NCBI GenBank assembly: GCA_000934665.2
Contig: KZ538039.1
Location: 62,001 to 126,000 of the forward strand
Source of the DNA: Catajapyx aquilonaris
Taxonomy: Eukaryota
DNA length: 64,000 nt
Reading direction: 5' to 3'
Under the pieces are notes generated by a model that ran no database searches, was not told the DNA's origin, and saw nothing but the letters and a program-made list of their open reading frames with translations. Positions 1 to 64,000 of this stretch are shown one piece after another. A program made the translations under genes and the position numbers. Each line of letters opens with the position of its first letter. Position 1 is the first letter of the stretch.

Positions 1-571
1 CCTGCTGTTACCTTGTAATAGAAATCATTTTCCCTGCCTCTTTACTTCATGTACAGTATTTACCCATCTCCCAAGCTACTGCTCCAGTTGTCAAGTATTG
101 TACCATTACTCCATGACTCCATGTGATTATCTCCTGATCACCGTAACAAGTTTGGTCTGATCAGCTTCAAATTCCTCTATAGACATGGCCTAGGTATGAC
201 ATAACCATAGATATTAAAGCTACCTTTAATAACATAACATTCAAGAGTTGGAGCCTTTACTGTTACTGGGGCGCAGCAGCAAAAATACCGTAGAATGCAT
301 TTTGTAGGGAATTTTTTGTGGCGAAATGCATTGTTAATCGAGACAATCACGAAGCAGGTGCCCTACGCAAAGGTTTGGCTTTGACAATGGTACCATACGA
401 GACACGATTTCATTAAAATTGTGGACATACGGGTTCAGACACGTGTCCAATTTTGTCTTCGATTTATTCACCATGTTATTCAATATACCTCCAATACACA
501 CTGTACTCCCGAGTCCCGATTATCCGTGCACTGCCAAAAAAATAACATTTTAAATTCAAGTCCAAAAAATT

Positions 572-643
572 GGGCCGAATTTTCGTCCCACTGCTAGATA
601 CTGCTAACTTAGCAGTACCTAGCAGTGAGATGAAAATTTGACC
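572..643. repeat. Short imperfect palindrome (hairpin), probably MITE-derived
   Basis: aattttcgtcccactgctagatactgctaa-c-ttagcagtacctagcagtgagatgaaaatt: arms are reverse complements with a few mismatches around a 1-nt centre. Confidence 0.75.
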
Positions 644-950
644 TACGGGGTGCTATCCAGAAGTTCGCGAACTGATGCCAGTACTTTTGAACCGCATATA
701 GTTTGTCACTACCACTCTAGGTAGTACTGCAGGTGACCCTTCTGAACTACTCCGTCGAAGTGGCAACGTCTGAGGTTGAATGGATCAGTTTCTGTGGGCG
801 GTTTTGTAGTGTTACATACGTTCTGCAAATCTATCTGGGGGTGAAAATGGATGGCCTAAAAAACAGCGTAAATTCTGTTTCAAACTTGGCAAAAGAGCTG
901 CAAACTCACAAGATGCTACAACATGCATTCGGTGACAATGCTTTAGGATT
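644..950 (+). mobile_element. Degenerate 5' fragment of a mariner-type (Tc1/mariner) DNA transposon
   Basis: Starts TA-CGGGGTGCTATCCAGAAG (mariner-like TIR after a TA). From ~847, frameshifted pieces translate as MDGLK.. / KFCFKLGKRAA / THKMLQHAFGDNALG, matching the mariner transposase N-terminal HTH pattern (KFCFKLGK.A.ETH.ML..AFGD.AL). Truncated; no DD34D region seen. Confidence 0.75.
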
Positions 951-1051
951 ATTGGTCTGCAAATAAACAAAGATTGTTGTTTTCATAGATTGTAATGCTA
1001 GTCATTGCTGGCTACCCCATTATGAGAATAAAGGTGCGTTTACATATGAGT

Positions 1052-1195
1052 GATTTGACGAGCGAAGTCATTGCCAAGCGAAGTAACCAATACTGTTTGG
1101 GGTGAAAGTAACAATCGATTTTCGCCTCAAACAATACTGGTTACTTGGGTTACTCAGCAATGTTACTGCCCGGCAATGACGTCGCTCATCAAATC
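1052..1195. mobile_element. MITE-like nested inverted repeat
   Basis: Outer arms GATTTGACGAGCGAAGTCATTGCC / GGCAATGACGTCGCTCATCAAATC; inner arms AAGTAACCAATACTGTTTGGGGTGAAA / TTTCGCCTCAAACAATACTGGTTACTT. Confidence 0.65.
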
Positions 1196-1950
1196 GCCGC
1201 TTAATGCTGTGATGTAATGAATGAATGAATATCTCGAAAAATTATTTTATATATCGCAATTTACATATCATCATCTCCTTGGTGCATGTGTCAAGGGGTG
1301 CCAAACAGATCCTGTGTGACTCCCAGTACATACTTCACATATTGACAAAGAGCCATAAGTTGTGACAACCATATAACCTGCAATATTATATAACACAAAT
1401 CAGCTGCCAATCACAACATGTAGTGGAACTCCTATAACACAACAATCCATGTCCAAGTTAAACCTGCCTGTAATAAGTGTTGAATGCAGTGGAAACGTGT
1501 CCAAAACAGATCTTTTGTTTGAACACTACACAAAATTCTCAATGTTTTTCCGTCACATACACAGCGACATCAACTCTTCATTTCTGCATGTCTACACTTT
1601 TCAGTGGAAGGTGAGAAGTGTCTTCTGGTCATTTTCTTCGTGGAATTTGAACCATTTCCAAATCAGCACAATGCCATGTTAATCCAGTGAGAAAGACACT
1701 TTTGATAGATAATGAAGCGCTTCCCATTTCTTGAATATTATGCTGGCATGCTTTTATATCAGAGAAAAAATGCTTATAATTTTTAAAAGGTTCGGATAAA
1801 AATTAATGGAATATTTCTGCTCTCCTTGTTCGTAACTAAGGTCATTGTATCATGTGGAGTTCAAAACACAGCCCTATCCACAATATTTAATAAGGTTCAG
1901 CTTATTTCCAGCAATAATGACAAAATATGGAAATATAAGAGTAACATTAT

Positions 1951-1956
1951 TTTATT
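1951..1956 (-). terminator. Candidate polyadenylation signal (AATAAA) of the EXD1-like transcript
   Basis: tttatt on + strand, ~85 nt downstream of the stop at 2041. Confidence 0.5.
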
Positions 1957-2040
1957 GCAATAACATAAAATATTTAAAATAATATTTATATTATCCTGTT
2001 TGATTAGCATCCAAACACAAGTACGTGCCTGGAGTGATTT

Positions 2041-4424
2041 CTATCTCTGTTTTTGGTCTACCGCTTCCAAAAATCCCTCTGGAAGTTTGAGTGGAAATTC
2101 CTGCAATTAAAAAAATTTGTCACATCTGTCATACACCAAACTGGCTACCACTTACTCTCGCTCTCATAGCTTCTACCTCCCACACATCCCTGAGAGTCGA
2201 CAGGTACAAGTCCACACCTCTGACGAAGCGGCTCATCATGGCTTCGTTCTGGGCCACACGCAGAGCCCTCAGGCTTCGGACTCTCTGGGAAGCCATGTGC
2301 AGCGTCTCCATTTTAAAGGGGCGCTGATCCCATATCTTATTTTCTGACATGCTTAATGCTGGTCCAATTTCTCTTGCTTCCCGCTTGGAAATGCCCAGGT
2401 ATGCCTCCAAGCAGACGGACAACTCCCGGATTTTGGGAGCGACTACACCTCTGTCACGCTGGATCAGCAAGTCCGCCACCTGGTGAATAATTGAAAATAA
2501 ATGTAGCTTTGATTGTTATAATTCCATTAATAGTGTTTTCCGAGATGTTCATTGAGAAGTAGGCTTATTACAGTAAAAATAAATAAATCTTCTTGTGATG
2601 TAAATATTGCAAGTTTACCTGCGTGTCAAAAATGTTGCAGAGCTTGATTCCATGTCTGTGATAAAGGGAATCAGAAGCCTGCCTGCAGTCATAAACCACT
2701 TTGATAATCGATGGTTCCTCCAGCAGCTTCCCTAGACCCCCTAAGTAGCAGTCCCCCTGAATCTCCTTCGTGTCAATCAGGATCACCTGGTCCCGAGTGG
2801 CAACAGACACCAGTGACGGAGACTCGTTCCTGCTCACGTAGGGGCCCTCGAACCTCAAGCCCACCACCTTCTCCTGCTTCACTTCCTCCATCGCCTGAGC
2901 AAAACTGTCCCAGTCAGCAATCACAGTGGTCTTTATTGGTCTCGGTGGGAGCTGGGAGTTGAGGGAAATAATATTCTTTTTGATGCCATCTTTAGTCTTC
3001 TCTTCAGGAGGATCCTGTTCTCTGGATATTATTTTAACTGTAATAAAAATGAGTTTCAAGATCAACATTTGTAAACCTATCATGTGTCATGGACTCATCA
3101 TTCCTGGTATGCTATGATCGACATATTTTAAATCCTTTTAGATAAAATAAGCTACATCTAGGCAAATCCTGTTATTCGCACAGGATTAATCACTTATTCT
3201 GATTTACTATTAATTATGCAACTAGCCATGTACTTCTTCCTAATCATGGAAGTGCCAAATGGTCTCTAGATTTACCCTAGTAAGGCCACTGGTCTGACAA
3301 TAAAATGTCTTGGTTGTATACAGTATATTTCCCTTTCATCACCTGGGTATTCATATGAAAGGTCCTTGTCGTCCCAAAGTGGCCTCCAACAGGGTGCTTC
3401 ATTCATGATTGTTAAGTCACTATAATGTACAACCAAATTCTACCATGCAGTAGGAAAAATTAGAAGTGGTTACACAAAGCCAGTAATAAAATTGTGATGT
3501 GAAGAGAAAATGTAGTTCACCGCCGAATGTTGAGACTGGAAGTCACTGAGGATCATGGTCATCAACCATGGATTTAAAGGTCTGATCCAGGATTGGTGAT
3601 CAGCATACGGTGTCAGCATAAGCACTGACCAGTATCTATGTGTAGCAATAAATCATCGAGGGATTCCGCAAGTCCCAATAAGTCATCCAACTTTCAGGCA
3701 CAGTCTATTTATTTTGTTGACAGAGAACTTTCTATCATACAGTTAGAAAAGGTGTAAATTTGGTCCTTTCCATAATGCTACCACCATAAAGAAAAACACC
3801 ACCAGAGTAAGTTCCAGGTATATTACTCAATACTTATTGCCCCAACCACCATCTTTAACAGGGCGTGCTTGCACAAAGTAACCAAGAAGAAGAAGAAATT
3901 CTGCAATGCTGGTACAGTAAACATAAGCCAGTACCACAATATGTTAACTCTGACAGCCTGCAAAACAATCACTGCCAATGAAGATCACTAGGTGGAATAA
4001 CCTATCATCAGATGAAATACTGTTCCAAGCCGTCTGGCCCATCCTTCATGTTATGAAATCTTCTACAGCCACATCATTACGCTCTGACACAGAATCACAG
4101 GAAGATTGGTTAGAAATAAGCACAATCAGAGAAACTTTTAATCTACATGTCGCAGCATGCACACATTCCTTCCCCGTATAACCCAATGCCTTCACACATA
4201 CCCGCAGACACGTCCTCCTTGTAGAACTTGAGGAATCCTTTCACCTCATCTCCATCAGGAATTCGTGTTATATCCTTCAGCTCCACCACATCCTTTGTTG
4301 GTGCCACCTTCTGGACCACACCCTGGAAGGTCTCACCCGACGTAGTCAGCTGGATAACATCGCCACACACAAGCTCTTCCATTTTGATTGCTCTTAATTT
4401 CAATTCAGCCATTCCTGCTTCCAT
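2041..4424 (-). CDS. EXD1: EXD1-like piRNA biogenesis protein (N-terminal Lsm-like domain + degenerate DEDDy 3'-5' exonuclease fold), ~341 aa, 4 exons: 4424-4202, 3037-2619, 2479-2156, 2100-2041
   Basis: All three introns are GT-AG with compatible phases, giving an open 1026-nt CDS. N-terminus GDVIQLTTSGETFQGVVQKV..VELKDI..FLKFYKEDV is Sm/Lsm-like; the exonuclease fold shows VVGLRFEG, LGKLLEEPSIIKVVYDCRQASDSLYHRHGIKLCNIFDTQVADLL, LSVCLEAYLG, WDQRP. Strong start context CCAAG-ATG-G. Confidence 0.85.
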
Positions 4425-4444
4425 CTTGGTCGGATCCCGTTCTG

Positions 4445-4902
4445 TTACTCCTGCTTCCCTACTTTATCGGCACCTATGCAGTACGCACGGTATATGAACA
4501 AGCCCAGCACAACGTGGACAACAACCAGAGTGGCACCGGCGGAATAAATGTTGCCCACCACCGAGTCCAAATCCAGCAGACCTGCGGGATTACAAACCAA
4601 CATGTATTTTCCTATGAAGGCAACAATTGGGCCTCATGTTTACCTTCGCAGATGTACCACTTGACCCCGAAGAAGGTGATGATTGGCGCGCAAATGACCA
4701 GAAGGCAGTAGCGAAGGGCAGTCAGGAACACCACGTTCTCAGACACCTCCTGCAAATACACACAACAGTCAGAACCAGGCTGAATTTCCCCCCCCCCCCC
4801 AAGTCCTGCCGGTCTTAAAAGAGCCTCGGTCTATAACAACAGACCGGCTGGAATACTCGCTTGCTTAGCCTTGAGCCTGGCGAACTCGCTCTGGAGATCC
4901 AT
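4445..4902 (-). CDS. VMA21: VMA21-like V-ATPase assembly factor, ~94 aa, exons 4902-4861 (tentative), 4749-4644, 4581-4445
   Basis: Exons 2+3 (canonical splice sites, phase-1 junction) translate EVSENVVFLTALRYCLLVICAPIITFFGVKWYICEG-LLDLDSVVGNIYSAGATLVVVHVVLGLFIYRAYCIGADKVGKQE*: two hydrophobic helices, the VMA21 signature VVVHVVL.LF.Y.A and a GKQE end like metazoan VMA21 (GKQD). Exon 1 (MDLQSEFARLKAKQ) needs a GC donor and is less certain. Absent from the ORF track because the exons are short. Confidence 0.85.
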
Positions 4903-5051
4903 ACGAGACACGCCTTGGAAGGTCAGCCAGACGGTCGGATTTAAACAAAGAGAATGGGCCAGGACCGGGTCCAGCAGAAATCCAACAACCAGATTCACGT
5001 GTAGAGACAACGACCCTGTATGCAAAACCATGGCACATTGGCGGACTCAAG

Positions 5052-5154
5052 CGGAAGCCATCTTTGAACTAGGCATACATTGGGTTTACACGTGCTAATC
5101 ACATCATAATTTTCGACCAATCGCAATAAGGTAAATTATAATTGCGCATGCGCA
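5052..5154 (-). promoter_or_regulatory. Housekeeping-type promoter upstream of VMA21/EXD1
   Basis: Perfect NRF1/ewg-type palindrome TGCGCATGCGCA (5143-5154), CCAAT (5117-5121), YY1-type AAGATGGC (5057-5064, minus) and ETS-like CGGAAG (5052-5057) clustered in ~100 bp just 5' of the VMA21 exons. Confidence 0.6.
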
Positions 5155-5299
5155 GTACTACGATTACTGGCACTAAAAGTTTCTTTTTTTATATATAAAA
5201 AAAAGCAACGCCACACAGCGGCACCTTTGGTCACTTACAGCCTGCACGTTGTTGACCGGTTAATTTCAAATATGAAAACACAATTTGGCAACCACAAAT

Positions 5300-5305
5300 T
5301 TTATT
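5300..5305 (-). terminator. Candidate polyadenylation signal (AATAAA) of flippase copy A
   Basis: tttatt on + strand, ~95 nt downstream of the stop at 5401. Confidence 0.5.
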
Positions 5306-5400
5306 CTATTTTGTTTCGCTTGCGGAAATATGGCAATACATTTTTTTTTTTTAATTCGGGGAATTTTCTGACAGATAATTTACATGATGAAGGGGAAGGT

Positions 5401-8400
5401 TTAATAAGATCCACCTATAAAGTGTCGTCTGGGATTAGTTGTGTCATAAGCTCGGATGAGTTCGTTTTGTGTCACTTGTCCACCCTCTTGCTGGGAGAAG
5501 GAGAAGCCACCTAATGGGCAAGTATATAGAAAGAATAATTAGCAGAAAGTTCTCCCAACCAAAAAAAATGTGAACAAGTGTAGTGGCAACATGTGATTAC
5601 ACAATTTTTTTTTAATGTAGGTATAACCCCGCATTCAAATTCATGTCAAGTGTCATGCTTCTTGAGTACTGTGTATTCGACTAGGCTATATGCTGTCTGC
5701 ATGTGGATGAGTGTGACAATCATAATTTTTCTGTACAGTATACTTACGCATTGGTGTCTGATCCCAAGAATCCCTCCGACTGTAGCGAGAAACCCTGAGA
5801 GAGAGAGAAAACACATGAGAATTCAGGTTAGGTCAGCCTTCAAAATTTCATGAACTGAAAACCATCACGAAAAGTGGCATATATGTAAAACATTTATGTT
5901 ACATTTCTGAAAGTCATTACGTGCCCCTAAAACTAGTGTCATTTCTACAAAATTCCTTACCTATTAGGTACTGTTCGTGCGGGGATAAATTGAACAAGTT
6001 CTATATTTTCTATCTCATTTTCCCTCCAAGCCTCTTGCACGTCCTTAAACAGGATATTCTTCACTCTGAAAGAAAAGTGTATTCATCAATTTTATTGAAA
6101 TCTTGATTAAACTTTCATAACAATAATAACAACAACAACAACAACAATGATCCCAATTATTATAAAGCTCAATATTTGTACATAATTATGTACAGTATAA
6201 TGTCACGTTTTGAATTGCAATAGCAACCATTGTCGACAAACAAAGAGTTCCGTTGTTATAGAAAAGACTCGGGGTGAGAATGTGGAATGGGAGGTAGTCC
6301 GCCATCTACACTTGGGACATAATGTCGCACATAATTGTTGTCCCAGTTGCTAGACAACTGTCAGAGTATTTAGACGCACAGTCAGTATAGTTGTCATGTA
6401 CAAGCCCAAACCAGTAGTTTGGTTCCAGCTCAGCACTAAATAAAACTGTTACGACCATGCCAAACCACCGTTGCGCCTTTGTGTGCAAGTTCAGGGCAGA
6501 AAAAGGCCCGTCAGCAGAACTCTTTGATCTCACCTTTCACATTTCCATGGAGATGCTACTGAATAGGAAAAAAAAAAAGAAAAGAAGAAGACAGTGTCAA
6601 CAATCAATCTTGGCCCAAGTAAAGACGGTGGATTCCTCAGCCGAGGAAAGGGGAAATGATAGGGAGTCAGTCGTTGCTCTAGATAACTTATAATACATAT
6701 TAAAGCAGAAATCTGTGACGACAACCAAAAATGAGGATTTACCTCCCCTGCCCACAGACCCTCACACCCCTGACGGGCCAAGTGAAAACCCTGTATAAAG
6801 GCTTTTTGTCATGTCGAGATATTCGTGTTTGAAATTTTTTGTTTCCATTATCGTATATGGAAGTGCATGACTTCAATTGGGCAAAACTTTGAAAGGGTTG
6901 CTCCTACAGTTACGGGCTTTGTACTGTACCAACAGACTGTGTGACTTGCAAAAAGGAGTGCAATATGGTGCATTTATCTCCATTTATGTGATTTTCAAAG
7001 ATACGGGGTTATCACTTGGCCAGTCAGATGTCCAAGGGGTGGATTCATCCTTTAATGTCGTAAGTCATATTTTCATCATAACCGGTTGTAAACCATAGTT
7101 AATTAATTATTGGTAACTATAGTTACGACCGGCTATGACGAAAATATGACTTACGACATTATTTTGCTGAATCCACCCCCAAATAAATATTTCAAACTTT
7201 TACATAACCAGTCCCGATTGGTTTGGCGAGAATTTTGTAGGGCCTATCACAGGCCGGGTCAGCCCATAAAATGTTCCTCGACTGGTGAGATTTATTATGC
7301 CGCCCCAGGTAACAGCAGTAATAAAATATGTCAAACTAATACAGTATGGTACTAATATTTGTTGCAACACAAGAAGTTTATTATTTTGTCAGTGGAGAGA
7401 GTGTAGTTAAGCACTACTCTTTAGTCAACCATATAATACTGTAATATAGTGAATTATTCATCTGTCTGAACCATTGGTATGGCTGCCAGATGGCAAAAAA
7501 TGTGCATCGGAGGTATGGATGCCCATCTTTGGAGTTGTCTTCTATTGGTCTTTGTTATGCTGTGCTTTATTATTGCTCTACAGATTTAGCTGTTCACTGT
7601 TATACACATTCTCCTAACTACTGAGAGACGTATGTTTGTTCTCAATTCTCAGCAATTATTTTGCTACTTTTTGATAATATTTTTCAAAAAATGATCAAAA
7701 TGTACCCTTTAAAATCACCATAAAATAGATGTTTGAGGTCCAACCACTTACTAGTATGTTGGATTGAATATAATTGCTAATTAATTTTATAAATTCATAA
7801 AAATACAAAATGGGAAGTAGTCTGGCTTATTAAACATCAAGTATGCTACATAATATTATGAAAGCATCTTTGCAGACAGCAAATAAACAATCGTTTCCAC
7901 TCACATTGTAATGATTATCGTGGTAATGCATTTACAGGAGGAGTCCTACCATGAAAAACCTTTTGCAGTCATTTCTTTAGGTTGCAATACTCACGTTTTA
8001 TAGGTAAGATCAATCAAGAGGGCTGTGACAGGAGTTAGAACCAGTCCTGCCCAAAAGACTGGCGTGCTATACATCATGTGGTCAATACCACATATCTCCG
8101 AAGGCTGGCCACTGTAAGAATTCACCTTTGAGAACAAGACACCAAAAGAGGATAAGCAGCATATTACCTTACGATTGAAAGGAAAATGAACCATACAAGT
8201 ACTGAGCCCCAGATGGACAGATGCGTTGGCCACGTCCATGATTTTGTTTCCAGTCCCGCCTTCAGGCCAACAGCAACCACAACATACTGACCAGAACAAC
8301 AGAACATATGACTGTATGAGTAAAACCTCGCCAAGAGTATTTGGTGTGCAGGGGTTTTTTCGCAACTTAATGTCGATCGCATTATGTGACCTTCCTTACA

Positions 8401-11400
8401 TGGCAACTTCCAGAGTAACATTCTGACAAGAACTCTGAGGATAATATTAAAGTATTTTTCATAGTCAAAGAACTCACTGTGTAGATTGCGGTTCCAAGGA
8501 GGAGGTAACTGCCACCCTTTCCATGTTCCCACACTGTATCACTTTCCAAGAAGGACATAGGCAGCCAGAAGAGAATGGCTGAATGTAAGACGGCATTGGC
8601 AACCCAAACCACCAGTTTCCTGTAGTTAAAAAGCTGCCCACGTTGGCAGTGTCGGTACAAGGAAGGGTGGTTGAGCTTGATCGCAGCGCTGCAAGGATGG
8701 TCAAACAGACCCATGGCCATAGGCGCTGCAGCAGTGAAGATCAGGTTGTACAAGCTCAAGGTCCACTTGTTGAAGATAATTTGAGCAGACCAGCCATTGT
8801 AAATGGCAAACCAAAATTGCATCAGCCCTATTGTGACATTCTTGTAGATGCTATAGAGAATTATTTTGCTGATGCGACTGTAATTCCATGCCCCATGGAT
8901 GAACAGAAGGCGAGAAAGGAAGCGGAACTGTATTGGTAGAAACAGTGTCACATTTTAAGAAGGACAAAAGCATTTTAAATGACATTCACGAGTCATACTT
9001 TCTACTTACTTGAGCAATAGAGTAGTCAGAAGAGCAAGCAGCCTGCCAGCCCTCCTCACCGGCAATCCCAACGCCAACATTGGCCTTCTGTATCATTGGT
9101 ACATCATTGGCCCCATCTCCTATAGCTAGAGTTATTGCCCCTGTATTTTCAGACACTAGCTCGACCAGGTCAGCCTTTTGCACGGGGGACAACCTGCAGC
9201 AAATCACTGCCCTGCAGCTTACACAGAGCTTCAGGAAATTCTGTCGCATAGGCTTCCTCAGGGCATATTTGAGGGTCTCGCCGTCTATTATAAGAGCAGC
9301 ATCGTTGTGCTTGCCCAGATTATCTCCGAAGAGATACATGTATTTCCTGATGACATCCTCGGTTGCGTTGTGATCCTTTTCATTGAAGAACAGAAGTGCC
9401 ATTTCTTGCTTCAACAATCTGCATGAATGTCCTATGTTAATGGCTGTTTCCTGCTTGTCCCCAGTCAACATCCATACATGGATGTCTGCTCTCAGCAGGT
9501 CTTGAATAGTTTCAGGGACTTTGTCCTGGAGTTTGTCTTCTATGGCTGTGGCCCCAAGAAGTACCAAATTTTTCTCTATGTGGTCTGCCACATCATCCGC
9601 TTTTGTTGTACGAGAATGGATGTATGTGGTTGACTCATAATAAAGAGATTCCCAGTCCTGAGCAAAGGCAAACAAAGAGGACATATTGATGTAGGTGCTT
9701 ACATCTCTCTAAAAGTCATTCACCATAACAACTTACCGTGTAATAATTGTCAGAAATCTCTGCCATGGCAAAACAAAGTGTTCGAAGCCCTTCAGCAGCA
9801 AAATCTTCAAGATCGTCGAGGACAGTGTCTTCATGCTGCTGTTCCTCTCGAAGCCTCTCATAGATCACTGTATCTGCTCCCTTGCAATACAGCTTAATTC
9901 TGCCCTCCGGTGTGCGAACCACTACTGACATTCGCTTTCGAGCACTGGTGAACTCCAACACGTTAAGGATCTCATAACTTTCCTGCTTGCCCAGAGCATT
10001 GATCACCACAGTCTCGGGAGTGCGAGTATGAAAGACGTACCCAAACTTTGCAGCGCCTTGGAGTATGGCCTTCTCATCTTGAAAGAAGAAACTTATTATT
10101 ATTAGAGTAACCAACTTTGCATTCATTTACATTTACCTTTACTACATTTATTCAGTACTGACCTGGAGAAGAAGCATGATAAATGATCTCTTCATCTCGC
10201 CTTTCCGGAATGACAGTGTGGCAGATGGCCATCGAAGTGAGAAATTCTTTTATCAGGGGAGCAGATGAATGATTTCTCCTTAAATTCTGTAATCCAGATA
10301 CAACACCTGTTATAATTATACAGATGAACATGGATAACTTATAGGTTGTGATCGTTATTCTCAACATCACCTGTATAATATCTGTCTGTTCTGGGTGGTG
10401 GTTAGTGGCGATGTACTTAATCCCACCCACTGTAGCCCTTTTGAATTCCATAATATTTCTTGTCAATGTTCCAGTCTTATCCGAAAATATGTACTTAACC
10501 TTGAAATAAATTAATAGTGTGCCAGTTCCAATGAGTTCTTAATGCATTGTCAAAGAGTTGCTCTTCAAAAAACCAATTATCATAAAACAATGATGTCATG
10601 AAACAATACTGACCTGCCCTAACTCTTCATTCAAATTTGAAGTCCTTGCCACAGCAGGTGTATCAGAATTCTGATCATAAAGGTCAATGTCCATGCCGAT
10701 AAATAGTGCCTGTAACAAGTGTCAAATATGCAATTTATTTGTTTAATTAATTACAAGCAATTTTCATAACTATCCAGTCTCTTTCACCTGAATGAATCTG
10801 ACACTTTCTAGTGTAACTTGAAGTGAGATTGGAACGAGATTGTGGTACAGAATGATGAACATCAGGAGAGAGTATGCCAAACTCGTTTCAGCTGTCCCCA
10901 GGTGATGCAAACATGTGAGTAGATATCTCAAAGTGACTTTTCAGCACTAGTGCGTAAGATACGTGGCTCATTCACTTACCATCCAGATGAATATACCAAA
11001 TCATTCCTCCGTGGTTCTTACTCCAGATGTTGCTGCATATGATGCTGATGAGGCACAATGAGAAGAGGAGGGCCACTAAGAGGATTAACTGCCTATTTAG
11101 AACCTTGTCCACGGTTGATCTCTTGAGATGAGGATCAGTTGAGTTCTGCATAAGTTTGGAGTCAAAACCAGTGTATACCACAACAGCCACCACCCATCTA
11201 GTGTTCCTAAGTTTGGCGCCTCTCAGGATAATCTGGTCTGTACTCAGTCGCACATGCCTGTAATGATGGTACAGTAAAGTAATGCACTTTAATGGCATTT
11301 AATAATTACATATGACTTACTTTTTACCAAACTCCTGAAGATCACCTCTGAATCCATAAAGGTTCATGTTTGGTGGTTCACACGTGAGGATGCCATGAAA

Positions 11401-12142
11401 TCGTGCAAAATCACGAGTTATCTGAAGCCGGGCAGTACTAGACGGAGCCTGCCGGATCTTAAGATTCGTCTCTCCATCCAGGTTCATGGTTTCTATGTAG
11501 CAGATTGACTGCGGTTCACTGCAATGGTCAAGTAACTTAGACCTGAGGACAACTGAATTGGACACACACAGTGGCAAATATTGGCCCACCTGGTGGATAA
11601 GACAATCATGTCAGCTGGTAAAAAGTGATCATTATAAACTTTGCAAATGTTGCCGACAATGACGTCCTTCCACTTGACTTGGATCCAATGCCCATGTCTC
11701 AGAACTTCCACTTCATTACAATTTATTGCTGTGTCAACTCTGTTTCTTTTCTGCAAATGTGTGTGGAATGAGCATATACCGGTACTATCATTATTCCATT
11801 TATTAGGAAACAATCTTTACAATGTCTTCAGCTATTTCCTTGATGGCAGATGCAAGGAGAATAATAGAAAGAGGAAGGACTGTTGTGTAGGTAGTTGAAC
11901 AAACATCTGGTATTTGCTGAAGACAAAATAATGAACTTGTAATATTATTATCAACGGTTAAAGATTTTGCATCTTACCTGCAGAAGGGCAATGACCAAAA
12001 AGTATAGATTGGAATACCTTCGAAATTGTTCAAATAAAAAACTAGGAATAAAAGTTATCAAGCTGTACTTTGTAGTCGATATTTCATTGGTGCAGAATGT
12101 CTCATTAAAACCATTGACGACAATGGTGCGGTCCCTCTCCAT
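5401..12142 (-). CDS. ATP8A-type P4-ATPase phospholipid flippase, diverged tandem paralogue 'copy A'
   Basis: 14 exons from ATG 12142 ([11 protein letters not shown]) to 7995 splice in frame, with [63 protein letters not shown]. One in-frame path for the tail is 6790-6743, 5794-5748, 5510-5401, ending [36 protein letters not shown]. Exon use between 7995 and 5794 is uncertain. Confidence 0.85.
6119..6148. repeat. (AAT/AAC)n microsatellite
   Basis: aacaataataacaacaacaacaacaacaat. Confidence 0.7.
7036..7179. mobile_element. Palindromic MITE with 3-bp flanking duplication (CAA), in an intron of copy A
   Basis: Arms GGGGTGGATTCA..AATGTCGTAAGTCATATTTTCATCATAACCGGTTGTAA / TTACGACCGGCTATGACGAAAATATGACTTACGACATT..TGAATCCACCCC; CAA at 7033-7035 and 7180-7182. 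Confidence 0.8.
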
Positions 12143-12958
12143 CAAAAATGTAATATTCAGTATTGTCGTCCTTTTTCTGAAAGAGAGAGAGGCATAATAT
12201 GAATGACACAAGCTTAAACAAGATGTTAGTCAGAACATTTACTTACCAGGTTGAGGCCTCTTAAAACCTGTTAAAAACCAGTTCAATAATAAATTGATGT
12301 AGTGTTATGTTAATATGACCATTCCTTGTTCATTTCCTAAGGAAAGCTTTAAAAGTAATTTGAATGTTACACTTGCATCCTTCAAGTTTTTGTTCAATAC
12401 TGTTGCCAGGGAAATGCCAATGGATGTTCAGGTGAAAGCCCAACCTAGCTACTAATCTGTCAGACTGTCAACAAGCTTCTAGCAACAATTTAAAAAAGTA
12501 TTGCCAATATAAATACAGTTGTCATTTTTTTTACTATTCCTTTGTGGGTTCTTGCCCTTTTCAGGAAGGACAGCCAAACCAAAATCAATTGCACAGTTCA
12601 ATAGATTTACAATGCTCAAAAAAAAATTATACTGTATAAATTAAAGACAGGTACTGCATACTCTACTCTGTATATCAGTAACAGTGTCCTTTGTTAACAA
12701 GGTGACTTTTACAGATACATGTTATTTCCACCATGTCATAAAAATGTATGATAATGCACGCGGAACAGAAATTTAAAGTTCGGATTAAAGCGTGTTACAA
12801 CAAACCCCCGTGTCACCTACATAATTATGTGCAATATAACATAACAAAAACAATAGCCTACCGCAATTAATATATTTAAAATAAAGTACATAATATCTCT
12901 CATCCCACCCTTCCCATCCAAAAAAATCTCTCATAACAGCTGGAATCCTGTGAGCCTG

Positions 12959-15900
12959 TCATATGTCGTCATTATCTGAATACACTCCAATTGCAGCCCG
13001 ACTCCATATTCTTCCTGGAAATTCACTTGACCTTCTGGAAAAAAATAAAAGTAAATTATGAATTGTTGTTGTTGTTGTTGTTAGAGCCCAAAAGTTATTT
13101 CAACTTACTTCCTCTTTATTTCCTTCATAAAGATTTTGGCATCTGCTTCCTCAATTATCTCAGTTTCTCTAACAATCTCTGTAAAAGACCTGAAGATGGT
13201 ACTCCTGACACTGCAAGAGATATTTATGCATGTAAGTATGGGTGTGTTCTTCCAGATTTGTTGGGATATGAAGATGTTGGGATATGAATAATATGAATGT
13301 AGCTCACAGTACTATTACAACATCTGGCAACATAGTGGTCAGAGGCATGATAATCAGTCCTAACCAAAACAGAGGTGTAGTGAACACCATTGAATCCATC
13401 CCGCACATAACAGCACCAAATGGAAGGTAGGGCCATGCGTGACTGTAAAAAAAATTAATGCATTCAAATAAAACTACTGCTTTGGTCAAAGCACCGTCAC
13501 ACTGACCTGTACGCAGCCAAGGTGATAAGCCACATACCTAGTGACCCCCAGAGAGACAGGTGGGTCCACTTGTTCCATGTTTGAGTCTCAAGTCCTACTT
13601 TCATGCTCACTGTCGCAACAACATACTGCAATAATAATATCAGCTGATAATAATATTGTTCTCTAGCGTCTAATACAGGCAGCAGTTTTTCTTCTCGCAT
13701 CATGTTAATTAGGTGTGTCTTTTCAAAAATGCAAGTGCTACATTAGGGATTGAAAGTATAGATTCAGCAGACGTTCCCATTTGTTTGTTAATGTTGGCAA
13801 CAATATTATTAATAGGATATGTTGAACCTGTGGCCTCAGATCTACAGGCAGTGGTGCAACCTGGCCTTAGTCACTATTACCAAGATCTTCAAATTCATGC
13901 CATTCATAATATTGCACAAGTTTATGCTCCTTATTGCACATACCGTGTAAACCATATTTCCAAGGACTAGATAACTACTGCTCTTGCCATTTTCCCAGGC
14001 AACATCTTGCTCCATTGACATCATGGGCAGCCAAAAAAGGAACACTGAGTGGACAATGGCAGTCACAATCCATCCCCAGAACACTCTCGTGTTGAATAGT
14101 TCACCATTCTGAGAGGGTTTGTACAGGGCAGGGCATCTAACCATGGTCTCTGCTGAACATGTGCGATCAAAGAAGCCCATAGCAAGCGGCTGAGCATTGG
14201 TGAAGATCATATTGTAGGTGGCTATTGTCCATCTGTCAAACAATATTTGACCTGACCACCCGCCGTAGATAGCATACCACATCTCCATCATGTAAAGAGC
14301 TATGTTCTTGTAGAAGTAGTACATGATCACTTTGCTTATCCTGCCATAGTTCCACACACCATGGACCAACAGGAGACGGGACAGGAAGCGAAACTGAGCA
14401 ATGGAGTAATCAGAAGAGCAGGCTGCCTGAAGTCCCTCGAGACCAGATATGCCAACCCCAACGTTTGCTTTTTGTATCATGGCCACATCATTGGCACCAT
14501 CTCCGATGGCCAATGTGATTCCATGCGTCTGTTGCGTAACCAGTTCTACAACCTCAGCCTTCTGCATTGGTGATACCCGACAGCAGACAACTGCCTCGCA
14601 AACCGAGCACAATTGGAAGAAGTCCTGCCTTACACATTTACTCAAGGCATGCTTCAGTGTGTTGCCATCGATGATAACAGCTGCATGATTGGTCTTATTT
14701 GAAATGTCACCTAGTTCCTCAATGTGTCTGTTGATTTCCTCATGTGTGGACTCTGCTGTATTCTTGTTGAGGATCAGCAATGACATTTTCTGAGTTAGCA
14801 GGCGACAGGAGTATCCGATGTTGATGGCAGTTTCCTGCTTGTCACCTGTCAGCACCCACACTGATATGCCAGCTTTCATCAGGGATGCAATGGTCTCAGG
14901 GACTTCATCCTGGAGCTTATCCTCAACAGCTGTTGCGCCCAGCAGCTGAAGGTTCGTTTCAATCAACTCTGCGGCCTCTTCCAACTTTTTCTCGCGCTGT
15001 TCCAAAGATGTGCTTGCCGCATGATATTTTACCTTCCACTCCTGGTAAATTATAGAACACTTGTTATACAACACCAAACACTAAACTGATGGCTATTAAT
15101 GCGGTAGTTACACAATTGAAGTGTACACATAGTGTGAGTTTCGAAGCCAACACTCACATTGTAGAACTCTGGGGTGATGTCAGACACTGCTAAGCACAAT
15201 GTCCTGAGCCCTTCTGAGGAAAAATCTTCAAGGTGCTTTACGGTGATGTTCTCATATGGTTGGTTGCCACCAAGCCTCTCCAGTATCACAGAATCCGCCC
15301 CCTTGCAGTAAAGCTTGAGCTTCCCATCAGGAGTACGTACCACCACTGACATCCTCTTGCGGGTGCTGGTGAACTCGAGCATATTCAGTATTTCGTACTT
15401 CCTTTCTGTTCCAAGAGCATCTATGAAAACACACTCAGGAGTGCGCCTTGTGAAAACGTACCCACATCCTCTGGCACCTAGCACTAATGCCCTCTCATCT
15501 GTGGCCAGAAGAGAGCAAAGAAATGAGCTATTTTCTGCACATAAGATCATATCTAAGTTTACAACCAGGAGATGCTGCATGGTAGATAAGCTCATCATCT
15601 TCAACTTCTGGAATGACTGTGTGACATACGGCCAGCAAAGTCAGAAATTCATCTATAATTTTGCCAGTCGATTGATTGCTCCTCATATTCTGCAATAAAA
15701 AATTCCAATTAACTGGGGATATAGTGGATAAGTTGCATATCTCCAACCTGTATAAGTTCTGATGACTGCGGCTGAATAACAGCTGCAAGGAAGTACTTTA
15801 TGCCACACACTGAGGCGCCCTTGTACTCCATCTTATTTTGTGTCAGGGTTCCAGTCTTATCTGAAAACACGTACTTTACCTGAAAGGTAAAACAGAGACA

Positions 15901-17825
15901 CATGGTGCAGTGCATCACCATGTGTACTTATTGTATCAATTTATATGATAAACTGCACAAACCTGCCCCAATTCTTCATTTAAATTTGAAGTCCTGGCCT
16001 TAGCAGGAGTGTCTGATTCACAGCAGTACATCTGCATATCGGAGTTGATAAGCTTTGCCTATAATAATAACAACGGTGTCATCATAAATGCCACTGCCTA
16101 AGGTTTCTCTATGCACGAAAGAAAATCTCACCTGAACAAATCTGATAACTTCAAGAGCGACTTGGAGAGAGATGGGAATGAGGTTGTGGTATAAGATCAG
16201 GAATGTCAGGAAGTTGAATCCAAAATTGAAATTAGCCATAGCTATACCAAAAAAAGAAGGAAACAGTTAAAGTGCATCACACGTTTGTTTCATTTTGTTT
16301 GCAGCCTGGATAAATTCATAGCAAAACAACTTTGATTTCCCTCCTTCATCACAGTATACATGCACTTATGAAAGTATCTTACATTCCAGCCCTAAGTACC
16401 AGGAACCTGCCTGGTTAGCTTTGGTCCACACCTCAGTGAAAATTGTACTTGTCATACTCATGATGAAAAGGACTACTAGGAGGAGGATGACTTGGTTGTT
16501 GGCATGCTTGTCTAGTGTTGACCTTTTCAGTGGTGCACGAGTCGAATTCTTCATGAGTTTGGTCTCACTCCCCGTGTATATGACAAGGCCAAAGATCCAA
16601 CTTGTGTTTCTCAATTTTGAGCCACGCAACAAAATCTGATCTGGCCCAAGCGCCAGTGTTCTGCAAATCAAACGGCATATTACAACTTTCCTCATTTGCT
16701 TACATTGGACGGCAACAGGTGAACATTTATTTGCACTACTGACAATGGAAGGTGAGGAAAGTCAGATTTTTCCAAACATTTTAAATTGCATCAACAGCCT
16801 TCTTAAACATTGGAAGCTACTAACTCGTATTTGTAGTATTATACATTGTTAATTGTGCCTTACTCATTTCTATCCTCTGTGAGGTTCCCAACAAATTCGT
16901 ATAGATGCCTGTTTGGTGGTTCACACACTAAGTATCCCTTGAATGTTGGCAAGTCTTCAACATGTTGCAGCCTGGCAGTCTTTGGCAGGGCCTGACGAAT
17001 CTTCAGGTTGGTCTCTCCGTCCAGGTTGGCAGTTTCTTTGTAGCAAATGGAATGAGGCTCACTTAAAAATAGATTTGTTAAAAAATCAGTTATTGCAAAA
17101 AATCAGGTAATAATTATAAGCCAAACCACACCAAATTCAGTATGGAAATAACTTACCTGGAAGAAAGCAAGACAAGATCTGCAGGGAAGAAACTATCCCG
17201 GCTTACTCTGACAATGTCTCCGACTGCCACATCAATCCACTTGACCCATTTCCAGGAACCTTCGCTATGAACTTCCACTTTTTTGTTGTTGACCTTTTGA
17301 TCTGCCTTGTGCCGTGACTGAAAGGTATAATAAAGTAACAGTACAATTTTAATTGTTTACGAGAGGCAAGTATTATTGGAAACACTTACATAGTCTTCTA
17401 AAATCTCTTTGATAGCAGACACAGTTAAAATGAATGTAAGTGGCACCACAGTGGCATAATGTCCAGTTGGAGACACATCTGGTATTTGCTGTGAGTAAGA
17501 CATCCTTGATGAATTAAAAAGTCCACAAGAACTCAAAAATATGCAGTAAAAACACTTATCTCACCTGGAAGGCGGCAATCATGAGGAAAAAGCAGTTGGA
17601 ATACTTGCGAAACTGCTCAAATAAAAAACTGGGCAAAAATGTCAGAAAAGTATACTTCGCAGTGGACATGTGATTGGTGCAAAACCTTTTCTGGTGTCCT
17701 TGGTTGATTAAAATGACGCGATGACCAGGATGTGATTTTTTTCGGTCTTTGGCACTCAACGATGAATCTAGCCGGCTTCGAGTTGAGTGAAAAGACTCGA
17801 CTACATCAAGGCCCTCATCTTCCAT
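12959..17825 (-). CDS. ATP8A-type P4-ATPase phospholipid flippase, tandem paralogue 'copy B' (15 coding exons)
   Basis: From ATG 17825 (MEDEGLDVV..) all exons splice in frame with [58 protein letters not shown]. The last two exons (13210-13109, 13034-12959) give a novel C-terminus ..[25 protein letters not shown]. Confidence 0.88.
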
Positions 17826-18255
17826 TGTCTTCTGCGTAGCTCAACTCTTGTTCCAGTTCTTGTACGTCGGACTGCAGGAAAATGTATGTCCTGTCGTGTT
17901 TTTCTGTGCTCTCAGTCTAAGAGTTACCCAAATCAGTTACCCAAAATGTAGAGGGACCTGGAAAAAGTCAAGTTGTATCAACTGAAATTAAGGAGGAAAT
18001 TTCAGATTGTGTATTTTAAATATTTGGAGGTTTTCCATAATATTGTGCTCATGCAATTGGCCTTTAAAGGGTTATTTAACATACATCTGCACCTAATGAA
18101 ACAAAAATCTTATTTGGTACTAACTGATGAAAAAACCCTCCCTGCCTCGTGCTTCTTCATTACACAAAAAAGTGACTTATATGGAAGCCTAGTTTCTGCA
18201 GATTTGTACCTTAACGACAACTATGAATAAATACAGTATGTTTCCCATTCAGGAC

Positions 18256-18406
18256 TATTGTCCATCTTTATTTAAAAGGCAGCTCCAACGTCCATACCTT
18301 TCTAAACCTCACATCATGTTTAGTTACCATGAGAGGCAATTCAGAGCGGGTGGGATTCAGGTAGGGTTGTGGGTGGGAACTTCCTTTTAAAGAAATGCGG
18401 ACAGTA
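18256..18406. mobile_element. Degenerate MITE-like element
   Basis: Left end tattgtccatctttatttaaaaggcagctccaac resembles the reverse complement of the right end (tactgtccgcatttctttaaaaggaagttcccac); TA at both ends. Confidence 0.45.
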
Positions 18407-21400
18407 TAGTAGTACTTACTAACTTCACTTGTAGGAATTAACTTTGCATTAGATTAGGTTTAGCCATCCCCTTACCTGCCAATGAACTGCACCCTCACAT
18501 ACTGAATGCAAGAATTATTTTCCACTAGCTCAAGGAACTAACTGAATACTTTCATATCCATACTACCATGCCTCTCACCAGCCTTATTTGTGACACCCAT
18601 ATTGCAGAACTACCATTCCACTGTTGAAAATTTGATCAACAATACTGCATTGTTATGTTGATGAGGTTTCCTTGATCACCCTCAACAGCTCTATCCACAA
18701 CAATAGCATTTCACAGAGCATAATGCAAAGGCAATTATGTATCCAGATTGCTAGCTCTAAAAAAAAAAACCTTGCACCTCGTTGACATACTTCCGCAGAA
18801 TCCAGTGTCTGTTACCTGCGAAGATTTTTAAAATAAATATCATAGAAGTATAACAAAAATATATTTTTAAAAAGGTGTGGGGATGCTGCAAGAAATTTGA
18901 TCCTAAAACACACTATGCAAGAGTTATCCACACTTTATCTGGTTGCCCCTTTTTTTTAAATATACAGAACAATGCAACTGCAAAACATTTCATACACCAC
19001 AGCAATGCTCCCCACGAAGCATTCAAATGTCCAACGAATTTCCACTCCTAGCTCTTTATAGAATAAGTACAACCTCAATTATTCAATCTGAATCAGTCAT
19101 GCGATAGATAATTATGTCCATTCATTCACTCACCCACACACCAATGCACACCTTCACATAGGCCCATAGTTTACATGGCAAATGAGATCACAGTAAATGC
19201 AACCATTTTTATACATTGAAAAATAATACAAAACTTCCATTTTGAAGCCCAGTAATGACAAAACTCCTCAAACATGTCAAGATATGCCGTTTTACCATCG
19301 AGAGTTTAGGTTCTGAACCGTACTTCTTCACTAATACTTCCCTGTTCCTGTCTTTTAAAGCAAAGGGGGATTTTTAAAAAATTAAAAGGATATAGAAACA
19401 TGTCATGTGATAAAGAGGGGCTTGTGTAGAACATTCACAAGTTTGATACAACAATTGGAAATATCATATGTGAAGGGAAGGACACAGCTTAGAAGCCATG
19501 ACACAGAAATTACAATCTCAAAACACCTCTTGACTCTCTACAGATACTGGTAGGTATACACTAGTTTTGTTTTCCTCAGACACTAACATCTGGACAGTTA
19601 TGACCCCAAGTCCACCAAAATACTTCCAGAATCTGTATACATATATCAGTTTTAATCTGTCATAACATAATACTCTGCATCAGACACACACACACATACA
19701 TTCGGTTATTGAAAATAAACTCTAAAGACAATGATGTCATGTAACCTGGCATAATAGTCTTTTTCTTCATTAAACCAACCATTGGTGTTGCACGTAAGGA
19801 ACAAGAAGGGCAAAGGATTTGGCAGCTTAGAAAACATGTTTCATAAGTATTACTTCTTTTTTTTTTACCATGCATGTTGCCAACCATTACCAAAAACTCA
19901 AGAAGTTGCAGCAGAATGGACCAACAAAAATCCTTAATTGCATCTGAAGTGTAAAATTTAAAAGTGCCAACAATCACATTCTCTAAGGTCTGTGATACCT
20001 AAACTTAACTGCATCCCATATGTTTCCTAATTAATCCTCTCACCTGCCAAAAACCAAACGAGATGAGGGAAGCGTCAGAATTATGCAAGTACTCTTAAAG
20101 GCATCTTTACAACTGACATCACAACAGTTTACTAGCTAGTTTATCAAAATATGACAACTTAGTCATTATCTTTTTAGATTTTCACCAGCTAAGACTCAAT
20201 TACTTTGACCCAGAATTAAACACAACTTGTTGAAAGTTTGTTACAGCGTTTACAAAGAAAAAAACTTTGTGAGATAGAGGCACTCGATAAGCAGAAAATG
20301 CACTGATTGTCATAAATCAGCCCAATATTTTAATACTTCAATTATCATGTCTCCTCTAATAGTGTCAACTTGGGGAAAAGGAATGAAAAACGGAAAGTAT
20401 TAAGTCTCTCCAAGGAGAAATAATATTTCCTTCATGCGCAGAAACCGGATCCTCAACTTATTTCATTAGCTGTAAATCAGTCACACATCAAAGGCTACCA
20501 TTGCCAGAGCCATAAAAATTGCAGGACAGATCAAAATTACTACAGTGACCTCTCTTCTCCCCGAGACTGTGAAAGGGAGATTCCAAATGTCATTGGTGAT
20601 TCACAGAACTTAATGCGTCAACAACACACAGTTTCAACCATGAGTAAATACATACATCCAATACGTATGTGGTGGCTTACCAGCCATGTGGTAGTAACAA
20701 TATTCTCATCAATTCGCAATGCAGCTCTTCTAACTGCCTGTGAAAGCATAAATGAAGAATTTGACTCATTTGTGACTTGGCCTTGATGATGAACTTCTCA
20801 ATTCAGTTCATTTCGTGGTTCCCGCTGTATAATTACCATCTGCACATTCACAGCTTCAATGCTTGTAGACATTCAATTAAAAATATGGAATCATCCCTTT
20901 GCTAATGTCAATTGGATAGCAATTTTTAGACTTGATTAAAAATTAGTGACTGCCTTGCCTCACATTTTCACTAGTGCATGATGATAAATGATCAAGGGGC
21001 AATGAGTTTTAACCAATCAAATAATGTTAAAATCAAATGTGTCGTTAAAATAACTAGTGTAGGTGGCAGGAGTGCCATTATGCCCCTCAAAGTCTCCTGA
21101 GATAGAAATAGTTTTAAATTAGTGACCTTTCTTGTATATTCTTTTAAATCACAGCATGGGCTCCAATCATGGAATTTTAAAAAGACACCTTTCATACTTA
21201 TTCTTACCCACTTCTTTCACTAATTAAAAGTCTACCAAGTTGAACCTCCTTTCAGCAAAACAATTACGTCAAAATGCTTGTTACATTCAAACATAGCTGT
21301 TAACACGCTTATAGCTACCCTCCTGGCAACAAGTTCTACCATTCAAATTATAATGAGGTTCTATTATGTTGAAGATGGCCATTCTTGTTCTCTCCCAGTT

Positions 21401-21745
21401 TCTATTTTTTTTTTTGGTATGAATGTTTACAAGGGAAAAACATGACAATGGACAGAGAGAGGGGGAAAAAAATGGATACTATATCAATGACACAGGAGGT
21501 GCATTTTCAAAGGGTTTGTGGGAGGGGAAAGGATTCACATTTTAAATAGGTTAAGAGTTTGTGAAATGGTCGGTATGATTCATCCTTCACAACACCTGAC
21601 TTGCTGTAAAAATTCAGTCCTCTCCAAACATCCCCAACATTCCATCTTATCCTCACCAGAGAAATGTAGCAAGTTCAGAATATATGCAGACGCAACAATA
21701 ATGATGATAATAATAATAATAATTTCCCGGGAATAAGCTGCCACT

Positions 21746-24700
21746 TCACATCCCACCCGGCTTGGGTTGCGTTGTGTCATACGCCCGGATAACTTCGGAC
21801 TGAGGAACGACTCCATATTCTTCCTGGGAGAAGGCGTAGCCATCTGTAATGCGTTTGCAAAAATGGGGAAGAAAAAGTCTCATTAGCCACGGTCAAACTC
21901 TATCTAAACATTTTTTAAAGAAAGGAGTAAACAACTTAGGGATTCATCATTTATGTCAAAGGCACTTAAATCGTTGGGACACCTTTAAAATGTTCTGCGA
22001 TGTACAATCATCCGTGACACTTTGTCTCATTGGGAAAATGGTCAAGGTACTGAGTATGGGTAGTTAAAAAATGTTAGTGAGACAGTGAAAAAAAGTGTCT
22101 GCATCTTTTGGTTAAGTGAAGGATCCCAAAGGCTTGCAAGTTGCCATTGTTATTCTTGGGTGCAGGGTAAGCTGTACCCTTGTTAAAAAGAATAGAGAGT
22201 TGATTCCATTAAAGCCAAACTATCTAAATCCTTTTGTGAGTGCCAGTTTGTTTTACACACTAAGGTACAATGACAGTAAGCAGTGTTTGTTGCCCTGAAC
22301 AAGTACCGTTAGTTGAACAAATACATCATGCATGTAAAGTAAATAAATCAATAAAAAACATTAACATAAAAAGTGCACACCCAGAAAATCACAGCAGAAA
22401 ACCTAGCAACAATTATTATTGGCAGTGAACTCTAGCAGGTGCATTGATCAAAGTTTGCCTAGTAGGTTTTTCACCACAATAATTTGTAATCCATTGTTTG
22501 AGGGGCACTGATTCGCTTTTCACTTAGCAACAATAACCCAGTGATTATTATCTACAGCTAAAGAAACAACTAAAAGAAACTAATCGGTAACGGAGAAGAG
22601 TCCACCAACAATATTTTGAAGGTCATTGTGTGTAAGATTCCATCAGATAGAGCAGTTGTTTCCAACCTGCGAGTCGCAAAGCCTTTTCCGAGGGGTCGTG
22701 CTGTGGCAGAGGTAGTATGTTTTTACTTGCGATAAATTTTAAAGGAAACCACAAATACACACAAACTGACAGTCAAAACCAGTCAGAATTAGTGTGAGCA
22801 GTACTGTGAATCTCGGTAATTTATGACCCAATATGAAACAATGACTCTTGTCGTTATTGTTAATGGACAACCTTCTGAACACTCCCTCAATGCTATAGAC
22901 TTTCATCCTGTACTTCCTGCCACTTAATTCTTTCAGTTATTAACCGAAAACAACAGCCACCATTCCATCCAAATTAGCATTCATGGGGGGGAGGGGCCGG
23001 AGGGGTGAGGGTTTGGGGTATTGTAACAACATTTACAGACAAAATTAAAACAGTGGGGAAGGAGGGTTGCACACTCTTTCTCCAGTTACAGAGGGAACGA
23101 TGGGGGCCATGTACTTACGGGCCAGCTCAACCTCCATAGTTACTCGCGTGCTGGTACGTTTGAAGACATTCTTCACGTTCTTCAGCAGGCGAGCTGTTTC
23201 AGAAAGTCTGAAAGTGGCACTGGTGGTCAATCTTTTGGTCTCCATAAGGAGGGAGGATGGGATATTTGGCGAAGAATTTTTATACTGGGAAGTTGGGCAG
23301 TCATAGTTGGGTGGAGGTGGCCATCTCTTAAATATAATGTACATAACCATATACCCAGGGGGGTCAGGGGACCACTGGAACGCTTCCCTTGCCGCCTTAA
23401 AAGAAATCAGCCTGTCTTGACCTTACCTAGCCTTATTACTATGATACGGTTTTTTATCTCACAATCACCATTACCACTGTCGTGCAAGGCATTGCACACT
23501 GCAGGACTACCACAAATAAATATCACACTTATCATGTGCTTAATTGTGAGATAAAAAAAAGGTAGGCCCTTCCAGTGGAGTGGATGCAAAAGGGTCATAT
23601 AAATAAGGCACGGGTGCAAAGTGCAGCAGTAAAGAAAAGCTATCACACTAGTACAGTAGTTCATAAAGCAGGTGATGGGGTTCGCACCCCTGGCAGTTGC
23701 AGGAAATCTGTACTTACACATCGTAAGCTGTTCCAAAGCATGCATGGGGCTGAGGAGGAAGAGACCGGGAAAAAAAATTTGAGGGGAAGAAAAAATAGAC
23801 ATAGGGTCAGGTCTCGAGAGAACACATGGTCCAAATGTACTTTCCACACCCTGCTTGCAAAGACTGCAAAAAAATAATGGTTTGAAAAAAGAAATGAGGA
23901 ACAAGCAGCCAAAAACTACTCGTACAGTACATACTCAGCAAAGCCTACTGATTTTGTTGGTCACTTTAGAGGGGCTCTGAGCACTTGAAAATAACTTTCA
24001 ACAATATCCTGCAACATGTGCCATGATGAATTTGGACAAAAATAATACAGCAAAAGTGTCAAAAAAATGCAACACATTTACATCATCATCTCCTGTAACA
24101 AATAATAGTGATATTGCAGTGACGTGAGGTGAGCATGCATTGAGTACATCATGAAGAAAGGTGTAGATTTACAGATGCCTAAAAGTCGAACCTTTTCTTT
24201 ACATTTACTCATAATTTCTTTGGCAAATTCAATATTTAACATCTTTGTGGAATAATAAGACACTGTACTCTTAAACATTTCTGAAAAGCTCATGGGGCCA
24301 GATTCCATAGTGATGGTCACATTAACTGGTGAGTGATATCATGCAAACAAGACCAACTTTGTCAGTACCAGGAAAAAAGAAACTTGTGGAGCAGTCGGGA
24401 ATGGGATTGGGATTGGGAATATTATTTTTCACTCCCTACTTTTCGTGTCACTTTTGATTACACTATTCCAAAATGCAGGTCGCCTGCTCAAAAAATAACA
24501 TTCTACACAACAACCATGCTCTTCAGTCACATCATAAGCTGGTTGGGAAATTGTTTCGAAGGGAAATCATTTCAAACCTATCCATCTGTTCTTTCTATTA
24601 ACAGCAGCAATAACAGATTTTCAGAGGAGGCCACAGCATCTAAATACATGCACAGTGGGGAATTTTTGATATCTAATTAATTAGCATGGTTAGTTCCTGG

Positions 24701-27700
24701 ACTTAGCTGTTCCTTTCATCAAGCATAACTCCATTTTCATCCTTGCTATATCTCAAAAATGAAAAATTCATTATAAAATCTCATTTTAAATGTTCTCTGC
24801 GATGTTTGTGTCTGGTAAACAATTTGCAGCTCATTCAAAAATTGTAATCTGAGCTACACTAATTCTCAGGACAATGAGAATTGCACACAAAGTTGTAAGC
24901 AATGAATAATGACCTTACGTAATTGATTATTATCCACAGTCGCCATATGAGGCCACTGGACAGTAAGGATCCAAATCAAATTCCTGTTTCCCTAACATGT
25001 GGGGCCTTGGCTTACATTCTTCTTGCATAACAAATTAACAAATTAATTACCTTAAGTACAATTAAAGGCATCCAGCAAAGAAGTGTACCATATGAGACAG
25101 ATACAACATGTGTACATAAAAATATTTTCTTATCCACAAATAATCAAGTACAATGTCAGTTACTGTTTAAAATGTACGAAATTCAATGACAGGATATTAA
25201 GTCATGAACTTTGTAAGATGTAAGATCCCAGGTTAAACCATCAATAAAGCATTAATTTCAATAATAAATTTCAGACACAGCCTTTGTTGGATGCACTTCT
25301 GTTCAGTATCCATCTAAGAGTATCATGGATTAAAAACTCAATGACATGTGCATGACAGTCACATACCTCTGCTTGGTGTCCCTTGTCAGAACTTTGGCTG
25401 GGTCAGTGTTCCTTATCTCACTCTCTCTCACAGCTTCTGTGAGTGTCTTAAATATGGTACTCCTTGCACTGTTGGAATAATTGGCAACCATTAGTATGAC
25501 TCAACTATTCAACCAGGGAAAGAGGGCAATACGTACACTACAACCACGACGTCCAGCATCAGGGTCGTAAATGGTATAAGAACCAGTCCTAACCAGAAGA
25601 CTGGTGAACTAAACACCATCCGGTCCATTCCAAGCATCACAGCACCAATTGGAAGAAATGGCCATACATTGCTGTGGAAGAAATATTATTATTTACAACT
25701 ACTGCAATACAAACAGAAGGCAGCTTGTGAATGTAACTCACCTATAAATGAGGAGAAATATGAACCACGCTACTATGGACCCCCAGATCGCCAGGTGGGT
25801 CATCCAGGTCCATGCATTTGTTTCCAGGCCAGCCTTCAGGCTCACCGTCGCCACCACATACTACAGCAAATTAGAGCAAAGTTACAATTTTGATGCATGT
25901 ATCTTTGAATCAGTTTCATGTTCAAGAATTCTTTTGCAAGGTGGAAGTGACTGCTTGACACTTATTACAACTCCCAATAAGATGGGTTGAGATTAACCAC
26001 ACTATGTGACAGTCAAGTGTCACATTTAAGGCTAAAGGATCACATTACGTGACACCCTGCCTTTTCTTGTGCTGTCGCACGAAGGAGCAAATCAGCTGGT
26101 TTTACAGCACTTCTTCACATGATTCATATGACTTCCAAAAGTTATGAAAAGTCACTTGTTTTCAGATAATTAATATAAAGTTATAGTACCAGATATCAAC
26201 TCTTAAAATCATCACCCACAATTTTAGCATGTGCTCACCGTGTAAACCATATTCCCAAGGACGAGGTAACCCCCTTCTCTGGCATTGCTCCAGGCCACGT
26301 CATGCTCCATAGCGAGCATGGGCAGCCAGAAGAGCAGCACGGAATGGATGAGGGAGTTTATAATCCACACCCAGAACACTTTAACATTGAAGAGCTCAGC
26401 ATTCTGGGAGGGCTTGTACAGGGCAGGGTACTTGAGCATGGTCTCTGCACTGCAAGTCCGGTCAAACAGACCCATGGCTAGGGGCGGTGCAGCAGTGAAG
26501 AACACGTTGTAGAAACCAATGGTCCACCTCTCAAAGAGAATTTGGCCAGACCAGCCAGAATAGATGGCAAACCAGAGCTCCATCACATACAAAGTAATGT
26601 TTTTGTAGAAGCTGTACAGGATTAGCTTGCACATGCGGCTGTAGTTCCAGGCGCCATGAACAAACAGCAGGCGGGATAGATACCGAAACTGCAGGAGAAG
26701 AAGGTGTGTAAGAAGCTATGCCATTTCAATCCTTAGCTCAGAGTGACATGGTATTTAATATGGCAGAATAATAGCATTAGTAGAGCTAATGCCAACCACA
26801 TGATTAAATGACAACAGTACTGTATGGCCTTCTCAATTTACAAATAATGTTTCTGATCATAAACTGAACCACTGCATCCCAAATTTAATATCGCCACCTT
26901 TGGTCAGCATGAATAAACATATAAGCAGGCTACTGCTGTCACACCAGTCAATTACAGAAAATGTTTGTGCAATGCAGCAACTACATGTATACATGTTTCA
27001 ATGGACTTAAAATGGGATTTCAGAAGAAACAGTGCACCTGGAATTTCTCTATTCACATTTTGCAAGAATGATTAGAATCTTCGAGGCCTCTATGGGCAAA
27101 AATTCCCGGATAATATTCGGCGCTTCTAAATACTAGGTTCAGTCAATCTTGCCAGGATTTTGGATGCAATGCTTCACTTACAGTTTTGTAGTTACATGCA
27201 CACAACAGCAATTTTTAATGTTGTTACACACTCATGATATTATGACTCTTTATAACTATGAAAACAAAACCTACCTGGGCAATTGAGTAATCAGATGCGC
27301 ATGATGCCTGCAAGCCCTCGACCCCAGATATTCCAACCCCAACATGAGCTTTTTGTATCATGGCTACATCATTGGCCCCATCTCCAATAGCCAATGTAAT
27401 AGACTTGGTCTGGTGCGTCACCAACTCCACAACTTCTGCCTTTTGCATGGGTGACACCCGGCAGCAGATGACTGCTTTGCAACTAATACACAAATCCAAA
27501 AAGTCCCTCCTCATATCACAGCTCAGGGCATACTTAAGAGTTTTCCCATCAATGATGAGGGCAGCTTCATTCTCCTTGCCCAACTGGTCACCAAAGTCAT
27601 GTGTGTGTCTCCCAATGGTCTCTCTGGTGGAATCCAAACTGTCCTCATTGAGGACTAGGAGAGGCATTCCTTGACTCAGCAGACGACATGAGTAACCAAT

Positions 27701-30700
27701 GTTGATTGCGGTTTCCTGCTTGTCACCAGTCAGTACCCAAACATGTATGTCAGCCTTCATGAGAGCAGCGATTGTCTCAGGAACTTCATCCTGAAGTTTG
27801 TCTTCAATTGCTGTAGCTCCCAAGAGAACTAGATTGGTTTCTATCAGGTTGGCTGCATCCTCCAGCTTGCGTTCACGGAATTGGATGGCTGTGCTTGCCT
27901 TATAATACGTGTTCTTCCATTCCTACACGAGAAGAAAGCTCTCAATCACTGGTGAGCCAGAAGTAACACAGACCTTTCTAGGTAATTTCAAAGTTATTCA
28001 GATAAATAACTGCAAACTTTAAACATACAACAATCAGTTTACCTCATAAAAGTCTGGAGAGATGTCTGCCACCGCACAACAGAGAGTCCTAAGTCCCTCT
28101 GTAGCAAAGTCCTCCAAATGCCTGAGGGTAATATCCCTATGCTGCTGGCTATCCCCTAACCTCTCATAGATCACAGTGTCAGCTCCTTTGCAATACAGCT
28201 TTATCTTGCCCTGAGGGGTACGCACCACTACTGACATCCTCTTTCGGGTGCTGGTGAACTCAAGTACATTCAGTATCTCGTACTTCTCCTGTTTCCCCAG
28301 TGCATCTATCACCACGGACTCCGGGGTACGTGTCAAAAAGACATATCCATACCTTGCAGCACCATGTACAAGAGCCCTCTCATCTTGAATGACAGAAAGG
28401 GAAGAAAATATGTCAGTCAACCATAAAGACAAAATAACTGAAAATTCCTTTCCTCTAGACGCCTCCAGTCTAGAATCCAAAAAAGCATGTCTCACTCACC
28501 TGGAGAGGCAGCATGGTAAGTGATTTCCCCGTCTAAACCTCCCTCACCCGTCTCTGGGATAACAGTGTGGCAAACAGACATCAGGGTGAGAAACTCTCTG
28601 AGGAGTGGAGCAGTAGGATGGTTCCCTTTCAAGTTCTAAAATATAAAATTGGTATTTATAAACTGGTCTTACATATTTCCAAATCAGATTTGGTTCTTGT
28701 TACCTTTACAAGATCTAATGCATGTGGCTGGAGGTCTGTGAGTGTATATTTAATTCCTCCGACAGTGGAGCTTTTAAACTCCATTATGTTTCGAGTTAAT
28801 GTTCCTGTTTTGTCCGAAAACACATACTTAATCTGAAACAAGGAATTCTTATTGCAGTCTACAACATTTGCACTGTACTGTACCTCAATTATTATACAAT
28901 AGAGTGACTGACCTGCCCTAATTCCTCATTTAAATTTGATGTCCTAGCCATGGCAGGTGTATCTGACTCTTCATGATACATTTCTATATCCATGTTAATA
29001 AATATAGCCTGCCAAGAACACAAATTGTAATCAGTGGCTGCTTCAATATTTAATAACTCTGCACCTTACCTGCACAAACCTAACTACTTCAAGGGTAACT
29101 TGAAGTGAAATGGGAATGAGGTTGTTATAGAGGATGATGAATGTCAGGAGGTTGTAGCCAAAATTTGCACTGGCCAGTTCTGAAATTGGAAAAAAAAAAA
29201 TGGTGATCAATTCCTACAAGGTGATATTCATAATTGTAGCAAGACTTTAATGTCCTTGACTTTTTCCCTTAAAATGATTAAAGTATATTTAGTAAGTTAA
29301 AATTGCTTTTGGAATGGTCTGTGTGGGAGAAAAAGTACAACAGGTTGGAGTGATTGTAGAAAAACACTGTTTAAACTGCAGCTAGAATTGGTACCACACT
29401 TATCGATACCCAGTCATTATGAAACCTGGCCCATAATTTTCCAATTGGAGTTGGGTACTCCCTGGGTGTACATTTCATTGGTTACTAAATTTCTGGCTAG
29501 TTGAAGCAAGGCTCCTTAACATTTTCATAATTCATTGTGCAATATGCCATGAGACTTAAATTTGTTTGGGTGTGGCTGCTCCTCAAAATTTGAGAAATGG
29601 TGTCTACTTCTTTCACATCAAATTTTCGTTGTATGGTGAGTTGGTTTCTTTCGAGAATCTGAGTTTTAGCAAGAATATGCAGATTTATTATGTATTTCTT
29701 GGCATTCATTGTTATGAGCCTAAAGTCCAAAGCAGATTGCACTAAAAGGCTCATTGCTCATTCAGACTAAAAATATGCTCATTAAAATGCTGCGCCCACA
29801 ATGTTTTCTCCATAAGCATACATATGCATCTTCATCTGCATATGTATTCACATTAATGAATATTAAGCCAGGTATGCCAAGAATTTCAGAATGAACAACA
29901 AGCTAAACTGAAAAACCTGAATGGTTTCTTAGGGAAGGAAGCAATGGAACAAATGGAAAATACTGCAAGGCAGGGACAATCACAAAGTGGTCTTACCATC
30001 CAAGCCCAAGTACCAGTCAACTGAAATGTGTGACTTGGTCCAAAACTCATTGCACAAAGCGCTGATCAGACACAACACAATTAGAATGAAGAAAAGGAGG
30101 AGGATCTGAGTGTTGGTAAGCTTGTCCACAGTTGACCGCTTCAGTGGGGCAGAGGTAGAATTTTTCATCAGTTTGGTTTCATGGCCTGTGTAGATCACAA
30201 CACCAAAGATCCAGCTGGTGTTCCTCAATTTGGATCCACGCAACAAAATTTGGTCTGGACCCAGCGGAAGTGCACTAGAAAAGACACCAACAATATAAGG
30301 CTGCAGTCCAAGGAAATTTAAATTAAAGGGAAACTTACTGTTTTCCAGTCTCTCTGAGGTTTCCAGCAAACTCGTACAAGTGTCTGTTTGGTGGCTCACA
30401 CTCTATGGTGCCACTGAATTGACTCAAATCTTTGGTTTCCATCAGTTTGGCAGTTCTAGGTAAGCCTTGACGGATCTTCAAGTTGGTCTCCCCATCCAGA
30501 TTGGCTGTTTCCTTGTAACATATTGACTGTGGCTCACTGAAAACCATAAAAATGCAATAAGTCTCAGGGCTTGATGTGACATTCGAGTCTACATACCTTG
30601 ACGACAGGAAGACTAGGTCGGCTGGGAAGAAGTTGTCATTATGGACCTTGACTATATCACCCACCACCACCTTCATCCATTTCACCCACTGCCAGTGACC

Positions 30701-31224
30701 ATCTCTCAAAACTTCTATCTCCCTGTGATTTATCTCACCATCTGCTCTATGTCTTTTCTGGAAATGTATAAATCCATGAGTCCAACACGGCAATACACCA
30801 ATAAAAATTCCACGTATGACCCCCAAAAAATTCATTCTTACAATGTCTTCCACTGTCTCCTTGAGGGCTGACACAGAGAGAATAAATATAAGAGGCACCA
30901 GGGTAGTGTAGCGCCCAGTTGGAGAAACATCAGGTATTTGCTGGAAATCAAGTGCCATGTCAGAAAATTCATAGTTACAACACCATAAAGCCCTAGTTTT
31001 AGAGTTACTCACCTGCAGAAGGGCAATGAAGAGGAAGAAGCAATTGGAGTACCTACGAAACTGCTCGAATAAAAAACAGGGAATGAACGAGATGAGGTTG
31101 TACTTTGCAGTGGATATTCGGTTGGTGCAATACTTCTGCGGCTGGGGGTGATTGATGAAGATGACACGATGCTCCATGACATCCGGCATTTCTGTGACAC
31201 CGGATGTGTGGTCATCATCTTCTT
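21746..31224 (-). CDS. ATP8A: ATP8A1/ATP8A2-family P4-ATPase (PS flippase), conserved 'copy C'; shared 17-exon body, N-terminus supplied by upstream first exons
   Basis: Exons 31224-31013 ... 25468-25367, 23207-23119, 21843-21746 splice in frame. Canonical motifs: [64 protein letters not shown], and the ATP8A tail [32 protein letters not shown]. The first body exon opens with a phase-1 acceptor (ttgcag|AA GAA GAT). Confidence 0.93.
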
Positions 31225-32508
31225 CTGCAAGGAAATATTTAAAATCAGCATGTTTCAAATACAACATCTTTGGCAACACTAGATTTAAGTGGTGACATAT
31301 AAGGTGGTGACATATATTTACAGTTCTCTCTGCACAGTGTTTTTAATAAGGACCCAGCAGAGATTATGTGTGAATTTAGTATTCTGTCCAGCTGTTGCCA
31401 TAAAAATGTGCTTCCTCACTTGAGTGATTGTCATGTCACATAAACCAGATTTGATACTCCTGCCTGCATGCCTGACCCTATCTCTTTAGCACGAAAAAAA
31501 AAAGTGGCACACATAATTTCGCGCATAACCACTGTCAGTGGACTGCCAGTGATAGTTTCCCAACTTTTATTCATCCACTGTGAGACTTGAATTACTGTAA
31601 GCCTAGTACAGTAAAACTTGTCCACACAACAAACACTGGGTACTGCTGAAACTTGTCCATTATGGAACTTTTGTTTGGTTTTCAGCACAGGAATTTCAAT
31701 GCACTTCCGTCACACATAATGAAAACCTGTTCACTCTACATATATTTTTCAGGACATACACTGTAGACATCCTGTAATATTTGAACACTGTGCTGCAGTA
31801 TTGATAACTAGTAATGGAGTAACATGAAGTGGCATACAGGCTACTACAGTGAAACCACTCCACTTTAACAATTGCTTGAATAATACACTGAGAATCATTA
31901 CTCTGACATTTTGGATGCTTATTGCCTTATCACAACTGGACCACTTTCCAATGTTTATTATAGCAAGTTGATCACTTTTCAAATTTTAATAGGCCACAAG
32001 TGTCCTGCTTCACATATTCACTGTCCAGCAGCTCTTGCACTGATGTACAGTAGCCTACACTTATTTTACATTTATGATACACATTTTCGAGTTTCCCTCA
32101 AAATGAATACGAGGCCACAAGCCCTTAATAATTAAAATTGTCAGTTAAATTGTCAATATTGTTGGCAGTCGAGTGTTTCCCTTTGTGACGTCAGTAGTAT
32201 TCTAAGGCTGCATACATTATACATGTTGTAAACTCCCCAAAGCAGACGTGAAACTTTCTGCATTCAAAAGTCAGCTCAATAAACTATTCATATCCTGTCC
32301 CTTTTTGGGAGCGGATGTTGAGGAAGGAACCGAACCAGACAGGCCATTATACAGCTCGCCTGTCCCCAAAATGGGGTCCTCCTGTCCACACATTTGGCAC
32401 AGCTTCCTGACCCGATAAGCAATCGAATCCCCTCCCCAACGAGCGATGTTACTGCGTCGTTATCGGGGCGCACAGGTGCTACTACCATCCCATATGGTCC
32501 CAACTTAC

Positions 32509-32593
32509 TTCCCAACCTCCTGAGGACATTCCTCTTGAAGAGGATCAGGTTGGCCAGGAACGCCGGTTTGGGTCTGTCCATGGTTAGAGCCAT
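32509..32593 (-). CDS. Candidate alternative first coding exon of copy C (MALTMDRPKPAFLANLILFKRNVLRRLG)
   Basis: ATG to a consensus donor GAA|gtaagt is 85 nt (28 codons +1), phase 1, compatible with the 31224 acceptor; lies in a GC-richer island (~32300-33050). Confidence 0.65.
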
Positions 32594-35500
32594 CCGGACC
32601 TAACCCCAACGCCCAATTTCCGAAACAGCTGCGACGTCCCACTCGGACAAAACGACCACCTGTCCGAAACGTCACGACATGTCCAGTTTCTCCCCCCTGG
32701 ACAAGACCTGAACCACTTAAGTCTCCGGGCAACAAGTGTGGAATCAAAAATTGGTTATCGGATGTCTACCGATATGTAAGGAGCACACACTCGCACGTAC
32801 ACACTCGATCGGACTGCTGGAACGCACAAGCGCACTGGTCCCACTCCAGCCCAGAGCAGGCGCAGCATCTTCCGCTCCAGGATCCCCCTAGCAGACTGGG
32901 GAGGTCGGGGATATTTTTCCAGAAAAACCCTTCTCCTAATCCGAAGCGTCACTACTACGACGCCCTGGGACGTGGTTGACCTGGCGACGCTGCTCCCGAA
33001 ACATCGATCCTTTTGCCACCTACCCCACCAGCTACTAGCACATGCATAATGTGCAGCTAGACTGATCAACACAGATAAAAGTTGGCAGGGGTGTGTGTGC
33101 GTACAGTTGGCAGGGGTGGGGAATATATTGGGTGCAAGAGTCTTACGCAAGCCTGGTCACGGACGTGCTCATTCACAGCTGGGGTGAATGATACAGTCGG
33201 CAATTACTGGGTAATGAGTCTACGTCGCCTTTTATATGTCACTTATTGCGCCGCCCTTATTATTAACGCGTTTTTTTTTTTTACCGAAGTCACATTTGGC
33301 AAACGACTCATATTTGGCCATGACACTCATATCTGCAAGGTCAACTTGACAAGTACTACATTTATCTATTAGGAAATCAACGCTATACAACCATCAGCAC
33401 CATTACTACATTTCCCCCCACTGTTGTTGAAATATGTGTATATCGGAGTGAACATATTCCGTTAAATAAATAAATTACACATTCTCCCTCCACGACCAAA
33501 AATTCCGCAGAGTGCCAACTTTGAATGTATAGTCTACACTCCTATAGCAAATTCATGGATGCAATCCAAAATTTAATCGTGGATATGCCAACCTGTGTGT
33601 ACACTACAGTTGCCGGCCAATTATCGTCCAAAAAGCAAAAAGGTTGCCCACTCCATCGTGGGTGCCGCCACTGTAGCAGCTTGAAAGCCCACCTCAGAGA
33701 TCAAATGAATTTAGAGTGGCTGTGAGTGGTTCGTAATATCATATGCCTCCGTTGTCATGGCAAGAAGAAGAAGAAAAAGCATTTCTCGCCATACAAAATG
33801 TCGCGGGGGTGTCCTAACTATAGCTCAGGATGTAAATAGAAAAATGGCATGAGACGCCCCCGTGTGGTCGTCATGACTACAGATCTCTTGGCAGTCATGG
33901 GAACACGACAAAAATATTATACGAAAAAAAAAAAAACTCGTACGAGCTGACTTCAATATGATGAGTTCCTACAAAACTCCGACTTTCAGCTTTCAGTATG
34001 GTGTCTGACTAGGGGCAGCTCCGTGGGTAATTGATCGATACTGGGGAAGGGATATCCGGGCGGTTGGCTGGTTGGCTGGGCGGGCTCACAAATGGCCAAG
34101 CCCCGGCTAGAGAGAGAGAGAGAGATAGATGATGAAAAAGGGTGCCCTGATTTTCGTTTGGGTGGGGCCCACTCTTGTCCTGACACCCTACTAAAAAAGT
34201 TGCCAAAAAAAAAAAAAACATAGCCATCGCCCAGTACTCATTATGGGAATTATTGGCCCCTCCCATCATAAACGGGCTTTAAAAAAATTCGGTCTTAATG
34301 AAATGCGCAGTGGATTTAATCTGGCCCGGACGTTAAATGTTTAATTTCTTGCTCAGCACAGTTTACACACAAAAAAGGAGGAAAATCATGACCTTCTGCA
34401 GTATACATGGCCTGTATCAGAAGAACCCAACATGGTTTACGCCCACCTTTCTCCGCCGCACTGGAATGAAATACCATCCCCCCGAGGATGTTATTTCATA
34501 ATGTAATAATTCATGACCTGATAGCAGGTCATAATTAGCGCATGCAATAGAGACTAAGGCCACACCTCTATGCTGAATCAACAGACAAATCAAGGCACTA
34601 ATTTCCCATTAGGCTATTTTATCAAACATCAGTAACCACACGCCCATTTGGTTTTTATTCAGTTCTGAAATTCTCTAATATTAGAGCACGCGGAAATTGG
34701 CCCATATGTAGTCTATTTTTTGCAGTCAGCTGGCTGATGCTGTACTGTAACACGCAAGTACATTGTCAACGCAGATGGTAAACAATACTCGCAGCTGGCT
34801 GCCACATGAGGAAAAAAATGTATATCAAACCTGTACATTTAATGACATTCCACATTAAGCTACGCAGCGGTTTCCAACATGTAGTGGTATACCCTTAGGG
34901 GTAAGCTTTGGCGTGAAAATTGATGAATTGAACCAGTGAGCTGCTCCTTGTTCATTGTAAATCACCCAGCTGGTCGTTTATGAATGAGCCCACAGATTTG
35001 TCCTAATAGTCGTATTTGCTGGGGTAAGCTCTATGTCACCGGATTGGGATCAATCCGTGACAATCTCGCCATTTTTATTTGCGACATAACGCAAGCTTAT
35101 GAGGCTATTTTAAATCCACAGTTCAGTTAACTGGGGATAAGGTGTTATCTATGTAATTCCTCAACCCAGTACATGTTCCCGATAGCTTGACATGTTTGCC
35201 ATTGTCATTCCCTCTGGGAAAATCTATTCCTTTTATTTACACGCCGTTCTTTTTGTGACCAACTACTCGGAAAAACAGGTGATCCGGCCTCTACCCAGCT
35301 GAGGATGGCCCCAAGACATAAAACTTATCCATCAACAGTTTGGAAAATCTATCCTATACTACGCCTTCAATTTTTGTCATTTTCTCAATGTATCCGATTC
35401 CGAGCAGACATGCCAAACTTCTAATAGGATTACAACCTTCTGGTTGAAAAGTTATCGAGCAAGAAGTGGCGAAAAGTGAGGAGTTACTGACAAGGTGAAC

Positions 35501-36972
35501 ATATAGCGTTATATTGGTTAACTCTTGCTGTAAAAATTGACGGAAAGGCACAGGCAATATGGCTTTCTCGGAACTCAACTTACACTGTGCATTTATTAAT
35601 CATGTATACTGTAGGTGGTAATGGCTTTGTCGATACTGTCAAAATACATGGGTCCCTTGCATTAATCTGAAAATACATCTGAACCTTGAGGCATTGGATA
35701 ACATCAAAATTGATTTCGACTGCTCCGTCATTCCTGACACCTACACGCTGGCACTGTGGGCACTGTAAGCAACAAAACTCAGGAATTGCATTACGGAATC
35801 ACATGCAGCATACCAGCCTATTTGATAGACGTAGTTCGTGATGATTAGACCACTGAAAACAATTAGTGTTCCCAATGTCAATGATGACATACGTTCATGA
35901 AAGGGCCGCCGGGTGCCGCAATGTTGTCCCACTCTCCTGTGACGAAACGGTACTCAACACACGCACAAAAACTCTCATAATTCTACGTATATATCCTTTG
36001 GCTATACAACTGTCCGCAGTGTCGACAAATTTGACAGCGCAGTCCATTATCGAAGTTTTATTGTGGGGGAAAAAATGCAGGAGATATGAATTCTGCAATG
36101 CAATGCCTGCCCTTTCGCAGCATTAAATGAGCTATAGTCCTTTCATATTCACATTTTAATCATACATGATCCCCAGCTACGCCGCAAAAAAAAAGTCAGA
36201 GGGGCAAGTTTGGTGGTGGGCCACTAGTCCACTCCAGCATGCAACTTCACCTGAATAAAGGTAACCCGATTAAAGTTATTTTCAAACGAGCCCTTTCAGC
36301 ACCATGAAACTCCCAGTTCAACCAAAAGGCATTAAAGTTAACTTTTATGATTTTTGGTTGGTTAAACTTGCGGTAACATAGTGCGCATTATATCGGACCG
36401 CCAATGTTGGAAAAGCCTCAGTAATTTTGACGGGTAAGTAATATGAATACAGTTACTGTACATATTGTTATTAATTGGACACCTTTCAACCTGCCTCGTT
36501 CATAACAACATGAAAAATCCGACTATTCCTAGCGCCTTATTTTTCCTCCCCATATTTCTATGCCCCATGATAAAATTATCTCTTGTAGGGACTTCCCAGC
36601 AACATTTTGATAACACTGACTATAGGTAGCGTTGGAGGAAACAGGAAATTCGGTTACAGTGTTTCCGCCAACTCCACTTTGAAGGGTAATCGTGGTGTAG
36701 AGCAGCCTAAATCTGGGACCTACGACCAACTGGGCTCAAAATGAAACTCCAAACCGAGCTCATCCTTTGGGTCTTGTGTGCAGTTCCACGTCTTCTTCTT
36801 TTCTTTTTTCCAGAATCATCCGTATTATTTACCAAAGCGTTAAAGGAGTGGGCTTCCTTTCTCGGGAGGAGCAACCGAGCCGGGATTAAATCTGGAGGCA
36901 GAATTCCGAAAAGACTCCAGCACCAATCCAGCATCCAAGTAATGAACCCACCCCCGGGGACTCTGAGCTTAC

Positions 36973-36997
36973 CACGGGGGATCATCGGATTTTTCAT
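36973..36997 (-). CDS. Candidate alternative first coding exon of copy C (MKNPMIPR)
   Basis: ATG to donor GTG|gtaagc is 25 nt, phase 1; in-frame stop upstream. Short, so chance cannot be excluded. Confidence 0.4.
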
Positions 36998-39900
36998 CTC
37001 GTACCAGCAGATCCAATAAGTTCAACTCAAACCGGCTTCCTTCCTGCCTCTTCTGCAATTTCTAACCATTCATCTCTCACCTTCACCAGTTTTTCCCTCC
37101 TTTTCAAAAAAACTCTGAGAAAAATAAAATTCCGGCCAAGAACACGAAGAACCAGCTCTGATTGCAGATATTGACAATGGTATACCCTGAGTCAAATAAA
37201 TATTGCGCGATGAAGGAACTGTCAGACGTATATGATGACCTTTAAGGTCGACATGGGCATTTATTCTCGTATATTACAAGGCAGGTGCCTTAATGGCAAA
37301 CTCCGACGTGGGTTGACGGCGTCAATTTCCGCCAGGTATAACGTTACACGACAGCCTGCCGTGAACCCTAAGTGTCTTCTAGAGAAACGTGCCATCTCTT
37401 ACAACCGACGGAAACACTGGAAAGCACGGATAAGTGTCAGGTAAAACATCGACTCACTGCTTCCCGTCTTCTCAAATATTGACACGGCAGATGGTTTTTT
37501 CAGTTTTAATACAACGATGGATCAGCCAGTAAAAATGAATGTCACAATAGACTTTAAAATCCAGATAAGCTGAAACAGCGCAGTTTCTCGATTTTAAAAA
37601 TGCGATGATACTTCATCACATTCCCCCGATTATCCGAAAGCAGATATCTGGTACCAAGTGTCGACATACCAGAGTGCTTCTGAGAAATAACCATCAAATT
37701 AGCCATTATGGGTTAGTATAGCATGCCTATAGCAAGTCGCCAGATGGCAGCAATCAGCGCCTGCTTGGGGAAAAAAACCAATCACATGCTTCATTATTTC
37801 CAACCTAGAGGCCACGATCAGTGCAGATGAGATTGTTCAGATTGGCTGCTTTCAGACAATAGATCATCTAATCCAGCAAAGTCTAAATTCAGACTGGTAT
37901 AGAAGGCGATAGAGAACTGCCTGTACTATGACGTCTGGCGAAAATATCACGTCCGCATCAGGGCTAATCAGTTTAACACGACCCTATACGTGCCCTACAC
38001 ATTTCGTGTAAAATACTGCAGAGCGAGGCACATGTCAACCCCCTTGGGTTTAGTGCGGCATGCAAGGAAGTACGGTATCTGTACGTGCATTTGTAGCATG
38101 CAGAATAAGGTAAAATAAACTGGCACATCATGCCTGTACCACTACGCATTTCCTCTAAAACATCTGATGCAGGCAAACAGGGTCGATAATGAGCGATGCT
38201 ATGGCAATAACTGTTTGTCAGATGCAATCTATATTAATGTGAAACTGTTATGATAAGGTCTCCACCGATGCATTACTACAGTATTTCCGTACGAGAAAGT
38301 CAATCACTGTTGCAGTGCACAATACCCAGAATGACAAAGTGATGGAGAAACCTCAAAACTGACTTCGATGAATCGAAGAAAGTTTCGTTTTAAGTCAACC
38401 TGCCCAACATACTCTAAAAAGGAGAGTACAAAAAGCAAGTTGAACAATACGTGCATTGTCTCCATCACACTGATATAACTTGAGATGAATTTTTTTGATG
38501 ATGTGTATATCGTATTTGTTTTCAGCTAAATGCACTGGCTTAGATATAAGTACGCCGTTAACTACACGATTCTGTAAATATCGGCCTCTCTGTGGAACAT
38601 TTCCACGGCTCAGGCTACTGCTGTTTAAAAGGATTTCGCCTAGAATTATAAACAAGGAGCAGTTTTCTGTGCAGTGTGCATATCCTATGCATTATAAAGT
38701 ACAACTCTTTCAGAGGCACATCAAAGAGAAAACCGACTTGTAGGCTATACCATGCCGCTGCACTGCCCAGGCCCCCAGGTCATGAGAAGGGAAAGGGAAA
38801 AAGTTATCAATTATTATTTACCCTGCAGCAAGTGTTTAAAGAACAGTTCAGCCAGGGTCTTCAGTTGAAGGGTTTGCGATTATCATTAAACTGATTGTGG
38901 TAAACAACCCATGACTACCACGGTTTCCTCTTGAACTGAGGATTTGGGAAATCCCCCACCGCACCGGTATCTCCAAAAGATTTTTAAAATAAAAACCACT
39001 ATCCACTACCGTACTGGTGCGGGCTCCATATTTTGTGTGACGTACTAATTACCATTATCATAATGCAACTAGTTTCATGTACGCTTTAAATTCGGACCAC
39101 GTTCAGTAGCTTTGCATTGCACAGTAGCGCTTGTCATACACACTTACACGTTTATAAAACATGTATAACTTTGTTTGCCCTTTAGCTCACCGAAGCCTGA
39201 CCATACGTTAATCTCACATAACCTGTTAAGTGCACAGCTTACAGTACATTAATGATTAATACGTCACAACGTAACAGTTTTACATGTGTCGATCAAAATA
39301 GCCAAAAGAACAATATAAAATATGTACAGAAACGAATAATCATAGCCCCGCGCACTTATCGTAATAAAAAAATTATTGAACGCTCTTCGTTAAAAGCACT
39401 TTAAAAAAAGGTCGTAAAATATAAGAAGTCAATAAACGAAGGACTTCTGAAGTCATCAAAAAATACAGCTCGTATGGATCCAGCTTTTTAAAATGACTTA
39501 CCCCCAAGTCTGATTTATCGGTCTTTCAAAGTGGCAGACTTTTTGGACCAGTGCACTTCTTTTCGACTCCATTACAGAGATAAGCGCACGGCAATTTTGG
39601 TTTGGACATATATGTGAGTAACATGAACCATCCTATCGGTAACTCCATCTTCCAAGTACACAATATTGCTATGTGGGTCTCCTGACGCACAGGATATTCT
39701 TTATCATAGCATAACAATAATTAAAATGCCATGATCTCCACAATAGAACCGAAATGAACTAGAATAATTTCATATTTAAAAAAAGGGAATACCCATCAGA
39801 TCCCAGAGAGTGCACACATTTGCACTATATCCTGCCCATGCAATCAGATCCCTTGTATTATTTATTAGCTCTATGCAAGGGATCCGATATTAATACGCCC

Positions 39901-42900
39901 AAATTTTCAGATCTTGCAACATTCAAATAGTGACGTGAGACTATCACCGTGAATCCTCCCAGCCTCGGCAGCTTCTCAAGAGAAACTTCATCTCAAAGGG
40001 TAATTATGTTGTGCCCCATTTGGTATGAGCATCACACGGCCAAGTGGTCAATGGGCTCCAGTTCGTTCGTGCAGCTGAAGAATGCGGTTGGCGGGCGTTT
40101 CCCAGGACAAGGTCTGAGAACTTTCGATCCACGGTGGTGTCCTGCTGTCACACGTTCAAAGGACGCCTCTTATGTCAGAAACACTCCAGCTGCATTTTAT
40201 TCTCTCATTTTTTGCTTAAAAATTTATCTATGGCTGAACGAAGCCTCGCAAAGTCTCCTTATCAGCCCCAATGCATTACTAAGCAAATACGGGCAGGCAC
40301 ATGCCTCTTTAATTCTGTATTCCCGGAACATGCTGCACTTTCTCATGGCCTGAAAAAGCACTCAATTTGGAGCAAATCCCACAGCTCCAGCCAAGTCCGA
40401 TTTGTTCCACACTATTACTCTGGCAAAAGTTATTGCGTATATGTGTATCGACTCGGGGCCCCTATTCTCATCGGGGTGTGTTGTGAAATGAAAGTCTATA
40501 ACATATCGAAAGAGAGGGGGGTTGAGGGGTGCAATTTTCTCCACGGGCCTTTATACGTCATGCTGTATATTTGGGAACTCGCGCACTGCCTTCAGGATAG
40601 TTATGAATAAGTAAGCCTCAATTTCGCAGCTGCAATTACCGAGAGAATCATGAAGGAAAGCCCATCCGTGAAAGTGAAAAATAAGGCCACCTCGGACATC
40701 CATGGCAGCCTCTGAAAGCTGACATTTTGTATCCAGGCAATGTGTCATGGGTTCACACTCGAAGAAGCGTGATCGAGTCAGCGAGCAGGAAAAGGTGACA
40801 GCGTTCGTCGCAACCACCGCACGCCAGAAGCGAAAGAAAAGGATATGAAAAAGTGTGGTAAAAAATTTTTCCTTTGGGGTAATAAAGGCGCAAAGTTTCC
40901 CCCACCCCGCCCTCTTGTTCCCTCTTCAGCATTTCGCTTTACCCCTTTTTCGCTTATTGATCCTACAATCGCGGTAGAAATGCCAGAGTGGCTCCTCCAC
41001 CAAAGCTCTCCTTGGCCCGGAGGAAAAGCGACCCAGCCCTTTTTGGGGCCATTTTGGCGTGGCCACACGACAATTACCATTATGGGCCTTTTCCATTATG
41101 CACGTGATTGAACTGGGGAGTAGGTCAGGAATACCGCAACACCCATTGCAGGGCGTTGTGCATCAACAGCAAACATGACATTACGACGTTTCATAAAGGT
41201 CAATAGGGAAGTAAGTCAGTAATCAATCTAGGATGACAAAAGCTATTTGTGTGACGTTTGACCTGCTACTAGCTCGCTGAAATATTTATAGTATCCATTT
41301 CTATATTGGTTCGTAATGCACTTTGGGTGGGGTTAAGGTTAGAGTTCGTATAGCTTAAATCTGAAGTCATACGTAGGTAATTTTCAGTAACTAATTGCAA
41401 TGCTGCTACATGACATCTGCAAATATTAATTAACTCAAAATATCAAGCAGCCATTGCCACATGTTGAGCACAGGTTGGTAAAATTTTGCCCCTGTAAGTT
41501 ATATCACCCGGACAGCAATTGTGGCTGTTGGGTTGCATTCTGAGTTAGGATAAGTGCTAGGGCCTGGCAGTTTTCTATCAATAATCGGCTAATCGCATTT
41601 TTCGGGGGGGGGGGGGGNGATCAATACGGAGCGGTATACTGTACAAACAAGGCTACTTTTGGAGTACCGATGCTTATTGTCTCCACCGTCTCCACAGATT
41701 GTTAGGAAGTTTGTTTCATTACATAACTCAATTGTAGCTAAACAATTGCAGAATCCGGGTCTCATAGTCAGAATTCATGTGTTACCTAGCACAATAATAA
41801 AACATGCATCACGCAACTAACCTAGACAGCTTGTTTACTTCACTTGTGGTCCATGGTCTGTCTGGAAATGTGGCTGCTAAACAACCAGTGGCGACGACAA
41901 AAAAGTAGACTAACCGGGAGCACACCACAATAGACCGTGGCCGTGTCCTCGTCATTGTTAGGTTTAATTAATTGCCCGCAAGTAGTAACGTTGAATCCGC
42001 AGTCTACTTTCAGCAGTGCAATGGTCATCCTATTATTACCAGCAGGCTATTAATGCGTGGAAGATCAGACATTTCAATTTGAGTACAGTTATTCGAGCCA
42101 ACAAAGGTGTCGCAAACTTGTACAATAACTGGGAAACTTTCTGATCCTGCAGAACAAAGTCTTTGTGCTCATCATAGCGTTAAAAGGCGCTGTCGGACCT
42201 TGGATATAATGTTGACAGGTTACGCGATAGTCAAGTGTCAATTCTGGCTGTGAACCAGACTCAGACTCCAAAGGCGATCTTTCAAAAAAATCTCTTACAA
42301 CTCTTCGCTCCAACGCTTTTCCGTAACCCAGTGCTTCGTGGTTCTATTGCATAATCGATATGGCTGTCAGTGGCATCTACAGCTGCAAGACAACTGCTAA
42401 TCTCCAATTAACAGCTTTAATTACCACTAGCCAAAAATAGCTCCTCATTCCACTTCACTGGAGTAAAACTTTCTGCCAGTGCAAATGGAAATGTTCGTGC
42501 CGAGTACGTGAAGTTTTCAAGCAAATGTGGTCGATTACTTCTATTTTTAATTTGTTATACGTACAGTACACTGTTGACTGGCCCATCATCTGAATATGCG
42601 GCCCAGCTGCGAGTGGTGAGACCATGTGTATAATGTTCATATGTCGCCATGTATAATTCCATAGCGATGATACTTTCATCAAAGAGTGAGCAGACCACGT
42701 CAGGGTCAGGTCTTTTTACGATTCGCTACGTTGGCTGCTTCCTTTTGACTTTCAACACATGTAGCGGAGTAGTTTTAGTTCAGAGCCGACTGAAACCGTG
42801 GTGAAGCGGTTAAAAATTCACACCCGACTCTCGGGAATGGCACGGCTAAGACTACGTAAATTAAATTACCATATTCCAAGAAGTAACTTGACATCACATG

Positions 42901-44086
42901 ATTTCATTTGCTTTGCTTTAATAGCCTCCTAGCTACAAATATCCGCAGCGTATTACCTTCTGTCACTATACTTCAGTTGTCATATTCAGGATGACCTGTA
43001 AGCCAACGTTTTAAAACTCTGCAGTAATGATGCGTAATAGCTTGCAAGCATTAATTGAGTTGCTTAGGGTTTAATTTCATTTTGGTCAGGCTTCTCTTTG
43101 GGAAAGAGCAAAAATCCGCAGTCTGTGTCCCGAACACCCTTCATCACGCTGCCATCACACGATCAAGACTCTTTGTACACCCCGTTATGCTAAACTCCTT
43201 ACTTGTAATTAACTTGACCTAACGTGACATCAAAGTGCTTGTAATGTGATTCAGGTAGGGTAATCCAGTAACAGGCGTCTTTCATCGACAAGTGCGCAAC
43301 TTTAAAGTTTTCCGAAAAGAGATCTTCCCGTATTCCGTGAGAAGAATACCAAAATTATGCATCACCCCAAGGGATATGCATAATTCACCAGGCAACACCG
43401 AAGTTCGTTCGCACCAAATCTTTTCTTTCTTCTGCAACAATCTTCACTCTCTGTATTTTCTGCTGAGTCTTCTCCCGTTCTGCAAGTGCTTCAGTTCTGA
43501 GAACAAACTTGGCTATTACTATTACCCAACTCAATAATTCAAGTCAGTACTTATTTAGCCGTTATTTAATTATTAGCAGATATGTGCATTCGGGCGTAGC
43601 AAAACTTCTAAAAATCTTACGCAAGCAGAGGAATTCACTGAATCTTCATATACAGTATAAGTTGAATGGCAGCTCACTTAAAAATTTAAGAGTAAAGGAT
43701 TATGAAATGTAATAGGCATCGCAAATGACTGTCATTACTTGAAGTCCTGAAAAATAAAACTCATATGATAAGAATCGTTTTGCCTATCGGTGCCTCGGTA
43801 TTGACAAATTCAACTTATCCCCATATTGCTCCAAAGCCCTCGATTATCTCCAAAAGCACTTCTCCTGAGTAGAAATTATGGCAGCCATTACCAGAGTGTT
43901 TCCTTCTGGGAATTCCAAGCCCTGCATGATAAATAGCGCCGCCTGGCTATATGACAGTCTCTAACGATGCACGGTCATTACTGACCCTCAACGTTGGCAG
44001 TGCCCTCACAGTTCAGTCCAAAATGACCAGCATGTCCTTGGATAACCCTAAACAATGACAATGAGTCCATTCTCCCCCCCCCCCCC

Positions 44087-44097
44087 NNNNNNNNNNN
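44087..44097. other. Assembly gap (N run) beside a poly-C tract; single Ns also at 41618 and 62716 in poly-G tracts
   Basis: n characters in the sequence. Confidence 0.95.
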
Positions 44098-45760
44098 AAA
44101 AAAAAAAACGGCCGGTGCACATAGCTTAATGAAGATTTTACGAACAGCAAATTACTTGCTATCCCTGAAGAAACCAGGTCCTTAATGACTCAAAATAGCA
44201 AGCTACCAAAACGAGTCCCTAAACAATGCGAAATGGACGGCATCCTTTCATTGAGTTGACACTACGAATTAACCCCCCCAGAGAAGACCAATAAATTGGC
44301 GGAGGAAATTAAAAGCCGTGTTTACTTCCGTCCCAATAACGCCATTGTCATATCGATCTCAAATAATTGCTTCTGGAGGTCAATTGGGGCTTTTGTGCCC
44401 ATCTTCTGAACAGCACGGGGGCGGGTTGAACCAAAGGATTTAACAACAACAACAAAAAAGAGATAGGAAGTAAGCCAGGGCGCCATTCAAATCCTCGCCT
44501 GACTGGCTCGGAATAAAAGCGAAGTCAATTACTGGCTAAATGTCAGGGCACATGTGGGTCCCGCCCTGACATGTTCCCTTGCACTTCTTGGAATGGCATT
44601 TGACTGGCATATACACACCCTCATAACAGAAGGTCCTATGGAAGCTGCCATACCCCGCTTCCTATATATTTTCCGCCAGAAATCGAACTGCACTGCAATC
44701 GTTCTCAGCATAAATTCTTTGTTGTCAGTAATTGGCAGTCCATACATATCTGCGTAACTGTGCTAAATCGTGTCAGAGGTCTATTGGCAATGAGGACCAA
44801 AATTATCGCAAGTTAGAGTGCGTGCAAATGACAGGAGTCAACGAGTAACTTCGTGTCCATGTCAGTGAATTAAATGGCGCAGGCAATTGCTTTAAAATCA
44901 ACGGGGAACCCCTTTAATTTTTTTAATTAGTTCCCACCTGCGGCGTAATTGTGTTGGCACTCCCTGGCTCCCACTAACGATTTCTTTTTTCCGCTGTTCG
45001 AATTACAGCACCCAATCCACGCATGCAATTGACAGCCAAACAATTGTCCCAGGAGTCTTTTGTTTCTCTTTATACCAATCGACTGCCTCAGACTATAGAT
45101 ATACGTACGCTACCTGGGCACGTTCTGTTCCAACACAAAAAGCGAACTATTTCTGACTGTGAGCTAATTCCAAATCAATTGGCAAAGCTTTTGAATCCCA
45201 TAGCTCCGCAATAAATATGTACTATATCGCTCAAAAACATAGATATATACGATTTTGCATTTGATTCAAGTGCATACTTGCAGGTTCTAAAATTCCTATG
45301 CAGATTTAATACTGCACCAAAATTGATGATGATGTAGATGATGTAGATCAAAGCTCCTTTCGTAAAATGGTTTCATGCAATAGACCACTCACACAAAGGA
45401 CACCGCAACAGATGCGGTTACCTAATACCCTCATATTTCGAATATCCTCATTCAGAAGTAGCCCACGTAGGATCGCTTCAAAACCAGGTACAGTACGCCA
45501 TGTTTTATTGCAGGCACCTGCTCTCTCGTGTACTCTGGAAGTGCAACTGCCTGCGTCATACGTATCAAACATGTAACGTCAGTGCAGAATGTGCCGCAGA
45601 GCCTGTGAAAGAATATTTATGGACAATAACACCTCTGACAATTTCACTATAGACTCAATTTGCAAATGAACTTCCAAAATCGCCGGATTAACATGTGCGC
45701 AATGGATGTCACCGCACGTGCCACGGTGTGCCGCTCAAAATTCACCGTGCAATTACTCAC

Positions 45761-46001
45761 TCGGACTCCTGGCGCTCTTTTCAGGCCATCCCTCCCGCAC
45801 TTTGTACCCATTCGGCCTGTTGGGCGTCCCAGCCACAATGGACGGCATATGCACATTGTTGAACCTCGGGAACGACACATACGGCGTGTACGTCCTAAGC
45901 CTATGTCTCTGATGGGTCATGAAGATCCCCGGAGTCACCGCGGACAAAAGGCGATCCATGGCGCTAGATGTGGAAGATGATGAGGACGATGTGGAGGCCA
46001 T
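45761..46001 (-). CDS. Candidate alternative first coding exon of copy C (MASTSSSSSSTSSAMDRLLSAVTPG...WPEKSARSP, 80 aa)
   Basis: Start context GACC-ATG-G; open for 241 nt to donor CGA|gtgagt, phase 1; TATAAAA at ~46158-46152 followed ~28 nt later by an Inr-like GCAGTT. Confidence 0.6.
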
Positions 46002-49000
46002 GGTCACCTGCACAATCCGAAACCCCCGTCCAGACTGCCGATACGGTCAAGGCGGCACACGCATACTAAGACCCCCTACCCAGCACGACCACCCTCCAAC
46101 CGTGAGATTTCCAACGCAGACAACGAACTGCCCGCCCACCCTGCTTTTTATTTTATAGGCAAACTCCAGGTTAGTCGATGGACACTCATTAAAGTTTCAC
46201 CCACAGGATTTACGGACGGCATGGCAAATCGGTACCCTTTTTTAAACGGAATCGCACCGAGCGACCTGTCTCGCGTCTCGGACTATTACAAACTGAATGT
46301 CCGGTTTTGGGGCAGAAGTGCGTGAGAAATATTGTCGATTGGGAGGCTCATAAATTATGCCTGCAAGGTCAAAGTCGGCGCCTACACTGCATGATACTGG
46401 TACGTGTTAACGAAAGTACATGCGTCACTCGGGTAGGTCAGACTCTTTGTGTGAACACAGTAAATGTGCACAGAATCGGGTGTCGTATAAATTTGGGGCC
46501 ATCAATTATGCGGACACATGTGATGCGGAATGGGCGATGTCGTTATGCATAGTCTGCTCTTGTTCATGGTGGGATAATTGGCATTACACACGGGAGTCAA
46601 ATATAGTGGAGCAGTGTTGCGGAAGTTGGCGGATCAGCTGTGACAGCGTGATCAAACTACTACAGAGAGAGTATTTGAACATTTAATGGTCTCAATTTCC
46701 GCAACTGGTGGAGACTCATTGCTCTTCAAAAATGTCAGGCAGACGGGACCGAAGCGGTCCAATTTTGCACATTAGCATTTTTAAATACCAGTTCATATCT
46801 TGGAATTTTCAATTAAAACAAATAACTGAATGAAGGCCCTATTTGATGTTTAATTTACCACTGTGCCATATGAACTTTTTTTAAACACTAAAACAAGTCA
46901 TGTCTGGAAAGGTGGACCAGTGTGCCTCGAGCATTGCGTCAGAAATACTAATTCGTTAAACTGTTGCTGTTGTTGTCAAATGCTGTACATTACGTCATTA
47001 ACGTCAATGTACAGCCAGCTATTTCGGTCAACGATCAGAAAATATTAATGCACTTTGATCTACAAAATTGATGCTGAAAAATTATTCATATCCTTTCCTT
47101 CGCCCTGCACGCATTTTTTGCCAATAAGCATCCCACTTGGTGTACGCAGGAAATTGAGCATACGCTGTTTGCGTTATGGATAATACTAAGTTCACAGTGG
47201 TCTAATTTTTTACAGTACCCCGGTTTAGCACAGCAGACAAAATGCTCTAACATAAAATGAGCCTGTTGCGTAGCATGCCCAATATGTATGCTTTTATGTT
47301 TCATCAGACATGAAAGCCCTGGAGAAAACATTACTCTTACATGATGTCCAATGCCAAGGAAAAGGACACCGTAGAGAACAGTTGGAAATAGATTTGAAAG
47401 GGCGGAGATAACATCTCCCAAATGTCCCATGAATCCCAAAGCGACAGCCTCAGCACATTCACGTAAGACAGACATCATGAAATTTTCATTCCAAGCTCAT
47501 TCTTCTGAGAAGCCCAGTCACGCAACTAGAGCAACTTACATACAATGTGCATAATTTTTCTTTTAAAGTAGTATAATCTGGAATTGAATGGCTAAGCCCC
47601 AGTGGCGAATCAATTTGCTTCGTCCATAAATTAAGATTTTGATCTCACCGCTCCCATTACTTCGCAAAATCAATAAGGTGTTACACAACTGAGCTCAGGA
47701 ATAAAGAGTGTAAAAGAAGGGTTTACATTATGCATTTCTTCAAATCTGCGATTTCAGTGGTTGCTGCATTTGTTGGTAGTACGTATAATGAAAAGATATT
47801 ATTTCGATGTCACACCATTTCATTACCACCGCTGATGTAACATAGTCTTAATTTCAGAATAAGACATGAGATAACTGCAAACAGAGTGTGTGATGCAAAC
47901 AACCCACTTGAAAGTTGTCTGTAAGAGTCCAATTACAACTATAGTATTAATTGATCAAACTAGCCATATAAATAATGTACAATATGCTATGTACTTTTCC
48001 TTATTTATAATAAATATAATGCTACGCAGAGGCAAAGTACAGTTCGCATAGCTTATCTCTTCTCCCGTCTTCCGCATAAAAATATAGACTACTGATCAAA
48101 TCCAAAGGCACAAACTCATAGCCTAAGCTGCGTAAATTGCTCGAAAGTGGAAGTAGATAGTAATCTTGTTGAACTTGGCTTGGCTTCATAAATGTCAAGC
48201 GTGCAAGCATTTACACCACGCTGTAAGCTGGCCTGATCGATCGTCAAAAATAAGCTGAGGTGACCTCTGGACATAAAGCAACATATATCGACCTTTTCAA
48301 TCATCACTAGGTGCTAGGTATAATAAATTTATTTGCACATGACCGAATTTCTTGATGGCGAATGAAGATGTCGATCGCAATGAACCCTGTCACATTTCTC
48401 GACAAGCTGTTATGTATCGAGTTCTCGCGTAAATTGGCACAAGCAAACATTATGAAGTACTGCATATTCAATTTTTGACATAAAACTGATCTAAGCTTTC
48501 GGCAGGTACATTGGCGTCAACTCTTACTTCCAGAAACAGCTTTTGAGCAACTACGCGTACTAATAAACGTGTTGGTCTTGACAAGTAGGCCGGTACTTGA
48601 TCCTATACACACTGACAATTACTGGCAATCTCTTAAGTCAAAATTTTGTTCTTGCACTGACGAGTGCAAAACAGCAGGGCATGGACAAACTAGCCAACTC
48701 GACTCGTTATTCTAGCAATAAGTGTCATGATGTATGTTCTTTTGTTCCAACTACAAATCACTTAACTCAAACTACCCTGGCTGAAACATTGCCGAAACTG
48801 CATCAATGGTTTTCTTCCCTATTTCCAATTGTAACGTACAATTCTCTGAACGTGAGGGATCAATTTAATTTACATGCAACTGTCTGGTAATACCAGACCA
48901 CACCCTGTAGACCACATACCATGAAGCCATGAACTATAGATAGTAGGTGGGGCGTTCTTTGAAGTGAAATGAAAACATTAACAGTATATACTGTTAATAT

Positions 49001-49028
49001 TTTTGAGGGGGCCATAAGAGGTTCGTGT

Positions 49029-49080
49029 ACGAGTTCGTGTACGATAGACATAATTATGTCTATACCGTACACGAACTCGT
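49029..49080. repeat. Near-perfect palindrome/hairpin
   Basis: ACGAGTTCGTGTACG-ATAGACATA-AT-TATGTCTAT-AC-CGTACACGAACTCGT. Confidence 0.8.
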
Positions 49081-52000
49081 TTTGATCGGGAGTTTGCCCA
49101 GTTATTCGGTTACAGTGCATACAAGCACCGCCGTTTTCGAAAGCATGCCCCTTTTAGGAGCCACTACAATTCAAGAGTGGTTAACCACTCCATTTTCAAG
49201 AGTACACCGGATAACGATGTCCGCGATTACGTGTTATCATTTACCATGAGGATGCATTAGGGCTCCCGAGAATGATTACTACAGCAGTCACACTAGGAAG
49301 TGGACTACAGTGTCTGTCAAAAAATTAGGGTTTCAGTGAATAGAGACTCCGAATCCTTAGCAGTTCACTTCATTTGGAGTATCATAAATAAACTTTGCTG
49401 TGTGATCAGGGTGTGTCAGGGTTTCTCATTATCATCTCCAAACACTTCTGGACTGATGTACTGACCTCAAACTGTAATACAAACATGTAATTTACCACCG
49501 TAAATCCACATAATTTACAGGTTCATTATCACTGATCATGGCCATATCCGCATATCGTGAATAATGTTACAGTATGTTATCACACTCTTGTACCCAGTTT
49601 CAACCGGTATCAACACTAGACTGGTAGACAATGAAAGCAGGATTTATCCTTGTTAGTGTCATTTTATTTTTTGGAAACAGTAAATTCCAAATATATAAAC
49701 CTTCCGCTATCAGCTTATCTTCAGTGGTGCAACCATATAAAATCATTATTCAGATTAGATAGGGTGTTAGTCATAAAGTAGGTATGCTATCATCTTTTCT
49801 TCCCTGATTCGTCATTGCTCTGCTAAAATTAAATTCCCTTGCTCTTAATTAGCTGCAGCATTAGTACTGTACTTAGCTTGATCCATTGAAAACCAAATGA
49901 AAAAATGCCTTTCAAATGTCGCGAACAAGTCGGTGTAACAATACTTGATCGTGAGAATTTATTCGATTAGTGGTAACACTCATTTGACGTGTTTAACTGT
50001 GCTTTTGTGTATATGTGTACAATCAGGTATTATAGTAATATTATAGGAATAATACTGCATAATGACCTGAGGGGATGGCATCAAATTATAATTATTTCAC
50101 ACGATTTGACTAGCTTTGTAAAAATTAACATCAAAACAGATATGTCGAATTCAATATTATTAGGAGACACAGCCACCTTCTGCAGAAGATTATCGTTTAG
50201 CAGCATGTTGAACCTCAGCCCTAGAATAAGTCATTCCCAAGTAAAACCTGCATGTCGAGATGTACAGCATTGTGATATCTCGGAAAATAATGTTCCCCCA
50301 CATGGCCACATTCTCAGACATAGGCCTACATGTTGTTCGTAGGTAATTGTCTGCTACCGTGTCCCTGTCCATCGGTCATTTCCATGGTGAATAACTGACC
50401 TGTCGTATATTCGTGGCCGTCGTGTAGGTCTGTACCAATATTGTACAGTACAAACGTCACTTTTTTATCGTATGAAAAATGAACTCTAGAGTTCATACAT
50501 TCAAGTGCCACGTGAAAATGTTGCATTCATTCTTTTATCTCGTATTGATTGTCCAGCAACCCGTCCACTAGGAATCGACTGACAGGTTCATTTGTCTTAG
50601 TTACGTGAATAATGTCAGCTGTAAACGCTACATCCAATTTTTAATTTTGTACCTGAATTAAATTAATGAGTATATCGCGTCGGGTCCCATTGATTTTAAA
50701 ATGCAGAAGATTTTACGGGCATAAACCAAACAAAATCGTACTTATCGTTGGCGTGCAGTATCATCATTTAGAGGTAATAATGTACCCCTGTGTGAATCAA
50801 CCATTCTCTGTCACAGAGAACAATCCTCCTGCGAGTGTAACTAGACAGACTCTCAGGTACATATCAGCGTCCATCCGTAAAGCGAATCTCACGCTCCATT
50901 AGCTCATCACCAACCAAGTGCCCAGGGACCCACAGCAAATTTAATTATGTTGGGATACTGAATCATTCCTCCCTCTTCAGCCCTCCTTTCTTTCAATGCA
51001 ACAAAGAACCCCAGATTGATTATACCTCACATAGCACGAGTCCTCATGACAATGTCACACACGCGCAGGCGCAAACGCTAATATTTTGCGTGTCCCTTAA
51101 CTCTTCTTTTACTATTAGATATGACGATATCATGTGTCAGTCCCATTATATAGTGTCAATGCGTCTTTTTTAATGACTTATTAATGGCTGATGTCCATAG
51201 TGACCTGCATAAGCACCCTGAAATGTACAGTATAGGCTTCTGCATATCGATCCAACAGGTTGGTAAATATGGGCGCCATCAGTTGACATCATTAACCCCG
51301 TGCCGCAGCTTTTCTAGGGCAAATGGGCAGCAAAATACTCGGACTAATTTCTGTCCAAGTGACTATTGTACTGGTGGCCTTCAGACCTGTGCCAACAGTG
51401 CAAATCCAATCAACCAGTTCCGGCTTCAAGCTGGAGAAAAAAAAGGCGTAAATCAACAATATTCCACCCTTCGTGCATGTTTACCTCTGCTCAATTTCCC
51501 AAGCAATTTCCTAGGAGAACTGGATAAGGAACCTGCAGAAGCCATGGTATACCCCTGCTCCTTATACACTCCATAGCGCCAGAAAGGAGTATCGCTTGCG
51601 TCCAATTCCAGGATAAACTAAGCTTGCTTTTAGCCTTCCTCCTACGCCTTTCGCTCCCAATCTCCAGTCTCCACTTGAACCTACTCTGCTTAATGAAACG
51701 TCCAATAGCTTCAGATATAAGCAGCGACAAATTTCCTCGACGCTATCCTCCCATGCCTCCAAACTTACTCTAATACGAAGGGTCTCCAAAGGCAGCTCGA
51801 AGTCATAAAAACTGCGAGTGTGTCTGAACACACTACCTGCCGCCTGGGGTACATTTTAGCCACCTTCGCCAATTGTGTCGGAGAAACGTTGCTGGAACTC
51901 TCCCGTAAATCATCTTCCCATACCGCAGCAGGTGCAGGACCGTTGGTGGCAAAGTTTTCACAAGTGCCTGACCTCAGTAATGTCTTCTGTAGTTTAATTG

Positions 52001-52409
52001 AATGGATTTAAGATAACGCAGAGAGGAATCTAGCGCTATCCCCAAAACTCGGTTCGATAATATGCAATTCTAGTAGGTAATGTTCATGCGCTGTTGAAGA
52101 TTTGTATACGGTACGATGATTCGTAACTGAAGTGCAGAACTTCTCTCAAAATCGGCCCGTTTTTTTCTCTTGGAAATGTAGGCCATGTATAAGTTATTGA
52201 CTTTTGGTAACTTTGGAATGAAAGTTCTTCTCTGTTAATTGAAGGAAATAAGGAAGAAGCGCACTAAAGCTATGCAAATATAAGCGAAAATGCTTATCAA
52301 TATGAACTAGAGGGCACAGCTCCCAATATGACGCTGAAAAATTCTTACAAATCTTATAGTGTCATCACTCTCTCCGCAAAGAAAAAGAAAAAGAAGTCGC
52401 TCAACTTAT

Positions 52410-52476
52410 CGCTCTAAAAGATGGAGACGATTTGGTATTTGGTTTCAATGCAAAATCGTCTCCATCTTTTTGAGCG
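52410..52476. repeat. Hairpin-forming inverted repeat
   Basis: cgctctaaaagatggagacgatttggtatt / aatgcaaaatcgtctccatctttttgagcg with a ~7-nt loop. Confidence 0.8.
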
Positions 52477-52967
52477 CTGTAGTACATCTTACAGGTATGT
52501 GAAGGAACTGGAGGGCAAGTGTATCATATTCCAGAAATATGAACCTTAAAATCATCAACAATTATGAGATCAATGGGTAACTTTTTACATTGAACTTTTG
52601 GAATGTTTTTGCTCCAATCTCCACGCTGATAATTGCATGTAATCCGCCATTAGATGGTCTTCTACAATCTACATGCGTATAGCATATATTTTTAAAGATT
52701 GCAAAATGATGCAAAAAATGACTTTTTCAGGTACTACTCAAATTAAGCAAAGACGCAATAACCTTACTTCAAAAGCCGACTAACTCATCACTTTCAGCGA
52801 TATAGGATGGATCACTAACTTCCGACACGTAAGTTTATATATAATTATGCTGTACTGTATTTCTGCGCAGCCCTGTTGGCACAACTGCAAGAATATTCTA
52901 CTCGCACAACAGTCTATTAAACATGAATAATGCAGTAACTGTGTTTGTGAGAACACAGACAATTACA

Positions 52968-53115
52968 GGCCATATATCGAAGCAACGGCCAGCGACATTT
53001 TTCCGAAGCGGCAGAAGAAGGAATCGAAGATAAGCATGCTACAAGTCGGGCGAGCAAGATTCCTTCTTCTGCCGCTTCGGAAAAATGTCGCTAGTCGTTG
53101 CCTCCATATATGGCC
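52968..53115. mobile_element. MITE-like element with ~58-bp terminal inverted repeats
   Basis: GGCCATATAT..AGCGACATTTTTCCGAAGCGGCAGAAGAAGGAATC, ~32-nt spacer, GATTCCTTCTTCTGCCGCTTCGGAAAAATGTCGCT..ATATATGGCC; no clear target-site duplication. Confidence 0.75.
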
Positions 53116-54756
53116 AGCACTGTACAACATAGGTGCCTTTGCAGATATGCGGTTTATTAAGACGACAATATTTCAGTGCCCCACTGTGTGGTATATATTA
53201 TTCATCATAATTGAATCTGAAAACATTCCCTAAATCAAAGAGATGTTAAAAGTTGGCATCTTTCTTCGGTATATCTTCCTCAGCAATTCGTGAAATGCAC
53301 TAAAGCGCTCAATTAAAAATATGTTTAAGATTCAATGATCCATTAGGATGTTTACCACCTCACTGCACAAAACCCTTCAATTGCTAGCTAATGTTTAATT
53401 AATCACTTAACCAGGAAATGTTTTCTCCATAAGTGCACTAGTCAATGATGGGTCTTCAATTCCCTCGTTAGGAAGTTCAAGTACGCCCTCACCCTAGAAT
53501 GGTCGCGTGGACTGCGAAAATTCTGCATATCTACCGGCACGGTATTGACCACCATGGGACTCAAGCCAACTAGTTCCCAACAATTGCGCCAGGTGTCACG
53601 ATACCCTACCTCTCTATACCTGCATATAAAAAATTGTTGCCTTATTGGATTGTGTCAATAACCTGTTTTCCTACTTCCTTTTCATGTTTGTCACGTCAGC
53701 TTTCATTCCCCCTACTAACGTATGCATGTATGCATCACAGCTATACTGCTAGGCCCTCTAGTTACATATTTAATCCCAACCTTGTAACGCTACATGTTAA
53801 TTACATTTACGTGGTTTCAACAACTACACAAAGATGGCATTCGGATGTGTTTACCAGCTGGCCATACAGTGGAAACTTGTCCAGTGCAAACGTTTAATTT
53901 TTGAGGAATTAAGCAATTTTGCATTCAGATTCGACAAATGGTTCAGTCAAAATAATAGACCAAGCTCTTCCCATATCACAGTAACTACACCTGTCGGCAG
54001 TTAGCTGCCTCCCTCTCAGCGCACGCAAATAGATAACTCACTTTGTCGCTCAACAGTTCATTTATCGTGCAAATCCGCTCTAGCTATTCATCTCTCGCAT
54101 CATCACCCTGCATTCCCCCGTTTCATCCCACCTCCACATAATAACCCAAATATGCATAAAACGCACACTTTTACTGCAAAATCCACCCGTCTCAACAGGC
54201 CTCCTGGGAATATACACAGAGTCCGTAATGACCACTTTGCATTTGCACATGAAAGAGACCTCGTTGAAAAGAGGGGTCAGCCGGGACAACCGGCTGGAAT
54301 ACCAGGAGTCACGACATGGGGAAATGAATGGACTCGTAAATGAATCAAAACCGGACCGATGCGATGGCTGGTGTACACGTCCCAGAGTTTTATAGCGCAA
54401 GGGGGGGTTGGTTGCATGTTCAATTTCCTACTTGTAGCTTCGTTGTAGTGTGTGTATCGGCTGGTCATGCAGCAGGCACGGGGAGACCAACATGGGGCGC
54501 CCAGGAGGCACTGGCGCCATCGATCCTTCGTCTGCTGCCGCCTCACTTGGGATCAATACCAGACAGCATCTCTTAGCCCGACGACCAGGCGCCCTCATCA
54601 TTGTCCTCCCTACATATACCTCATTCCGACTCTGGACCGCATATTCACTGGACATTTGAGCTGGCTGTCCCTCGGGATGAAAATGTTCAAGGCACCCCAG
54701 GCTTCAAATGCCGTGGCATAACCCCTGAGGCATGTGGAGGAAGAGAGGAGCCAGAA

Positions 54757-54960
54757 TTGATTGGTTGGAGGGAATAAACGGGAGTGTTGATTGGTTTGGA
54801 GGGATAAACGGGAGAGTTGATTGGTGGGGAATGAAAGACGTATGAGGTGGGTGTAAAAGGGGACAGTGAGCTATATGATAGGTGTGGGATGATTTGATGC
54901 CAGTGCTGATTGGTTAGTAGTAAAAAGAGGAGCCTAGATTGGTCTTTAAGTATAAAGAGA
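54757..54960. repeat. Degenerate ~30-bp tandem repeat carrying phased ATTGG/CCAAT boxes
   Basis: ttgattggt begins at 54757, 54787 and 54817 (first two units nearly identical); further gattggt copies at ~54908 and ~54937. Confidence 0.7.
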
Positions 54961-57900
54961 ACATGTAACAGGCTAGCGTGTCTGTGAATTCACAATCGCG
55001 TCTATTATACATAATTAAATAGTTATGCAAAGATCACGCTCAGCTACAGAATATCGCAAAATAGCTCTATTACTCGCATTATCTGTTCTTAGTTTCAATG
55101 AAATAATGAATCATCATTTACAGAAGTGAACAGGTGATTTAATCACTTTATCGAAATTAAGACACACATTGGACATTGTGAGAGATTGAGTTATTATGAA
55201 ATCTGCTGGGCTTTCAATCGTGGTGATAAGAGTTTCCCATAGGGAGTTGCTGGACATGAAATAGCTGCATGAAATCCGGATGTGATTGGAGTTTCCTTGC
55301 ACAAGTATGATCTCGGCTTCCTGTTTCTGCGTGTTCAATGAAGTGGTCACTTGGGAAATAACCCCTTGTGCAAATTGACATCCTAAACCACGACATCTCT
55401 TCTTCTCCGTTGCAAATTGCATTTGTTCCCTAGTTTTAATTAAACAGATGTAGTGAACGTCACTCACTCAAATCCACCTAGTCCAGTACGAAATGTGTGA
55501 AACGATTCATTTTTATTTTCACATTGTGCCAAATGGGTACGCCCGTGCAGAAACATAGCAGTCCGTAATTACACGCTTTCACTTATCAATCATATGACTT
55601 AGTTATTTTTAAATGCGCTAGAAAGGGTTCCCATCAGCTCTTGCAAAGTCTTCACAGAGAGAAAATTAATTCTCCATTCGAGACTGGTATATTTTCCAGT
55701 AATTCCGCTAGGAGATTGAATTTTCCCATAATACACTCATTCGGTTCGTATTGACGTCACTCACGCCATCAATTCTGCCAACTGATACGATATTAATCAG
55801 CTGACTGTCAGCTTCATTAGTTGAATGAGCTTCGTCCAGTCATTTAATGTAGAGAAGGCAGCGTGGCCGCAATCAAAAGCTATATCTCACGGGCGTGTTA
55901 AATGAAAAGCTTTCGGCAATTGCGATTCTGCACGGCAAATCGACTCAGCCCTTTTATGTGCGTGCATTTAGTGAACCCCCAACCTCCAGCATATATGGTA
56001 GAACCCACCCAAAAAGAAATGGCCTCCATTTCCCAGTCGCAAAACCGTCCTAAGGGCGTTGCAGGGATCGAATATCCAGAATAACAAGCTATCCACAGGT
56101 GTTCGCACCAATACTGTGCAGCCCCGGTAGGCATAACATATTCGGTAGGCACGGATCGTGTGCAAACACACACGTTTCATTGCGGTTAAAGCTCCTTACT
56201 TCATGAAATATTCAGTTACACTGTATGTGGCACACAGTACATTTGGTAATGTCAGCGTCCTTATTCCCTTATACTGTTCCACTACCTAGGATATTGTTTT
56301 TCGGATTGTCCCAGCTTTTTGTGTGTGTGCATATAAATCAACTGCTTTACGGGCGCCCTTCTTACGAGCTATACCCTGAGTTATGCCTTTTTGAAGTGTC
56401 CCGCAGAGACTGCCTTCAATATATTTGTAACGTCGGAAGTGTGCAAGTCTTGCTGGTTATCATGTTTTTATCCCACTTTCTAAGTGCACCCTGGCGACAA
56501 ATCCACGAGATTCCTCGCTGGCGCTACTCTAAATTTTAATTGCGCCCTCAATATTTCAAAAAACTGCGAGGGTATGAAGAACCCTTACTATTTTACGACT
56601 TCTCGTCCATATATGGACACTCTCAAAGGGCACTGGCAAACAATTGGTTGTTCCCCACTTAAACAACAACAATTAAGGTAACATACCTAAAGGTATTTTC
56701 TTATAATTGTATTGCCGTGCAATATTCCGTTCAGGTTATTAACATCCAATTTCAAGTTTGACACGCGACAATCTTTACTACAACTCTATTAGCAAGGGGC
56801 ACGTTCTTGATCCCTGATAGTTAGAGTATAACGGAGCGGTGTCTGTATACTGGCTTGTCACTTGTCAGATCTCGCTATTGACAATATCAACAGGCGCTCT
56901 GAGTAGTTCGATTATTCTGGATGGCGAGTGCCAGTAAATCCAGTATTCATATAGTGTATCGGAGCAATAATCAATAGCCAATTCTATTTTATTGCCAACT
57001 CAAGTGAGCTATAATGATTGTGATTTGTGATACAGGAGTTAAAGTACACACGTCTATATCAATTTTCAACTATCTGTGGCCATATGCAGATGCATCAGTA
57101 TATCCACCAGTTCTGCAATTTCCTGCCCATAAAGCCATTGCCGCACTACTGAACTTTCCTTTCCACTCTCCAACCTTGCACCCAATGACCCCCATCTCGT
57201 TGGCCCTGTAAAGTAACTCTGGCGCGATGAGAAGTTCTAATTGGATGGGACAGTGGAATCTATAGGAGAGGTCAGGTGGCTTTACACTTCAGGTAACCGC
57301 TTTCCTCTAAATGGATATATCAACTTTTATTACGCTGGGGAAGGCGCAGAAATTTCTGATCTTGACACACAAGTAACTGTGATATTCAACCCTCTCTACA
57401 GTGCATTTTCAACAAATTGGATTTGCAAAATAAAAATGCATACACATCTTCGCTCATTCGTTTCCCCTCGTAAGAAAATTGCTACAAAAATTATTCCTCA
57501 AGCATCAAGCAGATACGTATATTACGCCAAAGGCAAGTTTCTATATGGCTGACTCTGATTGCAATCATCGTGACATTGTTTCCCTCGCATCATTGCTGCT
57601 GAGAATGTAATATCTTTCAGGTCGCCAGAGAAAAGGGTCGGGAGGCGCAGATGTAAAGGCTTTTCAGCTATACTTTCATAAAGAGAAGTACTGTACAAAA
57701 GGTGAAGCACAATCACTCCTCTGCCAAAAGAAACCGTAACAAACATGTCATTAGTCGTGAACTAATTAATAAGGAGTCCGTTCTATGAACTGTTCGCTTC
57801 CACTAAGGGAATGGGAGGGAAAAAAACATCCAATACCCAATATCCTGAATTCACTTGGGCACAATGTACCCAGACAGGTCCTGCAGAAACCAGTCTGATG

Positions 57901-60900
57901 CCGGCAAGAGATCAAAATACGGCGCAACAGATGGTTGAAAATATGCTACCATTAAGTAGCACCATTACCCTAAACCTTGCAATATTGAAGGACAATATTG
58001 AGGGCCAATATCAGCTCATAAGGGCAAGCTTTGTTGACTGTACTTGCGTCAACAATGGGGAGCTTCATAAACAAGGCAGTTTGCAACTAGGACGATATTA
58101 CCAATCAATTTGCCTTTCACAGCCCCTTACGGTACAGTACAAAGTCGCTTGCATTCAGTGATCATTATAATTAATGACGAACAGCCCATCGCTTGGCTTA
58201 CAGGGTGTCAAGGAATATTCGTAAGTGAAGAAAAGGTCCTTGATTTCCCCTCCACTTCACAAATATAGGGCGCATCGATTAGTGCCGTGTACCAATTATT
58301 CACGAGGTGGCAAGGTATATAGCAATGTTCCCTTCTGTGCTGATGCAAAGCCGGCGCGGCGTCACATGCGAGCGAAAAAAAGCGTCAAACTAGTTCATTG
58401 AATATTTCATGGTAATCATCCGTCAAATGTCACCATACATCTACGGGGGATAGCTATTTTTTTCATCAAAAAAAAATGCAGCCAGCAACTGCATAATCAA
58501 CGTTCATAAAACCCTGAACAATATGAAGTCGTCCTATTGTGATGCAAGTTATTATTATCCTGCCAGAGAATATACCATGTAGCCACCCTCCACGCACCAG
58601 TGCAACTCTGGTTGCCGAGCTGGAAGGATATAACGAAATAAAATTCTGCATTTCGACCACTCATTCACATAGGCTACCACGTTCCTTTTAATTCATAGAT
58701 GACAGCATACGAGTTTTCCGAATCATTCAAATTGAGCACCATTTTAGTCTTAATTTTATTACATCAAGTCGAAAAACTGGATAGACCCCACGGGCCTGTA
58801 CAGTACAGTCAAATTAACATCATTGTTAGCACTGGAAACTCGTTACGAGCCTTACATATATAGATCAAAGGTGTTTGCATTAAAATATGCATTCCCAAGA
58901 GTGAGACTTGATTCCTGATTTACCTGCGTTAAACTAATTTCTCTAGCTATATATAACTTTCTCAAGGCAAAAGCTGAAAGGCAGATCTAAGCTCCGGTAT
59001 CCGAATCAAATTGAGCCGCTTTATTAGTACACCATACGGTTTTATTAATCCATTGCTTTCCGAATGTCCTCTCACCCTTCTCTCTGCCTTGCATAACTCC
59101 GTATTATCCTGTCAGCTCCATGGAATGTCATGATATATCATAACGATGGCTGTTAACCTATAGTGATTACGTCTATTGGGAGAGGTCTGAAGCAATCGTG
59201 CCGCAGCTGTAAACCAATTCTAATGCGAACTGACTACATGTGTGTGCGTGCATGTGTCGTGGGAGAAGTTTTAAACATTGCAGCACAACTTTATAAACAC
59301 CGCACAAAACCGTAATAGCCGAAAAACGGCCATTTACTCTCCAATATGGCTGTTATATTTCCACCAAGTAATCTGCCAGCTCTCCCAGCCCGTGATTCTA
59401 ATCCTGTAGCTTATGTAAATGTAACGGCATGAAAATCCACATTCATAAACAAAATTTCCCTTCGGACTACCTTTTTATAGTTCCCGAGGTTGACACGCAT
59501 ACATTTAACTCCACTGCAATTACTCCGACTACAAAAAAAAAACAGCTTTCTTAGCCGTTTACGTCTCACAAGAAACTAAAATCCGAGGCGCCTCCGTCCT
59601 TGGTCAACACAAAAAAGGTCCAGATTATGGCAAAAGGGGCATACAGTTCAAGTCCTTTTCAGACCCCCCTAAAAATTGATTGCATAACCACGTTTTTCTC
59701 CCCAAATCCTCCGAATAAAAACGTGACGCCATTCCAAATTCAAACAAGCAACTCGACCCCAGCCCAACTCAATTACTTATGTACCCATCCAGCATTTGTA
59801 GCAATAGACTTGCAGTCGTGACATATGCTCGAGAAAATGATCCTACATGGAATGAGGCCAAGGTAATCCCCGACTAGACCACCAGCTCTTCTCTTCCATT
59901 GAAGCCTTGCGCCACCTGTTGCCCCTCAAAACGAACTGCGCAACTTCCGCATCAGGCCTCTTTTTGGCCATTTGCACCACAAAGCCCCCCTCGTCGCGCT
60001 TAAAATATGCTATTAGGCTGAAAAAAAGGGCTTCGGTTTTCAGGCCGTTCCCGAAAAAAATACCCACGTGAGAATCATTCACCTTTGACCCCCCCCACCT
60101 CGTCCATCGCGACCATGATTTCCGGGCAATGGGTTCCCTCAGGCTGTAGCACGAGTTCGATTATAGGTTTTCGAAATCCGCGACACAGATCCTGTGTGGC
60201 ATGTTAGCTGATAGCAGGACAATGCATTCGTTGAAGCGGAATGCAAAAATATGTATTGTGAATATGCAGGTGCATGTTTGTTTTTTTGGGAGGACTTGGC
60301 AAGCTTTCCTTAGACTCAGGGTATTATTACACATCCTGTCTGAACACGTATCTTGCTATATATGTTTTTATCAGAAACAAGACACTGATTGTGTATCGGA
60401 GGTTTTTGACGTGTGACTGTTCACTTTTAATGACTCACTTATCTTGTCATTGTTCGGCTACGTGTGTGCGACAGTTAAATATTTATGGAGGAGACTATAC
60501 CGCTGCTGGCTGGTTTCAGGATGGAAATAAAACAATACCATCGCGCATTGATATGGCAATGTACTCAACACATACCGGATGTTTCTCATATACTGTTACA
60601 AAAGGCAATTAAAAGCAGCTGTACAGTGACACAGTTACATGGTGTTTGCAGCAACCACTTGAGATAACTCCCAATAATGAGGTTACTCGCAGCACTTTCA
60701 GGCTAGACCGAGGTAGTTACAGTGAATGTAATTCATAAGTGCGTATAATTTTTCCATCAGACAATTTAGCTCAGTTAAAAATGGGCCTTTTAATGTCAAT
60801 TCCCCCTCCTTATAGGCCTTGCTTCACCCCGCATAAAAGAGGACATAGGTCTTAATGACATGCACAGTTATGCGCATAAGCAATCAGCTTGTCCTCTACT

Positions 60901-61145
60901 TAAAACCCAAGCATATCCGATCCCTGGAGTTAATATCGCGGAAATCCTCTCATTGCGATTCGCGTCACTCGGAGGAAAACATGTGAAACGCCTCGACTTT
61001 GGTCACGCCCGGCAAACTTGGAAGCAATTCTGTCCCAATTCCTGGGATGAGTAGAAAATTCCCCCGCGGCCAAAGAGTCAATATCACTTGAGCCTGAGGT
61101 ATTCCGGAAGTGTCGCAGCGTAATCGACGGAAATGTGTCTCTTAC

Positions 61146-61200
61146 CTTCGTATCGACTCCTCCGCCGCTGAAAACTATCTAGCTCTATGTGCTCCGTCAT
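61146..61200 (-). CDS. Candidate distal first coding exon of copy C (MTEHIELDSFQRRRSRYE)
   Basis: CAAC-ATG context; 55 nt to donor AAG|gtaaga, phase 1. Joins to [19 protein letters not shown], giving a basic-then-acidic N-terminus like ATP8A1. In-frame ATGs extend up to 61230. GC-richer putative 5'UTR/promoter at ~61250-62450. Confidence 0.65.
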
Positions 61201-63145
61201 GTTGCGTTCACTCGTCATCATTATCATCATCACGTAGTAGGTACGGTGCAATTCAATGGAAGGATTCGTTCACAAGGAAGGAAACTCATGGTGGGAGAGT
61301 GTCACGAGGAGGAACTTGGTTGTCCAAGCATTGTTGTGTGTACTTCGGAAGAAAGGAAGGTACTCTGGCAGTCTTCTCAATAGGAGCCCAACCCTTTGGA
61401 AGCCTTCATGAAGAACACTTTGTGGGTACACATGGGTACAGGCACTTGTCGACTTTGTCCTGGGTGCGGAGCTGGGGAGACGACAGCACCAGACGAGTTC
61501 GTTGGCAGGCTTCTTTGGTTTTTCGGACAGTTCTTTTTGGCTGTCAAAAGTGGGGCGTCGCCTTGCTGCTGCGCGGTTCTCCCCCACACACACGACCTTT
61601 TCTGGTGGGAGAGGGGGGAGGGAAGGAACTGGGTAGTGGCTATCACTATCACTATCCACCCTATGCACGGGACTAGAAACACCCACTGAATGGACAGCGC
61701 CTGCTCCTCCACCTTCTCCTCCTCCGCCACGTCGTCACCGTCATCATCGTCAGTTGTCCCATGGAAGCCCGTCACTGCTGCCACATCCTGCAACACCAAG
61801 TTCACTCATGGTATCCCCACCACCATCATGCAGTCCTCTTCCAGCATCAGGCACCGTGCAAATAATATGCCACACACACAACACACAACACAGTCGGGGA
61901 GATAGTACGTGTGACGTCACGGATTACGACCCACCCACGTGCTTAGAAGGACGAGTGTGTGTGTTGCTGAAAGGCGCGTATCTGCACCAGCCACACCATG
62001 ATGAGTGTGACCACCATCATGGTCGCCACCATGGTGAGGCAGCAGCACGCCCTCAGCACCGGACCGACCCGTATCCACTGCGACATCGGGCAAGGAGAAG
62101 GTGCTCCTTCACACAATCATAGGGCAGCAGACATACATTTTTGGGAGGCTGGGGGAGTCCCCTCAGGTCGCCAACACACACGCACGCGCGACTGCCTGTT
62201 GCCTAGATATGCTGCATCCCCCGATTGTTGGCGCATGCGATGCAGCCTCCCACCTACTATTCCCCGACCGCATGATCATTAGGACTACTCCCACAACCCA
62301 ATTTTTATCCATTGCACCCTCGATATCCGCCCCCGCCAAGCACAAGCACAACCCCACAGGGACAGCCAAAAGAATAGGATAGGATGGGGGGAAAAGGGGG
62401 GATCTCCTGAAATATCCAATCCCCAGGATCAATAGTGTCTGCGTAAATGGGTTCGACGGATCCACCGACAGGTTAATAGTCAGTCAGGAGGGATATACAT
62501 TAGCGGGGGAGTGTATACGTGCATTGATCGGTTATGCAAGCACTTCATCCTGGAGGGCACGCAACACACCACGCTGCCTATCTCTCAGGATGTGCTGCGG
62601 CCCTCAGGCTGCTCATTCTCCCAATAGGGTTTTCATGCCCAGAAATCTGCAAAGTCCATAAAAGTCCGAGAGTCCGAAAGTAGGTCGACTCCGATTTGGG
62701 GGGGGGGGGGGGGGGNGGGAGGGAGGGATCCCTGTCAGTGATACATTTCATGCAATCCGACCGATCCCCGCAGCTTCGACGGTACGTCCCTAAGCAATAC
62801 TGGCATTCCCGATGGGGCATGCATAAGCACACAGCCATCCACCAAATTACATGCACCAGTGCAATACCTCTTTAGAGCTCAGTGTTATATGGCGAGTAGG
62901 GTGTTAGCAACTTTTCCGCCGCTGCCTCGCGCTAAGCGTATTGGCTGCGGATATGAGAAATATACCACTACCAGAAATTGCGCTTCAGCACAACGACTGC
63001 AAGGAACGAATGGCTCTGCTTTGTATGTACTGCAGCGACGTCTGCACTTTTGCACTTCAAAAGTTTCGTTTTTATTCAGACTCTCACTCTCTTCAAGCGA
63101 TGGTCAGACCTTATTATCCTAATTGCATTCCCATAATGAATTATG

Positions 63146-63303
63146 CAGTGAAACCTGTCTATAGCGGAGTCGAACATTTACCGTAAATTACTACTGTAAT
63201 TCCGCTGTGATGACAAAAATGCAAGGTATCAAACAAAGAAATTATCCAATCTAAAAATTTCCTCTGTATCCGCAATCATTCTGTATGTAGACAGGTTTCA
63301 CTG
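63146..63303. mobile_element. MITE with CAGT-type (pogo/Tigger-like) 16-bp TIRs
   Basis: CAGTGAAACCTGTCTA ... TAGACAGGTTTCACTG, perfect inverted termini; TA duplication not preserved. Confidence 0.7.
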
Positions 63304-63404
63304 TCTTCCACTATCTAGAATTCTAGAAATCCTTAAAATGCAAGATGTAGTCCCGATTGCACATTGCAATCGCCTCTTTCGAGAGAAACTTAAATCATCC
63401 TTTC

Positions 63405-63405
<1 letters not shown>

Positions 63406-63483
<78 letters not shown>
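63406..63483. repeat. (AAT)n microsatellite, ~25 units
   Basis: Uninterrupted aat run; explains the poly-Ile ORF 63390-63641. Confidence 0.95.
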
Positions 63484-64000
63484 TCCAGTGGAGATGCAGA
63501 ACTACTACAGTAACTAAAATCGCACATTAATGACCGGTTGTACAAAAGCAATTTGGAAAAAAAACGCCGATTCTCTGTCGTGTATTCGCAAAACATGATC
63601 AGATATTTGTATGTAATTTTCTTTTCGAGTTGATACAACAAGCACTTAATAACGCATGAAAATTAAAATCAGTTCCTCGCAGGATGTTTCAGGAGTTATT
63701 TCAGTTACCAAGGCGTACACAGTGTATCCCAAGATCGATGTCGGTAATGATTGCGCTAATTTTTCGTGAGGTTGCTCCTAATGATATTAAATTGATACAT
63801 TCATTTCATATGCATAAATCGCATTCCTCTCGAATGGGTAGACAGCGATGAAAATTTAATGAGAATAAGATTACAGATGAAAAGGTAAAATTTAGTTTGA
63901 GCCTAATTATAAATACCTGCCTGAGAAATGTGTATTTGAAAGTAAAGATTTCGATGTTTACCCCGGCTTTGACATGGCCACATAAAGTGTTAGGAGCACT

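Follow-up and report, generated by a model that had tools for sequence, protein, structure and literature searches.

To our knowledge, few bicistronic nuclear genes are described in animals outside Drosophila, and these usually encode related small proteins. The sloth1 and sloth2 open reading frames (ORFs) of Drosophila are separated by a 5-nt spacer, combine a weak start context with a strong one downstream, and are translated by leaky scanning (PMC9681215). Bicistronic loci of green algae (Chlamydomonas and Auxenochlorella) have a weak Kozak-like context at ORF 1, short inter-ORF regions, and an under-representation of start codons before ORF 2 (PMC11291117). The operons of Ciona intestinalis have directly juxtaposed cistrons in 19 of the 19 cases with mapped ends, i.e., the poly(A) site of the first cistron abuts the acceptor of the second with no DNA in between (PMC1488885). 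There, the 40 nt before the poly(A) site lack AATAAA in 16 of 18 cases, and unresolved dicistronic cDNAs were found (PMC1488885).

Here we describe a locus in which a VMA21 gene ends 20 nt before the start of EXD1, within a 64-kb window (the whole stretch of DNA analyzed). The pair is likely a further case of an arrangement that is known but rare, in which one messenger carries two genes. As in sloth1-sloth2 (orthologues SMIM4 / C12orf73), ORF 1 encodes a putative small transmembrane protein and has a non-optimal start, with an optimal one at ORF 2; the spacer is 20 nt, compared to 5 nt between the sloth ORFs. Both sloth ORFs lie on one transcript, their products are paralogues of one complex, and their translation was shown by reporters (PMC9681215). 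In contrast, the VMA21 and EXD1 products are unrelated (V-ATPase assembly and piRNA pathway, respectively), ORF 2 is a multi-exon frame of 341 aa, and the pair is known here from sequence and RNA contigs. A small membrane protein also comes first in green-algal loci, e.g., those with TOM22 or OST4 as ORF 1; these, however, belong to another kingdom, were tested in vivo, and have exclusively polycistronic transcripts (PMC11291117), whereas VMA21-EXD1 has an alternative terminal exon that alters ORF 2. The pair shares with the Ciona operons (PMC1488885) a common strand, virtually no intergenic DNA, an AG before the downstream cistron, an upstream cistron without AATAAA, and apparent dicistronic RNA; unlike in those operons, the candidate acceptors are purine-rich, no spliced leader was seen in the contigs of our RNA data, and our similarity searches gave no sign of a trans-splicing lineage.

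Gene models of VMA21 and EXD1

VMA21 and EXD1 are real gene models, and chance matches are ruled out. VMA21 is encoded on the minus strand by three exons (285 nt, 94 aa; ATG 4902-4900). The following features were assigned, with the evidence in brackets:

4903..5029, minus strand, VMA21 5' leader, extent covered by RNA contig (contig record 4 begins at 5029)
4861..4902, minus strand, VMA21 exon 1, coding part, 14 codons (joint 4860/4748 in RNA contig)
4750..4860, minus strand, VMA21 intron 1, GC-AG, 111 nt (RNA joint)
4644..4749, minus strand, VMA21 exon 2, with the first predicted hydrophobic helix (Pfam match, RNA joints, hydropathy)
4445..4581, minus strand, VMA21 exon 3, coding part up to and with the stop codon TAA 4447-4445 (Pfam, second hydrophobic stretch)
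4425..4444, minus strand, intercistronic spacer, 20 nt, CAGAACGGGATCCGACCAAG

The initial annotation had assigned the short protein to the VMA21 family, whose members serve in the ER in the assembly of the V-ATPase V0 sector. Searches against Pfam bear this out: the exon-3 ORF scores 33.3 bits with PF09446 (cut-off 29.5), covering profile positions 17-64 of 64, and the exon-2 ORF scores 18.6 bits over the first half (positions 2-31), the scan having been run on the separate exon ORFs and not on the spliced 94-aa whole. Residues 16-48 and 57-87 of the spliced protein are hydrophobic (Kyte-Doolittle, 19-residue windows, at least 1.6), and VMA21 is accordingly predicted from its sequence to be a small protein with two hydrophobic helices. 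No PDB sequence matched the 44-aa exon-3 peptide at E up to 10 (phmmer), a very short query, and a word search returned no close relatives of the exon-3 ORF. We also sought fused annotations by comparing the 94-aa protein with 151 EXD1-like proteins; phmmer gave no match with E <1.

EXD1 has four coding exons on the minus strand, which form a spliced ORF of 341 aa from the ATG at 4424. A further exon is joined to the same exon-1 donor:

4202..4424, minus strand, EXD1 exon 1, coding part, 74 codons and 1 nt (unbroken RNA contig)
2619..3037, minus strand, EXD1 exon 2, predicted exonuclease-like domain (joint 4202/3037, PF01612, PDB EXD1)
2156..2479, minus strand, EXD1 exon 3 (joints 2617/2477 and 2155/2099, open frame)
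1996..2100, minus strand, EXD1 exon 4, stop 2043-2041 and beginning of the 3' UTR (covered to 1996 by contig record 1)
3692..4083, minus strand, alternative terminal exon, joined to the EXD1 exon-1 donor (joint 4202/4083, GT..AG)

The alternative terminal exon contains an AATAAA at 3713, and contig record 3 ends at 3692. Together with EXD1 exon 1, it forms an ORF of 86 aa that comprises the N-terminal domain alone.

Profile and structure searches uphold the earlier identification of the downstream gene as EXD1. The protein matches PF01612 (5.8e-11, 42.9 bits, cut-off 23.6), and its top PDB match is EXD1 (5fis/5fiq, 1.3e-15), ahead of Egalitarian (1.7e-09) and Rrp6 (1.5e-05). The best solved-structure match is the Bombyx mori protein, aligned with query residues 60-167. 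The exonuclease-like domain thus appears nearer to EXD1 than to Egalitarian, RRP6 or EXOSC10, and the atlas gives 'piRNA biogenesis protein EXD1-like' (score 0.93) as its first cluster. Previously described EXD1 is an inactive nuclease that has lost its catalytic acidic residues. In the window protein, Phe replaces the first Asp of motif I (LRFEG), and the aligned homologues also have a non-acidic residue there.

We compared the N-terminal part with a hidden Markov model built from the N-termini of nine EXD1 homologues, with the window protein left out. Residues 21-72 encoded by exon 1 match this model (34 bits, with E 1.2e-12 against a single target; probability 95.8% in hhalign), the nine homologues having been picked after viewing an alignment that contained the window protein. 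The N-terminal domain is thus common to the window protein and these nine homologues, as in annotated animal EXD1, and a predicted (Lsm-like) N-terminal domain would precede the exonuclease-like domain. Pairwise BLASTP of this part against one homologue was not significant, and neither a Pfam family nor a PDB match was found for it.

Matches to EXD1 are scattered, occurring in an ichthyosporean-like protist, an insect, molluscs, an echinoderm, and a shark, and the identity of the window protein to each of the 150 representatives listed is only 29-47%. A word search, made with the longer proteins, gave no close relatives of exon 1, and a metagenome scan with exon 2 gave no relative among 264 pattern matches. 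Scanning with a JGI-derived homologue returned a single weak locus that looks unrelated (39% over 41 residues). Compared to known EXD1, the gene in the window has four coding exons and starts inside the last coding exon of another gene.

The junction and its RNA coverage

All coordinates that the initial annotation gave for the junction on the minus strand, i.e., the VMA21 TAA at 4447-4445, the 20-nt spacer, and the EXD1 ATG at 4424, are correct. So is its observation that VMA21 and EXD1 do not share a reading frame, with a TAA in the EXD1 frame 14 codons upstream (4466-4464). The end of VMA21 and the start of EXD1 lie within one exon, as had been proposed; an RNA contig runs unbroken through 4579-4202.

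The RNA data come from run X1, one run of one study and the sole public run in which the locus was found, which we took as an RNA assembly because its contigs skip introns. Among its 12 listed joints, seven are GT..AG and one is GC..AG on the minus strand, and intron interiors have a depth of 0. The GC..AG joint is that of VMA21 intron 1, listed as CC..CG with one ambiguous letter and read as GC..AG on the minus strand. Since all exon boundaries of VMA21 and EXD1 are joints in these contigs, none had to be guessed. Contig record 4 (655 nt; 5029-4860, 4748-4642, and 4579-4202) starts with the leader, continues through the VMA21 ORF, spliced and intact, and the spacer, and takes in the whole of EXD1 exon 1, although a short-read contig over two genes does not prove a single molecule. 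From the donor at 4202, joints lead either to 3037 (EXD1 exon 2) or to 4083 (alternative terminal exon). The interval 4581-4425 was checked for splice joints as a possible refutation of the dicistronic unit, and none in run X1 enters it.

The initial annotation had seen no room for a poly(A) site between the genes. Canonical signals are absent from the VMA21 stop to 4202; the sole hexamer found near the stop is a GATAAA at 4468, upstream of it, and the first AATAAA along the spliced path is at 3713. In the absence of a canonical signal up to 4202, VMA21 mRNAs most likely include the EXD1 start.

A single promoter-like region is also evident, where the initial annotation had placed it:

4950..5400, minus strand, promoter-like region upstream of VMA21 (CpG and motifs)

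The observed/expected CpG ratio peaks here at 0.96-1.31, compared to 0.17-0.73 over 3600-4650, and no other region of the locus is both CpG-rich and motif-bearing. Upstream of VMA21 lie GCGCATGCGC (5153-5144), a palindrome that occurs nowhere else in the 64 kb, two of the nine CACGTG sites of the window (5094 and 5001), and CCAAT/ATTGG boxes; the identities that we attach to GCGCATGCGC, CACGTG, and CCAAT are presumed ones.

Start codons and possible leaky scanning

Neither the 302 nt that separate the start codons nor the 127-nt leader contains an ATG. In 10,000 dinucleotide shuffles of the former, the mean was 4.5 ATG and 0.26% of the trials had none. ATG-free trials rose to 8.7% under codon-order permutation and to 38% under synonymous codon permutation (20,000 trials). 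Because synonymous permutation so often yields none, the lack of ATG mostly reflects the absence of internal methionines from VMA21. The start contexts also differ: that of VMA21 is cgtATGg, with a pyrimidine at -3, whereas that of EXD1 is aagATGg, with A at -3 and G at +4. With its own G at +4, the VMA21 context is just moderately weak. Both were graded by the general eukaryotic consensus (quoted in PMC11291117), which may differ from that of this species. An ATG-free stretch and a weak context followed by a strong one fit leaky scanning.

The next ATG above the VMA21 leader (5031, GCCATGG) lies in the VMA21 frame, beyond the contig; a transcription start a few bases above 5029 would bring this in-frame, strong-context ATG into the leader.

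The initial annotation had proposed a dicistronic unit, with EXD1 translated through termination-reinitiation or leaky scanning. The unit itself agrees with the unbroken RNA and the leaky-scanning part with the start codons, whereas termination-reinitiation gained no specific support. We tentatively favor a single transcription unit with a bicistronic mRNA from which ORF 2 would be translated through leaky scanning, a reading that we place somewhat short of probable. The promoter above VMA21 would drive one unit comprising the VMA21 ORF (94 codons), the 20-nt spacer, and the EXD1 ORF. Most scanning ribosomes would initiate at the VMA21 AUG, and a fraction would pass it because of its poor context (C at -3); these would encounter no AUG for 302 nt and then use the well-placed AUG of EXD1. 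Splice choice at the EXD1 exon-1 donor would set the content of ORF 2, i.e., either the 341-aa EXD1 or the 86-aa N-terminal-domain protein, the latter from a short mRNA ending at 3692. In a stricter version, which we consider unlikely, the mRNA would be obligately bicistronic, the ER chaperone VMA21 would double as a leader ORF of 94 codons, free of AUG, through which the translation of EXD1 is metered, and the terminal exon would switch ORF 2 between full-length EXD1 and the 86-aa protein. One promoter and one scanning stream would then set the ratio of three proteins.

Alternative explanations

Overlapping but separate mRNAs could produce the same contigs, and we regard this as somewhat unlikely. 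VMA21 would then have a long spliced 3' UTR, consisting of EXD1 exon 1 and 4083-3692, while EXD1 mRNAs would start inside VMA21, in intron 1 or 2 or in exon 2 or 3, and lack the VMA21 AUG; the spanning contig would merge the two populations. An internal EXD1 start site would be invisible in the available data, since contigs cannot show RNA starts, and the short splice form, with its canonical AATAAA at 3713, would be an ordinary VMA21 mRNA. CpG ratios are also moderately high (0.68-0.73) over 4200-4650, such that an unmethylated zone may reach into VMA21. In other animals, VMA21 is reported to be ubiquitous and EXD1 restricted to the germline, which would favor separate control. Against this, no second promoter-like cluster was seen, as the CpG peak, GCGCATGCGC, CACGTG, and CCAAT are all above VMA21, and the ATG-free 302 nt with weak-then-strong contexts would be a coincidence. 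Contig depths are likewise similar for VMA21 (13.1) and the parts of EXD1 (8-19.4), bearing in mind that such depths cannot rank genes.

The proximity of the genes could also reflect a spliced-leader operon of the Ciona type, which we think improbable. The precursor would be cut at one of the two AGs after the VMA21 stop (4443-4442 or 4426-4425), a leader would be added to EXD1, and VMA21 would be polyadenylated at the cut with a 3' UTR of at most 20 nt, leaving the spanning contig as unprocessed precursor. An AG does stand directly before the EXD1 ATG, and in place of a canonical poly(A) signal the region has just a GATAAA 40 nt upstream. The initial annotation doubted these AGs as acceptors, and with good reason: the pyrimidine fractions upstream of them (0.15 and 0.40) are below those of all eight used acceptors that we examined (0.55-0.85). 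The contig moreover runs through both sites, and neither 4441 nor 4424 is among the listed loose ends and joints, although contigs can drop short leaders, and VMA21 has a conventional 3' end through the short splice form. The taxonomic indications point the same way. Among the best 120 matches to the P4-ATPase encoded in the window (45-67% identity), those with names are from arthropods, molluscs, and one fungus, seven being without an organism name, and gene-body CpG depletion speaks against nematodes, flatworms, rotifers, and Oikopleura. Least probable, and in our judgment very much so, is a bicistronic mRNA with EXD1 translated through termination-reinitiation or internal ribosome entry. 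This would account for the RNA continuity as well as leaky scanning does, and the stop-to-start distance of 20 nt would suit it. However, reinitiation is generally inefficient after an ORF of 94 codons, and for internal entry, 20 nt is too short for a classical IRES. Folding of 146 nt around the spacer against 200 shuffles showed neither an unusual RNA structure nor an IRES-like element near it (z -0.21; 81 of the 200 shuffles equaled or exceeded its stability). In both tested precedents, a weaker ORF-1 start raised ORF-2 output, opposite to the prediction of reinitiation (PMC11291117, PMC9681215).

Significance and surroundings of the pair

If the bicistronic reading with leaky scanning is true, the locus would provide a natural test case for leaky scanning past a first ORF of about 300 nt, with the switchable ORF 2 adding to its value. 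The pairing would be one of unrelated genes, a housekeeping membrane chaperone and a multi-exon piRNA factor. EXD1 partners TDRD12 and PIWI in piRNA biogenesis; in the stricter, obligately bicistronic version, and if conserved in the lineage, the unit would tie transposon defense in the germline to a housekeeping assembly factor, a connection not yet reported. A literature search, with most subscription journals outside its coverage, found no paper that pairs VMA21 with EXD1 or that places one of them in a bicistronic gene or an operon. Standard annotation pipelines would overlook the 94-aa VMA21 or call it EXD1 5' UTR, and if the mRNA is bicistronic, the expression of EXD1 in this organism could not be read from promoter logic alone.

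Elsewhere in the window, a loose end at 6365 (four contigs, median 16 nt) was considered as a spliced leader and rejected, as no AG ends the genomic sequence at that point; the loose end probably marks the edge of a repeat. Searches of the whole 64 kb gave no Rfam match and no tRNA. Pfam, run on 130 other ORFs of the window, detected one further P4-ATPase piece and nothing else. The atlas describes the P4-ATPase exon as 'commonest Chordata', and HMMER ranks arthropods and molluscs for it at 60-67% among the best 120 matches.

Gene structure of the VMA21-EXD1 locus

On the minus strand, the sequence reads as two complete genes head to tail, VMA21 then EXD1. The initial annotation placed the end of the first and the start of the second within one exon, separated by a 20-nt gap, and this layout agrees with both the gene models and an RNA contig.

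Features of the VMA21-EXD1 locus
4902-4861, 4749-4644, 4581-4445, minus: VMA21 coding exons (94 residues)
4447-4445, minus: VMA21 stop codon, TAA
4424-4202, 3037-2619, 2479-2156, 2100-2041, minus: EXD1 coding exons (341 residues), with the start at 4424, 20 nt past the VMA21 TAA
4083-3692, minus: alternative terminal exon, with an RNA joint from 4202 and AATAAA at 3713, ending at an AATAAA-associated contig end
5029-4860 (170 nt), 4748-4642 (107 nt), 4579-4202 (378 nt): pieces of the RNA contig that runs from the VMA21 leader to the end of EXD1 exon 1 (record 4)

The identity of the first gene, proposed from sequence, held in a profile search: the stop-to-stop ORF containing exon 3 matches the Pfam VMA21 family at 33.3 bits (profile positions 17-64 of 64), above the cut-off of 29.5 bits. 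The ORF containing exon 2 matches at 18.6 bits (positions 2-31), such that the two ORFs cover successive halves of the family model. Residues 16-48 and 57-87 of the protein form hydrophobic stretches, and the protein lacks an internal methionine. The 44-aa exon-3 peptide found no match among PDB sequences, which carries little weight for so short a query. VMA21 intron 1 (4750-4860, minus) is of the GC-AG type, with donor GCGAGT, and is confirmed by an RNA joint.

EXD1 exon 2 matches PF01612 (5.8e-11), and its best solved-structure match is EXD1 (5fis/5fiq, 1.3e-15), followed by Egalitarian (1.7e-09) and Rrp6/EXOSC10. An exhaustive phmmer search recovered 742 relatives with E of 0.001 or lower; identity was at most 47% for each of the 150 listed, and two (sea cucumber and shark) of the six named among ten relatives examined are annotated as 'piRNA biogenesis protein EXD1'. 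Searches with exon 1 yielded neither a Pfam family nor a PDB match, and nothing significant by pairwise comparison. A profile of the first 90-100 residues of nine homologues, with the window protein left out, matches exon-1 residues 21-72 at 34 bits (E 1.2e-12, single target; hhalign probability 95.8%), with mild circularity in that the nine were picked after viewing an alignment containing the window protein. The first methionine of the homologues aligns near the third methionine (residue 15) of the window protein, indicating that the EXD1 ORF is N-terminally complete and that an upstream coding exon is unneeded. Met 1, 5 and 15 are all candidates for the true start, and each lies downstream of the VMA21 stop.

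RNA continuity across the VMA21-EXD1 junction

RNA data came from one public run of one study, the only run found to contain this stretch, with contigs examined over 1000-7000; we take it to be an RNA assembly because its contigs skip introns, depth being 0 in intron interiors (3211-3612). Seven of the 12 joints listed are GT..AG and one is GC..AG (minus strand), while the four others fall in a repeat at 1027-1201. One contig (655 nt, depth 13.1, one mismatch, no gap) runs from the leader through the complete spliced VMA21 ORF and the spacer to the end of EXD1 exon 1. This continuity lends partial support to the dicistronic interpretation of the initial annotation; a contig over two genes does not prove a single transcript, and contigs are blind to starts, ends and levels.

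The exon-1 donor (4202) branches, joining either EXD1 exon 2 at 3037 or the alternative terminal exon at 4083. The latter form closes the EXD1 frame at 86 residues, leaving an ORF limited to the N-terminal (Lsm-like) domain. No canonical poly(A) hexamer occurs from the VMA21 stop to 4202, and the sole variant found, GATAAA at 4468, is upstream of the stop. It is therefore very probable that VMA21 mRNAs extend into EXD1 exon 1, and likely that these mRNAs include the start codon of EXD1. An ordinary VMA21 mRNA could plausibly be the short splice form.

Two further claims, that promoter-like sequence lies solely upstream of VMA21 and that acceptors near the spacer are poor, were borne out. CpG observed/expected is 0.96-1.31 over 4950-5400 compared with 0.17-0.73 over 3600-4650, and the former interval contains the window's only GCGCATGCGC, two CACGTG sites and CCAAT boxes, which we take to be promoter motifs; no second CpG/motif cluster lies ahead of EXD1. 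The eight AGs between 4581 and 4425 have pyrimidine fractions of 0.15-0.55 in the preceding 20 nt (0.15 and 0.40 for the two past the VMA21 stop), compared with 0.55-0.85 for the eight used acceptors examined, two of which (upstream gene) were scored 1-2 nt off position. No splice joint enters 4581-4425 among the RNA contigs of this single run. RNA joints 5960/5793 and 5746/5508 outline a small minus-strand gene with three or more exons (5355-6066); its end, at an A-run in the genome, lies approximately 325 nt ahead of the VMA21 5' end.

Start codons and candidate leaky scanning

The spliced RNA from 5029 to the EXD1 ATG contains a single ATG, that of VMA21; both the 127-nt leader and the 302 nt separating the two starts lack one. 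The VMA21 start context is cgtATGg (pyrimidine at -3) and that of EXD1 is aagATGg (A at -3, G at +4). On a shared RNA, the EXD1 start might be reached by leaky scanning past the VMA21 ATG.

Controls for ATG number
Dinucleotide shuffles: 10,000 trials, mean 4.5 ATG, 0.26% with none
Codon-order permutation: 20,000 trials, mean 1.95 ATG, 8.7% with none
Synonymous-codon permutation: 20,000 trials, mean 0.78 ATG, 38% with none

Given these outcomes, the ATG scarcity reflects mainly the lack of internal methionine in VMA21, not avoidance of out-of-frame ATGs, and is suggestive, not strong. The predicted RNA fold of 146 nt around the spacer is no better than shuffles (z -0.21). An in-frame ATG at 5031 (GCCATGG, strong context) lies 43 codons upstream of the VMA21 ATG and two bases beyond the contig end (5029); a transcription start farther upstream would bring it into the VMA21 leader.

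In Drosophila sloth1/sloth2, reporter output of ORF 2 (the second cistron) is inverse to the start strength of ORF 1 (the first), and a 5-nt spacer separates ORFs with non-optimal then optimal contexts (PMC9681215). In green-algal bicistronic loci, ORF 1 has a weak context and start codons ahead of ORF 2 are under-represented (PMC11291117). In its sequence features VMA21-EXD1 shares this signature of tested leaky-scanning bicistrons. It would be a further example of the leaky-scanning bicistrons already known, but differs from them in that the paired functions are unrelated, ORF 2 is long and spread over several exons, and an alternative terminal exon alters it. Our literature search, covering few subscription journals, found nothing on the VMA21-EXD1 pairing or on either gene in a bicistronic or operon setting; bicistronic-RNA papers mentioning EXD1 all concerned LINE-1 retrotransposons, and one mentioning VMA21 was a review of UTR variants in Mendelian disease. 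We hold tentatively that EXD1 protein may be made from the VMA21-EXD1 RNA by leaky scanning.

EXD1 transcripts might instead begin inside the VMA21 gene, the long and short forms then being two transcript populations. A start site there would be undetectable from the available contigs. The ATG-free ORF would then be a coincidence. We consider this origin somewhat less likely than leaky scanning. A spliced-leader operon resolved by trans-splicing is improbable, since the candidate acceptors are poor and the short splice form has a conventional 3' end. Ciona operons resemble this locus closely, with juxtaposed cistrons, a boundary AG, mostly no AATAAA and unresolved dicistronic cDNAs (PMC1488885). 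Whether an operon applies depends on the organism, and the best 120 P4-ATPase matches from this window (7 without a name) include no named tunicate, cnidarian, nematode or flatworm. Several trans-splicing lineages lack gene-body methylation, and the mosaic CpG depletion counts against these.

Other features of the window

Three tandem P4-ATPase (ATP8A-like phospholipid flippase) paralogues lie on the minus strand at 7990-10540, 13840-17840 and 26220-31340. Their exons are unusually long, one of them (13842-15080) coding for 412 aa. The best matches of these paralogues are arthropod and mollusc ATP8A1 (60-67% identity; HMMER, best 120), and the commonest phylum for a P4-ATPase exon in the protein atlas is Chordata. 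CpG observed/expected is 0.12-0.5 over the gene-rich 8-32 kb compared with 0.6-1.1 over 32-64 kb, a mosaic that looks like gene-body methylation, with which CpG depletion over genes fits. The 102 ORFs of at least 75 aa in 32-64 kb gave no Pfam match. The repeat at 1027-1201 reaches an RNA contig depth of 422, with inverted-orientation joints, several loose ends and no Rfam or tRNA match. Four RNA contigs leave the genome together at 6365, with loose ends whose median length is 16 nt; a spliced leader was rejected since no AG precedes the site, and the divergence is probably a repeat boundary.

Follow-up and report, generated by a model that had tools for sequence, protein, structure and literature searches.

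A tandem ATP8A-type flippase gene of Catajapyx aquilonaris lacks the GYAFS tail and probably fixes an exon-skip splice form

The C-terminal tail of ATP8A-type lipid flippases has been described from structures and from engineered proteins. In ATP8A1, the Phe of the tail motif occupies the ATP pocket, and order in the tail is confined to the E2P state; the authors read the tail as a positive modulator (10.1101/666321). Removal of 20 or 33 residues from bovine ATP8A2 lowers its activity, removal of 60 partly restores it and removal of 80 restores it fully; the form lacking 60 residues had Vmax values of 108 and 60 where the wild type had 137 and 127, and its solubility was halved (PMC5341728). 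Human ATP8A2 cleaved with TEV protease after folding showed an increased Vmax and a halved Km for ATP, an effect termed modest autoinhibition, and changing the motif Gly, Tyr or Phe to Ala gave expression of 10-28% with activity unchanged (PMC11750469). Flippases without the motif exist, and whether the ATP8A tail serves as a brake, an activator or a folding aid is debated (PMC11225554).

Flippase tail variation, splice-form fixation after duplication and frameshifted C-termini are already known in general. C-terminal splice variants have been described for ATP11C (ATP11C-a and -b; PMC11775268), tat-1 of C. elegans has four isoforms (PMC2572054), the fixation of one splice form by a duplicate gene is a known route (PMC4417111), and C-termini born by frameshift after duplication are known from examples such as euAP3 (PMC3794426). 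A search of titles and abstract openings, which mostly excluded subscription papers, returned no paper on arthropod ATP8A tail isoforms or tail-less ATP8A duplicates.

The window analysed here is a stretch of 64,000 nucleotides from Catajapyx aquilonaris (assembly GCA_000934665.2, contig KZ538039.1, positions 62,001 to 126,000), and all coordinates refer to it. Three tandem P4-ATPase genes lie on its minus strand in the order C, B, A, and the gene models built from their coordinates are all open with canonical introns.

21746-31224, minus strand: copy C, traced part with the 5' end beyond it, 1132 codons, a conservative ATP8A orthologue with the full GYAFS tail
12959-17825, minus strand: copy B, an ATP8A-type P4-ATPase of 15 coding exons and 1109 codons including the new tail, start ATG inferred
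5401-12142, minus strand: copy A, a fast-evolving ATP8A duplicate of 1095 codons

Copy B has the features of a working pump, including 14 GT-AG introns out of 14, an open frame and the P-type catalytic motifs DGET, DKTGT, TGDKQET and GDGAND. The QQ of M1, the PISL motif, the second Asn of M4, the Lys of M5 and the Asn of M6 are retained, and alignment to C, and of exon 11 to ATP8A1, indicates a ten-helix membrane domain with the PISL kink in M4. Exon 11 aligned with human ATP8A1 (PDB 6k7g) over 366/366 residues (E 8e-147); this protein is the nearest solved structure to B, with yeast Drs2 second. On its sequence, B is a member of the P4A-ATPase ATP8A/Drs2 class and is nearest to ATP8A.

B and C are identical at 714 of 1058 residues, with a dN of 0.224, a saturated dS of 2.26 and a dN/dS of approximately 0.1, which indicates that the duplication is old and that B has been kept under purifying selection. 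The intact 1109-codon frame together with this selection rules out a pseudogene as far as the core is concerned. In a quick tree built from A, B, C and 32 of the best 120 homologues (35 proteins), the three copies grouped among pancrustacean ATP8A with support of 85-89, below the starred level, and had terminal branches of 0.06 for C, 0.98 for B and 1.34 for A. The same quick tree joined B with C at 89, while shared derived residues favoured a grouping of A with B (5 vs 2 vs 0 of 531 columns). B deviates at 75 of the 531 conserved columns. A genome search with exon 11 of B found no close match besides A, B and C; the remaining 6 of the 11 matches listed were on three other contigs with partial query cover and far lower scores, in an assembly fragmented into 20583 contigs. 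Two protein searches with the same exon, covering proteins of 201-641 and 642-2000 residues, gave best identities of 66% and 68%, respectively, and no orthologue of B. Two CDC50 genes are also present in the genome; they lie in tandem and share 66% identity across 176 residues of the exon compared.

The three genes differ at their 3' ends, where the following features are located.

25468-25367, minus strand: C exon 15, 102 nt, ends in phase 2
23718-23749, minus strand: candidate alternative phase 2 to 1 exon of C, 32 nt, HAL[GE] type, acceptor 8.1 and donor 5.2 bits
23119-23207, minus strand: phase 2 to 1 exon of C, 89 nt, ETARLL type, absent from B, single match in the genome
21746-21843, minus strand: last exon of C, GYAFS and short helix
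13109-13210, minus strand: B exon 14, 102 nt, ends in phase 2, orthologous to C exon 15 with 62/102 nt identical and ungapped
13035-13108, minus strand: last intron of B, 74 nt, GT-AG, consensus intronic donor and pyrimidine-rich acceptor
13082-13063, minus strand: CAA repeat in the last intron of B, about six units
12959-13034, minus strand: last coding exon of B in the shifted frame, a junction Lys plus 24 new residues, TGA at 12961-12959
12931-13032, minus strand: the same exon in the ancestral (old) frame, open for 33 codons, TGA at 12933-12931
12999-13018, minus strand: 20-nt block identical to C 21827-21808
5794-5748, minus strand: phase 2 to 1 exon of A, 47 nt
5510-5401, minus strand: tail of A, GFSFS

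The preliminary description of this DNA had claimed that B lost its GYAFS tail through loss of an exon and a switch of frame, and all three elements, the exon loss, the frame switch upon splicing and the loss of the motif, are supported by the DNA. The coordinates of the 89-nt exon of C and of the 74-nt intron which is all that B has in its place were confirmed. The 32-nt candidate exon of C would also restore the GYAFS frame and is likewise absent from B. G[YF]AFS is present in 78 of the best 120 homologues and absent from 42, and the phase 2 to 1 exon of the 78 was of the ETARLL type in 57, of the HAL[GE] type in 13 and of other types in 8. Both A and C keep an exon of this phase, so the loss lies on B. 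The acceptor of B sits exactly at the position of the acceptor of C relative to the shared block, and the last exons of the two genes are homologous beyond chance (local alignment score 40 vs a maximum of 22 in 500 shuffles). No remnant of either lost exon or of the C introns was detected in the B intron, as 19 to 197 of 200 shuffles reached the observed score. A genomic deletion after the duplication would have taken both alternative exons and fused their flanking introns into the 74-nt intron. Loss by way of a reverse-transcribed skip message is unlikely, since this would be expected to remove the intron too.

Splice routes open to B were evaluated with splice-site weight matrices built from the 45 other introns of A, B and C. 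The last acceptor of B scored 11.8 bits, above 39 of the 45 other acceptors, and its donor scored 6.8 bits, in the lower third. None of the seven GT/GC candidates between 13200 and 13046 was a phase-1 donor, and the only donor and acceptor pairs restoring the old frame were weak cryptic sites (best 3.2 + 1.3 bits) that bypass the GYAFS codons. The shortest intron in the three genes is 56 nt and most are 56-95 nt, so the 74-nt intron has no room for two introns and a microexon, and a microexon within it is ruled out by size. A tandem acceptor 3 nt downstream (13031) leads to the same new frame with one residue fewer. With the acceptor strong and in place, no phase-1 donor and no fit for a microexon, splicing would yield the shifted 24-residue tail, and the earlier claim that the phase-2 donor of B reads the last exon in a new frame to a stop at 12959 was confirmed on the DNA. 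There are no N bases near the junction, and the flanks of B and the 89-nt exon of C each had one self-match in the genome, with no second copy of the former and no orphan copy of the latter.

The sequence appears to leave two real routes for B, which are splicing into the new frame or retention of the intron with a stop at once, and neither G[YF]AFS nor the short helix is encoded in any of the three frames of B or reached by any splice route. GYAFS is thus lost whichever route is used. Were the intron mostly retained, the frame would meet an in-frame TAA (13107-13105) at the first full intron codon and the protein would end at the junction with three basic residues, as a tail-less flippase, and the last exon would belong to the 3' UTR. 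For two of 33 cluster members (P0122 and P0129) the annotation shows an isoform that terminates at this exon boundary, and such a message would have no later junction to trigger decay. Both splice sites have however been kept, with the acceptor as strong as noted above, and release of the last exon to UTR reproduced the identity pattern described below in at most 1 of 2500 simulations; predominant retention is therefore considered unlikely.

The old frame of the last exon is still legible in B, as had been proposed: its 33 open codons lead to a stop that lies no more than one codon from that of C, and it shares the 20-nt block with C. The motif is destroyed even in this frame, with four of its five residues changed. 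Relative to 72 homologous tails, the old frame of B keeps 7 of 12 family-invariant residues and has lost the A, F and S of GYAFS, the helix Arg and the late Pro, and near-invariant residues following Tyr-Asp in these tails are gone in B and partly kept in A. Identity between B and C is 43/66 nt before the new stop and 6/24 nt after it (best of two registers; Fisher p 0.0009), whereas identity between A and C holds over the same regions (47/66, then 11/18). Conservation between B and C therefore stops at the new stop codon.

In uniform-rate simulations, which used assumed rates and ignored indels, an early switch to selection on the new frame reproduced this identity pattern in up to 33 of 2500 runs, selection on the old frame only in 0/2500 and release to UTR in at most 1/2500. 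When the old frame was modelled as used but free at its ends, the pattern was reproduced in 34 to 281 of 2500 runs, a better fit than any new-frame model gave, with extra free parameters and without a splice route. Other comparisons of the frames pointed in different directions or in none. Residues shared by B and C number 12 of 22 aligned in the old frame and 8 of 22 in the new one. Identity by codon position in the old frame (18, 14 and 11 of 22) does not discriminate between the frames because the coding exon 14 shows the same pattern (25, 21 and 16 of 34), and changes on the B branch favour neither frame (synonymous 6/16 in the old and 7/16 in the new). A two-step history, with the old frame used first and a later switch, fits all of the frame data, which are too few to decide.

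These data bear on the possibility that the old frame is still translated, either because the assembly lost a small exon at the CAA repeat or through a hidden route such as a distant phase 2 to 1 exon, which would give a full-length but degenerate tail without GYAFS. The open 33 codons with a stop near that of C, the helix Gln, Glu and Ile preserved through synonymous changes, the best fit of the relaxed old-frame simulation and the many contigs of the assembly are in keeping with this. The CAA repeat is however just about 20 nt with no N nearby, the B intron is of typical length, and the near-invariant residues after Tyr-Asp that A partly keeps are gone; the flanks and the C exon also match once each in the genome, where a diverged exon could be missed. 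Continued translation of the old frame is judged rather improbable.

The identical 20-nt block is itself unusual, as runs of at least 20 identical bases occur elsewhere between B and C only once in 3174 aligned coding bases. Candidate causes are a splicing enhancer, constraint acting on both frames and gene conversion. The block is directly preceded by the sequence UUUC, and a +1 ribosomal slip at this Phe codon would enter the old frame at its first conserved codon and return some ribosomes to it, which would explain the upkeep of both the block and the downstream old frame. Four-base runs of this kind are common by chance and nothing else supports the slip, which we regard as highly improbable. 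To our knowledge, the flanking codons are unlike those of known +1 slip sites.

Among the 42 homologues without the motif, four (4/120 of the best matches) read their last exon directly after the donor exon and in the same frame as B. Six clusters were looked up, four chosen for the skip form and two as GYAFS-bearing, and the skip form was found in all six, including both of the GYAFS-bearing ones; nine of the 33 further cluster members were skip-frame. A skip form of single-copy ATP8A is annotated in eight pancrustaceans (four drosophilids, a sawfly, a cricket, a crayfish and a brine shrimp), although these are annotation-pipeline entries (XP_ and one KRG accession) that may be splicing noise. 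The skip tails of other species are of very different lengths and sequences, which would be expected of a frame that is a by-product. The same skip in C would give a 22-residue tail having seven consecutive residues and the stop codon in common with B. The frame switch proposed for B is real but not an invention of B, as it corresponds to this annotated exon-skip isoform of single-copy arthropod ATP8A. Its annotation in eight other species suggests that B most likely fixed an old splice form, hard-wiring a pre-existing exon-skip isoform after duplication.

The explanation favoured here, which we hold to be probable, is that B is an intact duplicate with a fixed skip isoform that runs without tail control. 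B would be a working, lineage-specific tandem duplicate of an ATP8A lipid flippase, its message spliced from 13109 to 13034 (or 3 nt further) at what would be a minor exon-skip junction in single-copy arthropod ATP8A, with the last exon then read in the shifted frame. The pump core and about 35 residues beyond the final membrane helix are preserved in the predicted protein; counted against C, 61 residues comprising the linker, GYAFS and short helix are missing, and 24 are gained. Such a tail would be unable to dock in the ATP pocket of the N-domain.

It is also conceivable, though not the likelier case, that the splice occurs and that the tail has simply decayed under relaxed selection, the 24 residues being an appendage without a role and B a weaker and partly redundant flippase. 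The long branch of B compared with that of C, its many altered conserved columns, the changes favouring neither frame and the wide differences among skip-frame tails elsewhere are consistent with simple decay. A dN/dS near 0.1 over a saturated dS speaks instead for long retention, and the end of conservation at the new stop codon also argues against it. This account overlaps with the favoured explanation and differs from it only in denying the tail change any role.

A second change in B concerns the lipid site. In ATP8A1, Asn352 contacts the serine head group (10.1101/666321), and the position four residues before the M4 proline (Pro-4) decides glucosylceramide transport in Dnf2 and ATP10D (10.1101/373712).

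16132-16241, minus strand: B exon 6 (M3-M4), with His for Asn at the Pro-4 lipid-selecting position, B residue 351

Among the phosphatidylserine head-group residues of ATP8A1 (Q88, Q89, N352 and N353), B keeps the QQ and the second Asn, and the first Asn is replaced by His. The Pro-4 residue is Asn in C and in all 117 matched homologues (three of the 120 were unmatched). The Pro-4 His common to B and A is a new observation of the present sequence comparison. The lipid preference of B may thus be altered, and the earlier suggestion that B is a rewired flippase gains independent support from this replacement, with the effect on preference itself predicted from the residue. Taken with the loss of the tail, B would probably be a specialised flippase with an altered lipid preference or location. 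More tentatively, and with only a modest chance of being correct, the skip form may be an ancient functional isoform of which B is the dedicated gene, the new-frame peptide having been selected early as a targeting or regulatory signal; together with the Pro-4 His, this would make B a tail-free flippase whose substrate is not phosphatidylserine but another lipid.

With 61 residues fewer than C, the nearest model for B is ATP8A2 lacking 60 residues. The tail lost from B had been called autoinhibitory, which holds for Drs2 and ATP8B1; for the ATP8A class to which B belongs, only modest autoinhibition is described and the motif is also a folding aid (PMC5341728, PMC11750469). B had also been called deregulated, a term that stands in the sense of uncontrolled; in the sense of hyperactive it is at odds with the lower Vmax of the 60-residue truncation (PMC5341728). 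Since this truncation brought no gain in activity, unregulated suits B better than hyperactive. On our analysis of these models, B most likely lacks tail control, turns over at an ordinary or slightly lower rate and must have compensated for a cost in folding. Cleavage of ATP8A2 after folding raised Vmax, so some activation of B is possible.

The evidence on the role of the ATP8A tail has so far come from engineered truncations that partly misfold. B, naturally tail-less, old and selected, beside an intact C and an A with a near-intact tail, constitutes a ready set for tail swaps. If B is indeed a dedicated gene for the skip form, it would show, in a natural protein, how an ATP8A can fold and go through its cycle in the absence of GYAFS and what purpose the tail serves. 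A frame-shifting skip isoform, of a kind readily set aside as noise in the annotation, may here have turned into a separate gene.

When compared with known systems, B lacks a similar length of tail to that removed in the bovine ATP8A2 truncations (PMC5341728) and from cleaved human ATP8A2 (PMC11750469). Unlike these engineered proteins, B is natural, old and selected and has 24 predicted new residues. Its catalytic core is like that of ATP8A1 (6k7g), from which it differs in having neither GYAFS nor the short helix and in the His at the position of Asn352. The arthropod ATP8A skip isoforms (XP_069948298.1, XP_030237938.1, XP_048511424.1, XP_068083347.1 and XP_065573940.1) have the same donor exon, last exon and shifted frame as B. 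Each is one annotated form among many, whereas B has lost the cassette exons, can be spliced into this form only and has decayed GYAFS codons.

The tail swaps of ATP11C-a/-b (PMC11775268) and tat-1 (PMC2572054) resemble the change in B in that an exchanged tail alters the regulation or targeting of a flippase; there, alternative splicing operates inside one gene, while in B a duplicate gene fixes one form. As in euAP3 (PMC3794426), a duplicate has acquired a C-terminus in a new frame, in the case of B at the DNA level; the frame switch of B came from deletion of a cassette exon rather than a small indel and B is known from one species. As described for splice-form subfunctionalisation (PMC4417111), one copy has fixed the exon structure of one isoform. 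The division at this locus would be asymmetric, as the splice sites of C allow it in principle still to skip.

Copies B and A, both fast-evolving members of the flippase tandem, have in common a histidine at Pro-4 of M4, a site that selects the lipid, and asparagine occupies this position in copy C and in all of the matched homologues (117/117).

16132-16241, minus strand: exon 6 (M3-M4) of copy B, which includes the Pro-4 His
10788-10891, minus strand: stretch of copy A that includes the Pro-4 His
11821-11916, minus strand: M1-M2 loop of A, altered, with a one-residue deletion
7995-8111, minus strand: M9-M10 loop of A, six-residue deletion

Both loop changes in A lie on the outer face, in the contact zone of the pump, CDC50 and lipid. 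The partner subunit CDC50 is likewise duplicated in this genome, as two tandem genes with 66% identity across 176 residues in the exon compared.

G000:C3703:13000-21291 (L001): tandem CDC50 gene pair

One internal intron was precisely lost from B and was retained in A (9009-8928) and C (27274-26689). The interval between B and A is short; from 12956 to 12150 it has neither AATAAA nor ATTAAA, and it contains putative 5' UTR splice sites of A near 12247 and 12177, so transcription may read through from B into A.

13944-15041, minus strand: B exon spanning the lost intron, 1098 nt (648 + 450 nt)
12143-12958: gap from B stop to A start, only about 800 nt

Many differing C-terminal isoforms are annotated for arthropod ATP8A genes, all after the same phase-2 donor, as taken from annotation entries for 33 further cluster members (P0121-P0153) and 42 of the 120 best protein matches (P0001-P0120); no study of these isoforms was found among the titles and abstract openings of the literature searched. 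The two cassette exons of C are probably mutually exclusive, since including both in one message shifts the frame and brings an early stop. The second, a candidate, matches an alternative exon widespread in insect ATP8A.

23718-23749, minus strand: putative cassette of C, the second of the two
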